Part shown: positions 1 through 43,746 of the stretch, piece by piece
How positions within the stretch are numbered: the stretch's first letter is position 1
How the letters are laid out: each line of letters starts with the position of its first letter
Origin: Escherichia phage NicoleGrasset_Bas72
Sequence record: PQ850621.1
Direction: 5' to 3' (one strand)
DNA: 43,746 nt
Made by a program: the position numbers and the translations under genes
The notes under the pieces: generated by a model
What the model saw: the letters and a program-made list of their open reading frames with translations, nothing else
Databases searched by the model: none
What the model was told of the DNA's origin: nothing

Positions 1-549
1 GTGCGCTCTGATGGTCAGACGCATATGCAAGGGGATTCTATGAAGCTGAAACTTAAGCAGCCATCGCCAGAGGTGGTACAAGCTGCACATGAAGAAGCTG
101 TTAGCGCAAACCGTCGCCGTAAACGACCGCGCGGTAAACAGAGCCTTTATCAATCATCCCGTAATTCCGCCGCGTTGTGGGACCCGGGCTATTGCGATGC
201 ACTAATCGAGTTCTTCGACCGCACGTCGTGGGAGCTTGTGCCTACGTCTAAGGGTGACGAACGCCCGCTGATTCAGGATAAACCACCGTCACTGGCCCGC
301 TTCGCCTTACACATCGGAGTCACTATCCCGATTATTAAGCTTTGGCTGCGTGAGATTCCCGCATTTGCAGAAGCCTATGAAACGGCGCAGGCGCTGGAAG
401 AGGCGTACTTCACCGAGACAGGGGCCGCAGGTATCTCTGCTACGTTTGCTGCTGCGAAACTGGGGTTGAATAAAACAGTTGTCGCCGAAGAAGTACGCGA
501 CGAGCCAATCAGCGAAGTAACAATTAAGGTGGTGTCCGGTGAACGTTAA
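1..549 (+). CDS. putative terminase small subunit; ORF is open to the window edge, likely ATG start at 25 or 40
   Basis: ORF directly upstream of and overlapping the large terminase; basic stretch RRRKRPRGK; call is by position, no diagnostic motif recognised. Confidence 0.45.
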   Translation: MRSDGQTHMQGDSMKLKLKQPSPEVVQAAHEEAVSANRRRKRPRGKQSLYQSSRNSAALWDPGYCDALIEFFDRTSWELVPTSKGDERPLIQDKPPSLARFALHIGVTIPIIKLWLREIPAFAEAYETAQALEEAYFTETGAAGISATFAAAKLGLNKTVVAEEVRDEPISEVTIKVVSGER

Positions 550-1810
550 TATCACGGCAACGGAGCCGCAAGGCGCGTTTCTCGGTATGCATTGCAAGTT
601 TCCGGCATTCGTAGCTGGCTTCGGTACGGGTAAATCCGAAGTTATGTGCAACTCTGCACTACTCGACAGCATGGAAGGTGGTAGCGATTCTATCATCGCC
701 ATGTATGAGCCGACTTATGACCTGGTGCGCCTCATCCTTGCACCGCGTATGGAAGAAAAGCTCACCGACTGGGGTATCCGGTACAAATACAACAAGTCTG
801 ACAACATAATCTATACGTCTTCCGGACAATTTGGGGATTTTGTTCTGCGTACACTTGATAATCCAGCACGAATCGTTGGCTACGAATCGTTTCGTGCGAA
901 AATCGACGAGTTGGACACACTTAACATGGAGCACGCCGAGCACGCGTGGAACAAAGTCATCGCCCGTAACCGCCAGTTGCCGCGGACATATAAACCTATT
1001 ACACCGAAACCTGCTAATACCGTTTCCGTGTTCACTACCCCGGAAGGATTCCGTTTCGTACATGACCGCTGGGTAGTCAAAAAGAATCCAGGCTACGAGA
1101 TGATTCAGGCGTCCACCCTGTCTAACCCGTTCCTGCCAGAAGATTATGTGCAGTCGTTACGCGACACATACCCAGGTCAGTTGATTGACGCCTACATCAA
1201 CGGCGAGTTCGTCAACCTGACGGCGGGGACTGTCTATTACGCCTATGACCGCAGGAAAAACAGCAGCCGCGAAACAATAAAACCAGGCGAGACTCTGTAT
1301 ATCGGGCAGGACTTTAACGTAGGCCACATGGCTAGTACAGTTTACGTGCAACGTGGCAAAGTCTGGCATGCAGTCGCCGAGTTGGTGGATATGTTCGATA
1401 CGCCCGATGTGGTGAGAGCCGTAACAGAGCGCTGGAAAAGTAAGGGCCACTATATCGTTATGTACCCCGACGCAAGCGGTAAAAACCGTAAAAGTAACAA
1501 CGCCAGCACATCTGATATTGCCCAGTTACAGCAGGCCGGCTTCGAAGTGCGCGCTAAATCGACAAACCCACCGGTTAAAGACCGCGTAGCGGCGATGAAT
1601 AAGGCGCTTGAATCTGGTATGGTCATGATTAATGAACAGGCTTGCCCTGTTACCGCACGATGCCTGGAGCAACAGGCTTACGACAAGAACGGCGAACCGG
1701 ATAAATCAGGCGGTGTGGACCACCAGAATGATGGAACCACATACCCTATCGCGTATGAAATGCCGATTCGCAAACCAGTTATTAACGTCCCGGTGACTTT
1801 CGCACTTTAA
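539..1810 (+). CDS. terL: terminase large subunit
   Basis: 423 aa; GTG start with AAGGTGG SD 8 nt upstream; Walker A-like GFGTGKS near N-terminus; followed by portal-sized ORF. Confidence 0.8.
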   Translation: MNVNITATEPQGAFLGMHCKFPAFVAGFGTGKSEVMCNSALLDSMEGGSDSIIAMYEPTYDLVRLILAPRMEEKLTDWGIRYKYNKSDNIIYTSSGQFGDFVLRTLDNPARIVGYESFRAKIDELDTLNMEHAEHAWNKVIARNRQLPRTYKPITPKPANTVSVFTTPEGFRFVHDRWVVKKNPGYEMIQASTLSNPFLPEDYVQSLRDTYPGQLIDAYINGEFVNLTAGTVYYAYDRRKNSSRETIKPGETLYIGQDFNVGHMASTVYVQRGKVWHAVAELVDMFDTPDVVRAVTERWKSKGHYIVMYPDASGKNRKSNNASTSDIAQLQQAGFEVRAKSTNPPVKDRVAAMNKALESGMVMINEQACPVTARCLEQQAYDKNGEPDKSGGVDHQNDGTTYPIAYEMPIRKPVINVPVTFAL

Positions 1811-1822
1811 GAGGATTATTCA

Positions 1823-3304
1823 ATGTTAACTATGAACGGTCAGAATCAGGGTGTTAAGACAAAACACCGGGAATGGCTGCATCACTTCGATAAATGGCAG
1901 AAGGTACGCCACGCTCTTGAAGGCGACCTTATCCGCTATCTGCGCAACGTCGGGAAGAACGAGCCTGACCAGACCTACGCAGCACAGCGACAGGAAGAAT
2001 ACGAGAACGGCGCTATCTGCTACAATTTCACCAAACGCACGCTGGCGGGGATGACGGGGTCAGTGATGCGCAAAGACCCTGAGCAGATTATCCCGCCTGA
2101 ACTTGAGTACCTGTTGCACAACGCTGACGGTTCAGGTGTCGGGCTGTGGCAGCACGCGCAGGATACGCTGATGGAGATTAACTCGATAGGCCGTGGCGGG
2201 TTGCTGGTGGACGCCCCGGAAACAGCCGCAGCAACGGCGGCAGAGCAGAACGCGGGATTATTAAACCCGGTAATCGCATTCTATACCGCGGAGAACATTA
2301 TCAACTGGAGACTCACCCGCATCGGTTCAGTGAACCGCGTGACGATGGTTGTATTGCGTGAGGCATGGGAATACTCGGAACCAGGCGCTGAGTTTGAAAC
2401 AAAATTCGGCGAGCAATACCGCGTCCTTGACCTGATTGACGGTCGCTACCGCCAGCGCATCTACCGCTTCGATGCCGAAGGTGGCGCACAGGATGAAGTA
2501 ATCGAAATCTTCCCGGAACTCGGCGAACAGTTGCGCGGTAAAATCCCGTTCACGTTCATTGGCGCAAGCAACAACGACGCCACTATAGACGATGCGCCTT
2601 TACTGCCGTTATCTGAGCTAAATATAGGACACTTCAGAAATTCGGCCGATGTGGAAGAGGCCAGCTTTATAGTAGGTCAACCGACACTGTTCATTGCCCC
2701 CGGCGAGAACATGAGCATGGAGCAGTGGAAAGAAGCCAACCCACACGGCATACGCATGGGGTCGCGTTCAGGCCACAACATCGGCTCCGGCGGAAATGCG
2801 TTTCTGGTTCAGGCGGCGGAAACTAACCTCGCCAAACAGAACATGCTGGATAAAGAGAATCAGGCCATCCAGATTGGCGCGCAGCTTATCACCCCGACGC
2901 AGCAAATCACCGCGGAATCGGCCCGCCTGCAACGCGGCGCCGACACGTCAGTCATGGCAACAATAGCACGTAATGTAAGCATGGCGTATACCGATGCGTT
3001 GCGCTGGGTTGCGGGTATGCTTGGGCTTAGTGAAGATACTGAGATTGAGTTCAAGCTGAATATGGAATTCTTCCTGCAACCTATGACAGCTCAGGACCGC
3101 GCTCAGTGGATGGCGGATATTAACGCTGGCCTGCTACCCGCCACCGCTTACTATGCTGCGTTGCGCAAGGCAGGTGTGACTGACTGGACAGATGAGGACA
3201 TTCAGAACGCTATTGAAGACGCACCTCTGCCGTTGGGTTCTGTTGCTCAGGTAGCGGGAGAGATTCCGCAGTCGGCGCAGCAACAGGACACCACTCAGCA
3301 GTAA
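1823..3304 (+). CDS. portal protein
   Basis: 493 aa ORF immediately after terminase, AAGAGG SD; acidic Q-rich C-terminus; canonical gene order. Confidence 0.7.
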   Translation: MLTMNGQNQGVKTKHREWLHHFDKWQKVRHALEGDLIRYLRNVGKNEPDQTYAAQRQEEYENGAICYNFTKRTLAGMTGSVMRKDPEQIIPPELEYLLHNADGSGVGLWQHAQDTLMEINSIGRGGLLVDAPETAAATAAEQNAGLLNPVIAFYTAENIINWRLTRIGSVNRVTMVVLREAWEYSEPGAEFETKFGEQYRVLDLIDGRYRQRIYRFDAEGGAQDEVIEIFPELGEQLRGKIPFTFIGASNNDATIDDAPLLPLSELNIGHFRNSADVEEASFIVGQPTLFIAPGENMSMEQWKEANPHGIRMGSRSGHNIGSGGNAFLVQAAETNLAKQNMLDKENQAIQIGAQLITPTQQITAESARLQRGADTSVMATIARNVSMAYTDALRWVAGMLGLSEDTEIEFKLNMEFFLQPMTAQDRAQWMADINAGLLPATAYYAALRKAGVTDWTDEDIQNAIEDAPLPLGSVAQVAGEIPQSAQQQDTTQQ

Positions 3305-3312
3305 GTTCACCT

Positions 3313-3336
3313 ATAGCCCCGAAAGGGGCTTTCTTA
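3313..3336 (+). terminator. hairpin plus short T-tract between portal and head-morphogenesis genes (attenuator-like)
   Basis: AGCCCC gaaa GGGGCT then TTCTT. Confidence 0.35.
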
Positions 3337-3340
3337 TAGT

Positions 3341-4417
3341 ATGCTATTAACTTTAGCGCCACAGGGTTTATCTATGAGCTTACTTACATCCCTAATCAGC
3401 CATCAGATATGGCTGCAACGCACCGCATCCGGTGAAGTGAAAGACCTCACGCCGTTCATTCAGGAGATAAGGGATGAAATCAAACGGCAGGTGCTGTTAT
3501 TCGGTGACGACGGTCGCAGCACTGCGCGACTGAATAAACTGTTACGCGACCTGGAAGAAGCACTAACCGGTATTACGGGTGACTGGCAAACAAAGCTAAC
3601 AGACGACCTTAAGGAACTGGCGGCGTACGAGGCTGAGTGGAACGTAAAGACACTGACCGCCAACGTAGACGCGGAATTTGTTACGCCTACCGCTGAGCAG
3701 GTATGGGCCGCTGCCGAGTTTCAACCATTATCATTGAGCGACAAGCCCGTTGATTTCACCAAGCTGATGTCTGGATGGGGCGAAACGGAAGTAGCACGTC
3801 TTGTAACTGGAGTTAAGATGGGCTTTGTGCAAGGTCAAACCACACGGCAGATTGTTAAGAATGTTGTTGGCGCTGGTGGACTAGCCGACATCTCAGAACG
3901 TAACGCGACTACGGTAATCCGCACCGCGCTGTCCCACGTATCCAACGAGGCCCGTAACGAGACGTACCGCCAGAACGACGACATCATCGAGAAGTACGAG
4001 TGGGTGTCAACGCTTGACAGCCGCACCAGTACGATTTGCAGGGTCAGAGACGGGATGACGTGGGAAATTGGTAAGGGGCCGATGCCCCCAGCCCATCCGA
4101 ACTGCCGGTCGTGCACGGCTCCGGTAATCAGTTCCGAGTTCGACTTCCTCGATAAAGGCGCAAAACGCGCGGCTAAAGGCGCGGAAGGTGGCACTCAGGT
4201 AAGCGCAGACACCACTTACTACGAGTTCCTTAAACAACAACCGGCGTGGTTTCAGGACCAGGCGCTCGGCCCGGTGCGAGGTAAGATTTTCCGTAACAGC
4301 GGTATATCGCCGGAAGAGTTTCGCGTAATATCTGTAGATGGTTTCGGGAATCCGCTCACGCTTAAGCAGATGGCGGAACTCGATAAACGTGTTGCTGATT
4401 ATCTGAAAGGGGAATAA
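3341..4417 (+). CDS. head morphogenesis protein (Mu F / SPP1 gp7-like)
   Basis: 358 aa ORF after portal; canonical position; family assignment from memory of this module, not from a search. Confidence 0.6.
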   Translation: MLLTLAPQGLSMSLLTSLISHQIWLQRTASGEVKDLTPFIQEIRDEIKRQVLLFGDDGRSTARLNKLLRDLEEALTGITGDWQTKLTDDLKELAAYEAEWNVKTLTANVDAEFVTPTAEQVWAAAEFQPLSLSDKPVDFTKLMSGWGETEVARLVTGVKMGFVQGQTTRQIVKNVVGAGGLADISERNATTVIRTALSHVSNEARNETYRQNDDIIEKYEWVSTLDSRTSTICRVRDGMTWEIGKGPMPPAHPNCRSCTAPVISSEFDFLDKGAKRAAKGAEGGTQVSADTTYYEFLKQQPAWFQDQALGPVRGKIFRNSGISPEEFRVISVDGFGNPLTLKQMAELDKRVADYLKGE

Positions 4418-4878
4418 TGATGGGCTTTTTCAAAGTAACTGACGTACCGTCTCGTCGCGTAGTCCAGTACGCCCGCGTGTCTGGCTCTGGCGAGAACGTG
4501 GTATTTATTGAGGACGAAAGTGTACTCGGTACACCGGTAGATGATATGCCGTTTGCAGATAAAACCGGTATTGCGTTGCCCGCCGCCGGTATGCTTTATG
4601 AAATTCCGTATCTGGCGGACGCTGGCGACGTGTATTTCTCTGCGCAACCGCAGGACGCTGAACTGGCGGGCGGCAGCGCAACCATCACTGTCGAGGTTAA
4701 GGCAGGCAAAGCGCCGTATTCTCTGACCTGGTACAAAGACGGTAAGGAAGTGGTGAATGCGCCTGAGGAGGCTCTGTCTCTGACGGTTAATGCGGTCGGC
4801 GAATACTTCGTTAAAGTTACTGATGCCGATGGAGTAGAGGCGGTAAGCAAAGCGGCGAAGGTTACTAAGCCAGAATGA
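4417..4878 (+). CDS. Ig-like domain protein (head-associated)
   Basis: ATGA overlap with upstream gene; C-terminal segment PYSLTWYKDGKEV...GEYFVKVTDADG resembles Ig-like (Big/I-set) fold and is paralogous to 8190-8540. Confidence 0.55.
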   Translation: MMGFFKVTDVPSRRVVQYARVSGSGENVVFIEDESVLGTPVDDMPFADKTGIALPAAGMLYEIPYLADAGDVYFSAQPQDAELAGGSATITVEVKAGKAPYSLTWYKDGKEVVNAPEEALSLTVNAVGEYFVKVTDADGVEAVSKAAKVTKPE

Positions 4879-4880
4879 TA

Positions 4881-4909
4881 AAAGGCCCCATTATGGGGCC
4901 TTAGTTTTC
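4881..4909. terminator. rho-independent terminator, likely bidirectional
   Basis: AGGCCCCA tta TGGGGCCT then TAGTTTT; A-run on the other side; between convergent genes. Confidence 0.6.
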
Positions 4910-5111
4910 AACGGAATCTTGTGTTTAAATCCTGCTCATGGACAACCCTCAGAACAGTGTCATAATCCCCGTATCTTCCAGGTTCAAATATATCTAATGC
5001 CTTGTAAGCAGACATTGCGTCAGGGAAAACCTGCAGAACCTTTTTAACCCGGCACAAGTCACCGTCGAACTCTTCATCGAACTCTTGAACTACTTCGCAA
5101 ATTGCATACAT
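4908..5111 (-). CDS. hypothetical protein, 67 aa, acidic
   Basis: ATG with AGGAGGTG SD; sits between bidirectional terminator 4881-4909 and minus-strand promoter 5139-5167. Confidence 0.5.
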   Translation of the reverse strand: MYAICEVVQEFDEEFDGDLCRVKKVLQVFPDAMSAYKALDIFEPGRYGDYDTVLRVVHEQDLNTRFR

Positions 5112-5138
5112 TTTTCACCTCCTGTTTAAGTTAACTGA

Positions 5139-5167
5139 ATAGTACCCTATTATATTGGGGTGTGCAA
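5139..5167 (-). promoter_or_regulatory. promoter, TTGCAC-N17-TACTAT family
   Basis: On minus strand: TTGCAC, 17-nt spacer accccaatataataggg, TACTAT; drives 4908-5111. Confidence 0.55.
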
Positions 5168-5242
5168 ACTATTTATTTACGTATTCCATTTATTCCACTA
5201 AATTGTAAATATTGGAATAAACTATTCGAATAGTTGACTTTT

Positions 5243-5271
5243 CACTGAAAATGTGCTAAGCTCCACCTGAG
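5243..5271 (+). promoter_or_regulatory. promoter candidate TTGACT-N17-TAAGCT overlapped by a 16-bp palindrome
   Basis: -35 TTGACT at 5243-5248, -10 TAAGCT at 5266-5271; palindrome AACTATTCGAATAGTT at 5229-5244 overlaps the -35. Confidence 0.35.
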
Positions 5272-5439
5272 CTTGTGAAGTATGAACAAGCGACCGCGGC
5301 GCGGGCAGGTAACGGAGCGGGACGTAAGTCCTGAGTGTAGTTACGCTGACGCGTTCGGAAGGGCCATACTCTATTGCTTGTGTAAAAAGTAACAGGTTTA
5401 CTTAGATTACGCCGTTTCTATGTTTAAATGATAAGGACT

Positions 5440-5470
5440 AGCGCCCTGCTTTAAGGCAGGGCTTTACTTA
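5440..5470 (+). terminator. terminator-like hairpin upstream of the spanin genes
   Basis: GCCCTGC tttaag GCAGGGC then TTTACTTA. Confidence 0.4.
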
Positions 5471-5486
5471 TCGAGAAAGGAGAAAC

Positions 5487-5873
5487 ATGAATCTTAAAGC
5501 AACTGTCGTAGCGGGAGCATGTTTCATCATCCTGGCTTACACACACGGCATCTACCAGTACCGCATCGGCTGGAACGAAGGCCGGGCGAATCTCGTTTCT
5601 CAGCAACAGCAGAAAGCACAGGCCGAGATGACTAAGAAAACACAACGGCAGCAGCAGGACGAATCAAAGGCCGCAGCCGCTGACAACGAAGGCAAGACGA
5701 AATCAGAGGTGATCACCCGTGAAGTCGTTAAGTACATTAAAACGCCTGGTCGCAGCGGGTGCACTTTTGACCCTGAGCGCGTGCAGCTCAAGTCCCGCGC
5801 CGTCGCAAACGCTAATTCCATTACCGGATACGACGATGATGCAGCCTCCGTGCAAACTGGCAGCGCCAAGTAG
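5487..5873 (+). CDS. putative i-spanin (Rz-like)
   Basis: AAGGAG SD; N-terminal TM segment ATVVAGACFIILAYTHGIY followed by Q/K/E-rich coiled-coil-like periplasmic region; contains an embedded lipoprotein ORF in another frame. Confidence 0.6.
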   Translation: MNLKATVVAGACFIILAYTHGIYQYRIGWNEGRANLVSQQQQKAQAEMTKKTQRQQQDESKAAAADNEGKTKSEVITREVVKYIKTPGRSGCTFDPERVQLKSRAVANANSITGYDDDAASVQTGSAK

Positions 5874-5982
5874 CGATGCTGACGAGGATTTGGCTATAGA
5901 CGTTCAGAACGCCGAATGCGTGCGGCAACTGCGTCTGAAAGTATTCCAGTTGCAGGATTATGTGAGGAATATTCTGGAATAG
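5719..5982 (+). CDS. putative o-spanin (Rz1-like outer-membrane lipoprotein), GTG start
   Basis: Signal peptide with lipobox LSAC (MKSLSTLKRLVAAGALLTLSAC), Pro-rich mature region; starts inside 5487-5873 in a different frame and extends past it. Confidence 0.55.
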   Translation: MKSLSTLKRLVAAGALLTLSACSSSPAPSQTLIPLPDTTMMQPPCKLAAPSSDADEDLAIDVQNAECVRQLRLKVFQLQDYVRNILE

Positions 5983-6064
5983 TTGCCTTGCATGTTGGAA
6001 TAATTTATTCTTGACATGTAAATCCGGGTGGCCCGGGTTCCAACGTCCAGGGGACATACTGACT

Positions 6065-6766
6065 ATGAATCGTTTTTTACGTTATCCGTTCCAGGAAGAA
6101 GCTGGGGCAGAAGATAAAGCTGGTGGCGGTGACGCGCCGAAAATGTTCACCGCTGAAGAAGTTCAGGCGCTGATTGAGAAAGAAGTTGCCGGGCTTAAGG
6201 CTAATCAGGAAGCATTGTTGGCGGAGAAGAAAGAAGCCGCTCGCAAAGCAAAAGAGGCCGAAGAAGAACGGCAGCGCGCGCACCAGGAGGCGTTAAAAGC
6301 CGCTGGTAAGATGGATGAGTTCGAAAAGACGATTCGTAGCCAGTATGACCCGGTGTTAGCCGAGAAAGACGGTCGCATCTCCAGAATGGCAGAGCGTATC
6401 CTCGGCAGCGAACGTAAAGCGGTGCTAGGCTCTTTCGCGGGTGACTTTATTACCCCAGAAGCAGTGGACATTCTTGCGCCGTTCGTTAAGACTGAGTTCG
6501 AAGGCGATGATGTGGTTACTAAGTTTGTTGGTGCAGACGGTAACGTAATCACGACTGACCCGGAACAGTTCCGCAAATACCTGCGCGAACACAAGGCGTT
6601 TTCGCATTTGATCAAAGCAAATGCAGCTTCCGGCGGCGGGGCTTCCGGTAGCAAAGGCGGCGGGGCCGCACCAGCGTTTAAAGACATGAGTGAAGCAGAG
6701 CGTTTAGCCCTGTATAAATCGAACCCTGCCGAATTTGAACGGCAACTTAAAGCCCTGAGGAAATAA
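6065..6766 (+). CDS. putative capsid scaffolding protein
   Basis: A/E/K-rich helical sequence (EALLAEKKEAARKAKEAEEERQRAHQEALKAAGK) directly upstream of major capsid gene; first in-frame ATG is at 6065. Confidence 0.6.
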   Translation: MNRFLRYPFQEEAGAEDKAGGGDAPKMFTAEEVQALIEKEVAGLKANQEALLAEKKEAARKAKEAEEERQRAHQEALKAAGKMDEFEKTIRSQYDPVLAEKDGRISRMAERILGSERKAVLGSFAGDFITPEAVDILAPFVKTEFEGDDVVTKFVGADGNVITTDPEQFRKYLREHKAFSHLIKANAASGGGASGSKGGGAAPAFKDMSEAERLALYKSNPAEFERQLKALRK

Positions 6767-6768
6767 TA

Positions 6769-7818
6769 ATGGCAATTACCACTATCGGCGATATCGTAAC
6801 TGGCAACATCCCGGTCCTGGCGTCTTATATGACCGAGGACCCGGTAGAAAAAACCGCGTTCTTCCAGTCTGGTATTCTGACCCCGACCCCATACGCCGCC
6901 GAGATTGCCCGCGGCCCGTCCAACGTCGCTAATATTCCTTTCTGGAAAGCGATTGATACCTCTATCGAGCCGAACTACTCGAACGACGTATACCAGGACA
7001 TCGCCACCCCGCGTAACGTGCAGACCGGCGAGATGATGGCCCGCGTTGCATACCTGAACGAAGGTTTCGGTCAGGCGGATTTGACTGTCGAACTGACCAG
7101 CCAGAACCCGCTGCAATCCGTAGCGTCCCGTCTGGATAACTTCTGGCAGCGCCAGGCACAACGCCGTCTGATTGCTACCGCGCTCGGTCTGTACAACGAC
7201 AACGTAGCTGCTACCGATGCTTACCACGAGCAGAACGACATGGTTATCGACGTGTCTGCTACTCTGGGCTTCGATGTGGGCGCGTTCATCGACGCTACCC
7301 AGACTATGGGCGATGCTCTGATGGGCAACGGCGGTGAAGTGCTGGGGGCTATCGCGATGCATAGCTTCGTTTATGCGCAGGCACGTAAGCAGCAGCTTAT
7401 CGACTTCATCCGTGACGCGGACAACAACACCATGTTCGCCACCTACCAGGGCTACCGCGTGATTGTTGACGACAGCATGACCGTAGTCGGCACTGGCCCG
7501 ACCCGTAAGTTCATCTCCATCATCTTCGGCAACGGCGCTATCGGTTACGGTGAAGGTTCTCCGTCCAACCCGCTGGAATACGAGCGCGAAGCGTCCCGCG
7601 GCAACGGCGGCGGCGTTGAAACCCTGTGGACCCGTAAGACCTGGTTGCTACATCCGTTTGGTTACAGCTTCACCAGCGCAGTAATCACCGGTAACGGCAC
7701 CGAGACTGTCGCACGTTCTGCTTCCTGGCAGGACCTGGCGAACGCCTCTAACTGGAGCCGTGTTGTTGACCGTAAGCACGTACCGATTGCCTTCCTGGTA
7801 ACTGGTGTCGGTGCTTAA
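6769..7818 (+). CDS. major capsid protein
   Basis: 349 aa ORF with AGGAA SD after scaffold gene; followed by strong terminator 7834-7863, typical of a highly expressed capsid gene. Confidence 0.7.
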   Translation: MAITTIGDIVTGNIPVLASYMTEDPVEKTAFFQSGILTPTPYAAEIARGPSNVANIPFWKAIDTSIEPNYSNDVYQDIATPRNVQTGEMMARVAYLNEGFGQADLTVELTSQNPLQSVASRLDNFWQRQAQRRLIATALGLYNDNVAATDAYHEQNDMVIDVSATLGFDVGAFIDATQTMGDALMGNGGEVLGAIAMHSFVYAQARKQQLIDFIRDADNNTMFATYQGYRVIVDDSMTVVGTGPTRKFISIIFGNGAIGYGEGSPSNPLEYEREASRGNGGGVETLWTRKTWLLHPFGYSFTSAVITGNGTETVARSASWQDLANASNWSRVVDRKHVPIAFLVTGVGA

Positions 7819-7833
7819 GGTTAAGCTATAATC

Positions 7834-7863
7834 GAGAGGGACTTCGGTCCCTCTTTTCATTTA
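7834..7863 (+). terminator. rho-independent terminator after major capsid gene
   Basis: AGAGGGAC ttcg GTCCCTCT then TTTTCATTT. Confidence 0.7.
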
Positions 7864-7877
7864 CTAAGAGGTAAATT

Positions 7878-8177
7878 ATGGTCAAGACCGGAAAAGGCTT
7901 GCCGCGCAGCCTTCAGAATGTCGATTTCGGCGACTTTGATATCCCAGTCGCGCCTGCTACTACCAGCGTAGTTGGTGGGGTTAAAAAGTCAGCTACTGTA
8001 GCCGCACCTGCGGCGGTTACCGCTGGTAAAGGAGCGCAGTCCGCCGCGGCACCGACTAAGGGAGAGTTCGACGCCCTTGTAGCGGAGTACAACAAACTCC
8101 GAACCGATGTTACCGCGCTGCGCACTACCGTAGCAAATCTGTTGACTGCGCTTAAAAACGCAGGAACCGTAAGCTAA
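7878..8177 (+). CDS. hypothetical Ala-rich head-module protein
   Basis: AAGAGG SD; 99 aa; Ala/Thr/Val-rich with C-terminal helical segment. Confidence 0.55.
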   Translation: MVKTGKGLPRSLQNVDFGDFDIPVAPATTSVVGGVKKSATVAAPAAVTAGKGAQSAAAPTKGEFDALVAEYNKLRTDVTALRTTVANLLTALKNAGTVS

Positions 8178-8189
8178 AGGAGCTTAAAA

Positions 8190-8540
8190 ATGGTTGATGT
8201 AATCAAACGTCGTATTACCGGTGTTTCTGATGATTCTCCTGCCGATGGTCAGGTTGAAATCGATATGGCGAATATCTCGCCAGCGTCTTTTTCTACCGCG
8301 CTTGCGGCTACCACCGCAGTTACGGTGGGGCAGACTATGACTCTTACCGTAGTGGTAACTGGCGGTCTGGAGCCGTATTCCTACCAGTGGTACAAAGATA
8401 ACAACGCCATCGACGGAGCCACCGCAGCTACCTATGCGAAGGCGTCCACTACTACCGCAGATTCAGGCACGTATAAAGTGGTTGTTCACGATGTGTATGG
8501 TAATATTATCTCCAGCAGCACCGTAGCAACTGTGTCTTAA
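8190..8540 (+). CDS. Ig-like domain protein
   Basis: AAGGAG SD; segment PYSYQWYKDNNAIDGATAATY...SGTYKVVVHDVYG matches Ig-like pattern; paralog of 4417-4878. Confidence 0.6.
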   Translation: MVDVIKRRITGVSDDSPADGQVEIDMANISPASFSTALAATTAVTVGQTMTLTVVVTGGLEPYSYQWYKDNNAIDGATAATYAKASTTTADSGTYKVVVHDVYGNIISSSTVATVS

Positions 8541-8576
8541 TACAACGGCCCTTCGGGGCCGTAATAAGGAAAGGTC

Positions 8577-8756
8577 ATGGCAGATAATTACGTAATCCGC
8601 GAAAAGTATACCCACGTTGATATCGTTGACGGACAGGTGATGCCTGTTCGCGGTGTGGTAGAAGCGGATGAACTGGTTGCAACCCAACCAGACAATGAAG
8701 AAGCGCACAACAACGGCGGTGGTACTAAGCGTCGTCGCCGTAAGTCAGAGGAATAA
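8577..8756 (+). CDS. small hypothetical protein (59 aa)
   Basis: ATG with AAGGAAAGG SD; basic C-terminus GGGTKRRRRKSEE; not in the supplied ORF track (below length cutoff). Confidence 0.4.
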   Translation: MADNYVIREKYTHVDIVDGQVMPVRGVVEADELVATQPDNEEAHNNGGGTKRRRRKSEE

Positions 8757-8759
8757 TTT

Positions 8760-9272
8760 ATGCCGCTAATCGTGGAAACTGGGGTGATCGTCCCAAATGC
8801 CGACAGTTACATTAGTCTGGCTGACGCCCGCGCGTTAGCGGCTAATTATGGCCTTGAGCTGCCGGAAGACGATACCGCAGCAGAGGTGGCCTTACGCAAC
8901 GGTGCTACTTATGTAGGGCTTGCAGAACCGCAGATGTGCGGTCGTCGAGTATCCGCCGAACAGTCTCTTGCATACCCCCGCACCGGCGTTACGTTAAACG
9001 GGTTCCCGGTGGTCAACAACGCCATTCCGAAACAGGTGATTCTTGCGCAGGTAATCGCTGCCGCTACATATGGCGAGGGCACCGAAGTCCGGGCTAACTC
9101 AGACGGTCGCGCCGTGCAGACTGAGCGTGTCGAGGGTGCAGTAACAGTGACCTACTTCAACAATGGCAACAGTGGCGCTACGACCGCGATTACCGCTGCT
9201 GACGACGCTTTACGCCCGTTATTGTGTGGCGGTCTTAACAATGGTTTCTCGTTTAACGTGTACCGGGGTTAA
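8760..9272 (+). CDS. head-tail connector / head completion protein (putative)
   Basis: 170 aa ORF in head-to-tail junction position; tightly packed with neighbours. Confidence 0.5.
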   Translation: MPLIVETGVIVPNADSYISLADARALAANYGLELPEDDTAAEVALRNGATYVGLAEPQMCGRRVSAEQSLAYPRTGVTLNGFPVVNNAIPKQVILAQVIAAATYGEGTEVRANSDGRAVQTERVEGAVTVTYFNNGNSGATTAITAADDALRPLLCGGLNNGFSFNVYRG

Positions 9273-9274
9273 AA

Positions 9275-9889
9275 ATGGCGAAGACTAAATCAGAGATATT
9301 CACGCTAATCGGTTCCGAGCTACCGGACAACACGACCGGACTTATTACGCCTGCGAAGTTGCGCGGGGTATTAACCCAGATGGCTGACTCACCTATTTAC
9401 GCCACTCCGGGTGTTAAAGAGGTTGAAGTTCTCCGCGCTGCGTCGACAGTAGCGCAAGCGCCTACCGCAGTAGATACGGCGTTGCAGGTATCGTTCGGCT
9501 CTGCTCAGGGTAGTGCATCTGACCCGGTAATGATTAATGCTGCGGGGCTGGTTACATTCAACACCGCGGGTAACTATGCCGTTCGCATCAAGTTACAGGC
9601 CGGTCGCTCCGGCGCTAGCGGAACGTCTATCCTGTTGTCGCGTATCCTCATTAACGGCGCTCAGTACGGCTCACCAGCAGCTACGAAACTTGTTAGCTCG
9701 GAAACCACCATCCCTATTGAATCCCGTGTAGTGATTAACCCAACCGCCGGGCAAACATTCGCCGTTCAGATTATGCGAGATAGCGCCGGGACTAACTTCG
9801 GAGGCGTATACCCGCAGGTGGCTACTGTAACTGCATGGGGCACGGCACCGTCCGCGCTACTGGTTATTTCGAGACTGGAGGCTGCCTGA
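9275..9889 (+). CDS. structural protein (head-tail joining region)
   Basis: 204 aa ORF, 2-nt gap from upstream gene, co-oriented structural operon. Confidence 0.5.
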   Translation: MAKTKSEIFTLIGSELPDNTTGLITPAKLRGVLTQMADSPIYATPGVKEVEVLRAASTVAQAPTAVDTALQVSFGSAQGSASDPVMINAAGLVTFNTAGNYAVRIKLQAGRSGASGTSILLSRILINGAQYGSPAATKLVSSETTIPIESRVVINPTAGQTFAVQIMRDSAGTNFGGVYPQVATVTAWGTAPSALLVISRLEAA

Positions 9890-10248
9890 TGAGCACTGCT
9901 TTCAGTAAACGTATGCAAGGCGTGGGTACACGCCTGCTAACCAAATTCGGTAGCACGGTATCTCTGATTCGCGCTGGCTCGAAAGTGTGGGATGAAGTTC
10001 TCGGTGAGTACGTCTGGTCTGCGGACGAAGTGTTGCCGTTGAAGGCCGTTCCGGTTCCTGTTAATGCGGGTCTGGTGAACGGTACGACGATTCAGGCTGG
10101 TGACATGATTGTTAAAGCCGATTACAGCGTCGTTCCTAAGATGGAAGACAAAGTGCAATTCGGCGGCGAGCAATGGTCCGTCGTAGCCATTGAGAAGAAG
10201 GTGGTTAACGATGATGTTGTGGCCTACTTTATTCAGGTGAGAAAATGA
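9889..10248 (+). CDS. structural protein (head-tail joining region)
   Basis: ATGA start/stop overlap, GGAGG SD. Confidence 0.5.
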   Translation: MSTAFSKRMQGVGTRLLTKFGSTVSLIRAGSKVWDEVLGEYVWSADEVLPLKAVPVPVNAGLVNGTTIQAGDMIVKADYSVVPKMEDKVQFGGEQWSVVAIEKKVVNDDVVAYFIQVRK

Positions 10249-10745
10249 GTTTCGCGCTGGACGTCTCTAAGTTCGTGGAAAAGGCGAAGAAGAACCCAGA
10301 GAAGGTGATGCGTCAGGTGTCTATCAAGCTGTTTTCCGCTATTATAAAGGCGAGTCCGGTAGATACAGGCCGATTCCGAATGAACTGGATGGCCTCTGGC
10401 AGTACCCCCGCTTCCGGTACAAGCCGCGGTACTGACCCTAGCGGGGCGAACGCAATAAGTGCCATGGTTTCTACCGTGTCTGGTTTACCCGACTGGAGCG
10501 AGTTCACCCTGACAAATAATCTGCCGTATGCGGAAGTTATAGAGTTCGGGGGTTACGCTACCGGCTTCCATGGCCCTAAGCGTCCTTCTAACTTAGGCTC
10601 TAAATTTGTTGGCCCATTGAGGCCGAAAGCGCCCAGCAGAACAACCACAGACGGATATTCCCTTCAGGCTCCGCAAGGTGTTGTCCGGGTTAACGTTCAG
10701 CGATTCAATAAACTGCTCGAAGAAGAAGCGAGGAAGTATAAATAA
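10245..10745 (+). CDS. structural protein (tail completion region)
   Basis: 4-nt overlap with upstream gene; 166 aa. Confidence 0.5.
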   Translation: MSFALDVSKFVEKAKKNPEKVMRQVSIKLFSAIIKASPVDTGRFRMNWMASGSTPASGTSRGTDPSGANAISAMVSTVSGLPDWSEFTLTNNLPYAEVIEFGGYATGFHGPKRPSNLGSKFVGPLRPKAPSRTTTDGYSLQAPQGVVRVNVQRFNKLLEEEARKYK

Positions 10746-11158
10746 TGGGCTACTTTGAGGACTTAACAAAAGCGTTCGATGTTCCGCTGGTAGCCTTCGG
10801 AACCGCCAACGGCATCAAGGTTGCGCTTGAAAACATCGACGCGCCGACGTCAACCGATACGCCGTATCTGGCGAGTTACATGCTACTGGCAGATACCGAG
10901 CAGGCGGATTTGTTCTTCACTGAGCAACGCTCTGGTATTTATCAGGTAGACATTAACTACGCATCGGTGAAAGGTAGCGCGCCAATCAATAAAATGGCAG
11001 ACTTACTTAACACGGCGTTTAAAGCAGGTAAGTCATTTTCGCGTAACGACATCTGCGCCGAGGTTCAATCGGTTAGCCTGGGGCCGCTGATTGTAGAAAA
11101 CGGATGGGCCAAACGACCATTGTCAATTAACTTTATTGCATTCACCAAGAGGCTGTGA
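10745..11158 (+). CDS. structural protein (tail region)
   Basis: 1-nt overlap with upstream stop; 137 aa. Confidence 0.5.
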   Translation: MGYFEDLTKAFDVPLVAFGTANGIKVALENIDAPTSTDTPYLASYMLLADTEQADLFFTEQRSGIYQVDINYASVKGSAPINKMADLLNTAFKAGKSFSRNDICAEVQSVSLGPLIVENGWAKRPLSINFIAFTKRL

Positions 11159-12327
11159 ATATGGCTACAACTCCTTTTAAGGGCGCGAATACCGCGCAAT
11201 TCTATGTGGCGGAAACTACCCCTGGCGTAACACCGACTAACCCGGTATGGTCGCCGTTGCGTAACACGGGCGGCGTTCCCGCTGTAACCCGCGATGCACT
11301 GACTTCCAACGAACTGGACGGCAGCCGTGAAACTACATCCATCCGAACCGGTAACAAGCAGGTTAGCGGGGAGTATGCCATCGAACTTAGCTCTCGTAGC
11401 CAGGATGATTTCCTTGCGGGAGCGATGACTTCTACGTGGCAAGCTGGGGTAGAGATTACTGGCGCCGAAATTACGGTCGCCCCAGCAGGTAAAACATTCA
11501 CCCGCGCTGCCGGTAGCTTCATTACTGACGGTGTAGAAGTTGGCGACCTTATTGCGTTCACCGACTTAACCGGCGACAACGCAAAACCGTTTATCGTGAC
11601 CGCGGTTTCCGCTCTGGTAGTTACGGGCGCAGGTATTCAGCACACGCTGACAGCAGAGACAGTAACCACTGACGCAAAAACTGGCGACAAGCTGGAAACC
11701 GGTAACGCGTGTAAGACGTTCTCCATCCTGACGTGGTTCAAGGGCCAGTGTGGTAACCCGGACGCGTACATGCTGACCAAAGGTGTGGAAATCTCTGGCT
11801 TTACCGTAGAGCAGGCGGTTAACGCCATGGTCACCGGCAGCTTCCCGTTCATCGGCCTGAGTCAGGAGATTCTTACCGCGCCGCCGTCTGGCTCTGATTT
11901 CTCTCAGGTTACGTTCACCGATGAGCCGTTCTCGTCGGTAGATGTGTCGGTGTTCGATGGCTCCACGCCGTTGCGTTGCGATACTCTCACCATCACCAAC
12001 GACAACGGAGCTTCCGCGCAGTTCGAACTCGGTAACAGTAGCGTGGCGTTCGTCGAACGTGGACGCGCAGCTAACACATTCTCTATCTCTGGCAAGCTGT
12101 ACGACATGGCGATGATTCAGAAGTTTATCAACGAGCAGCAGGTAGAGATTAACTCTATTCTGGCAGGGGTAAACGGGGCTATGTCTTTCAGTTTGAAACG
12201 CGCAGAGCTTACGGCGGTTACACCTGAGATTGGTGGGCCTGAGTCAATCACTCAGTCCATTGAAGGCCAGGCTACCGGCAATCAGTACCAGTCGTCTATC
12301 GTAATTCAACGTATCACCTACGCATAA
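11155..12327 (+). CDS. putative major tail protein
   Basis: 390 aa ORF upstream of chaperone/tape-measure genes; followed by strong terminator at 12329-12356. Confidence 0.45.
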   Translation: MNMATTPFKGANTAQFYVAETTPGVTPTNPVWSPLRNTGGVPAVTRDALTSNELDGSRETTSIRTGNKQVSGEYAIELSSRSQDDFLAGAMTSTWQAGVEITGAEITVAPAGKTFTRAAGSFITDGVEVGDLIAFTDLTGDNAKPFIVTAVSALVVTGAGIQHTLTAETVTTDAKTGDKLETGNACKTFSILTWFKGQCGNPDAYMLTKGVEISGFTVEQAVNAMVTGSFPFIGLSQEILTAPPSGSDFSQVTFTDEPFSSVDVSVFDGSTPLRCDTLTITNDNGASAQFELGNSSVAFVERGRAANTFSISGKLYDMAMIQKFINEQQVEINSILAGVNGAMSFSLKRAELTAVTPEIGGPESITQSIEGQATGNQYQSSIVIQRITYA

Positions 12328-12328
12328 A

Positions 12329-12356
12329 ACTAAGGCCCCTTTCGGGGCCTTTTTCT
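12329..12356. terminator. bidirectional rho-independent terminator
   Basis: AGGCCCC tttc GGGGCCT then TTTTT; convergent genes on both sides. Confidence 0.75.
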
Positions 12357-12586
12357 CACTCATCAATATTACTTCGATACTCCCGTAACTTCTCCAGACT
12401 TTCAATTGCTTCTGCTAAGTCGGTTCCGGTGTCCTTATGCCCGCGAAGACCCATGCACAATAACTTCTTCAATGCGTGCTGTAGTGCGGGGTCACGGATG
12501 TCGAAGGCACGGAGAACATCGTAAACGTCTACGGTCATAGTGCTGCCGTGAGTGTTTGTCATTGTTCGGTTGTATTTTGAAGTCAT
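12356..12586 (-). CDS. hypothetical protein (76 aa)
   Basis: Last gene of minus-strand cassette; start overlaps stop of 12583-13713. Confidence 0.45.
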   Translation of the reverse strand: MTSKYNRTMTNTHGSTMTVDVYDVLRAFDIRDPALQHALKKLLCMGLRGHKDTGTDLAEAIESLEKLREYRSNIDE

Positions 12587-13713
12587 CCCAGCATCTCCGG
12601 TGAAATAGTTAAACGTGCGACCTCGCCATATTCGGCGCTATAAGTAATTACATTTGCACTACGGCCTGACATCCACCCGCCGCGGGAGGCATAGGCGTCT
12701 TTAGCCGCTAAGGTGCGGTGTTGCTCAACAATCATGTTACGGCTTTCTACAATCTTCTGGTGGTGCAGGTGGCCTACGTGGGCGTAGCTATAGACACTCT
12801 CACCGAACGCTTTGCGGAATTTGGCAATCATAACCGGTTCGATAGCATCGAATCGCGCCTTATGCCCGTGGTGAAAGAACAACGTCGTTTTTCCGTGTTG
12901 CACCATCTTGTAAACATCCGGCGACGTATCGACAATCACTCGGCTGTCGTTCGAATATAAAACTGTGAACATTTCAGCCAGCCATACAGAGCCTACAGGG
13001 TCATGGTTCCCCTGTACGATAAGCAAGCGAACATTTTTATGTTTAACCAGTGCCATATCTACAACACGGCGTACCATACGAATCATGTAGCGGACGAGTT
13101 TCTGGTAGCGAGTGTCTGCGTCCAACACGTGACGCGACTCAGGTGTAACGGCATCCAGACTATCGAAGTGCGCGAAATCACCCAGCAGGTTAATAACTCC
13201 TGTTCCTGCATCCGGTGCTTTCTGAAACGCCGCGTCGAACCAACGAGAGAACAGGTCTTCCGCAATCTTTATATCCCAGTCGTCGCCGCTCTCGTCGGCC
13301 CAGGCAAGCATACCGAGATGGAAATCAGATACCGTGTAAAGATTGAGTAGCTTGTCGTCGCGTTTGGCTCGAGTCGCTTTAGCCGGCGCAACTGGCGTAA
13401 TCTCTGACTTCATGCCTTCAATCACGGCTTTCATCAACTCGACCTGACGTTCAGCGTCGGTGTCTGTCTTAACCCATTGCAACTTAGTATTGCCGAACTC
13501 GTCTACCAGAGACGACGTCCCTTTAATCTTGTAGCCGTCTGGGACAAGGTGGCTAACGTCACGCCCGTGGCCTACACCTTTCTTAGCCAGCTTCGCTTTA
13601 CGGATACGAATAACTCGGTCTGAGATGCCGTATTTACGGGCGATGTCTACATTCTTCATCCCGGCGTTCAATTCTTCCTGTAACTGTTCGTCGGTTATTT
13701 TCTTCTGGGCCAT
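12583..13713 (-). CDS. HTH domain fused to calcineurin-like metallophosphoesterase
   Basis: Metallophosphoesterase motifs visible in order: SDFHLG (D-x-H), GDFAHFD (GD), GNHD, HHGH, GHLHH; N-terminal HTH-like segment VDIARKYGISDRVIRIRKAKL. Confidence 0.7.
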   Translation of the reverse strand: MAQKKITDEQLQEELNAGMKNVDIARKYGISDRVIRIRKAKLAKKGVGHGRDVSHLVPDGYKIKGTSSLVDEFGNTKLQWVKTDTDAERQVELMKAVIEGMKSEITPVAPAKATRAKRDDKLLNLYTVSDFHLGMLAWADESGDDWDIKIAEDLFSRWFDAAFQKAPDAGTGVINLLGDFAHFDSLDAVTPESRHVLDADTRYQKLVRYMIRMVRRVVDMALVKHKNVRLLIVQGNHDPVGSVWLAEMFTVLYSNDSRVIVDTSPDVYKMVQHGKTTLFFHHGHKARFDAIEPVMIAKFRKAFGESVYSYAHVGHLHHQKIVESRNMIVEQHRTLAAKDAYASRGGWMSGRSANVITYSAEYGEVARLTISPEMLG

Positions 13714-13778
13714 GCTTACTTCCTCGTGTTTAGGATTTGTCCTATTTAACCACAGTGGATTCCTTTAAATAAAGGCAA

Positions 13779-14105
13779 CTATTTACTTTCTGCGCCTATC
13801 GCCCACCCTGTCATTACCATTTGCAGACGGGTGGCTGTCAGTAGGCTATAGAAAGCATCTCCGTTTTTCTCTACCGAACGTATCACTGTGTAGGTTACGG
13901 CCTGCGGGGGTAGGCCCGATTTACCAACCTCCACGGCGGCCTCACACTCGCGAACTGTAGAGTCCTTGAACGCCTTTACAATAGTAGGGTCGGCTTTATC
14001 AAGCACACCAGAAGTCATAAGAACAGATTCACTAAATACCTGTTCGCACGGGGCTCCAAAAGTAGCAAAAGACATAAACCCCAGAGCTAATACTAATTTA
14101 CGCAT
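13779..14105 (-). CDS. small secreted protein (signal peptide)
   Basis: N-terminus MRKLVLALGFMSFATFGA is a signal-peptide-like n/h/c region; first gene downstream of promoter 14134-14162. Confidence 0.55.
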   Translation of the reverse strand: MRKLVLALGFMSFATFGAPCEQVFSESVLMTSGVLDKADPTIVKAFKDSTVRECEAAVEVGKSGLPPQAVTYTVIRSVEKNGDAFYSLLTATRLQMVMTGWAIGAESK

Positions 14106-14133
14106 AATTATACCCTCAGTAAGTTACTGGTGA

Positions 14134-14162
14134 ATAGTACCCTATTATATTGGGGCGCGCAA
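14134..14162 (-). promoter_or_regulatory. promoter, TTGCGC-N17-TACTAT family
   Basis: On minus strand: TTGCGC, spacer gccccaatataataggg, TACTAT; drives cassette 13779-14105 onward. Confidence 0.55.
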
Positions 14163-14269
14163 GTAGTGTGTTAGAATAAGTTTGCGCCTAGTGTCGCACA
14201 CGAAAAGCGGGTGGTTCCCGCCTGGCGCATTAACCATAACCAGTAACCTCTTAACCAAAGGACTAAAGA

Positions 14270-14686
14270 ATGAAACTTTCTGATTTCTATTTTGCCGACC
14301 GCCACGCCGCCGGTACTAAAATGCCTATCCTTCTGCCCAGTGGTAAAGATTCCGGTGAATGGTTGCAGGTCATCGGCCCCGATTGTGACGCTGGTGTTCG
14401 TGCGGGCCGTGCCTACACAACGGCAATTCGACGCCTTACGGAAGAACTTGCGCCATTAGATAAAGAGTGCGAGGCGCTGAATAACTGGGCGCGCTATAAT
14501 GATGAGAAGGGCTGGCGGGTGATGGACCTGAACAAGCAGCTTGCCGTGGAAATCGTCACCGGTTGGTCATTCGACGAACCATTCAGCAAAGAGGCGCTTG
14601 CTAACCTGTTCGACCAGTACAGTGGGTTGGCAGAGGCCGTAGTTAAGCATCACACCGATAGCCGTGAGAAACTCTCGGAAAAGTAA
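14270..14686 (+). CDS. tail assembly chaperone (G-like)
   Basis: 138 aa ORF immediately upstream of tape measure gene; downstream -1 frame ORF overlaps by 16 nt. Confidence 0.55.
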   Translation: MKLSDFYFADRHAAGTKMPILLPSGKDSGEWLQVIGPDCDAGVRAGRAYTTAIRRLTEELAPLDKECEALNNWARYNDEKGWRVMDLNKQLAVEIVTGWSFDEPFSKEALANLFDQYSGLAEAVVKHHTDSREKLSEK

Positions 14687-15048
14687 AAGCGCTGTATGAA
14701 TTTGCGCAATGGTGCTTTGTCGACCGCCACAAACGTAAGCAATTCGACGACATCGCGGCGGGCCACCAGGCGGCTTTGATTGCAATGGGCGTGATTAAAG
14801 AACCGCAGATGAAAGAAGCGACGGGGCCGGAATGCCCCGTTTCTCTTATCGACGTGTTCGAGAAATACCGTGCCATTAAATTCCTACAGCGCGAAACAGA
14901 TGATACTATCGTTATAATCCCGCGCGATGCGCTCAAATGGCAAGATTTGGTAGCGTTTCGTGATGTCGCCGGTTACGGCATAAGTTTGTTCGAAGCCGAG
15001 GTTATCATGGGCTTAGACGGAATATTTGAGGGCAGAGAAGATGGCTGA
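14668..15048 (+). CDS. -1 frame extension of tail chaperone (GT-like frameshift product), putative
   Basis: Frame -1 relative to 14270-14686 opens at 14668 with no in-frame ATG before 14785; ends overlapping the tape measure ATG; GAAAAG run at 14678-14683 lies in the overlap. Confidence 0.4.
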   Translation, partial: ETLGKVKALYEFAQWCFVDRHKRKQFDDIAAGHQAALIAMGVIKEPQMKEATGPECPVSLIDVFEKYRAIKFLQRETDDTIVIIPRDALKWQDLVAFRDVAGYGISLFEAEVIMGLDGIFEGREDG

Positions 15049-17353
15049 TACGGCTTCCCTAATTGCCAGAGTAAAAACAGAAGGCGCTGATGTAGCCGCT
15101 AAACAGCTTGACGCTATGGCGGCATCCGCAGACCGTGCGGACACATCCGTAAACAAACTAACGCCGGATGTTAATAAAGTAAACTCCGCTACGTCTAAAG
15201 CGGCTTCTGACGGTTTCGCTAAATTCCGTAACGCCGCCGGGCAGGTAGGCTTCCAGGTGCAGGACATGGTCGTCCAGTTGCAGTCCGGCACGTCTGCATT
15301 CGTAGCAATCGGGCAACAAGGCTCTCAGCTTGCGGGTGCTTTCGGCCCTGGTGGCGCGGTGCTTGGGGCCGTAATTGCTCTTGCGTCAGCAATCGGTGGT
15401 GTCCTGTATAAATCGTTAACCGAAGCAGAAGGCAGTTCAAAAGACCTCGAAGCCGCACAGAAACAGCTAAAAGATACTTTCCAGCAAACGGCGTCCGGCT
15501 CTCTCGAACTGACAGACGGCCTTATCCAGCTTACCCAAATCAGCAGAGAAGCGGCGGAGACTCAGCTTGCGCTGGCTAAGGCTAACGCGGACCTTATCGC
15601 ACAGCAAACAGCTAAAGCTGTTCGTGAGGACGCAGAATCATGGGAGACATGGAAGGCATCCACAGCATCAGCTATCAGCCAGTACGATGCATTGGCCTCT
15701 AAAGGTGCGGATGTAGGCGACACGTTAGAAAAACTCGGTGGCACTTACGAGGGTAACATCGTAGGCGTCAACATGCTGGCGCAGAATATCGCAGAGCTTA
15801 GCAGTAAGTTTGGGGTTAACCGTGACCAGGCGCTGGAGATGATAGCGGCGCAGAGTGCGTTTAACAAAGAGCCAACCGCCGAGAATGCCCGTCGCATCGC
15901 CGATGTGTTTACCGACTGGCTCGGTAATACAAAACAGTTGAACCCGGAACTTATCCGCCTGACCGACAATGCCAACAAGAACGCCACGGCACTGGAGAAC
16001 GCGGAGAAGTCCGCAAACGCGGCGGCGGAGGCCCAAAAGAATCTTGGTCGTAACGTCAACTCAACAACGCAGAGATTCCAGGAACAGAACGAAGCTATCG
16101 TCAAAAACCAGCAAATCGCTATCTTAAGTGACCGCGAGCGTATCCGTGCGCAAGCTGAACTGGATAAGCAGGCGTTCGCTAAACGTGAAGCTGTCACCAA
16201 AGAACAGATCGCCGCGTATAATGCTGCGCGTGACACGGAAGCACAACAAGACATCGCTCGCATCGACGCTACCGAAAAAGCGAAGGCCGACCGCGAGGCC
16301 AAATCGAACGAGAAACGGCTGGCGGCACAAGCCAAACGCGAAGAAACGGCGGCTGAACGACAGAAAAAAGCGGCGGAAGATTTCCTGGCTACTGTCGACC
16401 GCACAACCGGAGATGAGATTTCGCGCATTACCGCTGCGGAAGAACAGAAACTGGCGAAACTGGAGGAGTTCAACCGCGCCGGAACGATAAGCCAGCAGCA
16501 GTATGAAAACGCCAAAACTCAAATTATGCTCACAGCCGAGCAGGCCAGACAGGAAGAACTGGATAAGAAAAGAAAAGAGCAGCAGGAAAAGCAGCAGAAA
16601 GGCGAGGACTTCATGGCACAGATTATGGGTCAGAACGCTACTGAGCTTGAGCTTCTCGACATCCAGGAACAGCAGAAACTGGAGGTAGCGGATAAGTACC
16701 GTGAGCAGGGGCTTATTAGTGAGAAGCAGTACCAGGCGGCGCTTAACGCCATCAATGAGCAGTATGCTACGAAGCGTGCCGACGCAACGGCAACCGCCTT
16801 CGGTAACATGGCTTCAAACATCGGTTCGGCTTTGGGCGAGGCTTCTGGCGCGTATAAGGCATTCGCTATCGTACAGGCCACTATCGCCACGTACACCGCG
16901 GCTATCGAGGCGTACAAGTCCACAGCGGCTATCCCTGTAGTTGGTCCGTTCCTGGCTCCTGTAGCTGCCGCCGCTGCCGTTGGGGCGGGTATGGCGCAGA
17001 TTTCCGCTATCAGGTCCGCACGTGAACAGGGCGGACAGTTATCAGCCGGGCAGGCTTCCACCATCGCTGAACGTGGTAAACCAGAAGTTATCATGCCCGC
17101 TGGTGCGTCACGTGTACGCACCGCACAGCAGATGAAAGAAATTATGGGGCAAAACGGGTCTTCTTCCGGCCCATCTAATGTTACCATTGTAAATAATACA
17201 TCGAGTCAGATTGGCAACGTATCCACCGAGCAGGATGATGAAGGCCGTCTGCGTATCATCATAGAAGAGCAAGTTGCTGCATCTTTGCAGAACAGCAACA
17301 GTAAGATTAGCAAGGCCCGCAAGGCCACAAGAAACGCGCCGGGGTTTAAATAA
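15041..17353 (+). CDS. tail tape measure protein
   Basis: About 770 aa, highly A/E/K/Q-rich helical protein with low-complexity repeats; position after chaperone pair. Confidence 0.75.
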   Translation: MADTASLIARVKTEGADVAAKQLDAMAASADRADTSVNKLTPDVNKVNSATSKAASDGFAKFRNAAGQVGFQVQDMVVQLQSGTSAFVAIGQQGSQLAGAFGPGGAVLGAVIALASAIGGVLYKSLTEAEGSSKDLEAAQKQLKDTFQQTASGSLELTDGLIQLTQISREAAETQLALAKANADLIAQQTAKAVREDAESWETWKASTASAISQYDALASKGADVGDTLEKLGGTYEGNIVGVNMLAQNIAELSSKFGVNRDQALEMIAAQSAFNKEPTAENARRIADVFTDWLGNTKQLNPELIRLTDNANKNATALENAEKSANAAAEAQKNLGRNVNSTTQRFQEQNEAIVKNQQIAILSDRERIRAQAELDKQAFAKREAVTKEQIAAYNAARDTEAQQDIARIDATEKAKADREAKSNEKRLAAQAKREETAAERQKKAAEDFLATVDRTTGDEISRITAAEEQKLAKLEEFNRAGTISQQQYENAKTQIMLTAEQARQEELDKKRKEQQEKQQKGEDFMAQIMGQNATELELLDIQEQQKLEVADKYREQGLISEKQYQAALNAINEQYATKRADATATAFGNMASNIGSALGEASGAYKAFAIVQATIATYTAAIEAYKSTAAIPVVGPFLAPVAAAAAVGAGMAQISAIRSAREQGGQLSAGQASTIAERGKPEVIMPAGASRVRTAQQMKEIMGQNGSSSGPSNVTIVNNTSSQIGNVSTEQDDEGRLRIIIEEQVAASLQNSNSKISKARKATRNAPGFK

Positions 17354-18753
17354 TGAGCGACTTATATTTCCCACGTAGCCTTAAGCCGGTGGTATCGAAA
17401 GGCTACTCAATGACCAGACGCAACAACGTCTGGAGTGTAGATTTAGCCGGTGGCGGAGTGCGTCAAGGCCGTGACACGTATTATGATGTGTTCCCAATAA
17501 GCGTAACCCTGATTACATCTGCACTAGGGCGACAGGCGTTCCTGTCGTTCCTTGAGAAAGTGGACGGCGGCGCGTCAAGTTTCTGGATGGCGCATGACTT
17601 CGGCATGGGTATTGAAGATTATCAGGTAACCATCACGTCCACCATCGCGGAGTCCACCGAAGACGGCATTAACTGGACGATTACTTTCACGGCAACCGCC
17701 GAGAAATCCCCGTTCCAGGACCAAGAGAACCAGTGCCTGATTAACAATCTTCCAGATTTGTACGGTTGTTACGGGGATTGTCTGGGTAGTTTCCTGAAAA
17801 TATACGCGAACTACGAGACTACGTTCCCGCGCATCTGGAGCAATGAAGGGCCTGCCGGGCATCCACCGATTAACCTTCTGGCGTCGACTCTTGATAGCCG
17901 CATTGTTTACGACGGGCCACAGGTTTACTACATCAACCGAAATGGCAATCTTGTGCAGTCCGCCACTAATGAATGGCCTCTTACGTTTATCGATGGAGTT
18001 GCTGTTGGGCGTGTACCACCGGAAAAGGCGGCTACCAATGTGGTAGAACATTCTAACAACTTACTATCTACATCATTTTCACGTACCAGAACAACAACCA
18101 CGGCGAGTTCTTTGGCGTTATTCCAAGAAACTTATGCTGCTAAATTAACCGCAACGTCGGTATCAGGTAACCATTATATAAACCAGATGGTGGCTCCCGC
18201 ACCGGGAACAAGGTATTCTCTTAGCGCTATCATGAAAGCAGATGAGTACCAGTCGGCAGCGGTAGTCATCGGCAACCGAGCCGCTTTAGATAATTTCCAG
18301 TATGCCTATGTTGACTTAGCCTCCGGCTATTTGATATCAGGCGACACCTCAAGGTCGTTCGTAAGCAATCTTGGTGGTGGGTGGTATCACGTTTCAATGT
18401 CAGCGGACACTAACGACTCCGGCGGATTGATTTATTCGCAGATAAACATGTTGTCGCCGTCTAACTCCCTCACCTTCACAGGGGATGATGTCAGTGGGTT
18501 CAATGTGGCTCTAATTCAATCGGAGGCATCGCCATTTGCCACATCGCCAATAGTAACCGATGCGTCACCGGTAACCAGACACACGGCATCGGCAAAAGTA
18601 GCAATGAACGGCGCAACAAGCATCGACATTACCTATTCAGACGGCTCCGTGATAAACGTTCAGGCTGTTGACGGTTACGCCTCCATACCCCAAGCGGATT
18701 CGGCGTGGGGTAGTAAGTACATCACTCGTATTGATTTTAATGTGGACGGTTAA
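17353..18753 (+). CDS. minor tail protein
   Basis: 466 aa ORF; ATG overlaps tape measure stop (TAATG). Confidence 0.55.
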   Translation: MSDLYFPRSLKPVVSKGYSMTRRNNVWSVDLAGGGVRQGRDTYYDVFPISVTLITSALGRQAFLSFLEKVDGGASSFWMAHDFGMGIEDYQVTITSTIAESTEDGINWTITFTATAEKSPFQDQENQCLINNLPDLYGCYGDCLGSFLKIYANYETTFPRIWSNEGPAGHPPINLLASTLDSRIVYDGPQVYYINRNGNLVQSATNEWPLTFIDGVAVGRVPPEKAATNVVEHSNNLLSTSFSRTRTTTTASSLALFQETYAAKLTATSVSGNHYINQMVAPAPGTRYSLSAIMKADEYQSAAVVIGNRAALDNFQYAYVDLASGYLISGDTSRSFVSNLGGGWYHVSMSADTNDSGGLIYSQINMLSPSNSLTFTGDDVSGFNVALIQSEASPFATSPIVTDASPVTRHTASAKVAMNGATSIDITYSDGSVINVQAVDGYASIPQADSAWGSKYITRIDFNVDG

Positions 18754-18756
18754 TTT

Positions 18757-19272
18757 ATGAGCCAGGAATCTGTAGAAGCCGCCTATCGCCGTAAGCTGGC
18801 CTCAAATCCCGACGGCGAGATGGACTACATCACGTTGCAAATCAGCCACCCGTTGTTGTCAAAGACGTACTATCTTGTTCGTGGGCTACAGGAACTTACG
18901 GCGACACTGGAAACCGGCGAAACTATCACATTCGAACCCACCCCGATGGAGGCGTCGGGGGCCGCTAACAACAGTGATATGGACCAGACGACCACGTTTA
19001 CTTTACCGGATATCCTCAATCAACTTGATGATGAGATGGATAAAATCCCAATGGGCAATACGGAGTTGCCGAAGTTCGTATTTCGCCGTTACGTCAGCAC
19101 CGACCTGTCTTATCCGGCGGACGGCCCTGTCGTGTACGAGTTACAGGCCATCAACCAGGAGAAGGGCGAGTTCTCTGCGGATGTCGGTACACCTATGCTG
19201 AACCAACGAAGCACTGGTATACTGATGACACCTAAAGAGATACCGTTATTACGCGGCCTGTTGACTACATGA
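18757..19272 (+). CDS. minor tail protein
   Basis: 171 aa ORF in tail-tip gene block. Confidence 0.5.
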   Translation: MSQESVEAAYRRKLASNPDGEMDYITLQISHPLLSKTYYLVRGLQELTATLETGETITFEPTPMEASGAANNSDMDQTTTFTLPDILNQLDDEMDKIPMGNTELPKFVFRRYVSTDLSYPADGPVVYELQAINQEKGEFSADVGTPMLNQRSTGILMTPKEIPLLRGLLTT

Positions 19273-19634
19273 ATATTAACGACTACACGGGAATACCTTA
19301 CGACTTTCGCAAACGTAATTGCTGGCATCACGTGCGCATTGTCCGCGCGGATGCCGGGTTAGAAACCCCAGCGTTCGACGTTGCAAGCCCAACGGCGATT
19401 AACGAAGCGTTCGACGAAGGACATCGCAACACGAAGGGACTTACAAAAATTGATAAGCCTGAAAACTTCTGTGCGGTGCTTATGGGGTATCGCCGCGGCG
19501 GTCGTATCGTGTGGCACGCAGGAGTTTACTTCGACGGGATGGTGAGCCATTGCGAGCTTGCTTCCCGTCAGGTACGGCTTGACAGGCTGGCGGATCTCAG
19601 AGACACGTACACGGAGATTGAATTTTGGCGATAA
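19269..19634 (+). CDS. tail assembly protein with NlpC/P60-like Cys/His motif (lambda K-like)
   Basis: 121 aa; Cys then two His residues spaced as in NlpC/P60 peptidases (NCWHH...H...H); position before large tail-tip gene. Confidence 0.5.
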   Translation: MNINDYTGIPYDFRKRNCWHHVRIVRADAGLETPAFDVASPTAINEAFDEGHRNTKGLTKIDKPENFCAVLMGYRRGGRIVWHAGVYFDGMVSHCELASRQVRLDRLADLRDTYTEIEFWR

Positions 19635-19692
19635 TCCTGCACTACACGCGAAACGCTGATGGCGCTTTCAACCGTACAAAACACGTCGGGAT

Positions 19693-22192
19693 GCCGATGG
19701 AGTTTGTCGTTAACCGTATCCCGGACGGCGTTCCGGTACGCGTCTATCTTGGCGAGATTGGTGATGATACTGATGTTACAGACGACTTCGACGCGCTCAA
19801 AGACGAGGACGCCGTGTACCACATTATTGAGGGCGCTGGCGGCGGCATTGGCGACGCCATCGGGAGTGTATTCAGTTTCATCCTTAAGCCAATCGCCAAA
19901 TTGTTCGGGCTAAACACAGCGGCTAACGCTAATTATTCCGCTACCAACAATCAGGCTACGTCGCCTAACAACAGTCTCACCGACCGCTCAAACAAACCGC
20001 GACCTTATGAGCGTTCTTATGACATCTGCGGGACAGTGCAGACTATCCCCAATGACCTGATGCAGACGTATAAGGTGTTCAATGCCGCAGGTGCACTTAT
20101 TGAGTACGCGTATTATGACGCCGGGCGCGGGCATCTGCATATCGAAGCAGACGGTGTAACCGAGGCAGATACCAGAATCAGCGAGATAACAGGTTCGTCG
20201 GTTACGGTGTATGCGCCATACACATCACCCAATAACACCAGTACGCCGCAACTCCACATCGGGGACCCGATAGACCAGAAGTTGTACGTTACATTTAAAA
20301 ATGCCGATGTCGATGGGGCAGTTCTCCCCGCCCCCAACGATATCGCTATAGACGTGCAGGACTACACCGTCCAGCGGCAGGGAACAACCGGCGTTGTAGT
20401 AGGCGATGACGCTGGTTTCGATGAGTTTTTGGCTGTCGGAGACCTGGCATATTTCGATAACGTATACGCGGACACAACCCCAGGGTCTTTGGGTAATGAG
20501 GTTAACCTGGACGGCCGGTACACGGTTCTTTCGGTTAGTGAAACTACCCTTATTGTGGACGTCAGCACAAATCAATCAGTATGGAACCAGCTAGGGACGT
20601 CTGTGTGGTTTATAGGTGAAGAGGGTAACCATCTTATAGGCCCGGCGGACACTTACGCGGCTTCCCTCTCTGAATGGGCGTACATCACCCGCGGTACTGT
20701 CGACCGTGTTGTAGCCAATGTTGCCGCCAGCAACGGCATGTATAAATACAACGGTGACTATAACCGCGCTTCTGTGACAGTAGAACTGCAATACCAGATG
20801 GTTGATGAGTTGAAACGGCCCGTAGGTGATATATTCACCGTACAAGGAACTTTAACAGGCAGGAACACGGATTACACTGGGATAACTCTTTACGGAAGTT
20901 TACCAACTGCTTCCCGATTCCGCGCCCGTATGCGTCGTGTTTCTGACACCGATAAAGATTTTGAGGGTACTGTTAGTGACGAGGTTACTTTCACTAATCT
21001 GTACGGGCAGTCACCGGATACAACCCCGCACTACGGCAACCGCACTACCGTACACTGCGCTCGTAAACAAACGCCACGTGCCGCGGAGGTGTCCGAACCG
21101 GAACTACGCATGATTGCTACCGAGATGTGCTACAAATACTTAGGTAACGGCGTATTCGATACGGTAATGACCCCTAATACGCAGGCGGTGCAATCGCTAA
21201 TTCGACTGGCTCGCGACCCGGCGGTAGGTAATCTGGAACTGACAACGGCAAACATGGACAAGTTACTCGCCGTGCAGGAAGAAATTGAGTCATATTTCGG
21301 AAGTGAATTAGCGGGGCAGTTCTGCTACACGTTCGACGACTACGGCACCACAATGCAGGACATTGTTCAGACTATAGCTGAAGCCGTGTTCTGTACTGCG
21401 TACCGTAAAGGCGCGGATATTATGCTGCGATTCGACCGTCCGGTTGCTGGGCCTGAAATGGTGTTCACCCACCGCAGTAAGACGACCGGTACGGAGAAAT
21501 GGACGCGCACGTTCAACGATTCGACAACCTACGATAGCCTGTCGTTCTCGTACATTGACCCAGATACAAACGTACAGGAGACAATTTACATCCCGGAAGA
21601 ACTCGGTGCAAACACTGAGGAATACGAATCAAAGGGTGTGCGTAACTATCAGCAGGCGTACTGGCTGGCGTGGCGTCGCTACCAGCGCAACGCGTTAAGT
21701 AAAGTTGTCGTAGAGTTCGAAGCTACAGAAGAAGGTGCGCTCGCTACCCCCGGCGGGGTAATCAGCGTGGTTAAAGGCTCTCGCATTGCGCCGCAAGATG
21801 GTTATGTTGTTGCCGTTAATGGGCTTACGCTGACGCTGTCGCAGCCGGTTATGTTCACCCCCGGCGACGACCACTCCATCATCCTCAAGAAGCGCGATGG
21901 CTCGGTGCAGAGTATCTCCGTTATCAAAGGAAGCCACGACCGCGAAGTGATTATGCTCTCCGCACCTGAGGAGGCAATTTACACAGGGAATAGCGCGCTA
22001 AAAACTGAGTTTTCATTCGGCAACGAAGCAAGGCATAATGCTCAGAAGATAGTTGTTTCTTCAATCGACCCGGGCGACGACCGCACGGTAAAGATTACTG
22101 GATACAACTATGACGACGGATTCTATAAATACGACGGCGTCGCGCCATACGGCAGCGGTTTCTCCGACGGATTCAGCAATGGTTTTAATTAA
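19693..22192 (+). CDS. tail tip / host specificity protein (I/J-like fusion); alternative upstream start at 19625
   Basis: About 830 aa ORF; N-terminal segment with GAGGGIGDAIGSVFSFILKPIAKLF resembles tail assembly protein I-type proteins; large downstream domain. Confidence 0.55.
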
Positions 22193-22204
22193 AGAGGACT
22201 CTAT

Positions 22205-24136
22205 ATGTCAAGCGGATGCGGTGACGTTTTAAGCCTGGCGGATTTACAGACCGCCAAGAAGCACCAGATTTTTGAAGCCGAGGTTATCACAGGTAAATCC
22301 GGCGGAGTATCTACGGGTGCTGATATCGATTACGCGACAAATCAGGTTACAGGGCAGACTCAGAAGACGCTCCCGGCCGTGTTGCGTGACGCCGGGTTCA
22401 GACCTGCGCCATTCACATTCGAAACAGGTGGGACTTTGGGCGTTAACGACGCTGACCTGGCGGTGTTGTGGCCAGGGCCATCAGGCGACGGCAACTATTA
22501 TGCATGGAAAGGTGCCCTGCCAAAAACCATCCCGGCATCTTCAACCCCGGCGTCTACGGGCGGAGTAGGCCAGACCGCATGGGTTGCCGTTAGTGAAGCT
22601 GCATTGCGCCGTGATTTGGCCCTAAGCACTGGCGCAGGGCTAGTTGGTACGTCTTCGGGTCGCACAGTGCAAGGCGAGGTTGACCATTTCAAAATAGGGT
22701 ATATGACACCCGATGATTTCGGCGCGGTGGGTGATGGTGCCACCGACGACACCACGCCTTTGCAACAGGCTATTGACTATTGTTCAAGCAACGGTATCGC
22801 GTTAAGAATCCCCGCAAAATCTTATGTTTGGAATGGCGGTATTATAACTTCACCCATAACAATAATCGGTGACAGACGTCCAGATTACAATTTTAGCTCC
22901 AATTCTATGTCTAACGGGTCTGTCATAATTGGCAATTTAAGATTTTCCGCAAGCCAGGTGATTATTAAGTCACTTGGTGTGCGTAGGCCTACAGGCTCCC
23001 CCGGAGATTGTCTGGTGTTATCGACCGATAACTATGCTGGTGGGTCTTGTATTGTTCAAGATGTAGTTGCCGCGGGCCTTTCCGGTTCGGACACGTACCA
23101 CAGCGTTCTTGTTGAAGGCTACGATTCCGCGCATGTATCTCAAATAACTGGCGGTTATAATCTTTTTGGCCTCGCGATTAAGTCAAGAAACGTTGTTGCC
23201 AGAGGCGTAATAACCGTAAGCTGTGATACTGGCGTTATCATTAAATCTGATAGTGAGTTCAGCACGGCAAAAAATGTGGTGCTGGACGGGCACATTAATG
23301 TCGGTAATGGTGTTTCTAGTCAAGGTGTTTGGATTTACAGCACAACCGCACAACTTGAGCGTATTACCTGCGCAAACTTACAAAGCATCGATTCCGCTAT
23401 ACATATGCGGATTAAGTCCGAAAACGTAGCTAATGACGTGCAAATTGTTGGGGCAAATTATTCAGGATCTACTTATGCGGATGTGCTCGTCGAAGGCACT
23501 TCGGCTGGCACATTGTACAATGTTAGTTTAGATAGTATAACAGCAGTAGATAGCCAGAAATTTATGGCTGCAGGTTTCTGTGAACAACTGATGGTAACAG
23601 GATTCTATGGGTCCCTGAAACCTGGCGCTCCCGCCGATGCTGCGTTTGAGGTTAGCGCCGCCGTAGGGCTTTTTAGCGGGTCAAATATCCAACTAGTCCG
23701 TCAATACGGCAGTGACCTAATGACAATGAATCTCGGTAACAGTTATCTTAATAATAGATTATCATCTGTTAAGGCGAAAGTAATAGGAGACGGCAAACCT
23801 AGACCGGGGTATAAAGAACAGAATCTTAGCGGCGCTGCGGCTTCAATGATTGTCGGCGACAGTTTGGGTCCCTCTGGGGTTGTGTCTGTCACCGCGTTAT
23901 CCACCGGCAGTTCATTCAGCAGTATTTCTATTAATGACGACTATGGTCAGCCGGTTAAGCCAGGTTTTCTTCTAATAATCCGAAACGCATCCACTATCCC
24001 GTTCGTTATGAACCATAATCCAGGGTCTGGTGGAATCGCAAATAACAGGGCGGTGGGTAAGACCATTGCGGGCGGAGACACTATAATGTACGTTTTTGAC
24101 GGGGCGAATTGGCGTCAGACTCCATCAATAACATAA
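22205..24136 (+). CDS. tailspike with right-handed beta-helix (pectate-lyase-like) domain; candidate depolymerase
   Basis: 643 aa; motif FGAVGDGATDDTTPLQQAIDYCSSNG typical of pectate lyase superfamily beta-helix; Gly/Thr-rich N-terminal anchor region; last structural gene before terminator. Confidence 0.65.
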   Translation: MSSGCGDVLSLADLQTAKKHQIFEAEVITGKSGGVSTGADIDYATNQVTGQTQKTLPAVLRDAGFRPAPFTFETGGTLGVNDADLAVLWPGPSGDGNYYAWKGALPKTIPASSTPASTGGVGQTAWVAVSEAALRRDLALSTGAGLVGTSSGRTVQGEVDHFKIGYMTPDDFGAVGDGATDDTTPLQQAIDYCSSNGIALRIPAKSYVWNGGIITSPITIIGDRRPDYNFSSNSMSNGSVIIGNLRFSASQVIIKSLGVRRPTGSPGDCLVLSTDNYAGGSCIVQDVVAAGLSGSDTYHSVLVEGYDSAHVSQITGGYNLFGLAIKSRNVVARGVITVSCDTGVIIKSDSEFSTAKNVVLDGHINVGNGVSSQGVWIYSTTAQLERITCANLQSIDSAIHMRIKSENVANDVQIVGANYSGSTYADVLVEGTSAGTLYNVSLDSITAVDSQKFMAAGFCEQLMVTGFYGSLKPGAPADAAFEVSAAVGLFSGSNIQLVRQYGSDLMTMNLGNSYLNNRLSSVKAKVIGDGKPRPGYKEQNLSGAAASMIVGDSLGPSGVVSVTALSTGSSFSSISINDDYGQPVKPGFLLIIRNASTIPFVMNHNPGSGGIANNRAVGKTIAGGDTIMYVFDGANWRQTPSIT

Positions 24137-24137
24137 A

Positions 24138-24166
24138 ACTAAGGCCCCGTTTGGGGCCTTTTCTCT
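24138..24166. terminator. bidirectional rho-independent terminator at structural/replication module junction
   Basis: AGGCCCC gttt GGGGCCT then TTTTCT; near-identical to terminator at 12329. Confidence 0.75.
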
Positions 24167-24302
24167 ACTCTTCCGATAACTTCTCCAGCACAAACGCCAG
24201 TTGCGCATTAGCGGCATCTCTCTGCTGACGTAGTCGTAGAACCTCTTCTTCGAGTTCCTTGATACGTTTTTGCAATGCTGGAATCGGGGCTATGATGTTC
24301 AT
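24165..24302 (-). CDS. small coiled-coil peptide (45 aa), putative
   Basis: ATGA overlap with upstream gene stop; sequence MNIIAPIPALQKRIKELEEEVLRLRQQRDAANAQLAFVLEKLSEE; not in ORF track (short). Confidence 0.35.
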   Translation of the reverse strand: MNIIAPIPALQKRIKELEEEVLRLRQQRDAANAQLAFVLEKLSEE

Positions 24303-24484
24303 TTCTCACCTTCGCTTTTCTTGAAGCTGCGCTTTATGTCCGGCAGCGTGTAACATCGTGACTTTTCATATTTACCGTTCGAGCTTACTAAAACAAAGCT
24401 GTTGCCGTCTTTTGATATGTACTCGATGGTGAAAGTATTGAATGAGCGTATGCTGTATATTTCATCGCCAACATTAAGTTTCAT
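24299..24484 (-). CDS. hypothetical protein (61 aa)
   Basis: Overlaps helicase stop; co-oriented with replication operon. Confidence 0.45.
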   Translation of the reverse strand: MKLNVGDEIYSIRSFNTFTIEYISKDGNSFVLVSSNGKYEKSRCYTLPDIKRSFKKSEGEK

Positions 24485-25905
24485 TTCTTACCTCGTCTCT
24501 TCATGTAATTAAGCAACTCTTCCTGTACCGATTTTTTCTCGTCCGTACGCGCGGCAACAACCTCGTCCAGCGTGTCTTTAGCGACGATATGATAGAGGAA
24601 CACCGGGCGCTCGTGTCCCGCCTGTTTCTGGCGGACCGGGCCTATGCGCTCAACAACCTGTAAATAGTGCTCAAGGTTCCACCCTTGCGAAATAAACGCC
24701 AGATGATGTCCGCCGTCCTGTAAATTCAAACCATGACCAGCTGACGCAGGATGCACGCATAAGATCTCAATTTCACCACGGTTCCACGCTTCCATCTGCT
24801 TATTACCCTTAACTCCTTTGGCAAACGCCTGTGCCTGCGGGAATCGCTTAAGGATGCGCTCCAGTTCGTGCTTGAACTGATAAGCCACCAGTAACGGCGC
24901 ACCTTGTAGCTCCTCAACAATTGACTCGAGCGCATCCAGTTTCGTGTCGTGCACTTTCTCCCAGTCTTTGGTTGCTTCTCCGTCGTCACCCGTCACATAC
25001 ACAGCACCGGAAGCAATCTGCAAACACTTAGACGTCTTCGCTGCCGCGTTAGCCGCTTCAACTTCCCCGCTCTCCAGTTCCGCGAATAACTTTTCCTCCA
25101 TATCGATGTACGCCTGACGCGCTTTCTTCGGCAGGTCGATTTCAACAGGTACGATAACCGGCGCTTCGCATCCGAACCACTCAGCGGCGTCAATCGTGAG
25201 ACTGATGTCCTTCATCTTCTGGTGGATTTCAGTATCCGCACCCGGGCGGGCGTGGTATTCGCGCGCCATAGCAGATTTGCCTTTCTGCACCGAGTTAAAC
25301 CAGCGGTCGGTGAATGCCGTGTACGAAGAACCGAGGCGCTCGCCCGCGTCGATAAACCAGTTCTGTCCCCACAAGTCCTTGAGGCCGTTAGGCGATGGTG
25401 TACCTGTCAGGTTGATAAAACGCTTAACCTTTCCGAACGCCACTCTACTAAGCGCCTTCGCCCGCTTGCTGCCGCCTGAACGGCTGCGGAATGACTTCAG
25501 TTTCGTGCTTTCATCGGCAACGATAACGGTAAAAGGCCAGTCGTCTTTGCCGTAGTAGTCAATCAACCACTCTATTACCTCATAGTTCGTGCACACCACG
25601 TTAGCGTCCGACTCCAGCGCCGCGATGCGGCGCTTCTCTGAACCGGTCGCGTCTACGACACGCAGACATGGGAAATTCCACTTAGTTTGTTCCGCCGGCC
25701 ATGTGCCTGATGCAACGCGCAACGGGGCGAGGATTAACACGCGGTCCTCTTCTGTAAGCTGCCCGTTGCGGAACAGTCGGTTTAATGTCCACAGTACGCT
25801 GCCAGTCTTCCCGGCGCCCATGCTCGCCCAAATATTACAGCGATGGTGCCGCAACATGAACGAAGTCATTAGCTTCTGGTATTCGCGCCTTTGAAACTTA
25901 CTCAT
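24481..25905 (-). CDS. SNF2/DEAD-like helicase
   Basis: Walker A MGAGKTGS, DExx box VIVADESTKLK, helicase C-terminal region. Confidence 0.7.
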   Translation of the reverse strand: MSKFQRREYQKLMTSFMLRHHRCNIWASMGAGKTGSVLWTLNRLFRNGQLTEEDRVLILAPLRVASGTWPAEQTKWNFPCLRVVDATGSEKRRIAALESDANVVCTNYEVIEWLIDYYGKDDWPFTVIVADESTKLKSFRSRSGGSKRAKALSRVAFGKVKRFINLTGTPSPNGLKDLWGQNWFIDAGERLGSSYTAFTDRWFNSVQKGKSAMAREYHARPGADTEIHQKMKDISLTIDAAEWFGCEAPVIVPVEIDLPKKARQAYIDMEEKLFAELESGEVEAANAAAKTSKCLQIASGAVYVTGDDGEATKDWEKVHDTKLDALESIVEELQGAPLLVAYQFKHELERILKRFPQAQAFAKGVKGNKQMEAWNRGEIEILCVHPASAGHGLNLQDGGHHLAFISQGWNLEHYLQVVERIGPVRQKQAGHERPVFLYHIVAKDTLDEVVAARTDEKKSVQEELLNYMKRRGKK

Positions 25906-26692
25906 TTACGGCCCCCATGAACGCCTTTATAAATTCAGCGGCTACTTGCGGGACGATAGCATTGCCGTAACCGCGCAATCGTCCCACTCTGGCGGGTACC
26001 CCATTAGCCAGCGGGAATGTGCTGGGTTCAACTGGCCTGAATTTTCCATCCCGGCATCCGAGCCAGTCAGCATCTGACCAGAACCCGTTAGGCGGATTGG
26101 CTGTGTCAGAGATGCCTCTGTTTGCAGATTGTGGCCCCCGTTCCTGCCCTGATGGCCTGCTCCCGCCGAGTTGTTCGCACACGGTGTTGGCCAGTTGCTG
26201 CGCTCCGAAGAACAATCGATTCCTTTTGTGCGGTGCGCCGACGCTACAAGCTGGGAGTACGGCAAACCCGACGGCGTAGTCTTCTCTTTCCAGGTGAGTT
26301 TGTAAATCGCACATCCACGATTTTGCAATTGCTGCCGCAACCTGCTCCCCAAAGATGACTGGAGGGTGGCACTCGCTGATGAGGTCGAGGAGCACAGGTG
26401 CGAGGTGTCTCTGGTCGAACTGTCCGAGTTGCTTTCCTGCCGTGCTAAACGGTTGGCAAGGCGGACTTCCCGTCCATATAGGCGTATCTTCAGAAACTCC
26501 CGCAAGTCTGAGCGCGAGAGGCCAGCCGCCGATACCCGCGAAAAAATGACACTGGGTGAACCCGTCAAGGTCTTCTGGCTTAACTTCGGTAATGCTTCTT
26601 TCATCTACAACTCCAAAAGGTATGTGACCCTGTTTTATCAACTCACGCAGCCACGCGGCTGCGCCTTTATCCCATTCATTGTAATAGTTCAT
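25898..26692 (-). CDS. compact C5-cytosine DNA methyltransferase
   Basis: Motif I FFAGIGG, motif [11 protein letters not shown] (catalytic PCQ), motif VIII-like KRNRLFF, motif X-like [11 protein letters not shown]; only 264 aa, so the target recognition region is short. Confidence 0.7.
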
Positions 26693-26880
26693 TTCGCCAC
26701 CAGCACCAGCTCTTTACGCCCGAACGCCGTAACGTTACCCGTTACATCTTCGATAACCAGTTTACCGTTCGACTCGACGAACACCGTATCAACGGCAACA
26801 GGTTGACGTGTCTTAACGTTGAAAATCATGTCACCCGGTACGATGTCACGTGCTGGTTTGCGGTCGTATTCGTGTTTCAT
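26689..26880 (-). CDS. hypothetical protein (63 aa)
   Basis: AAGGAA SD; first gene downstream of promoter 26914-26942. Confidence 0.45.
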   Translation of the reverse strand: MKHEYDRKPARDIVPGDMIFNVKTRQPVAVDTVFVESNGKLVIEDVTGNVTAFGRKELVLVAK

Positions 26881-26910
26881 TTCTCAATTCCTTATATTGT
26901 TGGTGTGTGA

Positions 26911-27198
26911 TTAACTATAATAGCCCGCTATTAGGTCGTCAACCTGTTTAAACGAACCAACGACAAAAACATTTGCACCACGTTTACGCATCCGCTCGTG
27001 CTCTCGTAACTGGTGCGGGTCCGGCTTCGTGTTTTCGTCTTTCTTAACCTCGACGAACCAGATGATGCCACCAGGGAGAATTACCAGCAGGTCGGGGGCG
27101 CCGGAGCGCCCCTCATAAGACAGCTTACGAACGAGGCCACCAATGGCCTCGAATCGCTCTTTTGCGTATTTCTGCACGCGCCCCTCAGGCGTACTCAT
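26911..27198 (-). CDS. VRR-NUC domain nuclease (PD-(D/E)xK)
   Basis: 95 aa; GAPDLLVI...VEVKK pattern matches the D...E-x-K core of VRR-NUC; GAGGGG SD. Confidence 0.6.
   Translation of the reverse strand: MSTPEGRVQKYAKERFEAIGGLVRKLSYEGRSGAPDLLVILPGGIIWFVEVKKDENTKPDPHQLREHERMRKRGANVFVVGSFKQVDDLIAGYYS
26914..26942 (-). promoter_or_regulatory. sigma70-like promoter TTGACG-N17-TATAGT
   Basis: On minus strand; within the 3' end of the VRR-NUC gene; upstream of 26689-26880 and the methyltransferase. Confidence 0.5.
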
Positions 27199-27279
27199 CT
27201 ATACACCCCTCACGTTTCGTATGTTCAGTACCGCAGCGCGGACAGATTCGACAGTCTTCTTCATAAAACCAGTAGATTT

Positions 27280-27411
27280 TCATTCCAGCACCCACAGATA
27301 AATTGCGATGAACATGCCCAATATGGCAACCATCATGCCGTATTGACCCTCGTGACAGTAGACACCGGCAGCAAATCCCGCCAGTACCGCGATAATCAGT
27401 TTACTTGGCAT
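27280..27411 (-). CDS. small hydrophobic membrane peptide (43 aa), putative
   Basis: AAGGAG SD 9 nt upstream; MPSKLIIAVLAGFAAGVYCHEGQYGMMVAILGMFIAIYLWVLE; not in ORF track. Confidence 0.35.
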   Translation of the reverse strand: MPSKLIIAVLAGFAAGVYCHEGQYGMMVAILGMFIAIYLWVLE

Positions 27412-28096
27412 CTCTACATTCTCCTTCAGGCCACCTATTAGGAAAAGACGGTATATGTGAAACTTCTCTCGCCGCTTTTATTCTTTTAATGGCGGGACCT
27501 ATCTCCGTAACCATTTCAATGAATGTAAACCGGTGTCCTCTGGTAAGATTACATGTCTGACAACAAGAAACGCAGTTAGATACTATGTGCCCGCTTGTAT
27601 TATCTATGCGGTCTACCCCGACTTTTGTAGTGCTTCCGCAATAATGGCATGGCTGTGATATTAGTTTAATAACGCTTTCCAGTGTTAAATCGCAGATAAG
27701 CCCTTTTCCTGAATCTGCTCTTTTGTATCCTAACAAAAGCGCGTACGCCCGCGTCCTTTGGTCCTTATTCACCAGTTCCCTGCGTTGCTTGTTGAGACAC
27801 TCCCGGCAATCTTTCCTGATATGAGAGCCATTACTTTTATTTCCTTTCCTGAAGTTTTCCTCTGTTAAAGGTTTTACCTCCCCACACTTTCTGCATTTAA
27901 CAGGCTTCCCAGTGAAAACATACCAAGGGCTTTCTCGTCTGGATTTACCTTGTAATTTAAGTTTTTCGTCATACTTTTCCTTCCTGTTAGCATTTACACA
28001 CTCTTTACACCAGCGTTGCAGCCCGAGGCGCGTTGACTTTGAAAAATACTCTGTAGTCGCCGGTTTATCTTCGCCGCATCTTGAACACTTTTTCAT
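27401..28096 (-). CDS. HNH endonuclease with N-terminal zinc-binding Cys pairs
   Basis: CxxC pairs (CSRCG, CKEC, CRKCG) and HNH core HYCGSTTKVGVDRIDNTSGHIVSNCVSCCQTCN; ATG at 28096 with GGAG SD. Confidence 0.7.
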   Translation of the reverse strand: MKKCSRCGEDKPATTEYFSKSTRLGLQRWCKECVNANRKEKYDEKLKLQGKSRRESPWYVFTGKPVKCRKCGEVKPLTEENFRKGNKSNGSHIRKDCRECLNKQRRELVNKDQRTRAYALLLGYKRADSGKGLICDLTLESVIKLISQPCHYCGSTTKVGVDRIDNTSGHIVSNCVSCCQTCNLTRGHRFTFIEMVTEIGPAIKRIKAAREVSHIPSFPNRWPEGECRDAK

Positions 28097-28106
28097 TAAT
28101 AACTCC

Positions 28107-28141
28107 AAAAAAAAATACCGACATAGCCATTATATCGGTAT
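28107..28141 (-). terminator. rho-independent terminator (minus strand) between DNA polymerase and HNH genes
   Basis: On minus strand: stem ATACCGA/TCGGTAT with 13-nt loop, followed by a 9-nt U-run. Confidence 0.6.
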
Positions 28142-28173
28142 TTACATTTTCTACAACGTATTTCCTAAATCTA

Positions 28174-30354
28174 CTACTTGGCGTATCTGTACATTTCGCT
28201 ACCTTCTGCTACAAGAGGGAACCCCTCCGCCCATTCTGGTAATTCGCACATCAATCGCTCAAGCTCTGCGACATTGTATTCCGGCGTATCTGGAGTTTCG
28301 CAGATAATCTCATCGTGGACATGAAGTACAATTGGATAACCGTTTGCTTCTACGTTCAGCAGCGCGTTGGCCAGCAAATCACGGCACAACGCCTGAGTGC
28401 AGTTTTCCACCAGTTTACCAGAGTAGGTGTACTGGAAGCCCCACTGCCGGGTTAACTGGTTTTCGCCCTGGTACTTGATGCGCACGTTAGTAGACACCTT
28501 TCCATCTTCGTCTGTCTCTTTCGACACACTTAATCCGACGCCCGGGTATGACATAACGCGACCCGACGGCAACGTCATGCGCAACCACCAGCCCGCGACT
28601 TTGTCGCCGTTGTTGTCTGTCTCTATGTTACGCGAAAACTTAACGCCTCGCGGTCCTGCGGTGAACTCTTTACCTGGATTGCGGATAGCGGCCATAGCTG
28701 CGTCTTCAATATCTCGCCAGAAAGCTACTGTTTCAGGGTGTGACTCTCGCCACATACGCTTGATAGCGTCACAGGTACGCCACACTTTCTTATCAAGAAT
28801 ATACGATGGTCGGTCATCCTTCTCCCCGGGTCGCGGCGGTCGCTTGGCTTCCTGAATACGTGCCCATTCATAGCCGCGTGCAGTAGCCGCCCAGATGTGG
28901 TCCGGGAAAGTACCGTCCATTGTTTTTGACATATCAACAAGGTCAAGTCCGAGGTTCTTAGCAAACTGAACGAAAGCGCCAACACCACCAGCGTAGCCGA
29001 GGCCAAGCTCGCAGGCTTTACCAATCTGGCGCAAGTCTTTGCGTTCCTTCTTAATGTAATCCGGCTCCATGCCGAACATCTTACCCGCGGTTACACAGTA
29101 AATGTCCAGCCCGGCGCGGAACGTATCTAGCGCGGTTTCTTCACCCGCCAGCCACGCAAGACCGCGGCCTTCGACGTTAGAGTAATCGGCGACGACAAAC
29201 TTATGCCCAGCTTCCGGTATAATGCAGCTACGAACGGTAGATGCCGTCAGCTTGGCTACGTCAAATCGGCGGTGCGCCCGGCCCTTAAGTAACGCTGAAA
29301 TGCCTTTATCCAGTTCATCATCGTGATAGTACCCACGCGCCAGGTTCTGTGGCTGGAAGCCTTTACCCGCGAACCGTAACGTACGCTTTGCCCCACCGTA
29401 CTGGATACAACCGCGGCGTCGGTCGTCCGACGAGCGGCCTAACAGCAGCGGGTTATATTTCGTGGACGCTGTTGACGCGGCCCCGAGGCGCATTTCGATA
29501 ATCATCCGGGCGTCGTCCGGTAAATCATCATCTGCCAACAGGTCGTTAAGCGTCGACTTCTGTGCATTGTGTATGCGGTGCGCGGGCGCAAGTTCACGCA
29601 GAATCGGAAGGAAGTCTTTACCGGTAAGCGAGCCGCCGTATTTACGTTGAGCTTCTTCCTGTAACTGTGCCTTGTGCTTCTCTACGGCTTCAATCGCGGC
29701 TTCCGCCAGTGCGACGTCAACCTTAAATCCGCGGTCGTTGATTAACTGGTCAAGTTCCAGTACACGGTCTTCGAACTCGGAGTTACCCCAACGCGGCAGC
29801 TTATGGAACACTTCACGCATCGCTGTGATGTCACTCACGGCATACTTGATAAACAGCGCCCACTCATCCGGGTGCGTTTCCGCGGTATAGCGGCGGATTT
29901 TGTAGTTCTTTGGCGTAGGTTTAGAAAAACGCTGAATCAGCGCCTTGCCGCGTTTGTCTTTCGCGTTGTCTGCAGACACGCCCAGCACTTCGCACAGCGC
30001 ATCGAGTGACCCCGGCAGCGCGTGACGAAACGCCCAAATCATCGTATCAATGGTGTTGCTTACGGGAATATCAAAGCCCCAGCAGTGTTTCATGATGAGC
30101 CTGTCGAACATTGAGCCGTTGTGCCACACCATCTTAATACGACTGTTCGGCTTAACCAGGCGGCGCAGTGCGCGGTGCAAATCACCCGGCATGTCGCTGC
30201 CGTCGGTGCAATCCCATACCCGCACAGGCTCGTCGTCAAAAGCATATGTGCAGATAAGCACTTCGGTAGTCGGGTGTTCGGCGTAAGCGTAGGAGCCGAC
30301 TTTCTTTAAATCGGCTTCGGAGAATGTTTCAAAGTCCAGGTATAAGTAGCTCAT
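28174..30354 (-). CDS. family A DNA polymerase with 3'-5' exonuclease domain
   Basis: Exo I-like YLDFETFS near N-terminus and motif C-like LHVHDEIICE near C-terminus; start at internal ATG 30354 with AAGGA SD. Confidence 0.75.
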   Translation of the reverse strand: MSYLYLDFETFSEADLKKVGSYAYAEHPTTEVLICTYAFDDEPVRVWDCTDGSDMPGDLHRALRRLVKPNSRIKMVWHNGSMFDRLIMKHCWGFDIPVSNTIDTMIWAFRHALPGSLDALCEVLGVSADNAKDKRGKALIQRFSKPTPKNYKIRRYTAETHPDEWALFIKYAVSDITAMREVFHKLPRWGNSEFEDRVLELDQLINDRGFKVDVALAEAAIEAVEKHKAQLQEEAQRKYGGSLTGKDFLPILRELAPAHRIHNAQKSTLNDLLADDDLPDDARMIIEMRLGAASTASTKYNPLLLGRSSDDRRRGCIQYGGAKRTLRFAGKGFQPQNLARGYYHDDELDKGISALLKGRAHRRFDVAKLTASTVRSCIIPEAGHKFVVADYSNVEGRGLAWLAGEETALDTFRAGLDIYCVTAGKMFGMEPDYIKKERKDLRQIGKACELGLGYAGGVGAFVQFAKNLGLDLVDMSKTMDGTFPDHIWAATARGYEWARIQEAKRPPRPGEKDDRPSYILDKKVWRTCDAIKRMWRESHPETVAFWRDIEDAAMAAIRNPGKEFTAGPRGVKFSRNIETDNNGDKVAGWWLRMTLPSGRVMSYPGVGLSVSKETDEDGKVSTNVRIKYQGENQLTRQWGFQYTYSGKLVENCTQALCRDLLANALLNVEANGYPIVLHVHDEIICETPDTPEYNVAELERLMCELPEWAEGFPLVAEGSEMYRYAK

Positions 30355-30506
30355 TTCTTTTTCCTTAAATCCAGTGCCTTCGTTTCGCTGAGTCTTATTT
30401 TCATACAATCACGGCAAATCCACACATGCCTGTACCCGGCGCGGTACTCATCCGCGTACCACGGAAGCGGTTTCATATATCGGTATACGTGCTTACAGAA
30501 AAACAT
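30351..30506 (-). CDS. small zinc-ribbon-like protein (51 aa), putative
   Basis: Cys pairs (MFFCKHV...ICRDC); stop overlaps polymerase ATG (ATGA); not in ORF track. Confidence 0.35.
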   Translation of the reverse strand: MFFCKHVYRYMKPLPWYADEYRAGYRHVWICRDCMKIRLSETKALDLRKKK

Positions 30507-30519
30507 GATTTTCGACCCT

Positions 30520-30548
30520 TAGTAAAAAGGCCCAATGAAGGGCCTTAG
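30520..30548 (-). terminator. terminator (minus strand) after DUF2815-like gene
   Basis: On minus strand: AAGGCCC ttcattg GGGCCTT then TTTTTAC. Confidence 0.5.
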
Positions 30549-30565
30549 TTAAATTGATTCAGATA

Positions 30566-31192
30566 TTAACGGCGGCGACGTTCGCGGCGCGGTGCTTCAT
30601 CTTCTTCGTCGTCTTCCAGGTCGTCGACGCTTGCAGCAACTTTAGAGCCTCCAAACGCTTTACCTTCGCCAACGTACTTAATTGCCAGCAGGTTAACGCC
30701 GAGTACTTTATATTTCTGGCTGAACCAGATTTCAACGCTTACGTTAGCGACGCAGCCACTGTACACCTGTTCACCTTCAATCTGTTCGCCTTCTACATTG
30801 AAGTCTGGTTCTACCTGAGTTTCGCCTTTTTTAGATGTTACAATCAGAGGTTGTTTCTGCGCTTTCGCTTTGAAGTAGAAACCTTCCGGGAAGTCTTCAA
30901 ACGGATTGTCGCGCTCGGCGATGTCCTTAATCGCGCATTTATCCATGTGCTTGCCTTCGCCGTAGTTTGACTTCATCCATTTCTCTGCGGCGGCTGCACC
31001 CAACGCTTCTTCAACCACAGCGTAAACGGTGTCGTAGAGCGCGTCGATTTGAGCATGGTCAGACGGCAGGATGATAGTTGCGCTGTACTGGCCTTTAGTG
31101 ATTGAGCCGTCGTCGTTTTCACGGTCTTTTTCGCGTTCGAATACGTTAACCCATGCAGTGTTTACTTTACGCAGATTCAGTTTAATGCCCAT
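30566..31192 (-). CDS. DUF2815-like putative ssDNA-binding protein
   Basis: 208 aa with acidic DD/EE-rich then basic RRERRRR C-terminus; sits between nuclease and polymerase as in DUF2800/DUF2815/PolA modules; followed by terminator. Confidence 0.5.
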   Translation of the reverse strand: MGIKLNLRKVNTAWVNVFEREKDRENDDGSITKGQYSATIILPSDHAQIDALYDTVYAVVEEALGAAAAEKWMKSNYGEGKHMDKCAIKDIAERDNPFEDFPEGFYFKAKAQKQPLIVTSKKGETQVEPDFNVEGEQIEGEQVYSGCVANVSVEIWFSQKYKVLGVNLLAIKYVGEGKAFGGSKVAASVDDLEDDEEDEAPRRERRRR

Positions 31193-31245
31193 CTTGATTT
31201 CTCGCTTTTAAGTTTACTCCGGGAGCTGCCCGGCCAGTGATTAGA

Positions 31246-31274
31246 ACTATAATAGCTAACTATTCAGGTGTCAA
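31246..31274 (-). promoter_or_regulatory. sigma70-like promoter TTGACA-N17-TATAGT
   Basis: On minus strand; partly within the 3' end of 31260-31463; upstream of DUF2815-like gene. Confidence 0.55.
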
Positions 31275-31463
31275 ATAAAATTTCGCAATACGGACTATGT
31301 TCTCGAAATCATTCATATCAACGGGTTCGAATTCATCCTCCACATGGTTGTATCGCACCATCGTGCCGTTCAGGAACGTAAACGATTCCGAATGGATATA
31401 ACCGCCCCAGCGCCATATCATCACAAAATCTTTATCTGTGGGCATTTCATTTACTTGAATCAT
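31260..31463 (-). CDS. hypothetical protein (67 aa)
   Basis: ATG overlaps stop of upstream nuclease gene (ATGA); SD AGAGGAGGA lies within the upstream coding sequence. Confidence 0.45.
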   Translation of the reverse strand: MIQVNEMPTDKDFVMIWRWGGYIHSESFTFLNGTMVRYNHVEDEFEPVDMNDFENIVRIAKFYLTPE

Positions 31464-32740
31464 TCCAAATCCTCCTCTGTTACCTGATTCCACTCAGGAC
31501 GTTTGTCGTCTGCCGTTGCGACACATGGTGCGCCTGGCTTACGGGTAATGAAGTCTTTCAGTTCTTCTTCCGGTATGACTTTAACAGCTTCGGTAGGTGA
31601 CATGAGCACTTCTTTAGTCAGCTTGTCGCCGTAGAGTTCTGTTACTTTCTCCGCGTCTTTCCATGCACGATTACCCGGGCGGCCTTCAACCAACTTGTAA
31701 CCAGGAACTTTCTTACCTGAATGCAACGCGGCCGCCATAGCTTTCTCAACCTTGTCGATGTGCTGGCGCAACAGCGGCAACTTCTCATACTCAGCTACGA
31801 GTTGCTCCGGCGTCAGTTCCAGCACAAAGTCGTCTTCCAGTTCTTCCGCCAGTACAGAATTAACCGTCTTTGTACGCGCAGCGCATTGTTCAGAGAACCG
31901 GCACCACTGACAACCATCTACCGATGGCTTGAAGTCCGACGCTTTCAGGTTCTTCTTGCCACGGAAATACGCATCAAGCGCTAACAGCGCGCGTTTCTGT
32001 GCGAACTTAGCGAACAGTTCCAGTCCTTCAACCGAGATGTCCCACTCTGTCGCGCCCCCAGCGTAAGGCTGGAAGATGACCAGACGAACGGTTGTTATGT
32101 TATAACGTCTCTTGAGTCGACGATAAACACCGAGAGCGTAAAGCATAAGCTGCTTGTTTTCTTTCGCTTCGACGCGATGCCGTCCTGTTTTAAGGTCGCC
32201 GATAATGAGCATCGCGGAGTTACTTTCACCTGTAAAGCCTTCTATAACCGCCACTAAGTCGGCTGTCCCGAATGTCTCTAAATCATCCTCCTTACCTTCT
32301 TCACTCTCAGCAGGTACTTTGTAGCCCGGATGCAATACCTCAGTAAGATTGACACGCATTTCCAGCTTGGCGTAAGTCGCTACATCGATAATCGCTTTGC
32401 AGTAGTCGGTGTACTTGCGAACCTGTTCAATCATGTCAGCCGTAATCAGTACCGCGCCTTTCATAGGGCTGATTAACGCCTTAATCTGGCCTTTTCCTTC
32501 GTCCAGTACATAAGCGCCGACTTCACGTTCTAATGGCAACGCAGTGCCTTTGATGTACTGGTTAAGGTGTATCTCGGCTATGGTGTGCATTGCCGTGCCT
32601 AATATCGCAGCTTTACCGGACGTGTCAGGAATATCCTTTTCACAGGCCAGTGATGCGGCGCAGGTTAACCACTTTTTAGCACCTGACGGTGACAGTAAGG
32701 CGTGTACGTCGTTATTGCCGCCGCGTTCTTTTAGAATCAT
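31460..32740 (-). CDS. DUF2800-like PD-(D/E)xK (Cas4-like) nuclease
   Basis: N-terminal HALLSPSGAKKWLTCAAS signature; C-terminal Cys cluster VDGCQWCRFSEQCAAR consistent with Fe-S Cas4-like nucleases; ends with VTEEDLE. Confidence 0.6.
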   Translation of the reverse strand: MILKERGGNNDVHALLSPSGAKKWLTCAASLACEKDIPDTSGKAAILGTAMHTIAEIHLNQYIKGTALPLEREVGAYVLDEGKGQIKALISPMKGAVLITADMIEQVRKYTDYCKAIIDVATYAKLEMRVNLTEVLHPGYKVPAESEEGKEDDLETFGTADLVAVIEGFTGESNSAMLIIGDLKTGRHRVEAKENKQLMLYALGVYRRLKRRYNITTVRLVIFQPYAGGATEWDISVEGLELFAKFAQKRALLALDAYFRGKKNLKASDFKPSVDGCQWCRFSEQCAARTKTVNSVLAEELEDDFVLELTPEQLVAEYEKLPLLRQHIDKVEKAMAAALHSGKKVPGYKLVEGRPGNRAWKDAEKVTELYGDKLTKEVLMSPTEAVKVIPEEELKDFITRKPGAPCVATADDKRPEWNQVTEEDLE

Positions 32741-33099
32741 CGTAAACTCTCCAAATACAAGTTTAATGCCTGTAGCTGTTCTTCTGTGGGGATGAAAGAA
32801 TCATCACGATGTAAGTCGCTTAACTGTTGCAGCATTCCTGCGAACTTACGTCTTGCGTCAACAGTGGCCATGTGATGCTTTTCGCTTTTGTATATTAATG
32901 TTTTCGGGTAATCCTCAAGTCTTCCAGACGATTTATTCACGCGGAGTGCTCGAGCTTCATGCGCAATGTGGATGTACTTTTTGCCGTTTTGTAGCACAGT
33001 AGCTACGCCGCTGTTCTTTCTGCGGTCACCGACGGTGTAAACCTTGTCACCACTACGCAGATTAAGCCACCATTTATCCGTCATACCCGGTTCTCCCAC
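32737..33099 (-). CDS. hypothetical protein (120 aa)
   Basis: Co-oriented, overlapping start/stop in early-left operon. Confidence 0.45.
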   Translation of the reverse strand: MGEPGMTDKWWLNLRSGDKVYTVGDRRKNSGVATVLQNGKKYIHIAHEARALRVNKSSGRLEDYPKTLIYKSEKHHMATVDARRKFAGMLQQLSDLHRDDSFIPTEEQLQALNLYLESLR

Positions 33100-33353
33100 T
33101 GGTCAATTAAATGTCGTGTCTTGTGGTCACAATGCATCGCCCAGCTATACATCGACTCGAAGACATAAAAGTCACTTTTAACGAATGTCGTGCGCTTAAT
33201 CTGCGACAGGTGACGGCCTATATCTTTCGGCTTCGGTACTTTGCCGAGGTAGGCCATCTCTTCCATCTGGTGCGCGCCGGACGGCGCACGCAACAGCCAC
33301 AACGCCTCTGTGTTATCCCGTCGGTCAATACCTCGGTAGAGTTGGTAAATCAT
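33081..33353 (-). CDS. hypothetical protein (90 aa)
   Basis: Co-oriented ORF in early-left operon. Confidence 0.45.
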   Translation of the reverse strand: MIYQLYRGIDRRDNTEALWLLRAPSGAHQMEEMAYLGKVPKPKDIGRHLSQIKRTTFVKSDFYVFESMYSWAMHCDHKTRHLIDQWENRV

Positions 33354-33396
33354 ATTACGACCCTCTGTTAAAGCGGCCCGGAGGCCGCCAGATAAA

Positions 33397-33897
33397 TTAT
33401 TCTTCTTCGAAATACTTGTTCTTAATCGCCGTCAGGCGTTTCAGGTATTCAGCCAGGTCTTCGTCTTTAATCGCGGCAATCTTCATTTTCTTACCGGTGA
33501 ACTCCTCCAGCAGTTCATCGGAATCGTCGCACGCAGCATCGCTAGGACCTTCGTTAATTGCATCGTCGATAGCCTGAATCTGGTCACGAAGAGACTGGTA
33601 ATCGACCTCTTCTTTCTCTTCTTCTGGTTCTGGAGTCGGCTCCTCTACTTTAGCTTTACGCGGCTTGCGTTTCGGCTTCTCTTCTTCTGCTGGTTTAGCG
33701 TCAACGATGTCTTCACCTTCAACAGGGATTTCTTTTGTTGCTTCTTTTTCGCACTCAGCTACCGCTTCTTTGGTATACACTACCGTCTCTACTTCTAACG
33801 GCGCTGCAACTTGTGCTGACTGTTTCGCACTGTTCGCAGCAATCAGTTCATGTGCAACTACGAAACGTTCCAGTAATTTTAAGAATTGTTCTAACAT
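33397..33897 (-). CDS. highly acidic protein, first gene of early-left operon
   Basis: GAGGAGAG SD; E/D-rich (EPTPEPEEEKEEVDYQ, DDSDELLEEF); directly downstream of strong promoter 33929-33957. Confidence 0.55.
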   Translation of the reverse strand: MLEQFLKLLERFVVAHELIAANSAKQSAQVAAPLEVETVVYTKEAVAECEKEATKEIPVEGEDIVDAKPAEEEKPKRKPRKAKVEEPTPEPEEEKEEVDYQSLRDQIQAIDDAINEGPSDAACDDSDELLEEFTGKKMKIAAIKDEDLAEYLKRLTAIKNKYFEEE

Positions 33898-33928
33898 TTG
33901 TTTCTCTCCTCTCGTTTGGTATGGGCTA

Positions 33929-33957
33929 ACTATAATAGCGAACTATTCACATGTCAA
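33929..33957 (-). promoter_or_regulatory. sigma70-like promoter TTGACA-N17-TATAGT
   Basis: On minus strand; upstream of acidic-protein gene 33397-33897. Confidence 0.6.
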
Positions 33958-33961
33958 TGGG

Positions 33962-33990
33962 CTTTTCTAAAATAATTAATATGGTACTAT
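33962..33990 (+). promoter_or_regulatory. weak promoter candidate for HTH regulator gene
   Basis: TACTAT -10 at 33985-33990 with AT-rich upstream region; -35 poor (CTTTTC). Confidence 0.3.
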
Positions 33991-34021
33991 TCACATATCA
34001 ACTGACTAAGGAGTAATTGAC

Positions 34022-34237
34022 ATGCGACCATCTGAACTAGGCATCCGTGTAGAACAACGCCGCAAAGAACTCGGCATCTCCCAGCGCCGTTTGGCGGCCC
34101 TGACCGGCGTTTCCCAGGGCGCGATTAACCAACTGGCACTTGGAGTAACTCAGGACGTCCGCCCGGCAACGCTGTTCAAACTGGCGGAAGTTCTGGAAGT
34201 AGACGCCAAGTGGCTGGCGTTAGGTGAAGGGGCTTAA
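34022..34237 (+). CDS. XRE-family HTH transcriptional regulator (Cro/CI-like)
   Basis: 71 aa; classic HTH LGISQRRLAALTGVSQGAINQL; AAGGAG SD; own terminator 34227-34252. Confidence 0.7.
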   Translation: MRPSELGIRVEQRRKELGISQRRLAALTGVSQGAINQLALGVTQDVRPATLFKLAEVLEVDAKWLALGEGA

Positions 34238-34252
34238 AGCCCCTTTCTTTTT
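34227..34252 (+). terminator. rho-independent terminator after HTH regulator gene
   Basis: GGGGC ttaaa GCCCC then TTTCTTTTT. Confidence 0.6.
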
Positions 34253-34254
34253 AC

Positions 34255-36489
34255 CTATTCCAAATCCTCCTCTGTCACCACCAGCATCTCATTTGGTTCG
34301 TATAGTGTCTTCGGCCTTAATCTATCCCCTATTCTTTCGGGTATACGATATGTTCTCGGTACTACTTCGCCGTTAGCATCGCAACCAAGCATTAGTTCTC
34401 CATCTTTCAACATTTTATCAAGATGGGTGTTAGTCACAGAGAAGTCACCGGAACGAGCCACTATCTGCTGCTGAGTAAAACCGCGACCTGTGTCATCTGA
34501 CTGTTGCAGGTCTTCCAGTGCCGAAAGTATTGACTCCTTCCTTACTTCATCCCTGCCGCGTTTAACTTCTTCCTTTACTTTTTGCTTACCTTCTTTCGTC
34601 AACCCTTCTTCCCGCTCTTTCTCCTCGTCAGTTTTGAACGGCTCGAAACCCCACGGCATCAACACAAGCGCCTTGTGTGGTTCAGGAAGGTCCAGGTTTA
34701 CGATTGTGCCGTATTCTTCTGTGCCCCCCAGGAACTCAACCGCACGGTACTCTTTCGGCGGCGGAGCTTCGCGGAACTGCACAGACTCCAGCACCATGCC
34801 AACCGTTTTCTGTTGAGGACCGTGCTTAAATTTCGAGTGGTATACGTTTATTTGACGGTCGGTTGCACGTTCGATTGTCAGTTCCACGTCAACACCCGCA
34901 TACAGCGCCCCACTGCCGCGTGCTTTCTTTCCACCCTTCGGCGTATGGTGGACAACGCCTACTGCGGCTTTAGTTGCATCGCGTACTTCTTTCAGAATGG
35001 CGATAACTTTACCCATGCCGATTGCTGTTGATGAACTGTTCTCGTCGAACTTATCAATCGTCAGTGCCAGGGTCTGGTTAAGGGTGTCGAACGCAACCAT
35101 GCCAATTGGCTCGTCGCCAGCAGTTTCGCGCATTAACTTAATCAGGCTTTTAAGTTTGCCGACTTCGCCCATATCGATGACGTGTACATAATCTTTACCT
35201 TCCCCGCCATATTTAGCCGCTAGTGCATCAATACGGGTGCGTGTAGCTGCGCCACCCTCACCATCAATATAGAAATGGTGGCAACGCTGGGTATCCGCCC
35301 CCGCAAACCTGTACCCGGCGGCGCTGAGGTACATCATCCCCAGCGTATAGAACGATTTGTACGTGCCAGATTCCCCGACGATATCCCAGATACAATCCGA
35401 CGGCATGTACCCCTCAACGACGAAATCAGCCTTTACCGGCTCCGGTAACTCGTCCCCCTCTGAGTCCTCCTCTGAGTCCTCGTCGTCTTCCAGGTCGTCG
35501 AGGCTGCAAGTTACTGGGTCCTCGTTCTCTGTGCGGTGTAGTTCTTCAATCTCTTCTTCCGGTAAATCAGGCAGAGCCGCACGAATGCTGTTAATGCTGA
35601 TAGGTTGCTTGTCTACGTTAAGCTCGTCTGGCAGGCCGCACATACGCAGGGCCAAATGCTGTCGGCGGTTAAGCTCGGTGCAAGCGCCGTTGTTTGTATG
35701 CTGGCAGACAAAGCGCACTTCTTTACCGTCGAGCATTATGCTGGTGGAGCCCTTGCCTGTATGCAGATGTTCGTTAGGGCATGGCACTTCGTACCCGCGC
35801 CCGGAAGATAAAGCGTCAAGGCCAAGCTCGGCTTCGCAGAAGTGTGCTATATCCGCGTTAAGCCCATGCTCATCAGCGGCAAGTGTTTTAGCCTCACGCT
35901 TACGCAACCCCATCTCTTCGGCTTTCTTGATGTACCGCTCGGCACGGATAACACGCCCTTCTGTAACCGTTATCTTCGACTCTTTGTGCGGCAGGTAGAT
36001 AAGGCGGTTGCCATCTTCCGTGCAGTGGTCGCGCAACGCTTCGTCTATTTCTAACTCTGCACAAATAGCACGTTGCACCATCCACGCGTCGTTAGAGTTA
36101 AACGGCGTGCGAGCTGGAACCAGAACGCGGAAAGCGTAATCTCCGTTTTTACACACATGCTGATGCGATGCCGTTGTATGCAGAATATTGAAGAACGGTG
36201 CGTTCTTGAATTTGCGGGTAAGGTCGCGGTACTGAGTACGGTTGAGATGGTCAAAATCGAACTTAACCACACTGTCTTCCAGAATAGCGTTCTTACGGCG
36301 ACCGCCAACAGGCGCAATAGCTTTCTGTTTAATCTTGGCCGCGTCGTACTCTTCCTTAGTCCATGACGGGTCCACGGATAAACGCTTCGATGTATCGCAG
36401 ACATACTCCACAAACTGCTCGAGCGGCATCTCACGCGCTACAGGGTTTTTATCGAATGTGTTACGCAGCGTTGCAAAAACAATATTCAT
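34255..36489 (-). CDS. primase-helicase (N-terminal primase-like region, C-terminal RecA-like ATPase)
   Basis: Walker A GESGTYKS in C-terminal half; 744 aa; position in replication module; ends with VTEEDLE. Confidence 0.6.
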   Translation of the reverse strand: MNIVFATLRNTFDKNPVAREMPLEQFVEYVCDTSKRLSVDPSWTKEEYDAAKIKQKAIAPVGGRRKNAILEDSVVKFDFDHLNRTQYRDLTRKFKNAPFFNILHTTASHQHVCKNGDYAFRVLVPARTPFNSNDAWMVQRAICAELEIDEALRDHCTEDGNRLIYLPHKESKITVTEGRVIRAERYIKKAEEMGLRKREAKTLAADEHGLNADIAHFCEAELGLDALSSGRGYEVPCPNEHLHTGKGSTSIMLDGKEVRFVCQHTNNGACTELNRRQHLALRMCGLPDELNVDKQPISINSIRAALPDLPEEEIEELHRTENEDPVTCSLDDLEDDEDSEEDSEGDELPEPVKADFVVEGYMPSDCIWDIVGESGTYKSFYTLGMMYLSAAGYRFAGADTQRCHHFYIDGEGGAATRTRIDALAAKYGGEGKDYVHVIDMGEVGKLKSLIKLMRETAGDEPIGMVAFDTLNQTLALTIDKFDENSSSTAIGMGKVIAILKEVRDATKAAVGVVHHTPKGGKKARGSGALYAGVDVELTIERATDRQINVYHSKFKHGPQQKTVGMVLESVQFREAPPPKEYRAVEFLGGTEEYGTIVNLDLPEPHKALVLMPWGFEPFKTDEEKEREEGLTKEGKQKVKEEVKRGRDEVRKESILSALEDLQQSDDTGRGFTQQQIVARSGDFSVTNTHLDKMLKDGELMLGCDANGEVVPRTYRIPERIGDRLRPKTLYEPNEMLVVTEEDLE

Positions 36490-36614
36490 TTCTTTTTCTC
36501 CGCACGTTCTAAGGCTTCCTGCATACGGCGCATTGCGCGGTTCATCTTTACCGGTGCGAAGAAGTCAGCGCCGTGTTTCTGGCGGCGTAGCTGTGGAACT
36601 ATTAACTTTGTCAT
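36486..36614 (-). CDS. small basic peptide (42 aa), putative
   Basis: Stop overlaps primase ATG (ATGA); MTKLIVPQLRRQKHGADFFAPVKMNRAMRRMQEALERAEKKK; not in ORF track. Confidence 0.3.
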   Translation of the reverse strand: MTKLIVPQLRRQKHGADFFAPVKMNRAMRRMQEALERAEKKK

Positions 36615-36653
36615 TGTATAATCCTTATGCTTACTTTGATGATTTGTACTTTA

Positions 36654-36686
36654 GCCCCGACGTTCTGGCGTTGGGGTTTCTTTTTA
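36654..36686 (+). terminator. plus-strand terminator-like hairpin inside minus-strand operon
   Basis: CCCCGACG ttctgg CGTTGGGG (one G-U pair) then TTTCTTTTT. Confidence 0.4.
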
Positions 36687-36974
36687 CCGTTTAGCCAACC
36701 CTTCCAGCAAATTTTTATACTCTTCAAAATATTCCTCGACCAAATCATCGCCGAAATAGAAGTCGATATACTCGAGATTATCTCTTACGTTAAGCGATGC
36801 CGACATGGTGCTTAGTTGGCGTAAGCTAATTAGCTTCATTTCTGTTTCTACGCAGAAAGGCCGGTAGGTATCAAGATGGCAAGAGATATTGAAGCATAAA
36901 GCGAACTCTCCGGCCACGGAGTGAACCATATACACTTCGTTTTCTGCTTTATTGTGGAAAATTACGCCTTTCAT
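36684..36974 (-). CDS. hypothetical protein (96 aa)
   Basis: Co-oriented ORF; overlaps upstream gene stop. Confidence 0.45.
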   Translation of the reverse strand: MKGVIFHNKAENEVYMVHSVAGEFALCFNISCHLDTYRPFCVETEMKLISLRQLSTMSASLNVRDNLEYIDFYFGDDLVEEYFEEYKNLLEGLAKR

Positions 36975-37155
36975 TTCACGTTCTCCTTAATCCATGCTTC
37001 GACTTTATTACGGTCAAATGTTCCCGGTAAACGGCGGCCCATAACCTTAATACAGCAGTCAGGGAATTTGCCGCTGCGCAACCAGTTATTAATGGTCTGA
37101 CGTGTCACCCCGATACGCTCGGCTACCTCATTCTGTGTCATGTAATGTTGCATTT
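36971..37155 (-). CDS. small HTH DNA-binding protein (AlpA/excisionase-like fold), start at internal ATG
   Basis: HTH MTQNEVAERIGVTRQTINNWL; ATG at 37155 with AGGGGA SD; track ORF extends to 37267 but upstream part lacks SD. Confidence 0.55.
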
Positions 37156-37250
37156 TTATATCCCCTGTTTGTTTAGTGAAACCGAGTATAGGATAGCGGG
37201 AATGTAAAAGCAACCAACCCCTGCAATATTTAATCTTTACAAAAAAGTTA

Positions 37251-37280
37251 TTGAAAGTTCTTGACACATGTTTGTATAAT
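37251..37280 (+). promoter_or_regulatory. sigma70-like promoter candidate TTGAAA-N18-TATAAT
   Basis: In divergent control region; would transcribe through palindrome 37307-37347 toward hairpin 37482-37510. Confidence 0.35.
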
Positions 37281-37306
37281 GGTTTTGGGACTTGTATATA
37301 TATTAC

Positions 37307-37347
37307 GGAGTTGACGAACCCTCCCCGAGGGATTCGTCAACCCCTCC
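37307..37347. promoter_or_regulatory. long imperfect palindrome (operator or RNA stem candidate)
   Basis: GTTGACGAACCCTC ... GAGGGATTCGTCAAC, arms about 14 bp with a short central spacer and one bulge. Confidence 0.4.
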
Positions 37348-37481
37348 CAGACAGCTGAGATGCTTGCCTTGTGGTTTAAGGATAAGTGTATCTAAATCTC
37401 ATTTAAAGAAGTAACCCGCTGAAATATCTACTGTTTCTTAATGTGCCGTAGATTCGCAACCGTAAAAATGTAACGATTATT

Positions 37482-37510
37482 GGGCAGGCTTAGGGCCTGC
37501 CCTTTAGTTA
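37482..37510 (+). terminator. terminator-like hairpin in divergent control region
   Basis: GGGCAGGC ttagg GCCTGCCC then TTTAGTT. Confidence 0.4.
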
Positions 37511-37574
37511 CCAAGTAATAAGAATAAAGGCACAACAGTTTCGAAAGAATCACAACGGCAACGTAACTATTCTC

Positions 37575-37603
37575 TTGCACACCCCAACATAATAGGATAC
37601 TAT
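37575..37603 (+). promoter_or_regulatory. promoter, TTGCAC-N17-TACTAT family
   Basis: TTGCAC, spacer accccaacataatagga, TACTAT; about 35 nt upstream of gene at 37638. Confidence 0.55.
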
Positions 37604-37637
37604 TCACTTATCGAAACGAGACAGAGGAGTGAGGGTT

Positions 37638-37829
37638 ATGTTTAAGAAGGGTCAGTTGGTTAAAACTAAACGCGGAGGGCAATATGTATTAGTGTTGCAG
37701 GACGAGAGCGAGTATGACGAGGATAATCTGGTTGACGTATGGGGTCTGGTAAGAAAGAAAACTGGGTTCGCCTCCCGCGATAATTTAGAACTCATCGGCA
37801 ACAATTTTAAATTCAAAGGGACGAAGTGA
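37638..37829 (+). CDS. small early protein
   Basis: GAGGAG SD 8 nt before ATG 37638; downstream of promoter 37575-37603. Confidence 0.5.
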   Translation: MFKKGQLVKTKRGGQYVLVLQDESEYDEDNLVDVWGLVRKKTGFASRDNLELIGNNFKFKGTK

Positions 37830-38065
37830 TGCAAATCATAATTACGGATAACACAGTTGCCTACGAAAAAGGTGGCGACAATACTCTGGAAAGAATAGGC
37901 GTAAATATAGGTGACGTTTTTGATGTGCTTGGTACTGTATCAGGCGGTTGGTGGATTAAGGTTGGACGCAACAAAGTGCCAGTAACTAAGGCCGAAGCGG
38001 AAATATACACAACGGCATCGAATCATGATGCTCGTGCCAACGACTCTGAGGGAGGTTGCCGTTAA
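37829..38065 (+). CDS. small early protein (ITD...GD...F.V family)
   Basis: ATG overlapping upstream stop; paralog pattern shared with 38065-38256. Confidence 0.5.
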   Translation: MQIIITDNTVAYEKGGDNTLERIGVNIGDVFDVLGTVSGGWWIKVGRNKVPVTKAEAEIYTTASNHDARANDSEGGCR

Positions 38066-38256
38066 TGAGAATTCGTATAACTGATGTTGATTATGTGGAC
38101 CCGCGCGATGGTGACGATTTGTCGCTTAGTTACTGGGGAGTTTCGGTAGGTGATGAGTTTGAGGTTTCCCTTGCTGGTTCCGATATGTTCATTATCGAAT
38201 GTGACGCCGGATATGTGGTTGTGCACTCCTGTGAGTGTGAGGTTCTGGAGGACTAA
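38065..38256 (+). CDS. small early protein (ITD...GD...F.V family)
   Basis: GGGAGG SD; paralogous to 37829-38065. Confidence 0.5.
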   Translation: MRIRITDVDYVDPRDGDDLSLSYWGVSVGDEFEVSLAGSDMFIIECDAGYVVVHSCECEVLED

Positions 38257-38259
38257 GTT

Positions 38260-38403
38260 ATGAGAGGAGCATTTGAACGGTGGGCCGTAGTCGAGGGTCT
38301 GCCGGTTAACAAGGGTTCGAAGAAAGAGTACCTGAACGTTAAGACGCGTCTCGCGTGGCGGGCGTGGAAAGCTGGTGTGCAAACGGTGGTGAATACGAGG
38401 TGA
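38260..38403 (+). CDS. small basic protein (47 aa), putative
   Basis: ATG 3 nt after upstream stop; not in ORF track. Confidence 0.35.
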   Translation: MRGAFERWAVVEGLPVNKGSKKEYLNVKTRLAWRAWKAGVQTVVNTR

Positions 38404-38406
38404 GAT

Positions 38407-38631
38407 ATGAGCGAGTGGATTAAGTGTAGCGAGCGGATGCCGGAGCCTTATGAATACGTTCTTGTAACTGATGGTTTTGTCGGTTGTGAGGTTATGCGTG
38501 TTAATTCAGATGGCTACTGGGGACCAGCGAAGAGTTTATACCACGGTGATATCTCCCACTGGATGCCGTTACCCGAGCCGCCAGAAGTGTTATGTTATAC
38601 TGTAACAATAGTTTGGGATTTTACTGAGTGA
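38407..38631 (+). CDS. DUF551-like small protein
   Basis: N-terminus MSEWIKCSERMPEPYEYVLV matches the recurrent W-x-x-C-x-E-R-x-P-E pattern of DUF551 phage proteins. Confidence 0.5.
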   Translation: MSEWIKCSERMPEPYEYVLVTDGFVGCEVMRVNSDGYWGPAKSLYHGDISHWMPLPEPPEVLCYTVTIVWDFTE

Positions 38632-38748
38632 CCTACGCTGCTACACAGCAGCGTATCATTTTTCTCATTTTTGTTCTATTTCACCAAACGCAACAATCGA
38701 AGCGACTATTGCAGGAGACGCAACAATACAAACACCAATAAAATTTAC

Positions 38749-38777
38749 TTGCACACTAATATAGAATAGGCTACTAT
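38749..38777 (+). promoter_or_regulatory. promoter, TTGCAC-N17-TACTAT family
   Basis: TTGCAC, spacer actaatatagaataggc, TACTAT; upstream of 38809. Confidence 0.5.
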
Positions 38778-38808
38778 TCATTTACACAAACGAGAGGAGA
38801 GACAGAAT

Positions 38809-38958
38809 ATGGTTACTTTGATGATTATGGAATTCGAAAACAGCGCCGCAACTTATCGCGAGATGACTATGGCGCAGGCGTACCGCCTGGCCTCGAACGG
38901 CAACTTCTACAAGGCTCAAATCATCAATGAGTTCGGGGTAATTGACTATGAATTTTAG
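38809..38958 (+). CDS. small hypothetical protein (49 aa)
   Basis: GAGGAGAG SD; downstream of promoter 38749-38777; not in ORF track. Confidence 0.4.
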   Translation: MVTLMIMEFENSAATYREMTMAQAYRLASNGNFYKAQIINEFGVIDYEF

Positions 38959-39220
38959 AAGCTACACCGTGACCGTTGATTTTGAGGGGCTGGAGTTGCC
39001 CCTCCCTAACAACTACAGGTATATAACTCGTGACCGTTTCGGGTTTATTCAGGGGTGGCGGAACAAACCTACAGACACTGAGTTCGGGATGTCTGGCGGC
39101 GAAGAGTTGCCGATCACTTTCGGGCATCAGAGTAGTCACGAAGAGCTTAAAACGGTGATTCGTAAGTATCGCCGCCGCGGTAACACGGGGCTTATAGCAA
39201 TAACAGGCGCTGTTGAATAA
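38948..39220 (+). CDS. hypothetical protein
   Basis: ATG at 38948 overlapping upstream gene end. Confidence 0.45.
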   Translation: MNFRSYTVTVDFEGLELPLPNNYRYITRDRFGFIQGWRNKPTDTEFGMSGGEELPITFGHQSSHEELKTVIRKYRRRGNTGLIAITGAVE

Positions 39221-39237
39221 ACGAGAGGAGAGACAGA

Positions 39238-39651
39238 GTGAACACTAAAAACGAAGTATTCGAGTACCTGATTGACCAGCTACGGCAGCAGGTAAATAAC
39301 AACCAGTGCGAAGACCTGGCGCATGAGGTGCAGTCACTTAAAAACCAGTTACGTGATGCTTCGTCGCAGATTAAGGATTTGCATCTGGCGCTGGTTCGGG
39401 CTACGGGTGACGCGGAAGCGTACAAACTTATCCGCAAACAGGAGCAATCCGGTTGCTGTAAAGAGGATACCCAGGAATGCGAGCATGATTGGGTGCTAGA
39501 TGAAAAAGGGGACTACTTCATTTGCGCTAAATGCGGTAAGCAAGAATCGGAATTGAGCGATTGCCAACACGCTAATACCGTCGGTTTGCGCAAAGGCTTT
39601 GCGCAGGGTTTTACTAAAAAGTGTCTTGATTGCGGGGCTAAACTGAAATGA
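39238..39651 (+). CDS. zinc-finger / coiled-coil protein
   Basis: GTG start with GAGGAGAG SD; C-terminal Cys pairs (CAKCGK...CQH...CLDCG). Confidence 0.5.
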   Translation: MNTKNEVFEYLIDQLRQQVNNNQCEDLAHEVQSLKNQLRDASSQIKDLHLALVRATGDAEAYKLIRKQEQSGCCKEDTQECEHDWVLDEKGDYFICAKCGKQESELSDCQHANTVGLRKGFAQGFTKKCLDCGAKLK

Positions 39652-39851
39652 CCAGCATCTTATTTATCTGGGTACTGTCCGCAGGCCAGATGCACCTGGC
39701 GGCATCAGAAACGTTTTACTCGATGGAGGCGTGCCAGTCAGCGGCACGCGCCGCTGAGAACGCGCACTTTCTGTTTCAGGGTGACAAGCCCAACGATTCA
39801 GAGGTACGCGCTATCTGCTCACCTAAGCGACTTGGAAAACAGGAGAAATAA
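39648..39851 (+). CDS. small protein with N-terminal hydrophobic segment (possible secreted or membrane protein)
   Basis: MTSILFIWVLSAGQMHLAASE hydrophobic N-terminus; overlapping start/stop. Confidence 0.45.
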   Translation: MTSILFIWVLSAGQMHLAASETFYSMEACQSAARAAENAHFLFQGDKPNDSEVRAICSPKRLGKQEK

Positions 39852-39852
39852 C

Positions 39853-40056
39853 ATGGTACAGAGATATTCTAAGTATGGGTCCGACAACCATTTCATTGAC
39901 CGCCACGGGAAGTGGGTTAAGTTTGAGGACTACCAGAATCTTGACCTAAAGCTGTTGGAAGTTGAAGCCGAGTTACAGAAATACAAGGACCAGTTCCCGG
40001 ATTACGTCGAGTGCGCGAACTGTGGGTCAGTTACACATGTGGGAGGGGTGGAGTAA
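39853..40056 (+). CDS. small protein, MVQRY paralog 1
   Basis: AGGAGA SD; first 15 nt identical to start of 40056-40250. Confidence 0.5.
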   Translation: MVQRYSKYGSDNHFIDRHGKWVKFEDYQNLDLKLLEVEAELQKYKDQFPDYVECANCGSVTHVGGVE

Positions 40057-40250
40057 TGGTACAGAGATATGAGGTAAAAGCGTGGGGCCTGCCAGAGCCT
40101 GAGATGGCTGAGTACGCATACGGCGATTATGTAGAATATGACGCTTATCTGAAACTTGAAGCAAAGTTACGTGAATTCGCTAAGCAGGTGCTAGATAGCC
40201 CGTGTGACTGGAAGACAAATGAATTAGCGCGCGAGATTCTTGGAATATGA
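40056..40250 (+). CDS. small protein, MVQRY paralog 2
   Basis: GGGAGGGG SD; ATG overlaps upstream stop; shares YxxYxxLxLKLxE pattern. Confidence 0.5.
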   Translation: MVQRYEVKAWGLPEPEMAEYAYGDYVEYDAYLKLEAKLREFAKQVLDSPCDWKTNELAREILGI

Positions 40251-40540
40251 GCCTTGCAACTGACATCCTGAAACGAAGCGGCCTTGCGCCGCTGTCACCG
40301 AGAGCGAAGACACGTATACACAAGCGTCGCCGTAACGTGCTGTACCCAGAGATACAAGAACGGCGTAAAGCTATCCGCGCCTGTGGATTCCAGAACGGAA
40401 AGGCCGTGAATCTAGGAGAGTTTAAAACACAGGAACGCGCGGCAATCGCTAATCGGTTATTTAATTACTGGAAATCGCTCGGATACGATGATATTCCATC
40501 GAAACCGCAGAGACGACAATACATCTGGCGTCATAAATAA
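40247..40540 (+). CDS. small basic hypothetical protein
   Basis: 97 aa; R/K-rich; overlapping start. Confidence 0.45.
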   Translation: MSLATDILKRSGLAPLSPRAKTRIHKRRRNVLYPEIQERRKAIRACGFQNGKAVNLGEFKTQERAAIANRLFNYWKSLGYDDIPSKPQRRQYIWRHK

Positions 40541-40570
40541 ACCGTTATTAAGATAATTCCTAACCGTGCT

Positions 40571-40610
40571 ATCCTCCAGTTACTGCATACTTAATACGCA
40601 CCTGGAGGAT
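40571..40610 (+). promoter_or_regulatory. RNA hairpin sequestering the holin ribosome-binding site
   Basis: Perfect 9-bp inverted repeat ATCCTCCAG (40571-40579) / CTGGAGGAT (40602-40610); the second arm contains the GGAGGA SD of the TTG-start holin. Confidence 0.45.
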
Positions 40611-40615
40611 TCATC

Positions 40616-40924
40616 TTGGATAAATTTACTGAAACAGTGACGGGGTGGCTTCTCGCTGCCGCATTAGCTGGTGGGGTAATAGGCTTACGGCAACACAAAG
40701 CCACTATTACCGGCCCTGTCGATGCTCTCTGTTTTCTCGCCACTGGCTTTGCGTGCGCCGTATTCGGTGCGCCTCTCGCCGCTCAATGGTTCGGTATCGC
40801 AGGTGAACGCGAAATAGCGGGCCTTGGATTCATCATTGCTATTCTCTGGATGCCAATTTATTCCCGTCTCTCTGGCATTGTCGCCGGAGAATACATCGCA
40901 CGTCGCGGAGGTGGTAATGAATGA
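40616..40924 (+). CDS. putative holin (TTG start)
   Basis: Multiple TM-like hydrophobic segments, charged C-terminus RRGGGNE; GGAGGA SD 7 nt before TTG; directly upstream of endolysin. Confidence 0.55.
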   Translation: MDKFTETVTGWLLAAALAGGVIGLRQHKATITGPVDALCFLATGFACAVFGAPLAAQWFGIAGEREIAGLGFIIAILWMPIYSRLSGIVAGEYIARRGGGNE

Positions 40925-41189
40925 GTTATTCTGGTTCGGTGGTATGCTGGCAATCGGGGGCACATCGCTGTTTAATGTGTATCATCCCAGCGTGGACGAC
41001 GGATTATTTGGCCGGGTGCTCTATATCCTGACTGCCATCGTCTGTGCTGCCGGATGTATCCACCTGTTACAGGGCAGCATGTCACCAACGCTGCCTGAGA
41101 CGTTAATCACATTAGTTGCGCTGCGTCAGATTCGCCAGGTGTGGCTGTCATACGGAGGACATAAGCGTGTCTCGAAATATTTCAGATAA
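40917..41189 (+). CDS. second membrane protein of lysis cassette (holin/antiholin-like)
   Basis: Hydrophobic segments FWFGGMLAIGGTSLF and VLYILTAIVCAAGCIHLL; overlaps both neighbours. Confidence 0.5.
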   Translation: MNELFWFGGMLAIGGTSLFNVYHPSVDDGLFGRVLYILTAIVCAAGCIHLLQGSMSPTLPETLITLVALRQIRQVWLSYGGHKRVSKYFR

Positions 41190-41655
41190 TGGATTGCATT
41201 TTACCGCCGCGTTCGAGGGATTCCGAGGAACTGCGTATCGTGCTACGCCAAATGAGAAGTACATGACTATTGGGTACGGTCATTATGGGCCAGACGTAAC
41301 GCCAGGCAAGACCATCACCCCGGGACAAGGCCTCCTGTTACTGAATCGTGATATGGCTAAGGCCGTAGCTGCGGTTGACGCAGCAGCACACCATTCATTG
41401 ACACAGGCACAGTTCGATGCAGTGTGCGACCTGGTATACAACGCAGGTGCTGGTGTGATTGCTGCTACTACCGGCACGGGTAAGGCACTGCGTTCTGGTG
41501 ATATTGCAACGCTGCGGGCTAAGCTGACACTGTTCATCAACCAGAACGGCAGACCGTTACTTGGACTGCGTCGTCGTACCGCCGGTCGTCTGGCGCTGTT
41601 CGACGGTAAACCGTGGCAAGAGGCAGAGGCTATCGGGCGCGCGGTGAAAGGTTGA
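41167..41655 (+). CDS. endolysin, phage lysozyme (GH24, T4-lysozyme-like)
   Basis: GTG start with GGAGG SD; motifs FEGFRGTAYRATPNEKYMTIGYGH characteristic of GH24 lysozymes. Confidence 0.7.
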   Translation: MSRNISDNGLHFTAAFEGFRGTAYRATPNEKYMTIGYGHYGPDVTPGKTITPGQGLLLLNRDMAKAVAAVDAAAHHSLTQAQFDAVCDLVYNAGAGVIAATTGTGKALRSGDIATLRAKLTLFINQNGRPLLGLRRRTAGRLALFDGKPWQEAEAIGRAVKG

Positions 41656-41719
41656 CACCTGAGACTAATCCGACGATACTTAAATCACCTCCTGTTCCAT
41701 ACCTCTGCTCTCCAGTTTT

Positions 41720-41752
41720 ATCCCGGCCCTGACCCAGCCGGGATTTTTTTTA
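41720..41752 (+). terminator. rho-independent terminator after endolysin
   Basis: CCCGGC cctgaccca GCCGGG then 8 T. Confidence 0.75.
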
Positions 41753-41773
41753 TCTATTTTCTGCAATGACTAG

Positions 41774-41802
41774 TTGACTATTACCTACGACCCTATTATA
41801 TT
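41774..41802 (+). promoter_or_regulatory. sigma70-like promoter TTGACT-N17-TATATT
   Basis: Canonical spacing; follows terminator 41720-41752; precedes 41836. Confidence 0.55.
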
Positions 41803-41835
41803 TACTCCATCGACAACGAGAACGGAGTAGAGAAG

Positions 41836-42084
41836 ATGAGTAACGTACAGACAATCGCAATAACCGAGGAACTTGAAGCCAAATGTATCGCATGGACTAT
41901 GGGTAATGACCCGGTTGCTATGCGTAAATTTCCAATGAAAATCACAGATACCGAAGCATTCAAAGACGCACAACTGATGGCGCGTATCGCCGTTAGTAAC
42001 CTGAGCCGCAATATCCCTGCGGATGCGTTCTGGTTCGCTGCTATGCAGACACTGAAAGCAGCTTATGCAGGAGAGAAGAAATGA
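41836..42084 (+). CDS. hypothetical protein
   Basis: GGAG SD; downstream of promoter 41774-41802. Confidence 0.45.
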   Translation: MSNVQTIAITEELEAKCIAWTMGNDPVAMRKFPMKITDTEAFKDAQLMARIAVSNLSRNIPADAFWFAAMQTLKAAYAGEKK

Positions 42085-42278
42085 AAGTTAAAGCCGCTAA
42101 AATTCTCTGGTTAGCCGCCCTTGACTATGTCACAGAGGGTAAAGTGTATGATGTATACAACCCGACAGCTACTGGTTTCGGTTATATAGACTCCGACGAC
42201 GACTGCCATATTTTCATAGACTTTGGTAACGATGACGGTGATGGTTTCCACGGCGTTAAATGGGAGGTTGTAGAATGA
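42081..42278 (+). CDS. hypothetical acidic protein
   Basis: ATGA overlap with upstream gene. Confidence 0.45.
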   Translation: MKVKAAKILWLAALDYVTEGKVYDVYNPTATGFGYIDSDDDCHIFIDFGNDDGDGFHGVKWEVVE

Positions 42279-42436
42279 GCGAACAAGGTCAAGTAAGCCA
42301 GCCATTACGAGTAGGCCGTAAGGTGAGTCACACCCCGTTCCCGACACGCGAGGAACTGATGAAACGTAACAGTTTCCCTGGGCCGGACAAGAACAAGTAT
42401 CTCAACCGCATGTGGGGAGAGCGTAAAAATGACTGA
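42275..42436 (+). CDS. small hypothetical protein (53 aa)
   Basis: GGGAGG SD; ATGA overlap; not in ORF track. Confidence 0.35.
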   Translation: MSEQGQVSQPLRVGRKVSHTPFPTREELMKRNSFPGPDKNKYLNRMWGERKND

Positions 42437-42614
42437 CCGTGAATATGAAAAGATGATGGTAGAGGCCGTTAACGGCGGCGTAGACATTAGCCACGTGATG
42501 TGCGTCCTGAATAATAAAATCGCGGTAGCCGAGCAAATGGTGGAGTCGCTTTATGAGACGCGCCGCGAACTGATTAACCGCTTCAACCTGAACAAAGGTG
42601 ACACCAATGCCTAA
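42429..42614 (+). CDS. hypothetical protein
   Basis: 61 aa; overlapping gene chain. Confidence 0.45.
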   Translation: MTDREYEKMMVEAVNGGVDISHVMCVLNNKIAVAEQMVESLYETRRELINRFNLNKGDTNA

Positions 42615-42906
42615 AATCACAATTGCATCGCTCGAGCGCCGTATTATGGTGCTTGAGTCGGAGAAACAGACGTTAGGCGGGCAACTGTCAATTAACGGTG
42701 AGTTTCAACTGGAGGCGTATAAAGAACTTCTAGAGGCGTTTAAAGAGCTACAAGCCATCGCGTCTGACATAGAAAATATGATTGGATTGTTGCAATCCGG
42801 GGAGTGGGCCGAACACTGCACTAAATCGGCGTTAGGAAAACGGCTTGAGACGGAGATTACTGACATGCTGAGTTGTCTTGTTGAGGCGCCAGATGAGCAC
42901 GCCTGA
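42607..42906 (+). CDS. hypothetical coiled-coil protein
   Basis: ATG at 42607 overlapping upstream stop. Confidence 0.45.
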   Translation: MPKITIASLERRIMVLESEKQTLGGQLSINGEFQLEAYKELLEAFKELQAIASDIENMIGLLQSGEWAEHCTKSALGKRLETEITDMLSCLVEAPDEHA

Positions 42907-43075
42907 GCCGGTAGTTATCGATGGCGTCCTGTGGAAACCTTACTCGGTTAACCACGTCGACGCCGATGGGAAGAAGTTCAGTTTCTACATTTTTGCGATT
43001 AGCCGCGAGCACGCTGCGTGTGTAGTAGACGATATACGAGAAACGGCGTGGCTTGGCGATGAGATAGTGGGGTGA
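42893..43075 (+). CDS. hypothetical protein
   Basis: ATG 42893 in frame of track ORF 42878-43075. Confidence 0.4.
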   Translation: MSTPEPVVIDGVLWKPYSVNHVDADGKKFSFYIFAISREHAACVVDDIRETAWLGDEIVG

Positions 43076-43162
43076 GAGCATGAGTCTTGAGGTTGTTATA
43101 AGTCTGGTTGGTCTTAGTTACTTCATTGGGCTATTGGTCGGTTTTCTGTGGGGTAGATACTA

Positions 43163-43334
43163 ATGTTCAGCGACATCAACGCAGCAATCGAAGAAGCAAT
43201 CTGGCGCCGTTACAACGGCGAGCAACAGCGTCACTTCTGCCTGGTGCAACGTGGTAACATGGTCGCCGTGGTGCAGGACCGCGATAACAAATATCCGAAT
43301 GCGATGTGGACAACGAGGAATTTCTTAGGATGAT
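43163..43334 (+). CDS. small hypothetical protein (56 aa)
   Basis: ATG immediately after upstream stop; not in ORF track. Confidence 0.3.
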
Positions 43335-43566
43335 TACCAGCATTCCTAACCTGATTAAAGAATATGGCACGATGGCCGAGACATGCCGACAAACCGGCAT
43401 CAACGAAATGACTATTGCTAAGTACAGCAAAGATGTTAACTGCGATCGCCACGTAATTTTTAACAACCGTCTGATGACGCACGTTAAGACAAGCCCGGTG
43501 TTATTCACGCGCCGGGGTATCACTAAAACAGAGCAACGCATTGCTAAAGAGGAGAGTGGGGGATGA
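43331..43566 (+). CDS. hypothetical protein with possible HTH
   Basis: ATG 43331 overlapping upstream stop; segment AETCRQTGINEMTIAKY is HTH-like. Confidence 0.4.
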
Positions 43567-43667
43567 GACTACTAGTCTTTCCGAATTCCTGGGCTATCGC
43601 CGTAGCTAACGACCATTACGGCGGCGACGGTAAACGAGCGCCACGCCACGGCCTATATAACTGATAC

Positions 43668-43692
43668 AAGCCCTCTACGGAGGGCTTTTCTG
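43668..43692 (+). terminator. rho-independent terminator at end of early gene block
   Basis: GCCCTC tacg GAGGGC then TTTTC. Confidence 0.6.
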
Positions 43693-43746
43693 TACATCCC
43701 GCCCAATCCCCTTATATAATCCCTTTAGACGCGTAGGGCGCGTCTG

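Follow-up and report, generated by a model that had tools for sequence, protein, structure and literature searches.

The window analysed here is the whole 43,746-nt stretch of DNA from Escherichia phage NicoleGrasset_Bas72 (PQ850621.1), a Kagunavirus (Guernseyvirinae) that shares 96–97% identity with sequenced phages over the 6-kb region holding the two genes of interest, termed A and B. Gene A (4417..4878, + strand) encodes 153 aa, or 152 aa from the second ATG at 4420, and combines a putative N-terminal anchor domain with a C-terminal Ig-like domain. It directly follows the gene for a Mu-F/SPP1 gp7-like head morphogenesis (minor head) protein (3341..4417, + strand; Pfam Phage_Mu_F, 47.9 bits; phrog_241), an orthologue of which has been detected by mass spectrometry in virions of phage Eta. 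The TAA stop codon of this gene overlaps the gene A start codon (TAATG), with a GGGGA just upstream, and gene A is positioned for translational coupling to it. A GC-rich, terminator-like hairpin (GGCCCC-loop-GGGGCC; 4882..4902, no strand assigned) lies directly 3′ of gene A and closes the terS-terL-portal-MuF-A block; the scan put its T-run score on the minus strand, and Ent1 and Eta both have a terminator annotated there.

Gene B (8190..8540, + strand) encodes 116 aa, has its own AGGAG ribosome-binding site and lies downstream of the gene for an SPP1 gp13-like major capsid protein (6769..7818, + strand; PDB 4an5, E 1e-42; phrog_247). The capsid gene is followed by a terminator-like hairpin with a T-run (7834..7855, + strand), which matches the place of an annotated terminator in Ent1 and may lower expression of the downstream genes relative to the capsid protein. 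The first of these encodes a 99-aa ‘head fibre’ protein (7878..8177, + strand; phrog_4366, E 3.5e-41) composed of an N-terminal segment, an Ala/Pro-rich linker and a heptad-like, apparently coiled-coil C-terminal stretch; it matches Pfam Phage_head_fibr weakly, at the C-terminal end of that family. Gene B is the second, and 3′ of it lies a GC hairpin (8546..8561, + strand) with a 6-bp stem and a TTCG loop but no T-run, which is predicted to terminate transcription weakly or to stabilise the RNA; Ent1 has an annotated terminator here.

The sequence-only reading of this DNA had described a C-terminal Ig-like pattern common to the two proteins, and this description is borne out. The patterns PYS..WYKD and G.Y.V.V.D each occur twice among the 521 six-frame ORFs of the window (45,520 aa), once in A and once in B and in the same order. 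They mark a domain at residues ~76–150 of A (4642..4866, + strand; PYSLTWYKD and GEYFVKVTD) and ~36–116 of B (8295..8537, + strand; PYSYQWYKD and GTYKVVVHD). Pairwise alignment, which that reading had proposed as a check, gives 38% identity over 58 aa (BLASTP, E 8e-7) and a Smith-Waterman z-score of ~10 against shuffled sequences, and comparison of the two family alignments with hhalign returns a probability of 96.5% (E 8e-10). Furthermore, an HMM built from the Ig domain of either family matches the other ORF at E 2–4e-8 while the next best of the 521 ORFs lies at E > 1, and no third copy was found in the window with these family HMMs. The domain prediction itself is significant for B (Pfam Ig_3, 32.0 bits, cut-off 30), whereas A remains under the cut-off in all Pfam Ig families (best Ig_3, 22.8 against 30; BiPBP_C, 24.5 against 26.8) and is linked to the family of B by the hhalign probability and the reciprocal HMM matches (E ~3e-8).

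An Ig-like beta-sandwich fold is supported for both proteins by AlphaFold2 models, with 6–7 predicted strands at residues ~76–150 of A (pLDDT 74–91) and five at residues ~49–115 of B (pLDDT 73–89). Foldseek matches, all at probability 1.00, include decoration proteins of N4 (9e99), Moo19 (9d7z) and T5 (pb10, 5lxk) as well as eukaryotic I-set domains; against a single Ig domain (3bfo_A) the target-normalised TM score is 0.76–0.77 at an rmsd of 2.3–2.5 Å. The Ig core signature, a strand C Trp and a strand F D-x-G-x-Y, is represented in both proteins by WYKD and (D)SGTYKV or VGEYFV, and neither family alignment shows variation in them. A and B lack the canonical disulphide cysteines, as is usual for Ig-like domains of phages.

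Neither the pair nor its interpretation as head decoration is new. A falls into phrog_3945 (E 1e-85) and B into phrog_4069 (E 5.9e-60), both carrying the predicted label ‘Hoc-like head decoration’. Gene A of Bas73 is annotated as a Hoc-like head decoration protein, related Kagunavirus records label A and B alike, and a record of the relative Ent1 already carried “head decoration” and “Hoc” in 2012. Since public records label both genes in this way, the pair is to be regarded as ordinary and as known, at the level of annotation, from hundreds of genomes. The view that two separate genes with this domain are unusual is contradicted by their conservation in unchanged order in all three Guernseyvirinae genera; the orthologues Ent1 gp06/gp12, SETP7 gp06/gp13 and Bas73_0005/0013, named by predicted labels, are the same genes in the same order and differ in nothing material. 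The placement of both genes among the head genes is confirmed by their positions, and the data agree with the generic picture, in which domain shuffling moves a module for surface decoration or adhesion. By tblastn, 488 phage records hold the N-domain of A and 458 hold B, the latter count possibly lowered by low-complexity masking, and a major capsid protein of at least 80% identity is found in 461, close to the number with B. Identities across Jerseyvirus and Cornellvirus range from 54 to 82% by domain; within Kagunavirus, some phages have 100% identical Ig domains (Bas71 and 590B for A, 22664BS2 for B), and the A homologues reach 95% among those listed. In both proteins the N-terminal part is more conserved across genera than the Ig domain it would display (71–79% against 54–67% identity in A, 79–82% against 68% in B).

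The source of the ‘Hoc-like’ label, Hoc of T4 (RB49 Hoc, PDB 3shs), belongs to the outer capsid, carries Ig-like domains and can be dispensed with; an adhesive role has been proposed for it. However, its three Ig-like domains are N-terminal and its capsid-binding part C-terminal, the reverse of the order in A and B, and in sequence it resembles them only marginally (E 0.027 for B, none listed for A); it is not an orthologue. T5 pb10 (5lxk, 8zvi; PMC5292684) has a similar layout, being a small siphovirus protein with an N-terminal capsid-binding part and a single exposed C-terminal Ig-like domain, which matches B at E 1e-12 (8zvi_a, 5lxk_A) and A weakly (E 0.003–0.007). Its anchor is alpha-helical and binds hexamer centres, whereas that of A is predicted to be beta-rich and is unrelated in sequence, and B has only a peptide of ~35 residues predicted to be unstructured. 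Among solved Ig domains, those nearest to B belong to the Ounavirinae proteins Bas63 Hex-Dec (9NCF chain S, E 1.9e-34) and Sf14 gp20 (9C2D chain S, E 1.1e-31), the chain identities being taken from PMC12609058 and PMC11821841. These proteins have the same polarity as B, with an N-terminal anchor and C-terminal Ig domains, and a role in adhesion or environmental sensing has been proposed for them (PMC12609058, PMC11821841), but they carry 3–4 Ig repeats on a helical capsid-binding domain of ~118 residues and decorate T=9 myovirus capsids, while B has one Ig domain on a short peptide; A is only distantly related to them (scores 32–62). Hex-Dec, gp20 and pb10 all occupy hexamer centres and have their capsid-binding domain at the N-terminus (PMC12609058, PMC11821841, PMC5292684).

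The polarity and relatives of B suggest that it is a decoration of the capsid lattice, a location which current annotation implies for both proteins and which is plausible for B. Its N-terminal segment (aa 1–35; 8190..8294, + strand), a candidate anchoring peptide, has pLDDT values below 50 at residues 1–13 and no secondary structure before residue ~32 in the AlphaFold2 model. Against this reading, its 35 residues fall far short of the capsid-binding domains known elsewhere, such as the 118 aa of Sf14 gp20; that of pb10 has 76 aa. B would represent a minimal decoration protein of the Hoc/pb10/Hex-Dec type, in which the conserved peptide docks either on the SPP1-like major capsid protein, its putative partner and that of the head fibre, or on the co-encoded head fibre itself, and the Ig domain faces outward. 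Guernseyvirinae have been described as structurally uncharacterised (PMC13243795); no capsid structure from this subfamily was found in the PDB, where the best match to the capsid protein is SPP1 gp13.

For A, the capsid lattice is a doubtful location. Its N-terminal domain (aa 1–75; 4417..4641, + strand) is predicted to be beta-rich, with low model confidence (AlphaFold2 pLDDT 41–66), and may form a modular anchor of about 72 residues. It is lineage-specific: a search of 1.84 billion representatives gave ~10 genuine clusters, all within its own lineage. Searches for a capsid-binding domain homologous to those of Hoc, pb10, gp20 or Hex-Dec found none in A or B, the PDB sequence matches of both lying in the Ig domains only. 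The N-terminus of phiEap-2 gp23 is homologous to the N-domain of A (37.3 bits, against 13.2 for the best of 2000 shuffles), which makes gp23 a second gene with this domain, joined to a different C-terminal domain.

Natural replacements of the capsid gene provide indirect evidence on where the two proteins sit. Identity of the capsid protein falls to 26% in phiEap-2, 37% in Eta and 27% in Otaku, and wherever this protein is replaced, the 99-aa head fibre is absent or replaced as well. B was not found genome-wide in phiEap-2, which also lacks the head fibre, nor genome-wide in Eta, nor in the 13-kb head region examined in Otaku. A stays beside the Mu-F-like gene in all three, and phiEap-2 retains the portal (76%), the Mu-F-like protein (74%), the N-domain of A (79%) and the adaptor (73%). 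B thus co-varies with the type of capsid protein and A does not, in a comparison of three swapped lineages only, and the co-variation suggests that head fibre, capsid gene and B are inherited together. The natural absence of B and the fibre from these phages implies that the backbone can do without them given another capsid protein. Ordinary modular recombination could account for part of such co-variation, and an anchor on a generic feature of the HK97 fold could tolerate divergent capsid proteins.

Taken together, A and B are best read as separate small virion accessory proteins on different N-terminal anchors, B decorating the lattice and A occupying a site independent of capsid-protein type, a reading to which we assign a probability of about 0.5. 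Each would display one I-set-type Ig-like domain at its C-terminus, and, by analogy with T4 Hoc and T5 pb10, any adhesion of the exposed domains to glycans or surfaces would be weak and non-essential; the domains are probably not required for assembly. If the site of A is independent of the capsid protein, a conserved backbone component (portal, Mu-F-like protein, adaptor or neck) becomes its probable partner rather than the outer capsid surface, and the site is possibly at the portal or neck. A more specific version, which we put forward tentatively, holds that A is an Ig-display protein and not a lattice decoration at all. Its small, lineage-specific anchor would then attach to a component near the portal or in the neck that is conserved, and could accommodate display domains of other kinds, of which phiEap-2 gp23 gives an example. 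For A, the ‘Hoc-like’ label probably claims more than is known; these comparisons point to capsid-type-independent attachment.

The strongest alternative, in our judgement rather unlikely, is that both proteins decorate the lattice at two different capsomer sites, for instance hexamer centres and another. It accords with the shared PHROG label, the position of both genes among head genes, the Foldseek matches of both models to Ig-like proteins that decorate the capsids of N4 and Moo19, and the pb10-like layout of A, a non-Ig N-terminal domain followed by one Ig domain. It does not readily explain why A and its N-domain are kept at 57–79% identity where the capsid protein has fallen to 26–37% and fibre and B are lost, why this domain lacks sequence similarity to known capsid-binding domains, or why A is linked to the Mu-F-like gene instead of the capsid gene. 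An improbable further option is that one or both are not virion components, acting as an assembly helper, in the infected cell or as an internal or ejected protein that accompanies the Mu-F-like protein, which in SPP1-type phages is itself a minor head protein or an internal one and occurs in Eta virions. A shares a transcript with packaging and portal genes, with spanin genes between it and the capsid gene, and no proteomic, microscopic or genetic evidence for A or B was found, the sole relevant proteome found, that of Eta, covering bands of at least 38 kDa. Against this stand the surface exposure of comparable Ig-like domains in all the characterised phage cases considered here (T5 pb10, Sf14 gp20, Bas63 Hex-Dec, N4 decoration proteins) and the conservation of both genes within the structural modules of over 450 genomes.

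The two genes had also been called paralogous, which is valid at the level of the domain superfamily and fails for close paralogy: the Ig domain of B comes about twice as close to the repeats in Sf14 gp20 and Bas63 Hex-Dec (scores 115–165, 41–53% identity) as to A (score 80), five other PHROG families match B better than that of A does, and the N-terminal parts share no sequence similarity. A recent duplication within the phage lineage, leaving true paralogues with redundant roles, is therefore very improbable despite the common motifs, the significant domain alignment and the rank of B as the best phage match of A in a small comparison set (score 80), since the copies are not each other's closest relatives and their distributions differ, with A occurring without B in phiEap-2, Eta and Otaku.

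For phage biology at large, these results change little, as Ig-like domains are common on phage structural proteins and A and B are already annotated in hundreds of genomes. Kagunaviruses serve as small engineering chassis (PMC11990801), and sites for engineered display would become available once it is known which of their small surface proteins can be spared and by what means these are attached. Should A indeed dock near the portal or neck, Guernseyvirinae virions would carry Ig-like domains at two structurally independent sites, and its anchor of ~72 residues would offer a ‘plug-in’ module for phage display whatever the capsid type.

Over the 6-kb stretch around genes A and B, the window is 96–97% identical to the Escherichia phages SHAK7858 and Bas73 (GertrudWoker), and 484 phage records match this stretch, almost all of them Kagunavirus or Jerseyvirus. 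The window therefore comes from a siphovirus of Kagunavirus type, subfamily Guernseyvirinae. Its map begins with the small (1–549) and large (539–1810) terminase, the portal (1823–3304) and a Mu-F/SPP1 gp7-like head morphogenesis protein (3341–4417), directly followed by gene A (4417–4878, plus strand). After a small minus-strand ORF come an Rz/Rz1 spanin pair (5487–5982), the scaffold (ending at 6766), the SPP1 gp13-like major capsid protein (6769–7818; PDB 4an5, E 1e-42), a 99-aa “head fibre” (7878–8177; phrog_4366), gene B (8190–8540, plus strand), a 59-aa ORF and a head-tail adaptor labeled Ad1 in PHROG and GenBank (8760–9272). The Pfam family hit by the adaptor, PF20557 (“DnaT_2, putative DnaT-like ssDNA binding protein”; E 2e-51), seems to be a phage adaptor family under a wrong name.

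The spanin pair, an Rz-like i-spanin (5487–5873) with an embedded or overlapping Rz1-like lipoprotein o-spanin (5719/5839–5982), lies amid the head module, between the portal–Mu-F–A block and the scaffold and capsid genes. This placement is kept in SETP7, FSL SP-031 and Enterobacter phage phiEap-2, and phage Eta carries its whole lysis cassette at the equivalent site. Just upstream, about 370 bases without a convincing gene (5112–5486) separate divergent transcription units and contain a terminator-like hairpin (5443–5462) but no Rfam family, the Rfam scan of the whole window having returned no matches; a 36-aa ORF is annotated in the equivalent stretch of Bas73. Further downstream, a minus-strand island (12356–14105) including a 376-aa DNA-repair exonuclease-like gene is located between the tail tube gene and downstream ORFs of the otherwise plus-strand tail module.

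The sequence-only reading had noted a common C-terminal Ig-like pattern in A and B; both the shared pattern and its assignment as Ig-like are confirmed. The six-frame translation holds exactly two instances each of PYS..WYKD and G.Y.V.V.D, one in A and one in B, and BLASTP aligns residues 85–139 of A with 47–104 of B at 38% identity (E 8e-7). Comparison of the two families with hhalign (22-sequence alignments) yields a probability of 96.5% (E 8e-10), the Ig-part HMM of either family retrieves the other ORF at E 2–4e-8 among 521 ORFs, and the Smith-Waterman z-score of A versus B against shuffles is about 10. A search for a further such Ig domain elsewhere, as on the tail tube, found none: nothing else among the 521 ORFs reached E < 1, and the only Pfam match of the tail tube is Phage_tube_2. 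B exceeds the Pfam Ig_3 cut-off (32.0 versus 30 bits), and A, which falls below every Pfam cut-off, is tied to B by the profile results. The AlphaFold2 models (mean pLDDT 69) contain confident sandwiches (pLDDT 74–91 in A, 73–89 in B) preceded by N-termini that are not confident. In the PDB, Foldseek matches comprise Ig-like decoration proteins from the capsids of N4 (9e99) and Moo19 (9d7z), the C-terminal domain of T5 pb10 (5lxk) and eukaryotic I-set domains; among predicted viral structures, the matches are named Hoc, outer capsid, decorating or tail proteins. Two-domain Foldseek alignments of A (rmsd 13–17 Å) are meaningful for the Ig part only. The major tail tube protein (11155–12327; phrog_290) lacks the C-terminal Ig-like part of the phrog_290 profile (positions ~327–403). 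B matches this part, and the same Ig type is therefore present on tail tubes of relatives.

The pair is ordinary, and annotation of both genes already exists. A matches phrog_3945 (E 1e-85) and B phrog_4069 (E 6e-60), two families labeled “Hoc-like head decoration,” as are both genes in the GenBank/RefSeq entries of Bas73, SETP7, and FSL SP-031. The 2012 record of Ent1 lists gp06 as “putative head decoration protein,” gp11 as “putative head fibre protein” and gp12 as “putative Hoc protein.” Bas71 and 590B carry A’s Ig domain at 100% identity, and 22664BS2 that of B. Two Ig genes had been considered unusual, which does not hold for the Guernseyvirinae, since the pair occurs in the same gene order in all three genera.

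A starts with a predicted beta-rich domain of 72–75 residues, whose fold is not assignable because model confidence is too low, and B with about 35 residues of no predicted structure. Across genera, the N-terminal part of A is 71–79% identical versus 54–67% for its Ig part, and that of B 79–82% versus 68%; the capsid protein is 92–94% identical across the same genera. Such a pattern would be expected for a conserved anchor bearing an exposed, faster-evolving display domain. A programmed frameshift or read-through that would fuse the Ig domain with a structural protein encoded upstream was rejected. Neither gene needs one, because A has an ATG of its own, which shares bases with the Mu-F-like stop codon (TAATG) and is closely preceded by GGGGA, and B is served by a separate AGGAG ribosome-binding site, 12 nt past the fibre gene stop. 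A GC hairpin lies 3′ of gene A, and a terminator-like hairpin follows the capsid gene upstream of B. The head fibre itself combines an Ala/Pro-rich linker with a heptad-like, apparently coiled-coil C-terminal stretch.

The Ig domain of B matches two solved Ounavirinae hexamer-centre decoration proteins, Bas63 Hex-Dec (9ncf_S, E 1.9e-34) and Sf14 gp20 (9c2d_S, E 1.1e-31), with per-repeat identities of 41–53%, as well as T5 pb10 (E 1e-12). In the favoured reading, B would represent a minimal decoration of the pb10/Hex-Dec type, bound to the capsid lattice or the fibre through its N-terminal peptide and with the Ig domain exposed. A would carry its related Ig domain on an anchor of its own, sited not on the variable outer surface of the capsid protein but maybe close to the portal or at the neck. 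These docking sites are inferred, as is the function, for which Hoc-type proteins suggest weak adhesion to surfaces or glycans; T5 pb10 also protects the capsid somewhat under extreme conditions (PMC5292684).

The one new inference of the analysis comes from natural cassette swaps, and it bears on the strongest rival, namely that A and B, which share a domain and a family label, both sit on the capsid lattice. Three relatives retain the backbone together with a very different capsid protein: identities to the window for portal, Mu-F-like protein, A N-domain, adaptor and capsid protein are 76, 74, 79, 73, and 26% in phiEap-2, 62, 64, 57, 63, and 37% in Eta, and 74, 63, 63, 68, and 27% in Otaku. 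In all three, A adjoins the 3′ end of the Mu-F-like gene, and the head fibre and B are absent or exchanged for unrelated proteins; HMM searches found no B-type protein in the complete phiEap-2 and Eta genomes or in the 13-kb head region of Otaku. In the phage collection, the capsid protein is found at at least 80% identity in 461 records, B in 458 and the A N-domain in 488. Because of these swaps and counts, A is regarded as independent of the capsid-protein type, tracking portal, Mu-F and neck genes, and B and the fibre as traveling with the window’s capsid-protein type, which is how lattice decorations fitted to the capsid surface should behave. A shared lattice location is accordingly a possible but rather doubtful alternative. 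The fibre is invariably inherited together with B and this type of capsid protein, is lost along with both in phiEap-2, Eta and Otaku, and may be a partner of B or a separate decoration. In L006 (8397–9365) and phiEap-2 (9549–10517), the scaffold-capsid cassette is swapped relative to 6769–7818 of the window in otherwise collinear, Guernseyvirinae-like backbones; the incoming capsid protein (322 versus 349 aa) is 26–27% identical to the window’s, and the scaffold is still 56% identical despite the exchange.

It is improbable that either protein, or both, is absent from virions. The sole relevant proteome found, that of phage Eta, covers excised bands of 38 kDa and above; the literature search returned neither a proteome nor a structure for any Guernseyvirinae head, and no experiment locating either protein, and the subfamily has been described as structurally uncharacterised (PMC13243795). 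STGO-35-1 and selz were rejected as proteome sources, both being unrelated phages.

Recent paralogy, to which the common Ig domain might point, is more improbable still, as B scores 115–165 in local alignments to Hex-Dec/gp20 repeats versus 80 to A, and five other PHROG families match B better than A’s family does. In a small comparison set, the best scores of A are 80 (B) and 79 (a titin I-set domain). The hhalign comparison reported an Ig match only and none between the non-Ig parts, and likeness of the N-terminal parts was rejected, the A N-domain HMM ranking the N-terminus of B 1496th of 1993 against shuffles. The earlier suggestion that domain shuffling put one kind of domain into two genes is therefore fair, whereas “paralogous” is not, because the non-Ig parts are unrelated and B is closer to other families. 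Within their common Ig class, A has diverged further, and the two appear not to be recent paralogues. Searching for neighbours outside the subfamily by tblastn with the Ig domains gave almost only orthologues, probably due to low-complexity masking, and PDB repeats and PHROG scores were therefore used instead. P0048, a homologue of A whose N-part is of Kagunavirus type and whose Ig domain is Jerseyvirus-like in its second half, looks like a recombinant.

A search of 1.84 billion representative proteins finds the A N-domain in only about 10 genuine clusters; on inspection, the repeat proteins P0248 and P0250 were discarded as spurious. Immediately 3′ of its A orthologue, phiEap-2 encodes gp23 (6950–7519; 189 aa), whose first 77 residues are homologous to the A N-domain (37.3 bits versus 13.2 for the best of 2000 shuffles; E 6e-8 to phrog_3945 positions 2–87). 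Since gp23 joins it to a different C-terminal domain of about 110 residues (phrog_18016), the A N-domain appears to behave as a reusable anchor module. Among other homologues, P0252 lacks N-domain residues ~33–66, and P0242, with an unrelated Cys-rich tail after the N-domain, could represent a chimera or else a frameshift. A 204-aa protein encoded between adaptor and Neck1 (9275–9889; phrog_3614, no assigned function) with weak matches below cut-offs to BclA_C (C1q-like) and the podophage GP4 fibre gp80 is 71–76% conserved even in capsid-swapped phages. It is a neck fibre candidate on which A might dock. The gain is small: the “Hoc-like head decoration” label is not secure for A, whose anchor appears to be modular.

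Follow-up and report, generated by a model that had tools for sequence, protein, structure and literature searches.

What is a solitary small gene doing on the opposite strand between the head and spanin genes of Escherichia phage NicoleGrasset_Bas72? Is the open reading frame (ORF) really a gene, how would it be expressed, and what could its product do for the phage? The window, i.e. the whole stretch of DNA that was analysed (43.7 kb), is a complete Kagunavirus (Guernseyvirinae) genome, belonging to a small virulent siphovirus of E. coli. Between 4400 and 6000 it is 96.9% identical to the BASEL phage LotteLoewe (Bas71), and 181 phage records matched this region.

Gene order and coding potential

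The ORF encodes 67 amino acids and is located on the minus strand at 4908-5111 (204 nt), with its ATG at 5111 and its stop codon ending at 4908. The coordinates, strand and length agreed with those in an earlier note on this sequence, as did the acidic nature of the product: the predicted protein of 7.9 kDa has a pI of 4.5 (14 D + E versus 8 K + R). No hydrophobic segment was found in it. In Bas71 the ORF corresponds to Bas71_0006, annotated as "hypothetical protein", and relatives carry the same label.

On the left, the portal gene (1823-3304) and the Mu F-like head morphogenesis gene (3341-4417) are followed by a plus-strand gene for a Hoc-like (Ig-domain) head decoration protein (4417-4878; phrog_3945, E 1e-85, with weak Ig-like Pfam matches). 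On the right, a non-coding stretch of 375 nt separates the ORF from the start of Rz. The Rz/Rz1-like spanin pair (5487-5982, plus strand) was recognised by matches to phrog_2536 (2e-54) and phrog_5672 (6.5e-30) and from the Bas71 annotation, and the scaffold and major capsid genes lie beyond it. The gene had been described as lying between head-morphogenesis and spanin genes. This is correct on the spanin side, but on the left the Hoc-like gene comes first and the Mu F-like head morphogenesis gene lies beyond it.

Reading the sequence upstream of the ORF revealed a Shine-Dalgarno (SD) sequence AGGAGG at 5123-5118 (minus strand), 6 nt ahead of the ATG, within a module that is kept in relatives carrying another gene at this position. 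A search of 5.8 billion proteins yielded 18 clusters of homologues of 67-68 aa with 62-96% identity. An exhaustive HMM search (1.84 billion representatives) gave 23 matches. About 19 of these, which are 50%-identity representatives, were genuine members of 63-75 aa, and four were discarded as spurious, being repeat proteins that aligned to the helix region only. A broader profile search resulted in 41 clusters, none of which was named. The homologue clusters (~40) came exclusively from phage records or contigs of phage size; searches of 5,426 complete E. coli genomes and 72,556 plasmids gave none. Using tblastn, homologues were found in 32 phage records: 19 of E. coli Kagunavirus, 4 of Salmonella phages (62-67% identity), 2 of the Cornellvirus Shemara, 6 of Klebsiella phages and 1 other, a further E. 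coli phage of 61 kb. The Salmonella records comprise VSt10 (twice), a Jerseyvirus, and two records without annotation.

Length and core are conserved across homologues with 33-96% identity, and D16, V22, A35 and the C-terminal Phe-Arg (F66-R67) are invariant. Among ten homologues synonymous sites were saturated (pS 0.73-1.0), with a pN of 0.25-0.5. Judged by this conservation, the ORF is a real protein-coding gene under purifying selection. With only 67 codons and no database label other than "hypothetical", it might be taken for a chance reading frame in an intergenic spacer. We regard this as extremely improbable in view of the 41 homologue clusters of conserved length, the strong SD, the purifying selection and the structure model with a pLDDT of 95 (see below).

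Promoter module and terminator

Upstream of the gene, at 5167-5136 on the minus strand, lies a promoter-like module of 32 nt, TTGCAC-N17-TACTATTCA. It reads TTGCAC (-35, 5167-5162), 17 nt, TACTAT (-10, 5144-5139) and TCA. The pattern TTGCNC-N17-TACTATTCA is present in 4 copies in the window, versus 0.30 expected, and 4 copies were obtained in 0 of 100 shuffled sequences; the TACTAT family to which the promoter had been assigned is therefore real. One paralogous copy (14162-14131, minus strand) belongs to the cassette at 12356-14105. Another (37575-37606, plus strand) heads a rightward array of small ORFs that adjoins a divergent control region (layout taken from the Bas71 annotation), and a further copy is present at 38749-38780 (plus strand). 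A generic sigma-70 scan did not list the module at 5167-5136, because its -35 matches the consensus in 3 of 6 positions only. The earlier claim of an own promoter of this family thus holds for the family, but not as a generic sigma-70 call. The module is promoter-like by virtue of its repetition, position and conservation.

A fifth TACTATTCA is located at 33985. When one mismatch was allowed, TACTATTCA occurred 10 times in the window versus 7.6 expected, which is no enrichment. For this reason, and because the arrangements of the repeats are unlike, a shared operator (ACTATTC together with a palindrome at 5220-5235) for the XRE-like protein encoded at 34022-34237 was left aside as an idea.

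At the other end of the gene, a bidirectional intrinsic terminator at 4882-4902 is predicted to be common to the Hoc-like gene (plus strand) and the 67-aa gene (minus strand). Its 9-pair hairpin has a folding energy of -16.3 kcal/mol on either strand (z -4.1 and -3.3) and on the minus strand is followed by the U-run UUUUAUCAUU, as expected from the terminator that had been proposed for the gene. It belongs to a family, AAGGCCCC-loop-GGGGCCTT, of which the window contains four copies (4882-4902, 12332-12351, 24141-24160 and 30527-30546), each at a boundary where the strand or the transcription unit switches. The likeness to the cassette at 12356-14105 that had been pointed out was borne out by both elements, since the two cassettes have the promoter module (14162-14131) and the terminator family (12332-12351) in common.

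The gene had also been said to interrupt the plus-strand structural operon. It does lie on the opposite strand, but an uninterrupted operon is not what surrounds it: the plus-strand genes are already divided by the terminator at 4882-4902 and by a conserved promoter-RNA-terminator unit at 5236-5462, so that the 67-aa gene sits at the boundary of transcription units.

From this arrangement, host sigma-70 RNA polymerase would be expected to transcribe the gene leftwards as a monocistronic mRNA of ~255 nt, running from ~5132 to ~4875. Its timing would be that of the rightward small-ORF array, presumably early, and independent of the structural genes. The basis for calling it early is a single one, the promoter sequence shared with that array.

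A slot with variable cargo

We determined the content of the Hoc|Rz gap in 42 loci that allowed both anchors to be located, namely the window itself, 36 IMG/VR contigs and 5 GenBank phages. Its length varied from 339 to 1131 nt and is 608 nt in the window. In 9 of the 42 loci the slot was empty, with a gap of 339-343 nt. Both the gene and the promoter module are absent from such slots, since in the empty loci that were aligned to the window (L010, L015, L032 and L033) the Hoc terminator runs straight into sequence equivalent to position 5178 onward. Relative to the empty slots, the whole inserted cassette (promoter, SD and coding sequence, minus strand) covers 4903-5177.

The other 33 loci were filled with ~15 unrelated cargo families, every one of them on the minus strand, and most cargo ORFs begin ~375 nt from the Rz start. 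Presence or absence in relatives had been proposed as a check on the gene, and the outcome, with empty slots in 9 of 42 loci and unrelated genes in most others, is that of an optional gene. In relatives with another cargo, homology to the window ends with the final base of the stop codon (4908) and returns at 5108-5127, which comprises the start codon and the SD. Going by these junctions, it is the coding sequence alone that is swapped between relatives with different cargo.

The gap between the portal and Mu F-like genes is a second hot spot. In the window it is empty (3305-3340, 36 nt), versus 240-1428 nt in 13 sampled relatives, in 10 of which the promoter module is located 11 nt from the Mu F start. 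Taking the two sites together, the module was found at the same position in 32 of the 33 filled Hoc|Rz slots and 10 of the 13 filled portal|Mu F slots, versus none of the 9 empty ones. The terminator family, too, is represented at the second slot. At least four cargo families occur in both slots: a 173-aa clamp-like protein, an N6_N4 methyltransferase, a 57-60-aa protein and the 67-aa family itself, which fills the portal|Mu F slot of Salmonella phage VSt10.

Clustering of all minus-strand ORFs of at least 50 aa from both slots gave 30 groups, ~20-25 of which are plausible cargo genes. Most of the cargos have no recognisable function. Those that could be recognised were N6_N4 and D12 DNA methyltransferases, a KilA-N protein, a lipoprotein, small membrane proteins and a Vut_1 transporter adjoining a 244-aa unknown; the cargo profile is one of accessory and host-interaction genes.

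The base composition of the cassette differs from that of its surroundings. Its G + C content is 43.1%, below the 50.9% of the genome and the 53.5% of the Hoc gene, and the GC3 of the 67-aa gene (42.6%) lies below that of the surroundings (53.9-68.9%). Identity to the window in three relatives (L012, L013 and L046) amounts to 96.6-100% for the terminator-CDS-promoter block and 97.5-100% for CDS plus promoter, but only to 86-88% for the adjoining Hoc gene and ~93% for Rz. Backbones with Hoc proteins ~97% identical to that of the window carry different cargos or none. Because occupancy is optional, the position of the module is shared, the G + C content deviates and the cassette is more alike than its flanks, the cassette is, on this comparative evidence, a moron-type accessory gene in a recombination slot. 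The accessory character that had been suspected is thereby upheld, the slot being empty or refilled in relatives; the 67-aa protein is nevertheless subject to purifying selection. The cargo could be exchanged through homologous recombination that acts between the promoter and terminator modules, both of which are conserved.

Such exchange would also be expected of a neutral or selfish passenger that is moved by recombination at the promoter and terminator modules and brings the phage no benefit. The 67-aa gene is missing from most relatives without visible compensation, cargo turnover between near-identical backbones is fast, and no function could be assigned from the library, PADLOC and Foldseek searches, all of which would fit a passenger. 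However, purifying selection is seen across at least five phage lineages (pN 0.25-0.5, saturated pS, invariant residues), the strong SD and the dedicated promoter-like module are retained, and the family persists in very different genomic contexts. We therefore consider a passenger without benefit unlikely.

The moron concept is reportedly due to Juhala and Hendrix and was drawn from lambdoid phages of the HK97/HK022 type, in which extra genes are said to have their own promoter and terminator. The 67-aa cassette resembles these morons in that an extra gene stands exactly between genes that are adjacent in relatives (9 of 42 slots being empty), in its promoter-like site and predicted terminator, in its deviant base composition and in being dispensable. 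Unlike the lambdoid morons, it is found in a virulent siphovirus, where expression from a prophage is not the point, and it is antisense to the structural genes. Its promoter and terminator moreover come from repeated families that mark other slots as well, and many alternative cargos use one slot.

Variable cargo at fixed positions is also known from the hot spots of P2-like and P4-like elements, which are temperate and carry anti-phage defence systems there. As in those elements, the slots lie at fixed positions between conserved genes and their cargo differs among close relatives. The Kagunavirus carrier, in contrast, is lytic, and the cargo consists mostly of small unknown proteins, DNA methyltransferases and the like.

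A repeated regulatory motif at the junctions is the feature of the PeSL (promoter-early stem-loop) cassettes of T4-like phages, in which a repeated sigma-70-like promoter and a stem-loop terminator bracket non-essential ORFs, and where insertions, deletions and replacements have their junctions at the motifs, suggesting modular shuffling driven by recombination (PMC2839356; PMC4122927). Similarly, the Kagunavirus motifs are repeated (4 promoter and 4 terminator copies) and the replacement junctions fall at the motif (4908 and 5108-5127). PeSLs, however, are composite units of terminator plus promoter between tandem genes on the same strand, in large hyperplastic regions of myoviruses. In the Kagunavirus the modules are separate, with the promoter (5136-5167) and the terminator (4882-4902) at opposite ends of a single antisense gene, and there are only 4-5 copies per 44-kb genome. 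In the strict sense the cassette does not qualify as a PeSL, its promoter and terminator being separate and at opposite gene ends. With this pattern, recombination at regulatory motifs, described for T4-like myoviruses, would extend to small siphoviruses.

The slot offers a natural insertion site with precise boundaries, equipped with a standard promoter-like module, a ribosome-binding site and a terminator, in a small phage group that lends itself to engineering, and could serve as a landing pad for payloads. Kagunavirus has been called attractive for synthetic biology by the authors of the BASEL collection (PMC11990801). Since variable genes are concentrated in the two slots, location can guide the search for counter-defence or host-takeover functions, the search space being ~20-25 small families without an assigned function.

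Candidate roles of the protein and the adjoining RNA unit

AlphaFold2 models of the 67-aa protein reached a pLDDT of 86.8 with 19 sequences and 95.0 with 36 sequences. The predicted fold consists of a long beta-hairpin (residues 2-12 and 17-29), a helix (32-42), a short helix and a third strand. The protein had no match in Pfam (E<=1), NCBIfam (E<=0.01) or PADLOC (E<=10). In PHROGs only phrog_27256 was touched, with E 4e-4, over residues 2-67 of the protein. As the match is weak and this family is unannotated, it adds nothing on function. A profile search of the PDB returned chance-level matches only, and Foldseek against 350,542 PDB chains gave nothing significant (best E 0.76 with the pLDDT-86.8 model and 0.68 with the pLDDT-95.0 model; TM <=0.45 among the matches listed for the two models). 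Foldseek hits among viral models were uncharacterised phage proteins only. In one metagenomic protein a DUF905 domain is fused to the 67-aa domain; in the literature searched, DUF905 is uncharacterised. The BASEL paper and a time-course RNA-seq paper on Kagunavirus are silent on the 67-aa gene, and nothing relevant was found in the literature on Guernseyvirinae and morons or on CM001.

The genomic contexts of the homologues are of two kinds. In three other lineages the homologue forms an opposite-strand islet inside a structural module, between portal and Mu F (Geezett), between Mu F and capsid genes (L057) or between tail and head genes (L055). In others it is part of an array of small ORFs resembling an early region, as in Kpn2-P2 (where it adjoins the primase gene), L053 (near KilR and Vut_1 genes) and Shemara. 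No partner gene was found to be conserved across these contexts. In Geezett and Kpn2-P2 the homologue is followed by a gene of ~170 aa; the two were examined as partner candidates and rejected, being related neither to each other nor to the 173-aa slot cargo.

A helper of morphogenesis or lysis that acts with its neighbours, for example as a chaperone of the Hoc-like protein or as a spanin modulator, would fit the position between head and spanin genes, and several homologues likewise have portal, Mu F or capsid genes as neighbours within structural modules. However, the gene is on the opposite strand and has a promoter module of the small-ORF-array type, the same slot is taken by methyltransferases, transporters and other unrelated genes, other homologues are found in arrays of small-ORF or replication genes, and the distribution is patchy. 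Such a helper seems very improbable to us.

The protein would be cytoplasmic, a long beta-hairpin packed on a helix with the invariant Phe-Arg at its C-terminus, and it appears too small and featureless for an enzyme. It would more readily bind and block a host protein, or a defence or competitor factor, which would give the phage a conditional advantage on some hosts. By analogy, the protein is most likely a small inhibitor or binder of a host or defence factor that is useful under certain conditions. This role is argued from size, charge, context and analogy, since neither sequence nor fold led to a relative of assigned function. T7 Gp2, Ocr and the anti-CRISPRs are comparable as a functional analogy, being negatively charged cytoplasmic proteins of 60-120 aa, encoded by stand-alone genes in accessory regions and of patchy distribution; in sequence or fold, no similarity between them and the 67-aa protein was detected (PDB profile search; Foldseek best E 0.68, TM <=0.45 among the matches listed). 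Its context would suit an anti-defence or host-takeover protein, with a slot that also hosts DNA methyltransferases and other cargo and a promoter module of the type found at the small-ORF array.

Two specific candidates were set aside. The beta-beta-alpha-beta order of the model prompted a comparison with the RNA-polymerase inhibitor Gp2 of T7; as no tool supported a Gp2-like fold, this reading remains an analogy. BASEL Kagunaviruses are reportedly very sensitive to restriction-modification systems, and their sensitivity to Old varies (PMC11990801). Six BASEL Kagunaviruses carry the 67-aa gene, which speaks against a broad anti-restriction factor.

Taking cassette and product together, the best explanation, and one that we hold to be probable, is a moron-type cassette, presumably expressed early, whose product inhibits a host, defence or competitor factor. 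A more far-reaching version is conceivable, but we put it forward only tentatively: the proteins would form a novel phage-only family that inhibits a host defence or another host process, with a fold absent from the PDB, and the two slots would be plug-in expression sites, the 20-25 cargos of which make up an arsenal for counter-defence and host interaction. The 67-aa gene itself is an ordinary hypothetical accessory gene from an uncharacterised family that consists of phage sequences only and has no fold relative. Its main value lies in the architecture of the slot and in the lead that it offers for the discovery of functions.

The adjoining DNA may exceed the gene in basic interest. The right flank of the cassette is a conserved non-coding unit of 309 nt (5178-5486, plus strand), at least 94% identical in 179 of 180 records from E. 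coli and Salmonella phages. Its mean identity of 95.5% exceeds that of the Hoc, Mu F, Rz and capsid genes (88-92%), and no other segment of the region is as well conserved. At 5220-5235 a perfect palindrome of 16 nt abuts a promoter-like site on the plus strand (TTGACT-17-TAAGCT, 5236-5264), and the unit ends in a terminator at 5443-5462 (plus strand), the stem of which shows compensatory changes. Within the unit 5236-5462 a structured RNA of ~200 nt is predicted on the plus strand. Its 5' 110 nt form a long hairpin domain in which five base pairs keep pairing despite changes on both sides. The covariation score was 0.126, versus 0.067 for shuffled alignments (0 of 500 reached 0.126), and the signal collapsed in slid controls. 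Relatives annotate a 36-codon ORF in this unit; two relatives have pairs of indels that break its frame. A search of Rfam gave no match at gathering or E-value thresholds. On the covariation and conservation data, the neighbouring unit contains a highly conserved structured RNA that had escaped annotation and may act either in cis, as a leader of the late genes, or in trans.

Its proximity raises the question whether the 67-aa protein, or leftward transcription of its gene, could regulate the phage's own programme by modulating the 5236-5462 unit and hence expression of the spanin and capsid genes. Two promoter-like sites stand back-to-back ~70 nt apart in an AT-rich region with the perfect palindrome, and the non-coding unit is better conserved than any other segment of the region. 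The RNA unit, however, stays the same whether the slot is empty (9 of 42 loci) or filled with unrelated cargo (most of the others), the protein is acidic and has no DNA-binding motif, and homologues elsewhere are found in unrelated contexts without the neighbouring RNA. A regulatory role of this kind thus appears improbable, and we favour the inhibitor encoded by a moron-type cassette.

Some relatives contain a second, diverged copy of this RNA unit at the early control region. The corresponding position in the window is occupied by a different promoter-terminator unit (37251-37502), the predicted folding of which is likewise unusually good (z -3.8).

A conserved non-coding unit beside the cargo slot

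The slot between the Hoc and spanin genes, which holds the 67-aa gene, adjoins a non-coding unit on the plus strand (5178-5486), for which a promoter-like sequence (TTGACT-17-TAAGCT, 5236-5264) and a terminator (5443-5462) predict an RNA of approximately 5271-5470. In 179 of 180 Guernseyvirinae records the identity of the unit reaches 94% or more; the genes that flank it are less conserved. Within the 5' domain of the RNA covariation was found, with double changes at 5 pairs and a score of 0.126 versus 0.067 for shuffled data. Rfam contained no family for this RNA; in relatives, the unit has been annotated as a 36-aa ORF (5282-5392). The RNA may be a leader of the late operon, similar to put or to the 6S RNA of lambda, or an sRNA.

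Immediately adjoining the -35 of the RNA promoter is a perfect 16-nt palindrome, AACTATTCGAATAGTT (5220-5235), with its centre at about -43 relative to the start inferred for the RNA. It resembles an operator or the binding site of an activator, and its half-site is similar to ACTATTC, a sequence of the TACTATTCA promoter family, the repeated module that precedes most of the cargo genes. The spanin genes (5487-5982) are located among the head genes, with the genes for holin and endolysin approximately 35 kb away (~40.6-41.7 kb), showing that the lysis cassette is split.

RNA units at the early control region

Some Kagunavirus-like genomes contain a second, diverged copy of the 5178-5486 unit at the early control region (locus L059, 1500-1760; also the contigs of L060/L097 and L077), placed with the leftward gene of an HTH regulator on one side and, on the other, the TACTATTCA promoter that heads the rightward array, indicating that the RNA unit is itself mobile or duplicated. 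At the equivalent position, the window contains a different plus-strand unit without an ORF (37251-37502), which has a near-consensus promoter (TTGAAA-18-TATAAT) and ends in a strong terminator (37482-37502). Its predicted RNA of ~226 nt, with a folding z of -3.8, is a candidate second non-coding RNA.

Other cargos and shared modules

The most frequent alternative cargo is a 173-aa protein (L003, 1507-2028; L002, 482-1003), named either 'DNA polymerase III sliding clamp' or 'RusA-like Holliday junction resolvase' depending on the GenBank record. Both names are doubtful, since Pfam returned only a sub-threshold match to the beta-clamp (E 0.008). The gap that separates the portal gene from the Mu F-like gene (3305-3340) is a second hot spot for cargo. 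This slot is empty in the window (36 nt) and measures 240-1428 nt in the relatives in which it is filled (L002, L014, L018, L019, L023, L029-L032, L034, L042, L043 and L045), usually with a TACTATTCA-type promoter module. The cargos include a methyltransferase, a KilA-N protein, several small ORFs, and a Vut_1 transporter with a 244-aa unknown protein. Locus L002 (OR594180.1, phage vB_EcoM_SHAK7693) is filed as Autographiviridae/Kayfunavirus and is collinear with Kagunavirus across the head-gene region studied; its taxonomy label is probably wrong.

Strand switches and boundaries of transcription units are marked by near-identical bidirectional terminators (4882-4902, 12332-12351, 24141-24160 and 30527-30546) of the pattern AAGGCCCC-loop-GGGGCCTT(AGTTTT). 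The likeness drawn in the earlier note between the 67-aa gene and the minus-strand cassette at 12356-14105 holds, both having the same promoter and terminator modules. The metallophosphoesterase-like core of this cassette is widely conserved in Guernseyvirinae; the small genes accompanying it vary, and in relatives encode a superinfection-immunity protein or an HNH endonuclease.

A candidate regulator

A solitary plus-strand gene for a 71-aa XRE/DicA-like HTH protein (34022-34237), seemingly without annotation in the close relative Bas71, is present inside the minus-strand replication module. Upstream of it the motif (A/T)ACTATTCA occurs twice (33941 and 33985). As an idea only, this protein is a candidate for regulating promoters of the TACTATTCA family.

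Follow-up and report, generated by a model that had tools for sequence, protein, structure and literature searches.

The question raised by this locus is what a 375-bp region without an evident gene does at the head of the lysis and capsid genes of an Escherichia coli phage. The window, by which we mean the whole 43,746-nucleotide stretch of DNA that was analysed, is a complete or near-complete genome of a Kagunavirus (Guernseyvirinae, siphovirus of E. coli), and its gene order is collinear with that of the BASEL phages Bas70-76. The region lies between a 67-aa ORF on the minus strand (4908-5111) and the i-spanin gene, which begins at 5487; portal, head-morphogenesis and Hoc-like genes are its neighbours on the 5' side, and the i-spanin, o-spanin, scaffold and major capsid genes follow on the 3' side. 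The region is 98.7% identical to that of Bas73, the scaffold protein is 100% identical to its Bas71 counterpart, and in 180 of the 181 matching phage records the 375 bp are present at 90-99% identity. The E. coli genomes that were searched contain no host homologue of the region.

The Guernseyvirinae, among them Kagunavirus, Jerseyvirus and Cornellvirus, are common phages of E. coli and Salmonella, widely used in therapy and in biocontrol collections. We found no description of the leader and array reported here in the literature, and the single RNA-seq (transcriptome) paper on Guernseyvirinae gives gene-level results only.

The conserved unit

A preliminary description of this DNA had depicted the 375 bp as one non-coding hub and had read it as a regulated small RNA or structured leader with a repressor-binding array. 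The hub picture was not sustained, since the conserved unit spans 5182-5486 and starts exactly at the first TATTCCA (5182), whereas the left 70 bp (5112-5181) lie outside it and are part of a swappable minus-strand promoter/UTR cassette. These limits come from a BLAST comparison with 38 related loci, in which homology to the relatives, which we refer to by L-numbers (L005, L019, L106 and so on), ends at 5108-5111, 5136 or 5182. Other minus-strand genes stand to the left in the relatives, and Jerseyvirus has none there. Further sampling added little: a pattern search of the sequence collection returned contigs that were almost all known beforehand, and a metagenome scan through the i-spanin alignment, in which low-complexity QQQ noise was dominant, yielded three loci, one of them useful (L128).

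The preceding operon is closed by a terminator:

4882-4902, both strands: bidirectional terminator that ends the preceding operon, from the terminator scan

In Jerseyvirus, a bidirectional terminator lies directly 5' of the half-site array. The order of terminator, array, promoter, structured RNA, GC hairpin and ribosome-binding site (RBS) leads us to regard 5182-5486 as the place where a late transcription unit begins.

Selection and coding status

In a set of 31 Kagunavirus-type sequences, the leader (5263-5486) has a nucleotide diversity of 0.028, compared with 0.061, 0.044 and 0.167 at codon positions 1, 2 and 3 of the i-spanin gene; the leader is about six times less diverse than the third codon positions and also falls below the second positions. 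The GC-rich segment had been described as having no credible ORF, and this is borne out: a 36-aa ORF at 5282-5392, for which the records of Bas73, Schulenburg and SHAK7858 give a hypothetical CDS, does not keep its frame among the relatives. Indels of 1 nt leave only 9 or 17 codons of the ORF in L005, L029 and L009; it runs into another frame downstream in L019, is extended in L020, has GTG in place of ATG in L010, and is absent in L106 and in all 11 Jerseyvirus sequences. Smaller reading frames in the leader (MFK, MMFTDIRV and UUG-initiated frames of 3-18 codons) were considered and set aside, being neither preceded by an RBS nor conserved. By these comparisons among relatives, the leader region is non-coding and under purifying selection, and the 36-aa "hypothetical protein" that many GenBank records annotate here is almost certainly no gene.

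Half-site array and plus-strand promoter

The left part of the conserved unit contains the following elements:

5182-5197, plus strand: direct repeats TATTCCA-N2-TATTCCA, the distal half-sites, at about -87 to -72 from the presumed transcription start
5214-5227, plus strand: inverted repeat GGAATAAACTATTC (GGAATA-N3-TATTC), the proximal site, which ends 6 bp 5' of the -35
5220-5235, plus strand: perfect 16-bp palindrome AACTATTCGAATAGTT, whose last two bases are also the first two of the -35; Kagunavirus-specific
5234-5262, plus strand: putative sigma-70 extended -10 promoter, with TTGACT (5234-5239), 17 nt, TG (5254-5255), c and TAAGCT (5257-5262)

All the elements listed in the preliminary description are in the sequence; the direct repeats TATTCCA-TT-TATTCCA are where it had placed them (5182-5197), and three sets of its coordinates were 9 nt too far to the right. 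The inverted TGGAATA is at 5213-5219 rather than 5222-5228, the palindrome, which does overlap the -35, is at 5220-5235 rather than 5229-5244, and the plus-strand promoter is at 5234-5262 rather than 5243-5271.

The promoter has the composition of the extended -10 type, namely a -35-like hexamer, a 17-nt spacer, TGn, and a -10 with T1, A2 and T6. Since TAAGCT matches the -10 consensus at only three of six positions, the promoter was not called by the consensus scan, and what argues for it is its conservation. In the 31 relatives compared, TCGACT in L005 is the only departure from the two hexamers and the TG, and the variable spacer positions are 5247, 5253 and 5256, the last of which is the "n" of TGn. 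The same -35/17/TGn/-10 layout recurs as TAGACT-17-TGtTACGCT in Jerseyvirus and as TGGACT-17-TGaTAACCT in a Cornellvirus-like metagenomic lineage (L120-L125). In Cornellvirus of the Shemara type, the array and the promoter are replaced by a different promoter with a perfect TATAAT.

The repeats upstream of the promoter are over-represented in the window, clustered at promoters and conserved in spacing. TGGAATA occurs 11 times against an expectation of 4.3 +/- 1.9, a count reached in none of 100 shuffles, and GGAATA/TATTCC forms only two clusters in the 43.7 kb, at 5182-5219 and 5942-6002. The exact arrangement GGAATA-N3-TATTC is found only at 5214 and 5997 in the window; when up to one mismatch is allowed, there are 8 matches on the two strands against 0.58 expected, which correspond to 5 distinct sites because palindromic sites are counted twice.

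A lack of repeat conservation in related genomes had been named as a refutation, and the repeats are kept in three lineages. Kagunavirus, Jerseyvirus and the Cornellvirus-like metagenomic lineage have in common the layout TATTCC(A)-N2-TATTCC, 16-17 bp, GGAATA-N3-TATTC, exactly 6 bp, and the -35, with the proximal site varying to GGAATACTTTATTC in Jerseyvirus and to GGAATAAATTATTC in the Cornellvirus-like lineage, each followed by the 6 bp and the -35. The palindrome is not kept in either of the latter two; only its left part, GGAATA-N3-TATTC, is.

Conserved and position-locked repeats of this kind are as would be seen for a DNA-binding regulator, and the array is a candidate site for one, of phage or host origin. 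This much of the proposed "repressor-binding array" stands, and the repressing role is best left aside, since an activator is equally possible. Generic candidate binders encoded in the window, according to Pfam, are an HTH_17 protein (36971-37264, minus strand) and a protein with a sub-threshold NinH-like match (43306-43563, plus strand). A comparison by eye of GGAATA/TATTCC with the consensuses for ArgR, RcsB, NarL, DnaA and Fis gave no match.

A second array upstream of the scaffold gene

The other cluster of half-sites in the window belongs to the following group of elements:

5966-6036, plus strand: second array and putative promoter, 5' of the scaffold gene, with GGAATA at 5966 and 5976
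5983-5988, plus strand: putative -35 TTGCCT, abutted by GGAATAG and separated by 17 nt from the -10
5997-6010, plus strand: GGAATAATTTATTC, inside the spacer and the -10
6006-6011, plus strand: putative -10 TATTCT
6024-6036, plus strand: 5' hairpin

The assignment of these hexamers to a scaffold promoter is a prediction. Jerseyvirus and Cornellvirus keep the second array as well, also when an additional gene stands between the spanin and scaffold genes, and one DNA-binding regulator may act on both promoters. We also considered whether the two sites are paralogues, with the G-rich motif of the leader (see below) derived by decay from the translation-initiation region of the scaffold gene; this was rejected, the similarity being weak (z about 2.8, with 33 of 500 shuffles as good).

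The leader RNA and its covariation

Transcription from the plus-strand promoter would produce an RNA of about 200 nt, with a probable start near 5269 and a probable end near 5470. Its 5' part contains the following elements:

5271-5291, plus strand: P0, hairpin GCUUGU/ACAAGC at the 5' end of the RNA
5294-5358, plus strand: P1-P2-P3, composite hairpin of 65 nt with 23 bp, a tandem G-U and a GUAA tetraloop (5324-5327)
5356-5379, plus strand: conserved, mostly unpaired G-rich/CUAUUG motif, CGGAAGGGCC-AUA-CUCUAUUGCUU

These are followed by a variable 3' domain and a GC hairpin. The minimum free energy of the fold of 5268-5472 on the plus strand is -69.4 kcal/mol (z = -2.2).

Covariation analysis across relatives, a check suggested together with the preliminary description, revealed that the helices are kept by compensatory changes. 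Kagunavirus and Jerseyvirus have entirely different early transcribed regions; four of the six P0 pairs are changed on both sides between lineages, and the Jerseyvirus sequence at this position is ACGCU-UUC-AGCGU. In P1-P3, 10 of the 23 pairs display compensatory changes, and 88-97% of the cells are paired, compared with 28-40% in slid controls. P3 occurs as GGGAC/GUCC, GGUGC/GCAC and CCGGAC/GUCCG within Kagunavirus and as GGGCG/CGCCC in Jerseyvirus, and a C-G pair of P1 has become U-A independently in L019, L106 and Jerseyvirus.

The compensatory changes exceed those in slid and shuffled controls. In a sequence-only MAFFT alignment of the leaders of Kagunavirus and Jerseyvirus (35 distinct sequences), the core helices are 91% paired (30-44% when slid) with a covariation score of 0.163 (at most 0.055 when slid). 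The corresponding values from the model-based alignment, which is biased towards the structure used to build the model, are 95% paired, double changes in 14 of the 29 core pairs and a score of 0.380 (at most 0.055 when slid), a score reached by none of 500 shuffles. When only Kagunavirus is used to build a covariance model, the Jerseyvirus copies are recovered with E values of about 1e-7 to 1e-9. The conserved G-U pairs identify the plus strand as the functional one.

The window had no match to Rfam covariance models at the gathering threshold, a permissive search (E <= 10) with the region and four other lineages gave only matches at chance level, and the tRNA/tmRNA scan was empty. We found no alternative, antiterminator-type pairing with covariation support: the candidates, in which the G-rich motif or the 5' strand of P3 pairs with the 5' arm of the GC hairpin, comprise 4-6 bp and are uncompensated in L019, L106 and L005. 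A long-range helix proposed by RNAalifold, in which the 5' end of the RNA would pair with sequence just before the RBS, has two double changes between Kagunavirus and Jerseyvirus; we do not adopt it here, as it does not rise above shuffles in five of six lineage representatives and competes with the well-supported P0. An exhaustive scan of column pairs in the 3' half returned only 4-bp runs, the same as expected by chance with two clades.

The leader in the different lineages

The motif at 5356-5379 is nearly invariant in Kagunavirus and Jerseyvirus and is recognisable as CGGAAGGGCCGGGGUCUGUUAC and CGGGGAUAGUCUAUUC in two Cornellvirus-type lineages; what is common to all lineages is a mostly unpaired CGGAAGGG...CUCUAUUG, with CGGGGAUAGUCUAUUC in Cornellvirus. 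The best matches of the model in Cornellvirus, obtained with filters off, score 13.4 bits (E about 0.1) and 9.7 bits (E about 1), are at the right place, and align a P0-like hairpin and a long GUAA-capped hairpin of different sequence. The Cornellvirus-like metagenomic lineage is missing the P1-P3 hairpin at its position, with the flanks GCGACCGCG and CGGAAGGGCC persisting, and in contig L128 a Jerseyvirus-like P3 sits in a Cornellvirus-type frame. The RNA family is thus subfamily-wide but modular.

Although its array and promoter are replaced, Cornellvirus of the Shemara type still has a homologous leader, whose hairpins are arranged in the same way. Because the array and promoter were swapped and the leader was nevertheless kept, the leader most simply has a role that is independent of the array and that would be exerted in cis after initiation.

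The terminal hairpin and the ribosome-binding site

The 3' end of the unit consists of two elements:

5443-5472, plus strand: GC-rich terminator-like hairpin GCCCUGC(U)-UUAA-(G)GCAGGGC (stem-loop 5443-5462, from the scan), followed by UUUACUUAUC
5476-5489, plus strand: RBS AAAGGAG and the ATG of the i-spanin gene

The terminator-like hairpin previously noticed before the spanin SD was recovered by the scan at 5443-5462 with a T-rich tail (the DNA after it is TTTACTTATC), and it ends 13 nt before the spanin RBS. It forms in all the predicted minimum-free-energy folds. Across phages, the fifth pair of the stem (5447:5458) is U-A, C-G or G-C, and one further pair covaries. In all lineages, a GC hairpin stands 12-16 nt before the RBS.

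The tail behaves differently from the stem, which covaries, in that its T-tract is not conserved. In Kagunavirus, where the terminator is called by the scan, an 8-bp stem is followed by UUUACUUAU; the sequence after the stem is UUAGCGUAU in Jerseyvirus and UGUUAC in the Cornellvirus types; the T-tract is decent only in the first, weak in the second and absent in the third. Given such poor tails in Jerseyvirus and Cornellvirus, termination is unlikely to be the universally conserved function of this hairpin. The stem, which is CCCCGC/GCGGGG in most relatives, was also compared with the repeat stem of the E. coli type I-E CRISPR, an identification that we dropped because one stem position varies among U-A, C-G and G-C.

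A model for the unit and its alternatives

From the preliminary reading of a "regulated small RNA or structured leader", the conserved promoter, the structured plus-strand RNA and the hairpin before the spanin RBS are retained, and the free small RNA appears to be the less general reading. The interpretation towards which we lean, if only slightly, is that the late spanin-scaffold-capsid unit has a structured leader, or attenuator, which acts in cis, and a promoter bound by a regulator. According to this model, a regulator would bind the GGAATA/TATTCC array 5' of the extended -10 promoter (5234-5262), which would be used by the host sigma-70 polymerase, and, as the motifs are also on the scaffold/capsid promoter 780 bp downstream, both promoters would be co-regulated. 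Transcription from about 5269 would yield a leader of about 200 nt composed of P0, P1-P2-P3, the G-rich/CUAUUG motif, the variable 3' domain and the GC hairpin. This leader would set in cis how much transcription or translation reaches the genes for i- and o-spanin and, through read-through, those for scaffold and capsid; it may attenuate, antiterminate, stabilise the mRNA or tune spanin translation. In Kagunavirus, the last hairpin and its T-tract would form a leaky intrinsic terminator, at which some transcripts end at about 200 nt and others continue, and a free small RNA in this genus may be a by-product.

The strongest competitor, which we nonetheless consider unlikely, is that the unit chiefly makes a small RNA of about 200 nt, which ends at 5443-5472 and works on its own in trans, targeting host or phage mRNAs or titrating a protein, with spanin expression as incidental read-through. 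Such an RNA would account for the promoter-to-terminator unit with its GC stem and UUUACUUAU tail in Kagunavirus, for a conservation above that of the flanking genes that includes the unpaired stretches, and for several GGA-containing purine motifs. The tail, however, lacks the length and continuity typical of an Hfq-type small RNA, and although the T-tract is poor in Jerseyvirus (UUAGCGUAU) and the Cornellvirus types have none, both the hairpin and its spacing from the RBS are kept. Moreover, a crude scan found complementarity to phage translation-initiation regions no higher than for shuffled leaders, the searched E. coli genomes have no homologue, and the element is always directly 5' of the first lysis or late gene. 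With the tail being poor outside Kagunavirus, a cis-acting leader is likelier than a purely trans-acting small RNA.

A different kind of cis action, which seems to us quite improbable, would be exerted on the polymerase, as processive antitermination resembling that of the HK022 put RNAs, or through the sensing of a ligand or protein; the leader would then decide whether the polymerase reads through the hairpin and through terminators further along the 19-kb structural operon. Two adjacent conserved hairpins between the promoter and the terminator-like hairpin, ahead of a long late operon, are consistent with this idea, as are the retention of the leader where the promoter has been replaced by a TATAAT-containing one and a set of 30 small proteins among which no Q- or N-type antiterminator was recognised. 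It is weakened by the fact that no Rfam family is similar, that no alternative fold has covariation support, that the terminator forms in every predicted minimum-free-energy fold, and that P1-P3 does not form an invariant core, since the Cornellvirus-like metagenomic lineage lacks it at that point.

A recombination "linker" at a mosaic junction, or a promoter followed by an unremarkable 5' UTR, with a fold of no specific function, would explain why homology ends at 5136 or 5182 and why different minus-strand genes are inserted to the left. This explanation is very hard to reconcile with compensatory changes in 14 of 29 pairs, a leader diversity below that of the second codon positions of the neighbouring gene, and an architecture kept across lineages whose sequences can barely be aligned. 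Least credible of all is a gene for the 36-aa protein, or a replication origin or packaging site with iterons, since against the CDS annotations in Bas73, Schulenburg and SHAK7858 and the iteron-like repeats beside an AT-rich stretch stand an ORF that is frameshifted, truncated or absent in many relatives and all Jerseyvirus, GC-skew turning points at about 37 kb and 24 kb with none at 5.2 kb, and repeats in fixed register to the -35 hexamer at two promoters.

Comparison with known systems

For the cis-acting leader that we favour, the closest known system in function and layout is the late leader of phage lambda, in which the pR' promoter gives rise to the 194-nt "6S" transcript, which ends at the tR' terminator unless this is read through by means of Q. 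In both cases a promoter for the host polymerase lies directly 5' of the lysis genes and then the head genes, a transcript of about 200 nt runs (here putatively) to an intrinsic terminator before the first late gene, and control is exerted after initiation, as is likely here. The differences are also considerable. Lambda has Q, and here no Q-like protein was found: the Pfam scan of 30 small or early proteins detected no Q- or N-family member and gave only HTH_17, the sub-threshold NinH-like match and DUFs. The lambda 6S RNA is not known to be structurally constrained, whereas covariation-type selection acts on the elaborate fold of the RNA described here; outside Kagunavirus, the tail of the terminator is weak; and the unit described here has an array of candidate protein-binding half-sites upstream.

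Two other types of leader offer looser analogies. The put RNAs of HK022 are cis-acting, polymerase-modifying antiterminator RNAs, and as in our case they present two adjacent stem-loops right after the promoter and before terminators, with no dedicated antiterminator protein evident; the likeness is loosely architectural, and the element described here is about three times longer and partly dispensable in one lineage. Riboswitch and attenuator leaders share with it the order of promoter, conserved structured domain, terminator-like hairpin and RBS, as well as a conservation above that of the regulated gene. Unlike them, it has no Rfam match and no supported terminator/antiterminator alternative, and its peripheral helices are swapped between lineages.

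The array resembles phage operator arrays such as lambda OR/OL and the tandem heptads of ribbon-helix-helix repressors in having direct and inverted half-sites at fixed distances from the promoter and in being duplicated at a second promoter. Its sites are 5' of the -35 at the first promoter and inside the spacer and -10 at the second.

On present sequence evidence, the most apt description of the element is a new RNA family of the structured phage and bacterial leader RNA kind, with a new operator motif. That the leader further belongs to a new class of phage RNAs whose cis action is on the machinery of transcription or translation, as a put-like antiterminator or a factor- or ligand-sensing switch, is a speculation to which we give little weight; if true, a new RNA class would time spanin and capsid expression in a lytic subfamily without a recognisable late-gene regulator. 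The leader is the most conserved non-coding feature beside the lysis and capsid genes of the Guernseyvirinae, and it constitutes a covariation-supported RNA family absent from Rfam. Together with the candidate regulator array at two late promoters, it provides a testable handle on the control of late genes and of lysis timing.

The minus-strand module left of the unit

The flank that lies outside the conserved unit has a distinct element of its own:

5135-5165, minus strand: promoter/5'-UTR module of the gene for the 67-aa protein, with TATAAT at 5154->5149

A minus-strand promoter had been placed at 5139-5167. The block is present, at 5135-5165, and its TATAAT is perfect, without a good -35. 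With at most 3 mismatches, the 31-nt block at 5135-5165 recurs at 14130-14160 (minus strand) and 37577-37607 (plus strand), against 0 such recurrences expected, which makes three copies in the genome, and in view of this recurrence we describe the module as a reusable promoter/5'-UTR cassette.

Promoter block and mosaic junction

A promoter/5'-UTR block of 31 nt, GCACACCCCAATATAATAGGGTACTATTCAG, occurs three times in the window, and a different transcription unit lies behind each copy:

5135-5165, minus strand: copy ahead of the 67-aa gene, the minus-strand ORF at 4908-5111
14130-14160, minus strand: copy ahead of a minus-strand island
37577-37607, plus strand: copy ahead of a rightward block of small genes

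This block is probably an early promoter module of the phage. The comparison with related loci (L002, L069, L070, and L040) places a mosaic junction at 5108-5182, and in the stretch from the Hoc-like gene to the array, the GGAATA/TATTCC half-sites at 5182-5227, the minus-strand genes differ among the relatives: a 173-aa ORF annotated as "sliding clamp", a RusA-like resolvase, or a metallophosphatase, with Jerseyvirus having no gene at all at this place. The genes resemble moron-type insertions. The 5'-UTRs of the two junction genes compared, from the window and CECAV_044, are alike.

A second array before the scaffold gene

GGAATA half-sites also form an array in front of the scaffold gene, in a region (5966-6064) whose array, putative promoter, and hairpin are kept in Kagunavirus, Jerseyvirus, and Cornellvirus:

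5966-6010: second GGAATA array, overlapping the putative scaffold/capsid promoter TTGCCT-17-TATTCT
6024-6036: 5' hairpin CCGGG-TGG-CCCGG, downstream of that promoter and 12 nt upstream of the scaffold ribosome-binding site

The scaffold translation-initiation region, CCAGGGGACATACTGACTATG (6045-6067), is similar to the G-rich motif CGGAAGGGCCATACTCTATTG (5356-5376) of the leader, the structured RNA ahead of the i-spanin gene, a likeness that is statistically weak, being equalled in 33 of 500 shuffles. The two could represent a decayed duplicate or a common binding site for a protein or the ribosome.

Candidate DNA-binding proteins

Among the 30 small proteins scanned, there was no Q-like or N-like antiterminator, and only two were recognisable as DNA-binding:

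43306-43563, plus strand: NinH-like protein (Pfam match under the curated cut-off)
36971-37264, minus strand: HTH_17 (excisionase/MerR-like) protein

A copy of the array's inverted repeat with one mismatch, GGAATAATTTATGC, is located at 8750-8763, in the junction upstream of the head-tail adaptor gene, where it is probably just a ribosome-binding site and an ATG.

Variation of the leader

An ORF of 36 aa (5282-5392) lies inside the structured RNA, and its reading frame is not conserved; its labelling as "hypothetical protein" in the GenBank records of Bas73, Schulenburg, SHAK7858, and others is likely a mis-annotation. Sub-helices of the leader look swapped between lineages in the related loci L106, L128, and L019. 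The frame of L128 (240-550) is of the Cornellvirus type with a Jerseyvirus-like P3, and compensatory changes come in blocks in L019 (2274-2503) and L106 (1287-1503); these mixed helices and blocks suggest recombination inside the RNA gene. In Serratia phage Eta (L071, 814-1189), a distant relative, the leader locus carries an entire lysis cassette (holin, endolysin, and Rz), preceded by a short leader that still has a AUAGUCUCAUU motif similar to the conserved CUCUAUUG/AUAGUCUAUU element.

Follow-up and report, generated by a model that had tools for sequence, protein, structure and literature searches.

The two overlapping open reading frames (ORFs) at positions 5487–5982 of Escherichia phage NicoleGrasset_Bas72 (PQ850621.1; the whole stretch of 43,746 nt that was analysed is referred to as the window, and all coordinates are on the plus strand unless stated otherwise) very probably, i.e. 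with a probability of about 90%, encode the two-component spanin of a Kagunavirus-like siphophage and belong to the overlapped 'Jersey' family, as judged from sequence. An overlapped two-component spanin had been proposed in an initial annotation, and spanin matches in PHROGs, an overlap of 155 nt in the +1 frame, a lipobox and the conservation of the pair all speak for it.

The overlapping genes and their genome setting

The i-spanin gene (5487–5873), as defined by its ORF, translation, match to phrog_2536 and hydropathy, starts with ATG, is preceded by the Shine-Dalgarno sequence AAGGAG (5477–5482) and encodes 128 amino acids. Its sole hydrophobic segment is N-terminal, comprising about residues 3–23 on the Kyte-Doolittle scale. 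The mean hydropathy is 2.17 for residues 3–17 (15 aa) and 1.59 for residues 5–23 (19 aa), the latter being slightly below the cut-off of 1.6 and pointing to a short membrane helix. Beyond this segment the protein is charged and rich in Gln and Ala, its hydropathy never rises above −0.15 after residue 30, and a single Cys, Cys92, is located in the predicted periplasmic part. A single-sequence AF2 model of low confidence (mean pLDDT 62) contains two helices, residues 3–64 (pLDDT 75–89), which cover the N-terminal hydrophobic segment, and 69–80, with the last 50 residues being poorly defined (pLDDT <50). The model is compatible with an i-spanin, which we take as weak evidence. The protein matches phrog_2536 ('Rz-like spanin') with an E-value of 2e-54, so that this match and the N-terminal hydrophobic segment agree with the Rz-like membrane protein originally proposed.

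The o-spanin gene (5719–5982), as defined by its ORF, PHROG matches and conservation, starts with GTG, 8 nt downstream of the Shine-Dalgarno sequence GAGGTGA (5706–5712), and lies in the +1 frame of the i-spanin gene. The two genes share 155 nt of dual-coding DNA (5719–5873), and past the i-spanin stop codon the o-spanin ORF runs on for 109 nt. The arrangement is thus that of the spanin class, i.e. an adjacent pair with shared DNA and the o-spanin in the +1 frame, and the initial claim of a lipoprotein ORF in a different frame that carries the lipobox LSAC and extends beyond the first stop codon is correct. The gene encodes an 87-aa precursor with the N-terminus MKSLSTLKRLVAAGALLTLSAC, consisting of a basic N-region, a hydrophobic core and the lipobox L-S-A-C (5773–5784, found in the sequence and by a scan; the codon for Cys22 is TGC at 5782–5784). 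Cleavage is expected between MKSLSTLKRLVAAGALLTLSA and C, i.e. as MKSLSTLKRLVAAGALLTLSA/CSSSP, which would release a mature lipoprotein of 66 aa. This mature form is small and proline-rich (7 Pro), and its residue at position +2 is Ser and not Asp, in line with sorting to the outer membrane. Cys45 and Cys67 are conserved across relatives. The o-spanin matches phrog_1267 (9.6e-19) and phrog_5672 (6.5e-30), both labelled spanin.

The sequence families of λ Rz and Rz1 are represented in Pfam by models named Rz and Rz1. Searching Pfam with both spanins gave no family above the cut-off, the best matches being DUF2514 (E=0.014) and LPAM_1 (E=0.048), and, as no Pfam family reaches the threshold, no sequence link to λ Rz/Rz1 is detectable.

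The window represents the entire genome of a Kagunavirus-like siphophage (Guernseyvirinae). Its last 350 nt and its first 350 nt are contiguous in phage KMB35 (99.9% identical, in a single alignment piece); therefore, the window sequence is circularly permuted and opened at the small terminase gene. Upstream of the spanins, the terminase genes are followed by the genes for portal (1823–3304), head morphogenesis (3341–4417) and a Hoc-like decoration protein (4417–4878). A gene for a 67-aa protein on the minus strand (4908–5111) then occupies a variable slot between the decoration gene and the block upstream of the spanins; in relatives this slot holds an HNH endonuclease, a sliding-clamp-like or a phosphatase-like gene. 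The genes for scaffold (6065–6766) and major capsid protein (6769–7818) are located downstream, so that the pair is indeed found between head and scaffold genes. A scaffold homologue is found downstream on the same strand at 57 of the 60 spanin loci. The exceptions are two Dhillonviruses, where a scaffold is annotated but too diverged for tblastn, and Klebsiella phage Kp4884-1, where the spanins come after holin and SAR-type endolysin as part of a canonical cassette.

The other lysis genes of the window lie at 40616–41655, where the assignment as holin, holin and endolysin made in the initial annotation is supported by PHROGs and Pfam alike. They comprise a holin (40616–40924; phrog_2359), a second holin or antiholin (40824/40917–41189, with 40917 as the probable start; phrog_2508) and a soluble lysozyme-type endolysin (41116/41164–41655, with 41164 as the probable start; phrog_7/33703, Pfam PF00959). 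The strand that encodes these genes also carries the terminase and head genes, which come next downstream; that the holin and endolysin genes form part of an early-gene block, as the initial annotation had it, is a conjecture. Across the junction, the distance to the i-spanin start is 7,577 nt from the endolysin stop and 8,617 nt from the holin start, close to the 8.4 kb given before. Holin, endolysin and spanins are thus not contiguous as in a canonical lysis cassette, the spanins being located downstream of the endolysin but physically apart from it. Another spanin pair or a u-spanin adjoining the endolysin was looked for and not found, neither by a lipobox scan nor among the ORFs past the endolysin, which are devoid of membrane signals. 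More generally, a six-frame lipobox scan of the whole window yielded no credible lipoprotein candidate besides 5719–5982. A unimolecular spanin of the T1 gp11 type was not found either, as the o-spanin has no C-terminal hydrophobic segment and the window contains no such ORF.

Conservation, competing readings and proposed function

Homologues of each of the two proteins were detected by tblastn in about 665 phage records, many of which carry a spanin annotation, and megablast with 5300–6100 gave 209 phage records, the best being E. coli Kagunavirus phages with 95–97% identity. In all 45 related loci from GenBank and IMG/VR that were compared, both ORFs are open and in the +1 arrangement. The lipobox Cys is likewise present in 45 of 45; in 43 it was found by pattern, and the remaining two (L039 and L041) have LNGC, which the search pattern excluded, so that they were not called automatically. 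The ORF pair is retained down to 35–40% identity, i.e. in Dhillonvirus, Cornellvirus, Serratia phage Tsm2 and Klebsiella phage Kp4884-1, and relatives also keep the start codon, Shine-Dalgarno sequence and lipobox of the o-spanin. The lipoprotein ORF is therefore conserved in relatives, and selection acts on it past the overlap. Among 37 distinct 496-nt sequences of identical geometry, neither frame contains an internal stop codon, and the codon changes in the 109 nt that encode only the o-spanin are 313 synonymous versus 65 non-synonymous, with a diversity of 0.062/0.029/0.208 at codon positions 1/2/3. Thus, the o-spanin frame past the overlap is clearly under ordinary purifying selection, as a translated gene is. 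Inside the overlap, changes in the o-spanin frame are 94 synonymous versus 343 non-synonymous, i.e. this part has no purifying signal of its own. Here the i-spanin frame dominates and the signal/linker half of the o-spanin drifts, with only its character and the Cys being held.

The drift inside the overlap, where changes in the o-spanin frame are mostly non-synonymous, is what one would expect if the +1 ORF were merely a chance open frame within and past an Rz-like gene. This reading is ruled out by the conservation data, since all 45 loci are open down to 35% identity, the o-spanin-only part combines strong codon-position periodicity with the synonymous excess given above, and the remaining alternative frame is packed with stop codons. 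A different question is where translation of the +1 frame starts. It is very unlikely that this frame yields only a short product of 47/48 aa from an internal ATG (5836/5839; MMQPPCK...), although the short form alone is annotated in Bas73, Schulenberg and SETP13 and although this form underlies PHROG 5672, a profile of 47 positions. The internal ATG has no Shine-Dalgarno sequence (ggatacgacgatgATG), in contrast to the GTG at 5719. Moreover, the 40 codons upstream of the internal ATG are open and encode a basic N-region, a hydrophobic core and the lipobox Cys in every lineage, and these signal features hold even in Cornellvirus and Dhillonvirus, where the sequence is unrelated. The long form is annotated in K1ind3, and Kongari et al. 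noted that wrong o-spanin starts are common among annotations (PMC6139136). The short product would not be an outer-membrane lipoprotein because it lacks signal peptide and lipobox. Accordingly, the o-spanin is shortened and its signal peptide missing in many GenBank records and in PHROG 5672, and the GTG start should replace the one given there.

A non-lysis role of the pair at the membrane, for instance in superinfection exclusion or in masking of a receptor by the lipoprotein, would account for its position outside the lysis cassette, i.e. in the head module and 7.6 kb from the endolysin. Phage lipoproteins with functions of this kind are known, e.g. Llp of T5 and Cor. Nevertheless, we give this explanation little credence, as it is at odds with the two-component i-/o-architecture in the +1 frame, with the spanin matches in PHROGs and with the homologues within the canonical lysis cassette of Kp4884-1. 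In addition, the genome contains no other spanin candidate although spanins are normally required by phages of Gram-negative hosts, and T4 sets a precedent for unlinked spanins. The spanin role itself is supported by Kp4884-1, because its homologues (39% and 35% identity) occupy a cassette of holin, SAR-endolysin and spanin. As this spanin family occurs both in a canonical cassette and in the head module, it also offers a clean comparison of gene position and lysis timing.

Our literature search yielded no experiment in which the function of a Jersey-family spanin had been tested, and the topology of the two proteins, the formation of a complex and membrane fusion are inferred from homology and from the λ Rz/Rz1 model. 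On this basis, the N-terminal helix would hold the 128-aa i-spanin in the inner membrane, with a largely helical domain reaching into the periplasm. After export and cleavage by signal peptidase II, the 87-aa o-spanin would carry a lipid on Cys22 and, having Ser at +2, be sorted to the outer membrane. The C-terminal parts of i- and o-spanin would then bind each other, giving a complex that spans the periplasm through the peptidoglycan mesh; homotypic disulfides would be expected to involve Cys92 of the i-spanin and Cys45/Cys67 of the o-spanin. Once the holin has triggered and the endolysin has cleared the peptidoglycan, the freed complexes would fuse inner and outer membrane and thus complete lysis.

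Predicted transcription and the conserved putative leader upstream

Between the endolysin and the spanins, three terminator-like hairpins are found on the plus strand: one just before the small terminase gene (43668–43687), one after the portal gene (3315–3330) and a bidirectional one (4882–4902) that ends both the terminase-portal-head block and the minus-strand gene 4908–5111. An annotated terminator is found at the equivalent place of the latter in Schulenberg and Shemara. Downstream, a promoter-like site, TTGACT-N17-(TGc)TAAGCT (5234–5262), is near-invariant in 38 distinct relatives and is preceded by TATTCC/GGAATAA repeats (5182–5222). Its layout, but not its sequence, is shared by variants B and C. 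A generic σ70 scan missed this site because its −10 hexamer matches the consensus at only three of six positions; the hit of that scan at 4939–4966 was rejected, as it is no more than expected by chance. Terminator-like hairpins and conserved promoter-like site, taken together, make separate transcription the most likely reading, as a prediction, and the earlier suggestion that spanins and holin/endolysin are transcribed separately is thus plausible. The spanin pair would then be the promoter-proximal part of a string of spanin, scaffold and capsid genes.

The promoter-like site is part of a 300-bp block (5187–5486) that is almost invariant in 38 distinct Kagunavirus/Jerseyvirus sequences, although the identity of their i-spanins goes down to 62%. 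At the level of GenBank records, 179 of 180 matching ones have at least 94.7% identity across nearly all 262 nt of the block. Other Jerseyvirus/Cornellvirus lineages have the same layout but different sequences. A 36-aa ORF (5282–5392), listed as 'hypothetical protein' in some records, was considered as the cause of this conservation and rejected, since the ORF is not retained in the other variants and the conservation reaches well past both its ends. The part downstream of the promoter-like site (5263–5486) is a predicted leader or small RNA (sRNA), which may form a 5' hairpin (5269–5291), a GC-rich domain of nested stems (5293–5362) and a terminal hairpin with a T-tract (5441–5469), directly followed by the ribosome-binding site of the i-spanin. 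Rfam gave no match on 4850–6100 (E ≤ 1) or on the whole window (gathering thresholds), the leader has no similarity to E. coli genomes, and a literature search on promoters and terminators in Jerseyvirinae returned nothing relevant and no description of such a cassette. The cassette is the only item of this analysis for which no description was found, and it may be new.

Several observations bear on the RNA structure. The minimum free energy of the leader has a z-score of −2.55, and for variants A and B RNAalifold yields 38 predicted pairs, nine of them with compensatory changes. For the domain 5293–5362 we used a hand-registered alignment (A5) of 14 distinct versions from three lineages (A, A2 and B), as the MAFFT alignments of the leader (A1 and A4) placed the inner helices in the wrong register. 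In A5, 94.9% of the cells are paired versus 27–39% when the partners are slid by 1–3 columns, and both sides change in nine of 25 pairs; as the register was fitted by hand and only three lineages are included, these pair counts are biased towards structure, and the apparent covariation would be inflated if the aligned hairpins were non-homologous. The inner hairpin reads CGGGAC/GUCCUG, CGGUGC/GCACUG or GGGCGY/RCGCCC, depending on the lineage. A covariance model (R1) recovers only leaders of types A, A2 and B, but neither the C and D (Cornellvirus) types nor the leader at 37 kb of the window (see below), so that homology of these latter leaders is unsupported.

No second copy of the spanin leader was found within the window. 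In three IMG/VR genomes, however, a second copy (type A2) is located at the position homologous to 37.2–37.6 kb of the window, i.e. at the start of the rightward block that holds holin and endolysin further on, and several GenBank phages likewise have the leader at two places. At this site the window itself has a near-consensus promoter (37251–37280), unlike that of the spanin leader, together with a different leader that ends in a similar hairpin, GGGCAGGC-TTAG-GGCCTGCCC-TTTAG (37482–37507). Thus, each of the two rightward blocks seems to begin with a promoter-leader cassette, and these cassettes seem to be interchangeable. We tentatively consider it possible, though not probable, that 5187–5486 constitutes an undescribed phage-specific regulatory cassette, composed of repeats that might be bound by a regulator, a promoter and a structured leader of about 200 nt or an sRNA ending in a terminator-like hairpin. 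We further hypothesize that the leader might act as an attenuator or antitermination element, which would couple the two split halves of the lysis functions and head-gene expression. If true, its role would be analogous to that of λ pR'-6S-tR', although the sequences are unrelated. In any case, the promoter-leader cassette is a testable candidate for timing the expression of spanins and capsid in these virulent siphophages.

Comparison with known spanin systems

The 'Jersey' family of overlapped i-/o-spanins was described by Kongari et al. in 2018, who illustrated the overlapped class with it (PMC6139136). It includes Jersey, SETP3/7/13, K1G, K1H, K1ind1-3, HK578, JL1, SSL-2009a, SO-1 and others; in phage Jersey the genes overlap by 155 bp and Cys45 and Cys67 of the o-spanin are constant, and the i-spanin of the family was predicted to form two helices and a β-containing linker (PMC6139136). 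The window's pair has the same 155-nt overlap, +1 frame, o-spanin Cys45/Cys67 and single periplasmic i-spanin Cys, and it shares the genome position between head-morphogenesis/decoration genes and scaffold. The identities of i-/o-spanin are 91.4%/88.5% to K1ind3, 62.7%/62.4% to SETP13, 51.4%/41.3% to SO-1 and 46.9%/46.3% to SSL-2009a. The differences are confined to the signal peptide of the o-spanin, where the window has Gly14, whereas most relatives have Cys14, and to the lipobox register, which is LSAC(22) and not LASC(23). Apart from these, nothing of substance separates the window's pair from the Jersey family.

As to the spanins themselves, there is little new: family, overlap, cysteines and separation from holin and endolysin have been published in full and many database records annotate the pair, i.e. 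the finding is correct but already known. The 2010 GenBank record of K1ind3 has a 'putative spanin ... overlapping gene' at the same position, and, according to the announcement of phage Schulenberg, the overlapping spanins of this phage are encoded apart from holin/antiholin and endolysin (PMC6763661). The Schulenberg spanins are 87%/83% identical to those of the window, and the two genomes agree in gene order, down to the terminator that follows the decoration gene. Schulenberg differs in the upstream variable slot, which holds an HNH endonuclease and a sliding-clamp-like gene, and in the shortened o-spanin start annotated in its record.

Cornellvirus types (FSL_SP-031, Shemara, PhiSTP1 and TS6) resemble the window in the i-spanin, the C-terminal half of the o-spanin and the genome position, but their genes overlap by only 8 nt, being 'separated' in the terms of Kongari et al., and the signal/linker half of their o-spanin is non-homologous. 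The transition between overlapped and separated genes in these relatives has been analysed already, with FSL_SP-031, -038 and -049 overlapping by only 8 bp (PMC6139136). The overlaps that we computed equal the published numbers, being 155 nt in the window and 8 nt in each of Shemara, PhiSTP1 and TS6. In T4, the spanin genes PseT.3/PseT.2 are located away from holin (t) and endolysin (e) (PMC6139136, Fig. 8 legend). T4 thus shares the missing linkage to holin and endolysin with the window's pair, although its spanin genes are of the separated type and the sequence family is an unrelated one.

The pair shares with λ Rz/Rz1 the functional class, the predicted topology and the lipoprotein gene in the +1 frame (PMC6139136). 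In contrast to the overlapped genes of the window, however, Rz1 is embedded in Rz over its full length, and the λ pair ends the S-R-Rz/Rz1 cassette, whereas the window's pair is 7.6 kb from the endolysin. Moreover, the two pairs have no detectable sequence similarity. Taken together, the sequence comparison indicates that the window's pair would work like Rz/Rz1, yet it belongs to the Jersey and not to the Rz/Rz1 sequence family.

A near-invariant block upstream of the i-spanin gene

On its upstream side the i-spanin gene is adjoined by a non-coding block of 300 bp (window 5187-5486) that is near-invariant: 180 GenBank records match it, all but one of them (179) at 94.7% identity or more, whereas the spanins of the records carrying it diverge down to 62% identity. 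By sequence, the block contains TATTCC/GGAATAA repeats, a promoter-like TTGACT-N17-TAAGCT and a hairpin with a T-tract (5441-5469); a predicted nested-stem domain (5293-5362) shows compensatory changes. A search of the block against Rfam gave no match, and it has no similarity to E. coli. The block may combine a promoter with a structured leader or, alternatively, with an sRNA.

In some relatives, among them the IMG/VR genomes L085 (1634-1704), L101 (11361-11430) and L106 (6767-6836), a diverged second copy of this promoter-leader element heads the rightward block that carries holin and endolysin. The corresponding site in the window (37205-37640) has a promoter and leader that differ from the element, with a near-consensus promoter predicted at 37251-37280, but the terminal hairpin (37482-37507) resembles that of the element.

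Flanking regions and a possible further transcription boundary

A variable 'moron' slot (window 4879-5186) lies between a putative bidirectional terminator (4882-4902) 3' of the decoration gene and the predicted spanin promoter. In the window it holds a 67-aa ORF on the minus strand (4908-5111) and, in four related loci (L004, L006, L043 and L045), an HNH endonuclease, sliding-clamp-like, phosphatase-like or other genes.

Shortly 5' of the scaffold gene start lies a small hairpin, CCGGG-TGG-CCCGG (window 6024-6036), followed by CCAGGGGA. Its Dhillonvirus counterpart (L003, around 5985-6000) reads GCGGG-TGG-CCCGC ... CCAGGGGGA, the stem changes between the two being compensatory.

At 43668-43720 the window contains a terminator-like hairpin, AAGCCCTC-TACG-GAGGGCTT, with a T-run, after which a promoter-like TGTACA-18-TATAAT is found directly 5' of the small terminase gene. 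Together, these sequence elements suggest an additional, predicted transcription boundary separating the lysis cassette from the packaging genes.

The spanin genes and their relatives

In many GenBank records the o-spanin is annotated in a shortened form that starts at an internal ATG (MMQPPCK...; window equivalent 5836-5982), e.g. in Bas73 (5861-6004), Schulenberg (6882-7028) and SETP13 (6600-6743), and the 47-position profile PHROG 5672 likewise describes this form, which lacks both signal peptide and lipobox. It is plausible that the o-spanin starts at the conserved GTG at 5719, which has its own SD.

Kagunavirus o-spanin alleles show two lipobox registers, ...LLTLSAC (Cys22) and ...LSTMLASC (Cys23), with residues 14-23 corresponding to window 5758-5787. 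Each register is tied to one of two i-spanin variants at residues 91-103, FDPERVQLKS or FDDARVLLKS, because both are encoded by the same nucleotides. Residue 14 of the o-spanin is Gly in the window, but Cys in most relatives. In the Shemara i-spanin (GRNVRTFD) Arg replaces the otherwise conserved periplasmic Cys (GR.VCTFD); this i-spanin is therefore left without a periplasmic Cys, an unusual state, since cysteines are reported to be almost universal in spanins.

Klebsiella phage Kp4884-1 has a canonical cassette (1754-2963) of holin, SAR-type endolysin and i-spanin/o-spanin, the latter overlapping by 125 nt and being homologous to the window pair (39% and 35% identity, respectively). Thus, one spanin family is found both inside and outside lysis cassettes.

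Follow-up and report, generated by a model that had tools for sequence, protein, structure and literature searches.

Promoter-gene-terminator units inserted between phage genes are known as morons, in the concept of Hendrix and Juhala; the classical ones are known from temperate phages, where the prophage expresses them. A related arrangement is found in T4-like phages, whose regulatory cassettes were named PeSL for promoter-early stem-loop (Arbiol et al. 2010, PMC2839356; Comeau et al. 2014, PMC4122927). A PeSL unites promoter and stem-loop in a single compact motif, many copies of which occur in hyperplastic regions, and minicircles have been demonstrated (PMC2839356, PMC4122927). Pas et al. 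(2023, PMC10408124) proposed that conserved motifs on either side of receptor-binding-protein domains are recombination hotspots. Kagunavirus has their upstream motif, but they described the downstream terminator motif in Gamaleya-, Kutter- and Justusliebigviruses and in single proteins of Kayfuna- and Nouzillyviruses, and not in Kagunavirus (PMC10408124). Finally, the record of Salmonella phage SETP3 (NC_009232) holds bidirectional terminators with the same order of A-run, GC hairpin and T-run between convergent stop codons as described below. There, two sites are annotated individually; here, we deal with a multi-copy family in two orientations, with flipping loops and a coincidence with the edges of variable gene slots.

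The window, the whole stretch of 43,746 nt analysed (Escherichia phage NicoleGrasset_Bas72, PQ850621.1), is a complete Kagunavirus genome (Guernseyvirinae), to which phage Bas71 is 96% identical. It contains four copies, T1 to T4, of the hairpin AAGGCCC(C)-loop-(G)GGGCCTTAGTT (Table 1), at a chance expectation of 0: searching the window with the pattern AAGGCCCN{3,7}GGGCCTTAGTT returned exactly four matches (4882, 12328, 24137 and 30527; expected 0.00). The motif is on the + strand in T1 and T4 and on the - strand in T2 and T3, so the hairpin family is present in both orientations. A sequence-only reading had pointed to a 17-nt flank common to T2 and T3. Indeed, CATAAAACTAAGGCCCC occurs at 12323-12339 and at 24132-24148, with the TAA stop of the upstream + strand gene in the same register, and GGGGCCTTTT continues both copies alike. 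Reading the letters directly also bore out the common right arm and T-tract and the difference in the loop (TTTC against GTTT), and the related hairpins suspected near 4881-4909 and 30520-30548 are T1 and T4, which lie in the opposite orientation to T2 and T3.

Table 1. Hairpins, promoter repeats and neighbouring genes in the window (fold energies in kcal/mol for the + and - strand RNA)
Feature	Position	Strand	Sequence or product	Setting	Fold (+; -)
T1	4879-4909		AAAAGGCCCC-ATTAT-GGGGCCTTAGTTTT; inverted relative to T2/T3	between Hoc-like decoration gene (4417-4878, +) and 67-aa gene (4908-5111, -)	-17.0; -17.1
T2	12323-12364		CATAAAACTAAGGCCCC-TTTC-GGGGCCTTTTTCTC; stem 12332-12351	between tail tube TAA (12325-12327) and stop of 76-aa - strand gene (12356-12358)	-15.4; -22.1
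T3	24132-24173		CATAAAACTAAGGCCCC-GTTT-GGGGCCTTTTCTCTAC; stem 24141-24160	between tailspike stop (24134-24136) and stop of 45-aa - strand gene (24165-24167)	-15.5; -18.0
T4	30520-30550		AAAAAGGCCC-AATGAA-GGGCCTTAGTT; 7-bp stem	within leftward replication operon, downstream of ssDNA-binding protein gene	-12.9; -13.7
Promoter repeat D10a (predicted)	5136-5167	-	TTGCAC-17 nt-TACTAT; contains palindrome AATAG-N4-CTATT		
Promoter repeat D10b (predicted)	14131-14162	-	same promoter type as D10a		
T1-slot cargo gene	4908-5111	-	67 aa; no Pfam match		
Tail tube protein gene	11161-12327	+	Pfam Phage_tube_2, 131.7 bits; Bas71 annotation	stop codon within T2 repeat	
T2-slot cargo gene	12356-12586	-	76 aa		
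Tailspike gene	22205-24136	+	Pfam Tail_spike_N; pectate-lyase-like and depolymerase C-terminal domains		
45-aa gene	24165-24302	-	coiled-coil-like	last in leftward replication operon; stop 4 nt from T3 stem	
51-aa ORF	30351-30506	-		variable slot beside T4	
ssDNA-binding/annealing protein gene	30566-31192	-	Enc34/Gp2.5-like; Pfam PF10991; Bas71 annotation	upstream of T4 on - strand	

In a repeat search of the window, T2 and T3 match over 42 nt without gaps at 83% identity. A gapped local alignment of the two extends over ~53 nt with a score of 58, where shuffles reach 17.7 +/- 2.3 and at most 29; the similarity is not limited to a generic GC stem and T-tract without common flanks. A repeated exact 17-mer arose in only 8 of 200 Markov shuffles. 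Across relatives, the conserved part of T3 is only the 15 nt TAAAACTAAGGCCCC. The preceding 'CA' varies with the type of tailspike, and its agreement between T2 and T3 is therefore a coincidence of this genome. As other predicted terminators in the window have different stems, the likeness of T1 to T4 is not a generic one.

The stem is nearly invariant across Kagunavirus and Jerseyvirus. Counted anywhere in the whole locus, AGGCCCC..GGGGCCT is present in 48 of 57 loci of relatives around T3 and in 40 of 44 around T2, despite only ~68-90% identity of the genes flanking T2 and T3. A scan of 2.9 million viral contigs gave 92 stretches with the motif, roughly 80 of them in Guernseyvirinae contigs of 41-45 kb, with two to three per genome; in other viral contigs the stem is rare. 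An origin as a terminator or repeat of the host was rejected, as 5,426 E. coli genomes gave just two partial matches, and so was a REP/BIME or MITE-like palindrome, as the copies are confined to gene ends and the host has only these two partial matches. In the annotation of the close relative Bas71, no product was noted as a transposase. One could still argue that independent terminators have merely become alike, as any strong GC stem with a T-run would, since A-run, GC stem and T-run are what a terminator requires and the same 20-nt motif occurs in a few unrelated viral contigs (L142, L143, L157, L158, L177 and L199). However, the copies agree exactly in the flanks AACTAA and TTAGTT and have their stop codons in register, the motif has a chance expectation of 0 and is concentrated in one subfamily whose host lacks it, different stems serve at the other predicted terminators of this genome, and native Skateviruses have another terminator stem at the T3-equivalent position. 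Such convergence is therefore quite improbable and already largely refuted.

The hairpins fold on both strands, with GC-rich stems of 7-9 bp and energies from -12.9 to -22.1 kcal/mol, and at most 5 of 200 shuffles gave as stable a fold. T-runs flank them on both sides. A U-tract directly 3' of the stem is found on the + strand in T2 (TTTTTCTC) and T3 (TTTTCTCT) and on the - strand in T1 (TTTTATC) and T4 (TTTTTAC, the good T-run of this copy). The distance to the stop codons of flanking genes is 2-16 nt in every copy. Two terminator scans place T1, T2 and T3 within their top three matches; since the totals of a simple scan are about those of shuffles (24 against 22.6, 26 against 22.2), the scan alone proves little. 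The same three are placed between convergent genes, and in this setting they look like intrinsic terminators. After the stem on the CCTTAGTTTT side, however, AG breaks the U-run, so predicted termination may be weak that way. At the sites orthologous to T2 and T3 the SETP3 record annotates rho-independent terminators with the same GGCCCC/GGGGCC stem. A literature search for Guernseyvirinae transcript maps gave nothing useful. Over the whole window, an Rfam search at gathering thresholds and a tRNA scan gave no match.

Because the stems are invariant, covariation does not favour an RNA structure over a conserved DNA palindrome. The zero compensatory stem changes across two genera would also suit a palindrome whose main role is to be recognised, as DNA or RNA, by a phage or host factor (for instance a nuclease, an RNase III-type processing enzyme or a regulator) and not to terminate transcription. 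Yet position and T-runs fit termination, the loops, usually the determinants of recognition, vary and flip freely, altered stems are tolerated in T4 and in some relatives, Rfam has no match and no candidate binding protein was identified; we regard a recognition site as very improbable. From sequence, fold and position, the four hairpins are most likely two-way transcription stop signals common to the whole phage subfamily. More specifically, T1 to T4 are probably one lineage-specific family of bidirectional Rho-independent terminators, sharing ancestry and forming the fixed edges of cargo slots. They are a known kind of element, resembling the boundaries of PeSLs and morons, and not new in kind.

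The hairpins share a stem of 8 bp (7 bp in T4), AAGGCCCC/GGGGCCTT, set between an A-rich and a T-rich run, so RNA from either strand carries a hairpin and a U-tract. T1, T2 and T3 would insulate the rightward late structural operons from converging leftward units, that is two small accessory cassettes and the replication operon, and T4 would attenuate the leftward operon past the gene for the ssDNA-binding protein. Both accessory cassettes may be driven by copies of one early-type promoter. These repeats, D10a and D10b, are 94% identical over 32 nt, and one promoter type, predicted by consensus only, thus pairs with both T1 and T2: D10a is probably the driver of the leftward 67-aa gene ending at T1, D10b that of the leftward cassette from 14105 to 12356 ending at T2. 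The mutual likeness of T1 to T4 would then reflect shared ancestry, the hairpins having been duplicated along with promoter-gene-terminator cassettes. Homology between the small - strand genes beside T2 and T3 was considered and found unconvincing; they have only a C-terminal LEKL...E* likeness and about 12 nt of DNA in common.

The leftward units at T1 and T2 are moron-like in having their own predicted promoter and terminator, in being embedded in the late region and in their variable presence among otherwise collinear relatives: the T1 unit is missing in K1H and SETP3, and the ant and HNH units exist in some relatives only. In contrast to morons, they belong to siphoviruses of virulent type, and their flanking signals are repeated family-wide instead of being cassette-specific. 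With PeSLs they have in common repeated conserved promoter and terminator motifs around non-essential cargo and endpoints of indels and replacements between relatives within these motifs. Unlike in PeSLs, promoter and terminator stand at opposite ends of a slot, 0.2-1.8 kb apart with the cargo between them, there are only about four copies of each, and the cargo stays in its slot.

All four hairpins adjoin variable gene slots. The one at T1 covers 4908-5136, with D10a as its other edge, where homology resumes at 5136; K1H, SETP3 and several IMG/VR contigs lack the 67-aa gene or carry a replacement. The accessory slot at T2 starts at 12351-12362 and in relatives holds other or extra genes, namely polynucleotide kinase/phosphatase-like genes, HNH endonucleases, ant or a 57-aa gene. 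On the T4 side breakpoints were found at 30361 and 30504. The receptor-binding part of the tailspike (from ~22398-22684 to 24136) is an exchangeable cassette with T3 as its 3' edge. In about 45 relatives with other receptor-binding domains, the replacements end at 24128-24141 and homology returns exactly at the T3 stop codon. This agrees with Pas et al. (PMC10408124) in that a conserved anchor-domain end upstream and a terminator-like motif downstream surround an exchangeable receptor-binding domain; here, unlike there, the element is also found at three genome sites away from the tailspike. The sequence-only reading had suggested that the hairpins could serve module exchange as well as termination. 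As to position this is borne out, as they lie at module-exchange boundaries in relatives (24128-24141, 12351-12362 and, for a cross-genus transfer to Skatevirus-like phages, ~24162). With non-essential cargo placed at the ends of operons, the hairpins would come to mark the constant borders of allelic variable slots, among them the 3' end of the tailspike receptor-binding cassette. In Kagunaviruses, which are small and open to engineering, a single tailspike sets the host range, and a receptor-binding cassette ending exactly at a conserved 15-nt stop-plus-terminator, together with three accessory slots with fixed edges, offers ready-made junctions for tailspike swaps and payloads.

Do the hairpins take part in these exchanges? 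Together with the conserved early promoters they might be active recombination sites as well as terminators, in the manner of PeSL regulatory cassettes. The phage's Gp2.5-like annealing protein and exonuclease would act on short homology in the ~24-40 nt element and insert, delete or swap the adjoining cargo, including tailspike domains across genera. Junctions within or at the hairpin are seen in independent events. Two hairpin copies surround ant in SETP3/L106 and in the Kagunavirus locus L081, and two copies flank an HNH gene in L080 and L095, whereas L129, with the L080/L095 background but no HNH gene, has a single chimeric hairpin. In L015 the left flank is kept and the stem past GG differs. 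Every one of the ~45 different tailspike cassettes ends at TAAAACTAAGGCCCC. The Skatevirus-like phages Bas77-80 have the same receptor-binding domain and T3, and their homology stops directly after GGGGCCTTTT, at the T3 T-run (~24162 for Bas77), where native Skateviruses have their own terminator. The opposite slot edges coincide with the repeated promoter, and there are precedents in PeSLs and, for other genera, in the proposed hotspot formed by a terminator motif that follows receptor-binding proteins.

Against this, breakpoints cluster at T2, T3 and T4 and near D10b (14125-14149), but equally strong mosaic breakpoints lie at hairpin-free gene boundaries (e.g. 12575-12599, 24475-24499 and 27400-27424), so the coincidence is not unique to the hairpins. 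The global breakpoint histogram, made from loci selected around T2 and T3 and not an unbiased genome-wide sample, is high in the hairpin bins and at ordinary gene boundaries too, and we claim no specific enrichment. Crossovers falling anywhere in the conserved flanks would in any case leave breakpoints at the end of a replaced gene. For the ant cassette, a recent horizontal transfer between Kagunavirus and Jerseyvirus was rejected: identity is 45-89% per 100 nt, no higher than in the flanks, so it may be an old indel. Moreover, cargo never turns up in another slot, unlike in PeSL-mediated shuffling. We therefore hold an active role in recombination to be possible but doubtful. Equally tentative is its most specific form, in which the Guernseyvirinae 'bookends' (the AATAG-N4-CTATT early promoter and the palindromic two-way terminator) would be the actual crossover sites for exchange of cargo and tailspike domains, also between Kagunavirus and Skatevirus. 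The phage's own annealing protein and exonuclease would catalyse this on ~25-40 nt of homology, and template switching during replication would keep the palindromes perfect and flip the loops. If true, siphoviruses would have their own equivalent of the T4-type PeSL system. The hairpins are in any case a concrete, testable case of conserved regulatory signals that coincide with, and possibly help to create, mosaic boundaries.

A different proposal of the sequence-only reading was recombination between the two direct repeats 11.8 kb apart, T2 and T3 (~42 nt, 83% identity), by which the segment between them would be excised or exchanged as a unit. Loops GAAA/TTTC and AAAC/GTTT at both T2 and T3 could reflect occasional conversion between them. 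But the segment carries essential tail genes (chaperones, tape measure, tip proteins, tailspike), so its deletion would be lethal, and among the relatives compared no block is edged by both T2 and T3. Seven cargo genes were always found in their own slot among T1 to T4 in ~230 related loci, without a single relocation; here a neighbour-based classification of slots was uninformative and a projection-based version clear. Thus, nothing suggests T2 recombining with T3, the exchanges seen are allelic, and we consider this proposal extremely improbable. Nor do the two repeats bracket the tail module, since T2 lies after the tail tube gene and the segment opens with the leftward accessory cassette (12356-14105), followed by the rest of the tail operon.

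Within the family of terminators preferred here, the constancy of the stem would be due to selection and probably also to template switching at the palindrome, which would flip the loops as well. Among relatives the loops do flip between reverse complements. At T2 we counted GAAA 20 times and TTTC 11 times, AAAC twice and GTTT once, and GGAA and TTCC once each; at T3, GTTT occurs 17 times and AAAC 7 times. Reverse-complement loop pairs have been described as the footprint of template switching at perfect hairpins (PMC8794818), and the frequent flips seen here would make a clean natural example of this process.

The four hairpins T1 to T4 form one sequence family. All four sites read as claimed by the sequence-only reading, and the left flank CATAAAACTAAGGCCCC was recovered at both 12323–12339 and 24132–24148, with the stop codon of the upstream plus-strand gene in identical register. 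T2 and T3 continue in common as GGGGCCTTTT and have the loops TTTC and GTTT, respectively. A repeat search of the window returned T2/T3 as a pair of 42 nt with 83% identity and T1/T4 (4879/30523) as a pair of 28 nt with 79% identity. The gapped local alignment of T2 and T3 scores 58, compared to 17.7 ± 2.3 for shuffled sequences; an exact 17-mer repeat arises in 8 out of 200 Markov shuffles. The motif AAGGCCCN{3,7}GGGCCTTAGTT matches four times in the window, with 0.00 matches expected. The common-orientation alignment places T1 and T4 on the plus and T2 and T3 on the minus strand, thus the two pairs are inverted relative to each other. That the likeness goes beyond a generic stem is borne out by the remaining terminator-like hairpins of this genome, the stems of which are unrelated. 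No Rfam family is matched by the T1–T4 hairpin. An origin from host sequence was ruled out, with two partial matches in 5,426 E. coli genomes.

Coordinates and context of the hairpins, adjoining slots (variable gene positions) and predicted promoters
Feature	Coordinates	Strand	Context	Sequence
T1	4879–4909	+ (common orientation)	between Hoc-like decoration gene (+) and 67-aa gene (-)	GATAAAAGGCCCCATTATGGGGCCTTAGTTTTC
T2	12323–12364	- (common orientation)	between tail tube gene (Phage_tube_2, 131.7 bits) and 76-aa gene	GAGAAAAAGGCCCCGAAAGGGGCCTTAGTTTTATG
T3	24132–24173	- (common orientation)	between tailspike (+) and final small gene of leftward replication operon	GAGAAAAGGCCCCAAACGGGGCCTTAGTTTTATG
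T4	30520–30550	+ (common orientation)	within leftward replication operon, after Enc34/Gp2.5-like ssDNA-binding protein gene	GTAAAAAGGCCCAATGAAGGGCCTTAGTTAAA
T1 slot	4908–5136		far edge is start of promoter repeat	
T4 slot	30361–30504			
Predicted promoter repeat	5136–5167, 14131–14162	-	94% identity over 32 nt	TTGCAC-17-TACTAT
Palindrome promoter family	5136–5167, 14131–14162, 26913–26942, 31245–31274, 33928–33957, 33977–34001, 37585–37614, 38765–38778			AATAG-N4-CTATT

In all four cases the stem lies 2–16 nt from a stop codon. RNA from either strand is predicted to fold as the expected hairpin, with energies between -12.9 and -22.1 kcal/mol that are far lower than those of shuffled sequences. 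Clean T-runs follow on the plus strand at T2 and T3 and on the minus strand at T1 and T4; the run on the opposite side is AGTTTT, or AGTTAAA in T4. T1–T4 have the sequence features of intrinsic terminators, and there are orthologues with a terminator annotation. In the Jerseyvirus SETP3, rho-independent terminators with the same GGCCCC/GGGGCC stem are annotated at the sites orthologous to T2 and T3. Fold, T-runs and this annotation back the earlier reading of the hairpins as terminators, with termination itself predicted. The simplest reading is that T1–T4 would be two-way intrinsic terminators, insulating convergent late and early units.

With its 43,746 nt the window represents a complete siphovirus genome (genus Kagunavirus, subfamily Guernseyvirinae), parts of which match 499 phage records; Escherichia phage LotteLoewe_Bas71, the record of which together with Pfam scans provided gene order and names, is 96.3% identical to positions 11000–25000. 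IMG/VR loci were gathered via the neighbouring helicase and exonuclease genes. Counted over whole loci, the AGGCCCC..GGGGCCT stem is present in 48 of 57 loci of the T3 set and 40 of 44 of the T2 set, and according to the per-locus listings it lies in most of them at the T3 or T2 position itself. Identity of the flanking genes in these loci is only about 68–90%. A scan of all viral contigs with AACTAAGGCCCCNNNNGGGGCCTT gave 92 stretches, about 80 of them in Guernseyvirinae contigs of 41–45 kb with 2–3 per genome, located at the T1, T2 and T3 sites plus the slot after the portal gene. Extra copies in SETP3 follow the portal gene and flank an ant gene on either side. The post-portal copy, also found in L191 and L227, marks the edge of a leftward amidase cassette that has a promoter of its own (3296–4030 in SETP3); the window holds a different hairpin, AGCCCCGAAAGGGGCT, at this position (3315–3330).

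The stems are constant, and among orthologues of T2 and T3 (loci L007–L141 and L001–L006) the 4-nt loops come as reverse-complement pairs. At T2 we counted GAAA 20 and TTTC 11 times, AAAC twice and GTTT once, GGAA and TTCC once each; at T3, GTTT 17 and AAAC seven times, TTTC twice and GAAA once. The flip can be the sole difference between very close relatives with identical flanks, as for Bas74 and Bas76 at T3. Such a footprint has been described for template switching at perfect hairpins (PMC8794818). The T2 and T3 flips illustrate how this process inverts loops in nature; it could likewise maintain the perfect complementarity of the hairpin arms.

Variable slots adjoin all four hairpins. About 45 Kagunavirus relatives carry other tailspike receptor-binding domains; their homology to the window is lost near 22398 and returns at 24128–24141, that is, at the tailspike stop codon and the left edge of T3. 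Five loci break immediately after GGGGCCTT, and in L015 the conserved T3 flank runs into a different stem. Bas77–80, which are Skatevirus-like and belong to another genus, share the receptor-binding domain and T3 with window 22577–24166 at about 97% identity, and homology stops directly after GGGGCCTTTT; native Skateviruses have a different terminator here, AAACCCCGCTTCGGCGGGGTTAGTTTTATC. The O16-type receptor-binding domain together with T3 in Bas77–80 is evidently a recent cross-genus transfer. The counterpart of window 22577–24166 in Bas77 (PQ850598) lies at 3001–4590. In Bas81, a T3 of the Kagunavirus type is paired with a different receptor-binding domain.

At T2, tube-gene homology extends to 12351–12362 and resumes at 12583. 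The 76-aa gene there ends a leftward cassette, another gene of which specifies a DNA repair exonuclease of the metallophosphoesterase type. In relatives, this slot or its immediate vicinity is occupied by kinase/phosphatase-like genes, HNH endonucleases, ant or small ORFs. Two hairpin copies bracket ant cassettes (SETP3/L106, L081) and HNH cassettes (L080/L095), and L129, with the same background minus the HNH gene, has a single hairpin, bordered on one side by the outer flank of the first copy and on the other by that of the second. Free-standing HNH genes lie at 6587–7079 in L080/L095 and 6275–6610 in L092/L097/L129, all Kagunavirus contigs. In L080, the HNH gene is preceded by a hairpin that no longer has its T-run (GGGGCCTTATCGC), a loss that would permit read-through into this gene.

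Exchange boundaries in relatives thus coincide with hairpins (24128–24141 at T3, 12351–12362 at T2), in line with the suggested module exchange. We consider it less likely than not that the hairpins are active recombination hotspots, with crossovers inside the conserved element of about 25–40 nt rather than anywhere in the conserved flanks. Ordinary gene boundaries without a hairpin (such as 12575–12599, 24475–24499 and 27400–27424) are breakpoint clusters of equal strength. Furthermore, conservation of the ant cassette does not exceed that of its flanks, and none of seven cargo genes was relocated, each being always at its own slot. From these three observations we conclude that the exchanges seen are allelic. 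Nothing indicates the recombination between T2 and T3 that had been proposed, by which essential tail genes would be lost.

As boundary elements T1–T4 resemble morons, the motifs flanking receptor-binding proteins of Pas et al. (PMC10408124) and the PeSL promoter/stem-loop cassettes of T4-like phages (PMC2839356, PMC4122927). However, they have neither the composite promoter plus stem-loop motif nor the ectopic shuffling of PeSLs; therefore they work like such boundaries without being members of that family. T1–T4 are an element of an already known kind. The observation is confirmed, its first interpretation partly supported. In Kagunavirus the hairpins are of practical value for engineering tailspikes and payloads.

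The leftward cassettes ending at T1 and T2 begin at two copies of one predicted promoter, a type also present at about 37.6 and 38.8 kb, in the early region. The wider sigma-70-like family has a palindrome within or beside the spacer, which resembles the operator of a phage regulator, and comprises two subtypes, TTGACA..TGAATAGT..CTATTATAGTT and TTGCACAC..AATAGG.TACTATTCA. Several copies fall on mosaic breakpoints (31250 and 14125 bins).

Another conserved hairpin without a T-run, GGCCCTTCGGGGCC (8547–8560), is shared by almost all Kagunavirus relatives. It is located between head-decoration genes, immediately ahead of a ribosome-binding site (…GTAATAAGGAAAGG), and instead of terminating transcription it may serve in RNA processing or stabilisation. 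The exact 22-nt repeat TCGTCGTCTTCCAGGTCGTCGA (30606–30627 and 35480–35501; 93% over 29 nt) is located in two minus-strand genes. Its translation in both is an acidic DDLEDDE-type stretch, which lies close to the C-terminus in the ssDNA-binding protein and is internal in the helicase-primase; this is reminiscent of the acidic tails of T7 replication proteins. Two pairs of exact 19-nt repeats (31462–31480/34257–34275 and 38788–38806/39219–39237), at gene junctions with GAGGAGG-type ribosome-binding sites, probably represent conserved regions of translation initiation or coupling.

Follow-up and report, generated by a model that had tools for sequence, protein, structure and literature searches.

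A conserved leftward operon between the tail tube and tail assembly chaperone genes of Escherichia phage NicoleGrasset_Bas72, with an HTH-metallophosphoesterase at its core and a variable first gene

The closest relatives of the locus described here are already on record. ORF15-18 of phage K1H and the corresponding genes of Bas70-76, Jersey, SETP3 and PVP-SE2 are direct homologues in the same position, with a common promoter element and terminator, and their metallophosphoesterases (MPEs) are 54–100% identical to the one in this genome. Many relatives, however, have a homologue of T4 Imm (PF14373) where this genome has a gene for a 108-aa protein. T4 Imm is a short hydrophobic membrane protein. 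Two other MPEs serve for comparison. The phage MPE gp48 of mycobacteriophage A10ZJ24 is a DNA nuclease acting on the host chromosome (PMC12287305). The MPE of Pseudomonas putida is reported to be a Mn-dependent single-stranded DNA endonuclease from a conserved DNA repair operon, which produces some 3'-phosphate ends and stands alone without a Rad50 partner (PMC7826289).

The window, the whole 43,746-nucleotide stretch of sequence record PQ850621.1, is a complete Kagunavirus genome (Guernseyvirinae). In the 4.2 kb used for comparison, it shares 99.7% identity with Escherichia phage Bas75. Three genes on the minus strand are flanked by the tail tube gene (PF18906, E 5e-38) on the left and the tail assembly chaperone genes (PF08748/PF23812) on the right, as the earlier note had placed them, and the coordinates it gave for the three ORFs are confirmed. 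The features of the locus and the two further copies of its promoter element are as follows.

12332–12351, both strands: predicted bidirectional intrinsic terminator hairpin (stem, loop, T-runs, folding energy)
12356–12586, minus strand: 76-aa conserved small protein (phrog_2452, dN/dS)
12583–13713, minus strand: HTH-metallophosphoesterase, 376 aa, conserved cassette core (phrog_704, motifs, AF2 model)
13714–13751, minus strand: conserved leader/RBS block 5' of the MPE gene (alignment)
13779–14105, minus strand: 108-aa predicted exported protein in the variable first slot (signal-peptide-like N-terminus, two invariant Cys)
14130–14162, minus strand: predicted 33-bp promoter element, cassette copy, TTGCGC (-35)-17 bp-TACTAT (-10)-TCAC
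14163–14269, no strand: divergent intergenic region from the cassette promoter to the chaperone gene, conserved, containing the hairpin 14207–14221
5135–5167, minus strand: second copy of the promoter element, 5' of the 67-aa ORF 4908–5111 on the minus strand (repeat search)
37575–37607, plus strand: third copy of the promoter element, 5' of the 63-aa ORF 37638–37829 (repeat search)

Pairwise dN/dS against relatives is 0.01–0.09 over the three genes (0.035–0.087 for the 108-aa gene, 0.04–0.07 for the MPE gene and 0.01–0.05 for the 76-aa gene). The low ratios mean that these ORFs are real genes, and the codon comparison indicates strong purifying selection on all three. Contrary to what had been claimed, the rest of the structural module is not all on the plus strand; the 67-aa ORF at 4908–5111 makes a second minus-strand island, which lies in the head region and is preceded by a copy of the cassette promoter element. 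Genes for Rz-like spanins, which belong to the envelope, also lie inside the structural module according to the annotation of the near-identical Bas75 genome. The gene combination, which the earlier note could not assign to a described system, already has annotated counterparts in hundreds of GenBank records, K1H ORF15-18 among them. The locus is an ordinary, annotated one, with one uncharacterized gene that merits testing.

The cassette has its own transcription signals. The hairpin at 12332–12351 (AAGGCCCC-GAAA-GGGGCCTT) has an 8-bp stem with six GC pairs and a GAAA loop, with free energies of -15.4 kcal/mol on the plus strand and -19.7 kcal/mol on the minus strand. Its fold z-scores are -4.5 and -4.6, respectively, and T-runs flank it on both sides. 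The annotations of Sciku and PVP-SE2 give the equivalent hairpin as a terminator for each of the two strands. Judged by these features, the hairpin is the predicted terminator of both the tail tube transcript on the plus strand and the cassette transcript on the minus strand, so the cassette transcript would end at a signal that it shares with the tail tube transcript. The candidate promoter at 14134–14162 (TTGCGC-17-TACTAT) agrees with the sigma-70 consensus at only 7 of 12 positions and for that reason is missing from the promoter scan list. It is part of a 33-bp element (14162–14130) that recurs with at most one mismatch at 5167–5135 on the minus strand and 37575–37607 on the plus strand, three copies in the genome against zero expected. 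Each copy stops 22–30 nt 5' of an SD and start codon. K1H, 590B and Sciku have an exact pattern match at the same position, the Jerseyvirus equivalent reads TTGCAT-17-TATTAT, and homology to relatives with a different first gene (Imm) starts at 14130. The promoter proposed earlier thus scores poorly as a sigma-70 site and gains its support from the repeated element. The best promoter of the scan, TTCACC-16-TATAAT at 14134–14107 (10/12), was rejected, because its -10 reaches to within 1 nt of the ATG and the site has no conserved counterpart in K1H or Sciku. We propose that the leftward operon is served by a sigma-70-like promoter of phage consensus, TTGCRC-17-TACTAT, which would also drive two further small-gene units in the genome. 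With its promoter-like element and terminator, the cassette is an autonomous transcription unit on the opposite strand of the tail module, as the earlier note had it. The repeated element also offers a handle on the transcription program of Kagunavirus.

A second hairpin lies in the divergent region at 14207–14221 (GCGGG-AACCA-CCCGC), and TTTT comes after it on the minus strand, at 14203–14206. Of the five aligned phages, four (the window, K1H, Sciku and PVP-SE2) have identical hairpin bases, and in the fifth, Pantoea phage AH01, a single pair is altered in a compensatory way (CCGGG/CCCGG). Taken alone, the fold is not significant (z -1.45). The K1B4 transcriptome, the only one for a Kagunavirus (PMC12645636), assigns its slot gene, Imm (gene 045), to a coarse 'late' class, which speaks neither for nor against early expression. 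Its time classes are too broad to date the cassette, whose genes are not resolved in the supplements.

Nine distinct Guernseyvirinae cassettes were compared. All nine have the same position and the MPE gene, and seven of the nine have the 76-aa gene. The cassette keeps its place across Kagunavirus, Jerseyvirus and Pantoea phage AH01. In K1H, an HAD phosphatase and a P-loop protein take the place of the 76-aa gene, and some relatives have added HNH homing endonuclease or Rha/ANT genes within the cassette. The variability sought in the earlier note is found at the edges only, the first slot among them; position and MPE are constant in the cassettes compared. The opposite strand, the separate promoter and terminator, and the HNH genes inside the cassette of some relatives could suggest a recently acquired mobile insertion, and the earlier note had called the genes an accessory insertion. 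This does not fit the shared position in the three groups or the synonymous divergence of the MPE gene, with dS up to 2.4 among relatives. The GC content of the cassette (0.49–0.51) is near that of the flanks (roughly 0.50–0.56), its GC skew agrees with its coding strand, and no integrase, transposase or flanking repeat was found at the cassette. Recent acquisition is very improbable. The gene order and divergence indicate instead that the cassette is an old conserved operon of the subfamily Guernseyvirinae, with variation confined to its edges, and we propose a conserved leftward operon placed antisense between the tail tube and tail assembly chaperone genes. The earlier note had set conservation in all relatives, together with a documented role in virion assembly or replication, against its accessory reading; the conservation is there in the nine cassettes compared, and no such role is documented. 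A link between the cassette and the restriction of Bas74-76 by K-12 cryptic prophages was also considered and rejected, since Bas70, 71 and 73 (unrestricted) and Bas75 and 76 (restricted) have the same cassette.

The central gene encodes a LuxR/GerE-like HTH (about residues 8–44), a linker of a β-hairpin and a helix (residues 61–102) and a binuclear MPE domain (residues 119–376). The protein matches phrog_704 with an E-value of 1.5e-162. All five catalytic motifs are present: D130-x-H132, G178-D179, G235-N236-H237-D238, H282 and G314-H315-x-H317. Among 62 homologues of 32–49% identity, the motif residues are invariant or nearly so, with D130, H132, G178-D179, N236-H237, H282, G314 and H317 invariant. 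Against the Pfam MPE models PF00149 and PF12850, the protein stays below the gathering cut-offs (17.0 versus 21.5 and 22.1 versus 27, respectively); the family is too divergent for these curated models, and fold and motifs therefore decide membership. The AF2 model (pLDDT 91.9) has the α/β sandwich of the MPE fold, and its nearest structural neighbors are the DNA nucleases DP1, Mre11 and SbcD, at 12–18% sequence identity. [quoted passage not shown] For the HTH, the profile match to GerE is weak (E 0.02). A direct sequence search of the PDB gave nothing significant, and a profile search gave marginal matches to GerE, SbcD and MPE. The family has members in 2036 phage records and forms 1129 clusters at 50% identity (E ≤ 1e-30). 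In T1 and in Vibrio phages, the gene is located outside the tail module, so its location is uninformative on function. The gp19 protein of phiEB49, taken up as a structural analogue for context, was set aside; it sits in the replication region, and its context is uninformative. We propose that the core gene fuses a DNA-binding HTH to an active binuclear MPE of the nuclease-like DP1/Mre11/SbcD class. The enzyme would most likely cut or trim DNA in infection, for host-DNA breakdown, nucleotide salvage or recombinational processing; we infer such a role from the fold, the intact motifs, the HTH and the nucleotide-processing neighbors in some relatives.

These neighbors could be read in another way. 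In K1H-type cassettes, a PNKP-type HAD 3'-phosphatase (PF25109) and a P-loop protein lie directly 3' of the MPE gene, and bacterial Pnkp reportedly has an MPE as its phosphatase module (PMC2190708, PMC3675462). The MPE might then be a nucleic-acid end-healing enzyme, a 2',3'-cyclic phosphodiesterase or phosphatase for repair of RNA or DNA against anticodon nucleases or nicking toxins, with the K1H type as the fuller pathway. The P-loop protein, however, matches dNMP kinase (phrog_139) and not polynucleotide kinase, the best structural neighbors of the MPE are DNA nucleases, and the window contains neither the HAD nor the P-loop gene, with no ligase annotated in the genome. We consider end healing quite unlikely.

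The whole cassette has also to be weighed as an anti-defence island, in which the MPE shreds the host chromosome, keeping defence genes from being expressed, or hydrolyses nucleotide second messengers and the small proteins inhibit defence. A10ZJ24 gp48 degrades host DNA and is needed against M. tuberculosis defences (PMC12287305), the K1H variant has an HAD phosphatase adjoining the MPE, and the promoter is common to other small-gene units typical of host-takeover regions. The relation to gp48, which lacks the N-terminal HTH and has its first motif residue at D10, is at the superfamily level only. A DNA-binding HTH speaks against a small-molecule substrate, and an MPE that is a core gene over very different hosts is unlike fast-turnover anti-defence genes. 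The 108-aa protein, predicted to be exported, could not meet cytoplasmic defence systems. None of the three proteins matched a PADLOC-DB 2.0 model at E ≤ 0.1, and BASEL phenotyping found these phages highly RM-sensitive and variably Old-sensitive. An anti-defence island is an unlikely explanation, and DNA processing is retained as the proposed role of the MPE.

The 76-aa gene starts within the stop of the MPE gene (ATGA at 12583–12586) and is probably translationally coupled to it. As the third gene of the proposed operon, it would add a conserved protein coupled to the putative nuclease gene through this overlap. The family counts 767 phage records (phrog_2452, E 2e-36) and has the conserved core VDVYDVLxAFxVxxPAxQHAxKKxLCxGLRGHKD; in Seuratvirus and Obolenskvirus, it forms the C-terminal domain of proteins of roughly 185 aa. 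The protein has no match in Pfam, NCBIfam or the PDB, and the NCBIfam search gave none for the other cassette proteins. Two identities were rejected. It is not a truncated K1H P-loop gene; the proteins show no similarity, the DNA can be aligned only by force, and the 76-aa form is both the common one and under strong constraint. A DUF3310-like domain was not borne out, as 23 family members gave no Pfam match even at E ≤ 10 and the PDB search gave no sequence match.

The first slot is variable. In this genome, it encodes the 108-aa protein (phrog_14165), whose N-terminus, MRKLVLALGFMSFATFG/APCE, is hydrophobic over residues 1–17. Read heuristically, from the high hydropathy of these residues, the sequence M-RK-LVLALGFMSFATFG/APCE has the basic n-region, h-region and small-residue cleavage site of a signal peptide, in agreement with the secretion predicted in the earlier note. 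A lipobox is excluded because P stands at position -1 before C20. P19, C20, E21 and C54 are invariant in the family, and in the AF2 model (pLDDT 79) the protein consists of helices only, its residues 1–16 being disordered or of low confidence. The family comprises 98 phage records and 22 clusters, with all matches from Guernseyvirinae phages or phage-sized contigs of roughly 40–45 kb, and the K1H homologue is 98% identical. A DUF3718 label on a homologue in one GenBank record was not reproduced by Pfam at E ≤ 10.

In other relatives, this position is taken by a T4 Imm homologue (PF14373, E 2e-15), whose gene has homologues in the imm genes of T-even phages and, at ≥60% identity, in about 350 records. 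Each of the nine distinct cassettes has one slot gene, of the 108-aa type in six and Imm in three, and no Imm homologue was found anywhere in the window. About 450–480 Guernseyvirinae records have the same flanks. Downstream of the slot, homology of the window, K1H, Sciku and partly AH01 resumes at ...TAAATAGGACAAATCCTAAACACGAGGAAGTAAGC-ATG, whatever the slot gene. For the 108-aa protein, a role as a superinfection-exclusion factor is plausible, since the same slot holds the Imm homologue in related genomes. A swap slot directly 3' of the promoter would thus carry one envelope-targeted gene, here an exported helical protein with two invariant Cys, presumably disulfide-bonded, that would substitute for the T4-Imm-type membrane protein of most relatives. 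Judged by position only, it would most likely act in the periplasm or at the inner membrane to keep out superinfecting phages. Alternatively, it may have an envelope function within the phage's own cycle, in lysis timing, anti-readsorption of progeny or a change of surface glycans. Its small size, predicted export and restriction to the glycan-dependent Guernseyvirinae would suit such a function, and the spanins show that other envelope genes reside in the structural module. The one-for-one alternation with Imm in the sampled cassettes, in the same slot and behind the same promoter, argues against it, and neither slot alternative is universal, so the slot function is not essential. An own-cycle role is improbable, and superinfection exclusion remains the preferred reading of the slot.

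For the operon as a whole, we lean slightly toward a model of three parts, i.e. a swap slot, an HTH-MPE nuclease core and a coupled 76-aa gene. A bolder reading, which we hold tentatively, would make the 108-aa protein a new periplasmic class of superinfection exclusion, functionally interchangeable with inner-membrane T4 Imm, and the HTH-MPE a phage-specific self-targeting DNA nuclease family of >1000 clusters, possibly for host-chromosome breakdown. The slot amounts to a natural experiment, in which about 450 close virulent phages carry either an Imm homologue or an unrelated exported protein in one slot behind one promoter. From tests of the 108-aa protein, a new mechanism of exclusion might emerge for O-antigen- and capsule-dependent siphophages, which are under development for therapy and synthetic biology. 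The HTH-MPE is among the most widespread uncharacterized enzymes of T1-like, Jersey-like and Webervirus-type phages, and whether it degrades host DNA matters for the risk of transduction and for those defence systems that detect the degradation of genomes.

Compared with known systems, the 108-aa protein and T4 Imm share a slot and a promoter, and both are small and envelope-targeted. The 108-aa protein shows no sequence or fold likeness to Imm or to any known exclusion protein, and it and three homologues gave no Pfam match, including PF14373, even at E ≤ 10. Unlike Imm, it starts with a signal-peptide-like N-terminus, which leads into a soluble helical domain, and it has two conserved Cys. 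From Mre11/SbcD and the archaeal PolD proofreading exonuclease DP1, the MPE differs by its low identity, with no capping domain evident, and by its N-terminal HTH and its β-hairpin domain, which are both unique to the window family. No Rad50/SbcC-like or polymerase partner is annotated in the genome (as judged for Rad50/SbcC from the near-identical Bas75), and no sampled cassette has a Rad50/SbcC-like gene. A10ZJ24 gp48 is much shorter, has no HTH and comes from another phage lineage and host; the presumed likeness is one of superfamily only. A third-party annotation gives the name of the P. putida MPE to a homologue with 94% identity to the window protein (P0101). The full set of a PNKP-type end-healing cassette, with kinase, phosphatase and ligase, is not found in the window. 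The first slot resembles morons and accessory swap slots of tailed phages in that a single gene with a promoter of its own is exchanged between close relatives, its neighbors staying undisturbed. Morons are free-standing promoter-gene-terminator units, whereas the slot here is the first cistron of a conserved operon in a virulent phage.

The window is an essentially complete Kagunavirus genome of the subfamily Guernseyvirinae. It shares 99.7% identity with Escherichia phage AnnaReinhart_Bas75 across the 4.2-kb stretch around the cassette, and many further Kagunavirus genomes are 89–97% identical to this stretch (452 matching phage records). The genome layout, taken from the Bas75 annotation, is as follows.

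0–24.5 kb, plus strand: packaging, head and tail genes
24.5–37 kb, minus strand: replication genes
37–43.7 kb, plus strand: small genes and lysis genes

Bas75 is longer by 124 bp, with a 128-bp coordinate offset from window ~9835–10248 (Bas75 9889–10376) onward. In this neck-gene region the window has a single 137-aa ORF and Bas75 two annotated genes.

The cassette reported in the earlier note is present and consists of three minus-strand genes.

13779–14105, minus: 108-aa protein, in the first slot directly behind the cassette promoter
12583–13713, minus: HTH-metallophosphoesterase (MPE), 376 aa
12356–12586, minus: 76-aa protein, overlapping the MPE stop codon

As described, it is bordered by the tail tube protein (PF18906, E 5e-38) on the left and by two tail assembly chaperones (PF08748, PF23812) on the right, with the tape measure gene beyond them. 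Its GC content of 0.49–0.51 is near the flank values, and its GC skew is negative, like that of the other minus-strand block. All three genes show pairwise dN/dS of 0.01–0.09 against relatives, with dS reaching 2.4, and are therefore constrained genes, not chance ORFs. The cassette is correctly described as an autonomous opposite-strand unit, but the structural module is not otherwise uniformly plus-strand: the head gene block holds another minus-strand island, which consists of an acidic 67-aa ORF (4908–5111, pI 4.5).

Nine distinct Guernseyvirinae cassettes were compared.

Gene order from promoter to terminator (Imm, homologue of the T4 superinfection immunity protein)
Window / Bas75: 108 aa, MPE, 76 aa
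K1H: 108 aa, MPE, HAD phosphatase, P-loop protein
590B: 108 aa, MPE (intact, unannotated), HNH, 76 aa
Sciku: Imm, MPE, 66 aa, 76 aa, 57 aa
PVP-SE2: Imm, MPE, 76 aa, Rha/ANT
Jersey UPWr_S1: Imm, MPE, HNH, 76 aa, Rha/ANT
Jersey NC_021777: 109 aa, MPE, 76 aa, anti-repressor
ZCSE9: 109 aa, MPE, HNH, 76 aa, DNA-binding protein
Pantoea AH01: 114-aa distant homologue of the 108-aa protein (phrog_14165, E 3.6e-5), MPE, 161-aa protein

The cassette had been read as an accessory insertion. By synteny it varies only at its edges, the first slot among them; position and MPE are fixed in all nine. It is not a variable accessory insertion but an ancient, fixed subfamily feature centred on a core enzyme. In gene content the locus is ordinary, and hundreds of records already annotate this combination, which had not been assigned to a described system. 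In 590B (MW722821; our L003) the MPE gene, at 3574–4698, is an intact 393-codon ORF, 91% identical and absent from the GenBank annotation.

The MPE family is very large, with 2036 phage records spanning Guernseyvirinae, Drexlerviridae including T1, and Klebsiella, Vibrio, Rhizobium, Roseobacter and Campylobacter phages. At 50% identity it forms 4567 clusters (E ≤ 1e-3) or 1129 (E ≤ 1e-30), and most top cluster matches align near full length. T1 and one Vibrio phage carry the gene elsewhere than in the tail module; the tail-module site is therefore a Guernseyvirinae trait and says nothing on function. Across 62 homologues (32–49% identity) the five metallophosphoesterase motifs are all invariant. 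In the AlphaFold model (pLDDT 91.9) the MPE domain is preceded by a three-helix HTH at the N-terminus and a domain made of a β-hairpin and a helix. A profile of the N-terminal part gives a weak match to GerE/LuxR HTH domains (E 0.02). No Rad50/SbcC partner is found among the genes annotated in Bas75. HNH genes are expected beside a highly conserved homing target, and free-standing ones lie directly downstream of MPE in at least five sampled genomes.

HNH homing endonuclease genes after MPE (L numbers, our phage sequences)
T1 (L004): 6207–6689
Vibrio phage (L006): 5241–5750
Jersey UPWr_S1 (L005): 4681–5172
590B (L003): 3101–3571
ZCSE9 (L015): 2095–2595

Their occurrence in several unrelated lineages suggests that homing has repeatedly targeted the conserved MPE gene. 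There are two published precedents: an MPE of a mycobacteriophage breaks down host DNA and is required to overcome host defences (PMC12287305), and P. putida MPE is reported to be a stand-alone ssDNA endonuclease leaving some 3'-phosphate ends (PMC7826289). The MPE is a nuclease-like, very widespread enzyme, and we infer that it is most likely a DNA-binding nuclease.

The 76-aa gene is under very strong constraint and occurs in 767 phage records. Family members are mostly stand-alone proteins of 60–125 aa; in some phages the homologue is the C-terminal domain of ~185-aa proteins, in Seuratvirus within the deazaguanine gene cluster. The 76-aa protein has no match in Pfam or PDB.

The cassette promoter proposed earlier (14134–14162, TTGCGC-17 bp-TACTAT) matches the sigma-70 consensus at only 7 of 12 positions, which is why the promoter scan missed it, but it belongs to a conserved 33-bp element with three copies in the window against none expected.

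14162–14130, minus: cassette copy, repeat TTGCRCRCCCCAAYATAATAGGRTACTATTCAC
5167–5135, minus: head-region copy, before the 67-aa ORF
37575–37607, plus: third exact-class copy, before the 63-aa ORF 37638–37829 (phrog_12538)

In all three, a Shine-Dalgarno sequence and start codon follow 22–30 nt beyond the element end. The cassettes of K1H, 590B and Sciku have the exact pattern at the corresponding position, and Jerseyvirus has TTGCAT-17-TATTAT in the equivalent place. The conserved regulatory element is real, and its promoter role is predicted. A higher-scoring scan hit, TTCACC-16-TATAAT (14134–14107), was discarded; it ends 1 nt short of the ATG and is not conserved. The 67-aa ORF, predicted to be driven by the head-region copy, belongs to a family of unknown function (phrog_27256, E 4e-4). 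It lies between a Hoc-like decoration gene and the Rz-like spanin genes, where GC content falls locally to 0.416. Allowing up to 2 mismatches, the window contains the core ATAATAGGRTACTAT 7 times, where 0.04 occurrences would be expected.

Looser motif sites: 3336–3350 (minus), 33932–33946 (plus), 33976–33990 (plus), 38763–38777 (plus)

A 5-bp inverted repeat, AATAG-N4-CTATT, covers the −10 region of this core, which may represent a class of promoters or operators specific to the phage. A 30-aa ORF (14145–14237, minus; Bas75_0025 in Bas75) overlaps the element and a conserved hairpin and is unlikely to be a gene; in Sciku the Imm gene is annotated with an over-long start that spans the equivalent DNA.

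The bidirectional terminator was also confirmed as a strong prediction from sequence. The hairpin at 12332–12351 has −15.4 and −19.7 kcal/mol in the two directions (z ~ −4.5), and its counterpart is labelled terminator on both strands in the Sciku and PVP-SE2 records. A second hairpin, 14203–14222, lies upstream of the cassette promoter (GCGGG-AACCA-CCCGC, then TTTT on the minus strand). Its bases are unchanged across Kagunavirus and Jerseyvirus, with one compensatory pair change in Pantoea phage AH01; its fold energy by itself lacks significance (z −1.45). The hairpin could act as a terminator on the minus strand or form part of the leader of the rightward chaperone/tape-measure transcript.

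Around the first slot, the chaperone gene and the promoter align as far as 14130; homology is then lost sharply and restarts ~40 bp upstream of the MPE start codon. Features of the 108-aa protein are a signal-peptide-like N-terminus lacking a lipobox, invariant P19-C20-E21 and C54, and a helical-bundle model (pLDDT 79). Its matches (98 phage records, 22 clusters) are all Guernseyvirinae phages or phage-sized contigs. Relatives carry the T4 Imm homologue here (PF14373, E 2e-15), which tblastn connects to T-even imm genes (~350 records at ≥60% identity); both together come near the ~450–480 records with the cassette flanks in common. No Imm homologue is found elsewhere in the window. The main argument for the 108-aa protein as a functional analogue of Imm is that the two replace each other one-for-one behind an identical promoter; by position only, it would exclude superinfecting phage from the periplasm. 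The exclusion reading offered earlier is thus reasonable for this uncharacterised, predicted exported protein, where it is testable, but not for the other genes. In the one available Kagunavirus transcriptome the slot gene, there Imm, falls in a coarse 'late' class. The cassette does not explain the need of Bas74–76 for a prophage-free K-12 host, because its genes are also present in Bas70, 71 and 73, which are not restricted.

K1H-type cassettes have two other genes after MPE, located where the 76-aa gene would be (K1H, our L002, 2857–3896): one for a PNKP-type HAD phosphatase (PF25109, E 7e-20), the other for a P-loop protein resembling dNMP kinases (phrog_139, E 3e-46). Sequence comparison rules out the 76-aa gene as a remnant of this P-loop gene. 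Judged by family, the predicted MPE, HAD and P-loop functions fit DNA end-processing or nucleotide salvage. The MPE plus HAD pair has a parallel in the Metis defence system, which is composed of calcineurin-like MisA and HAD MisB and senses m6dAMP from genome degradation (bioRxiv 10.1101/2025.11.05.686725). By this analogy, a counter-defence role for the K1H-type phage HAD is conceivable.
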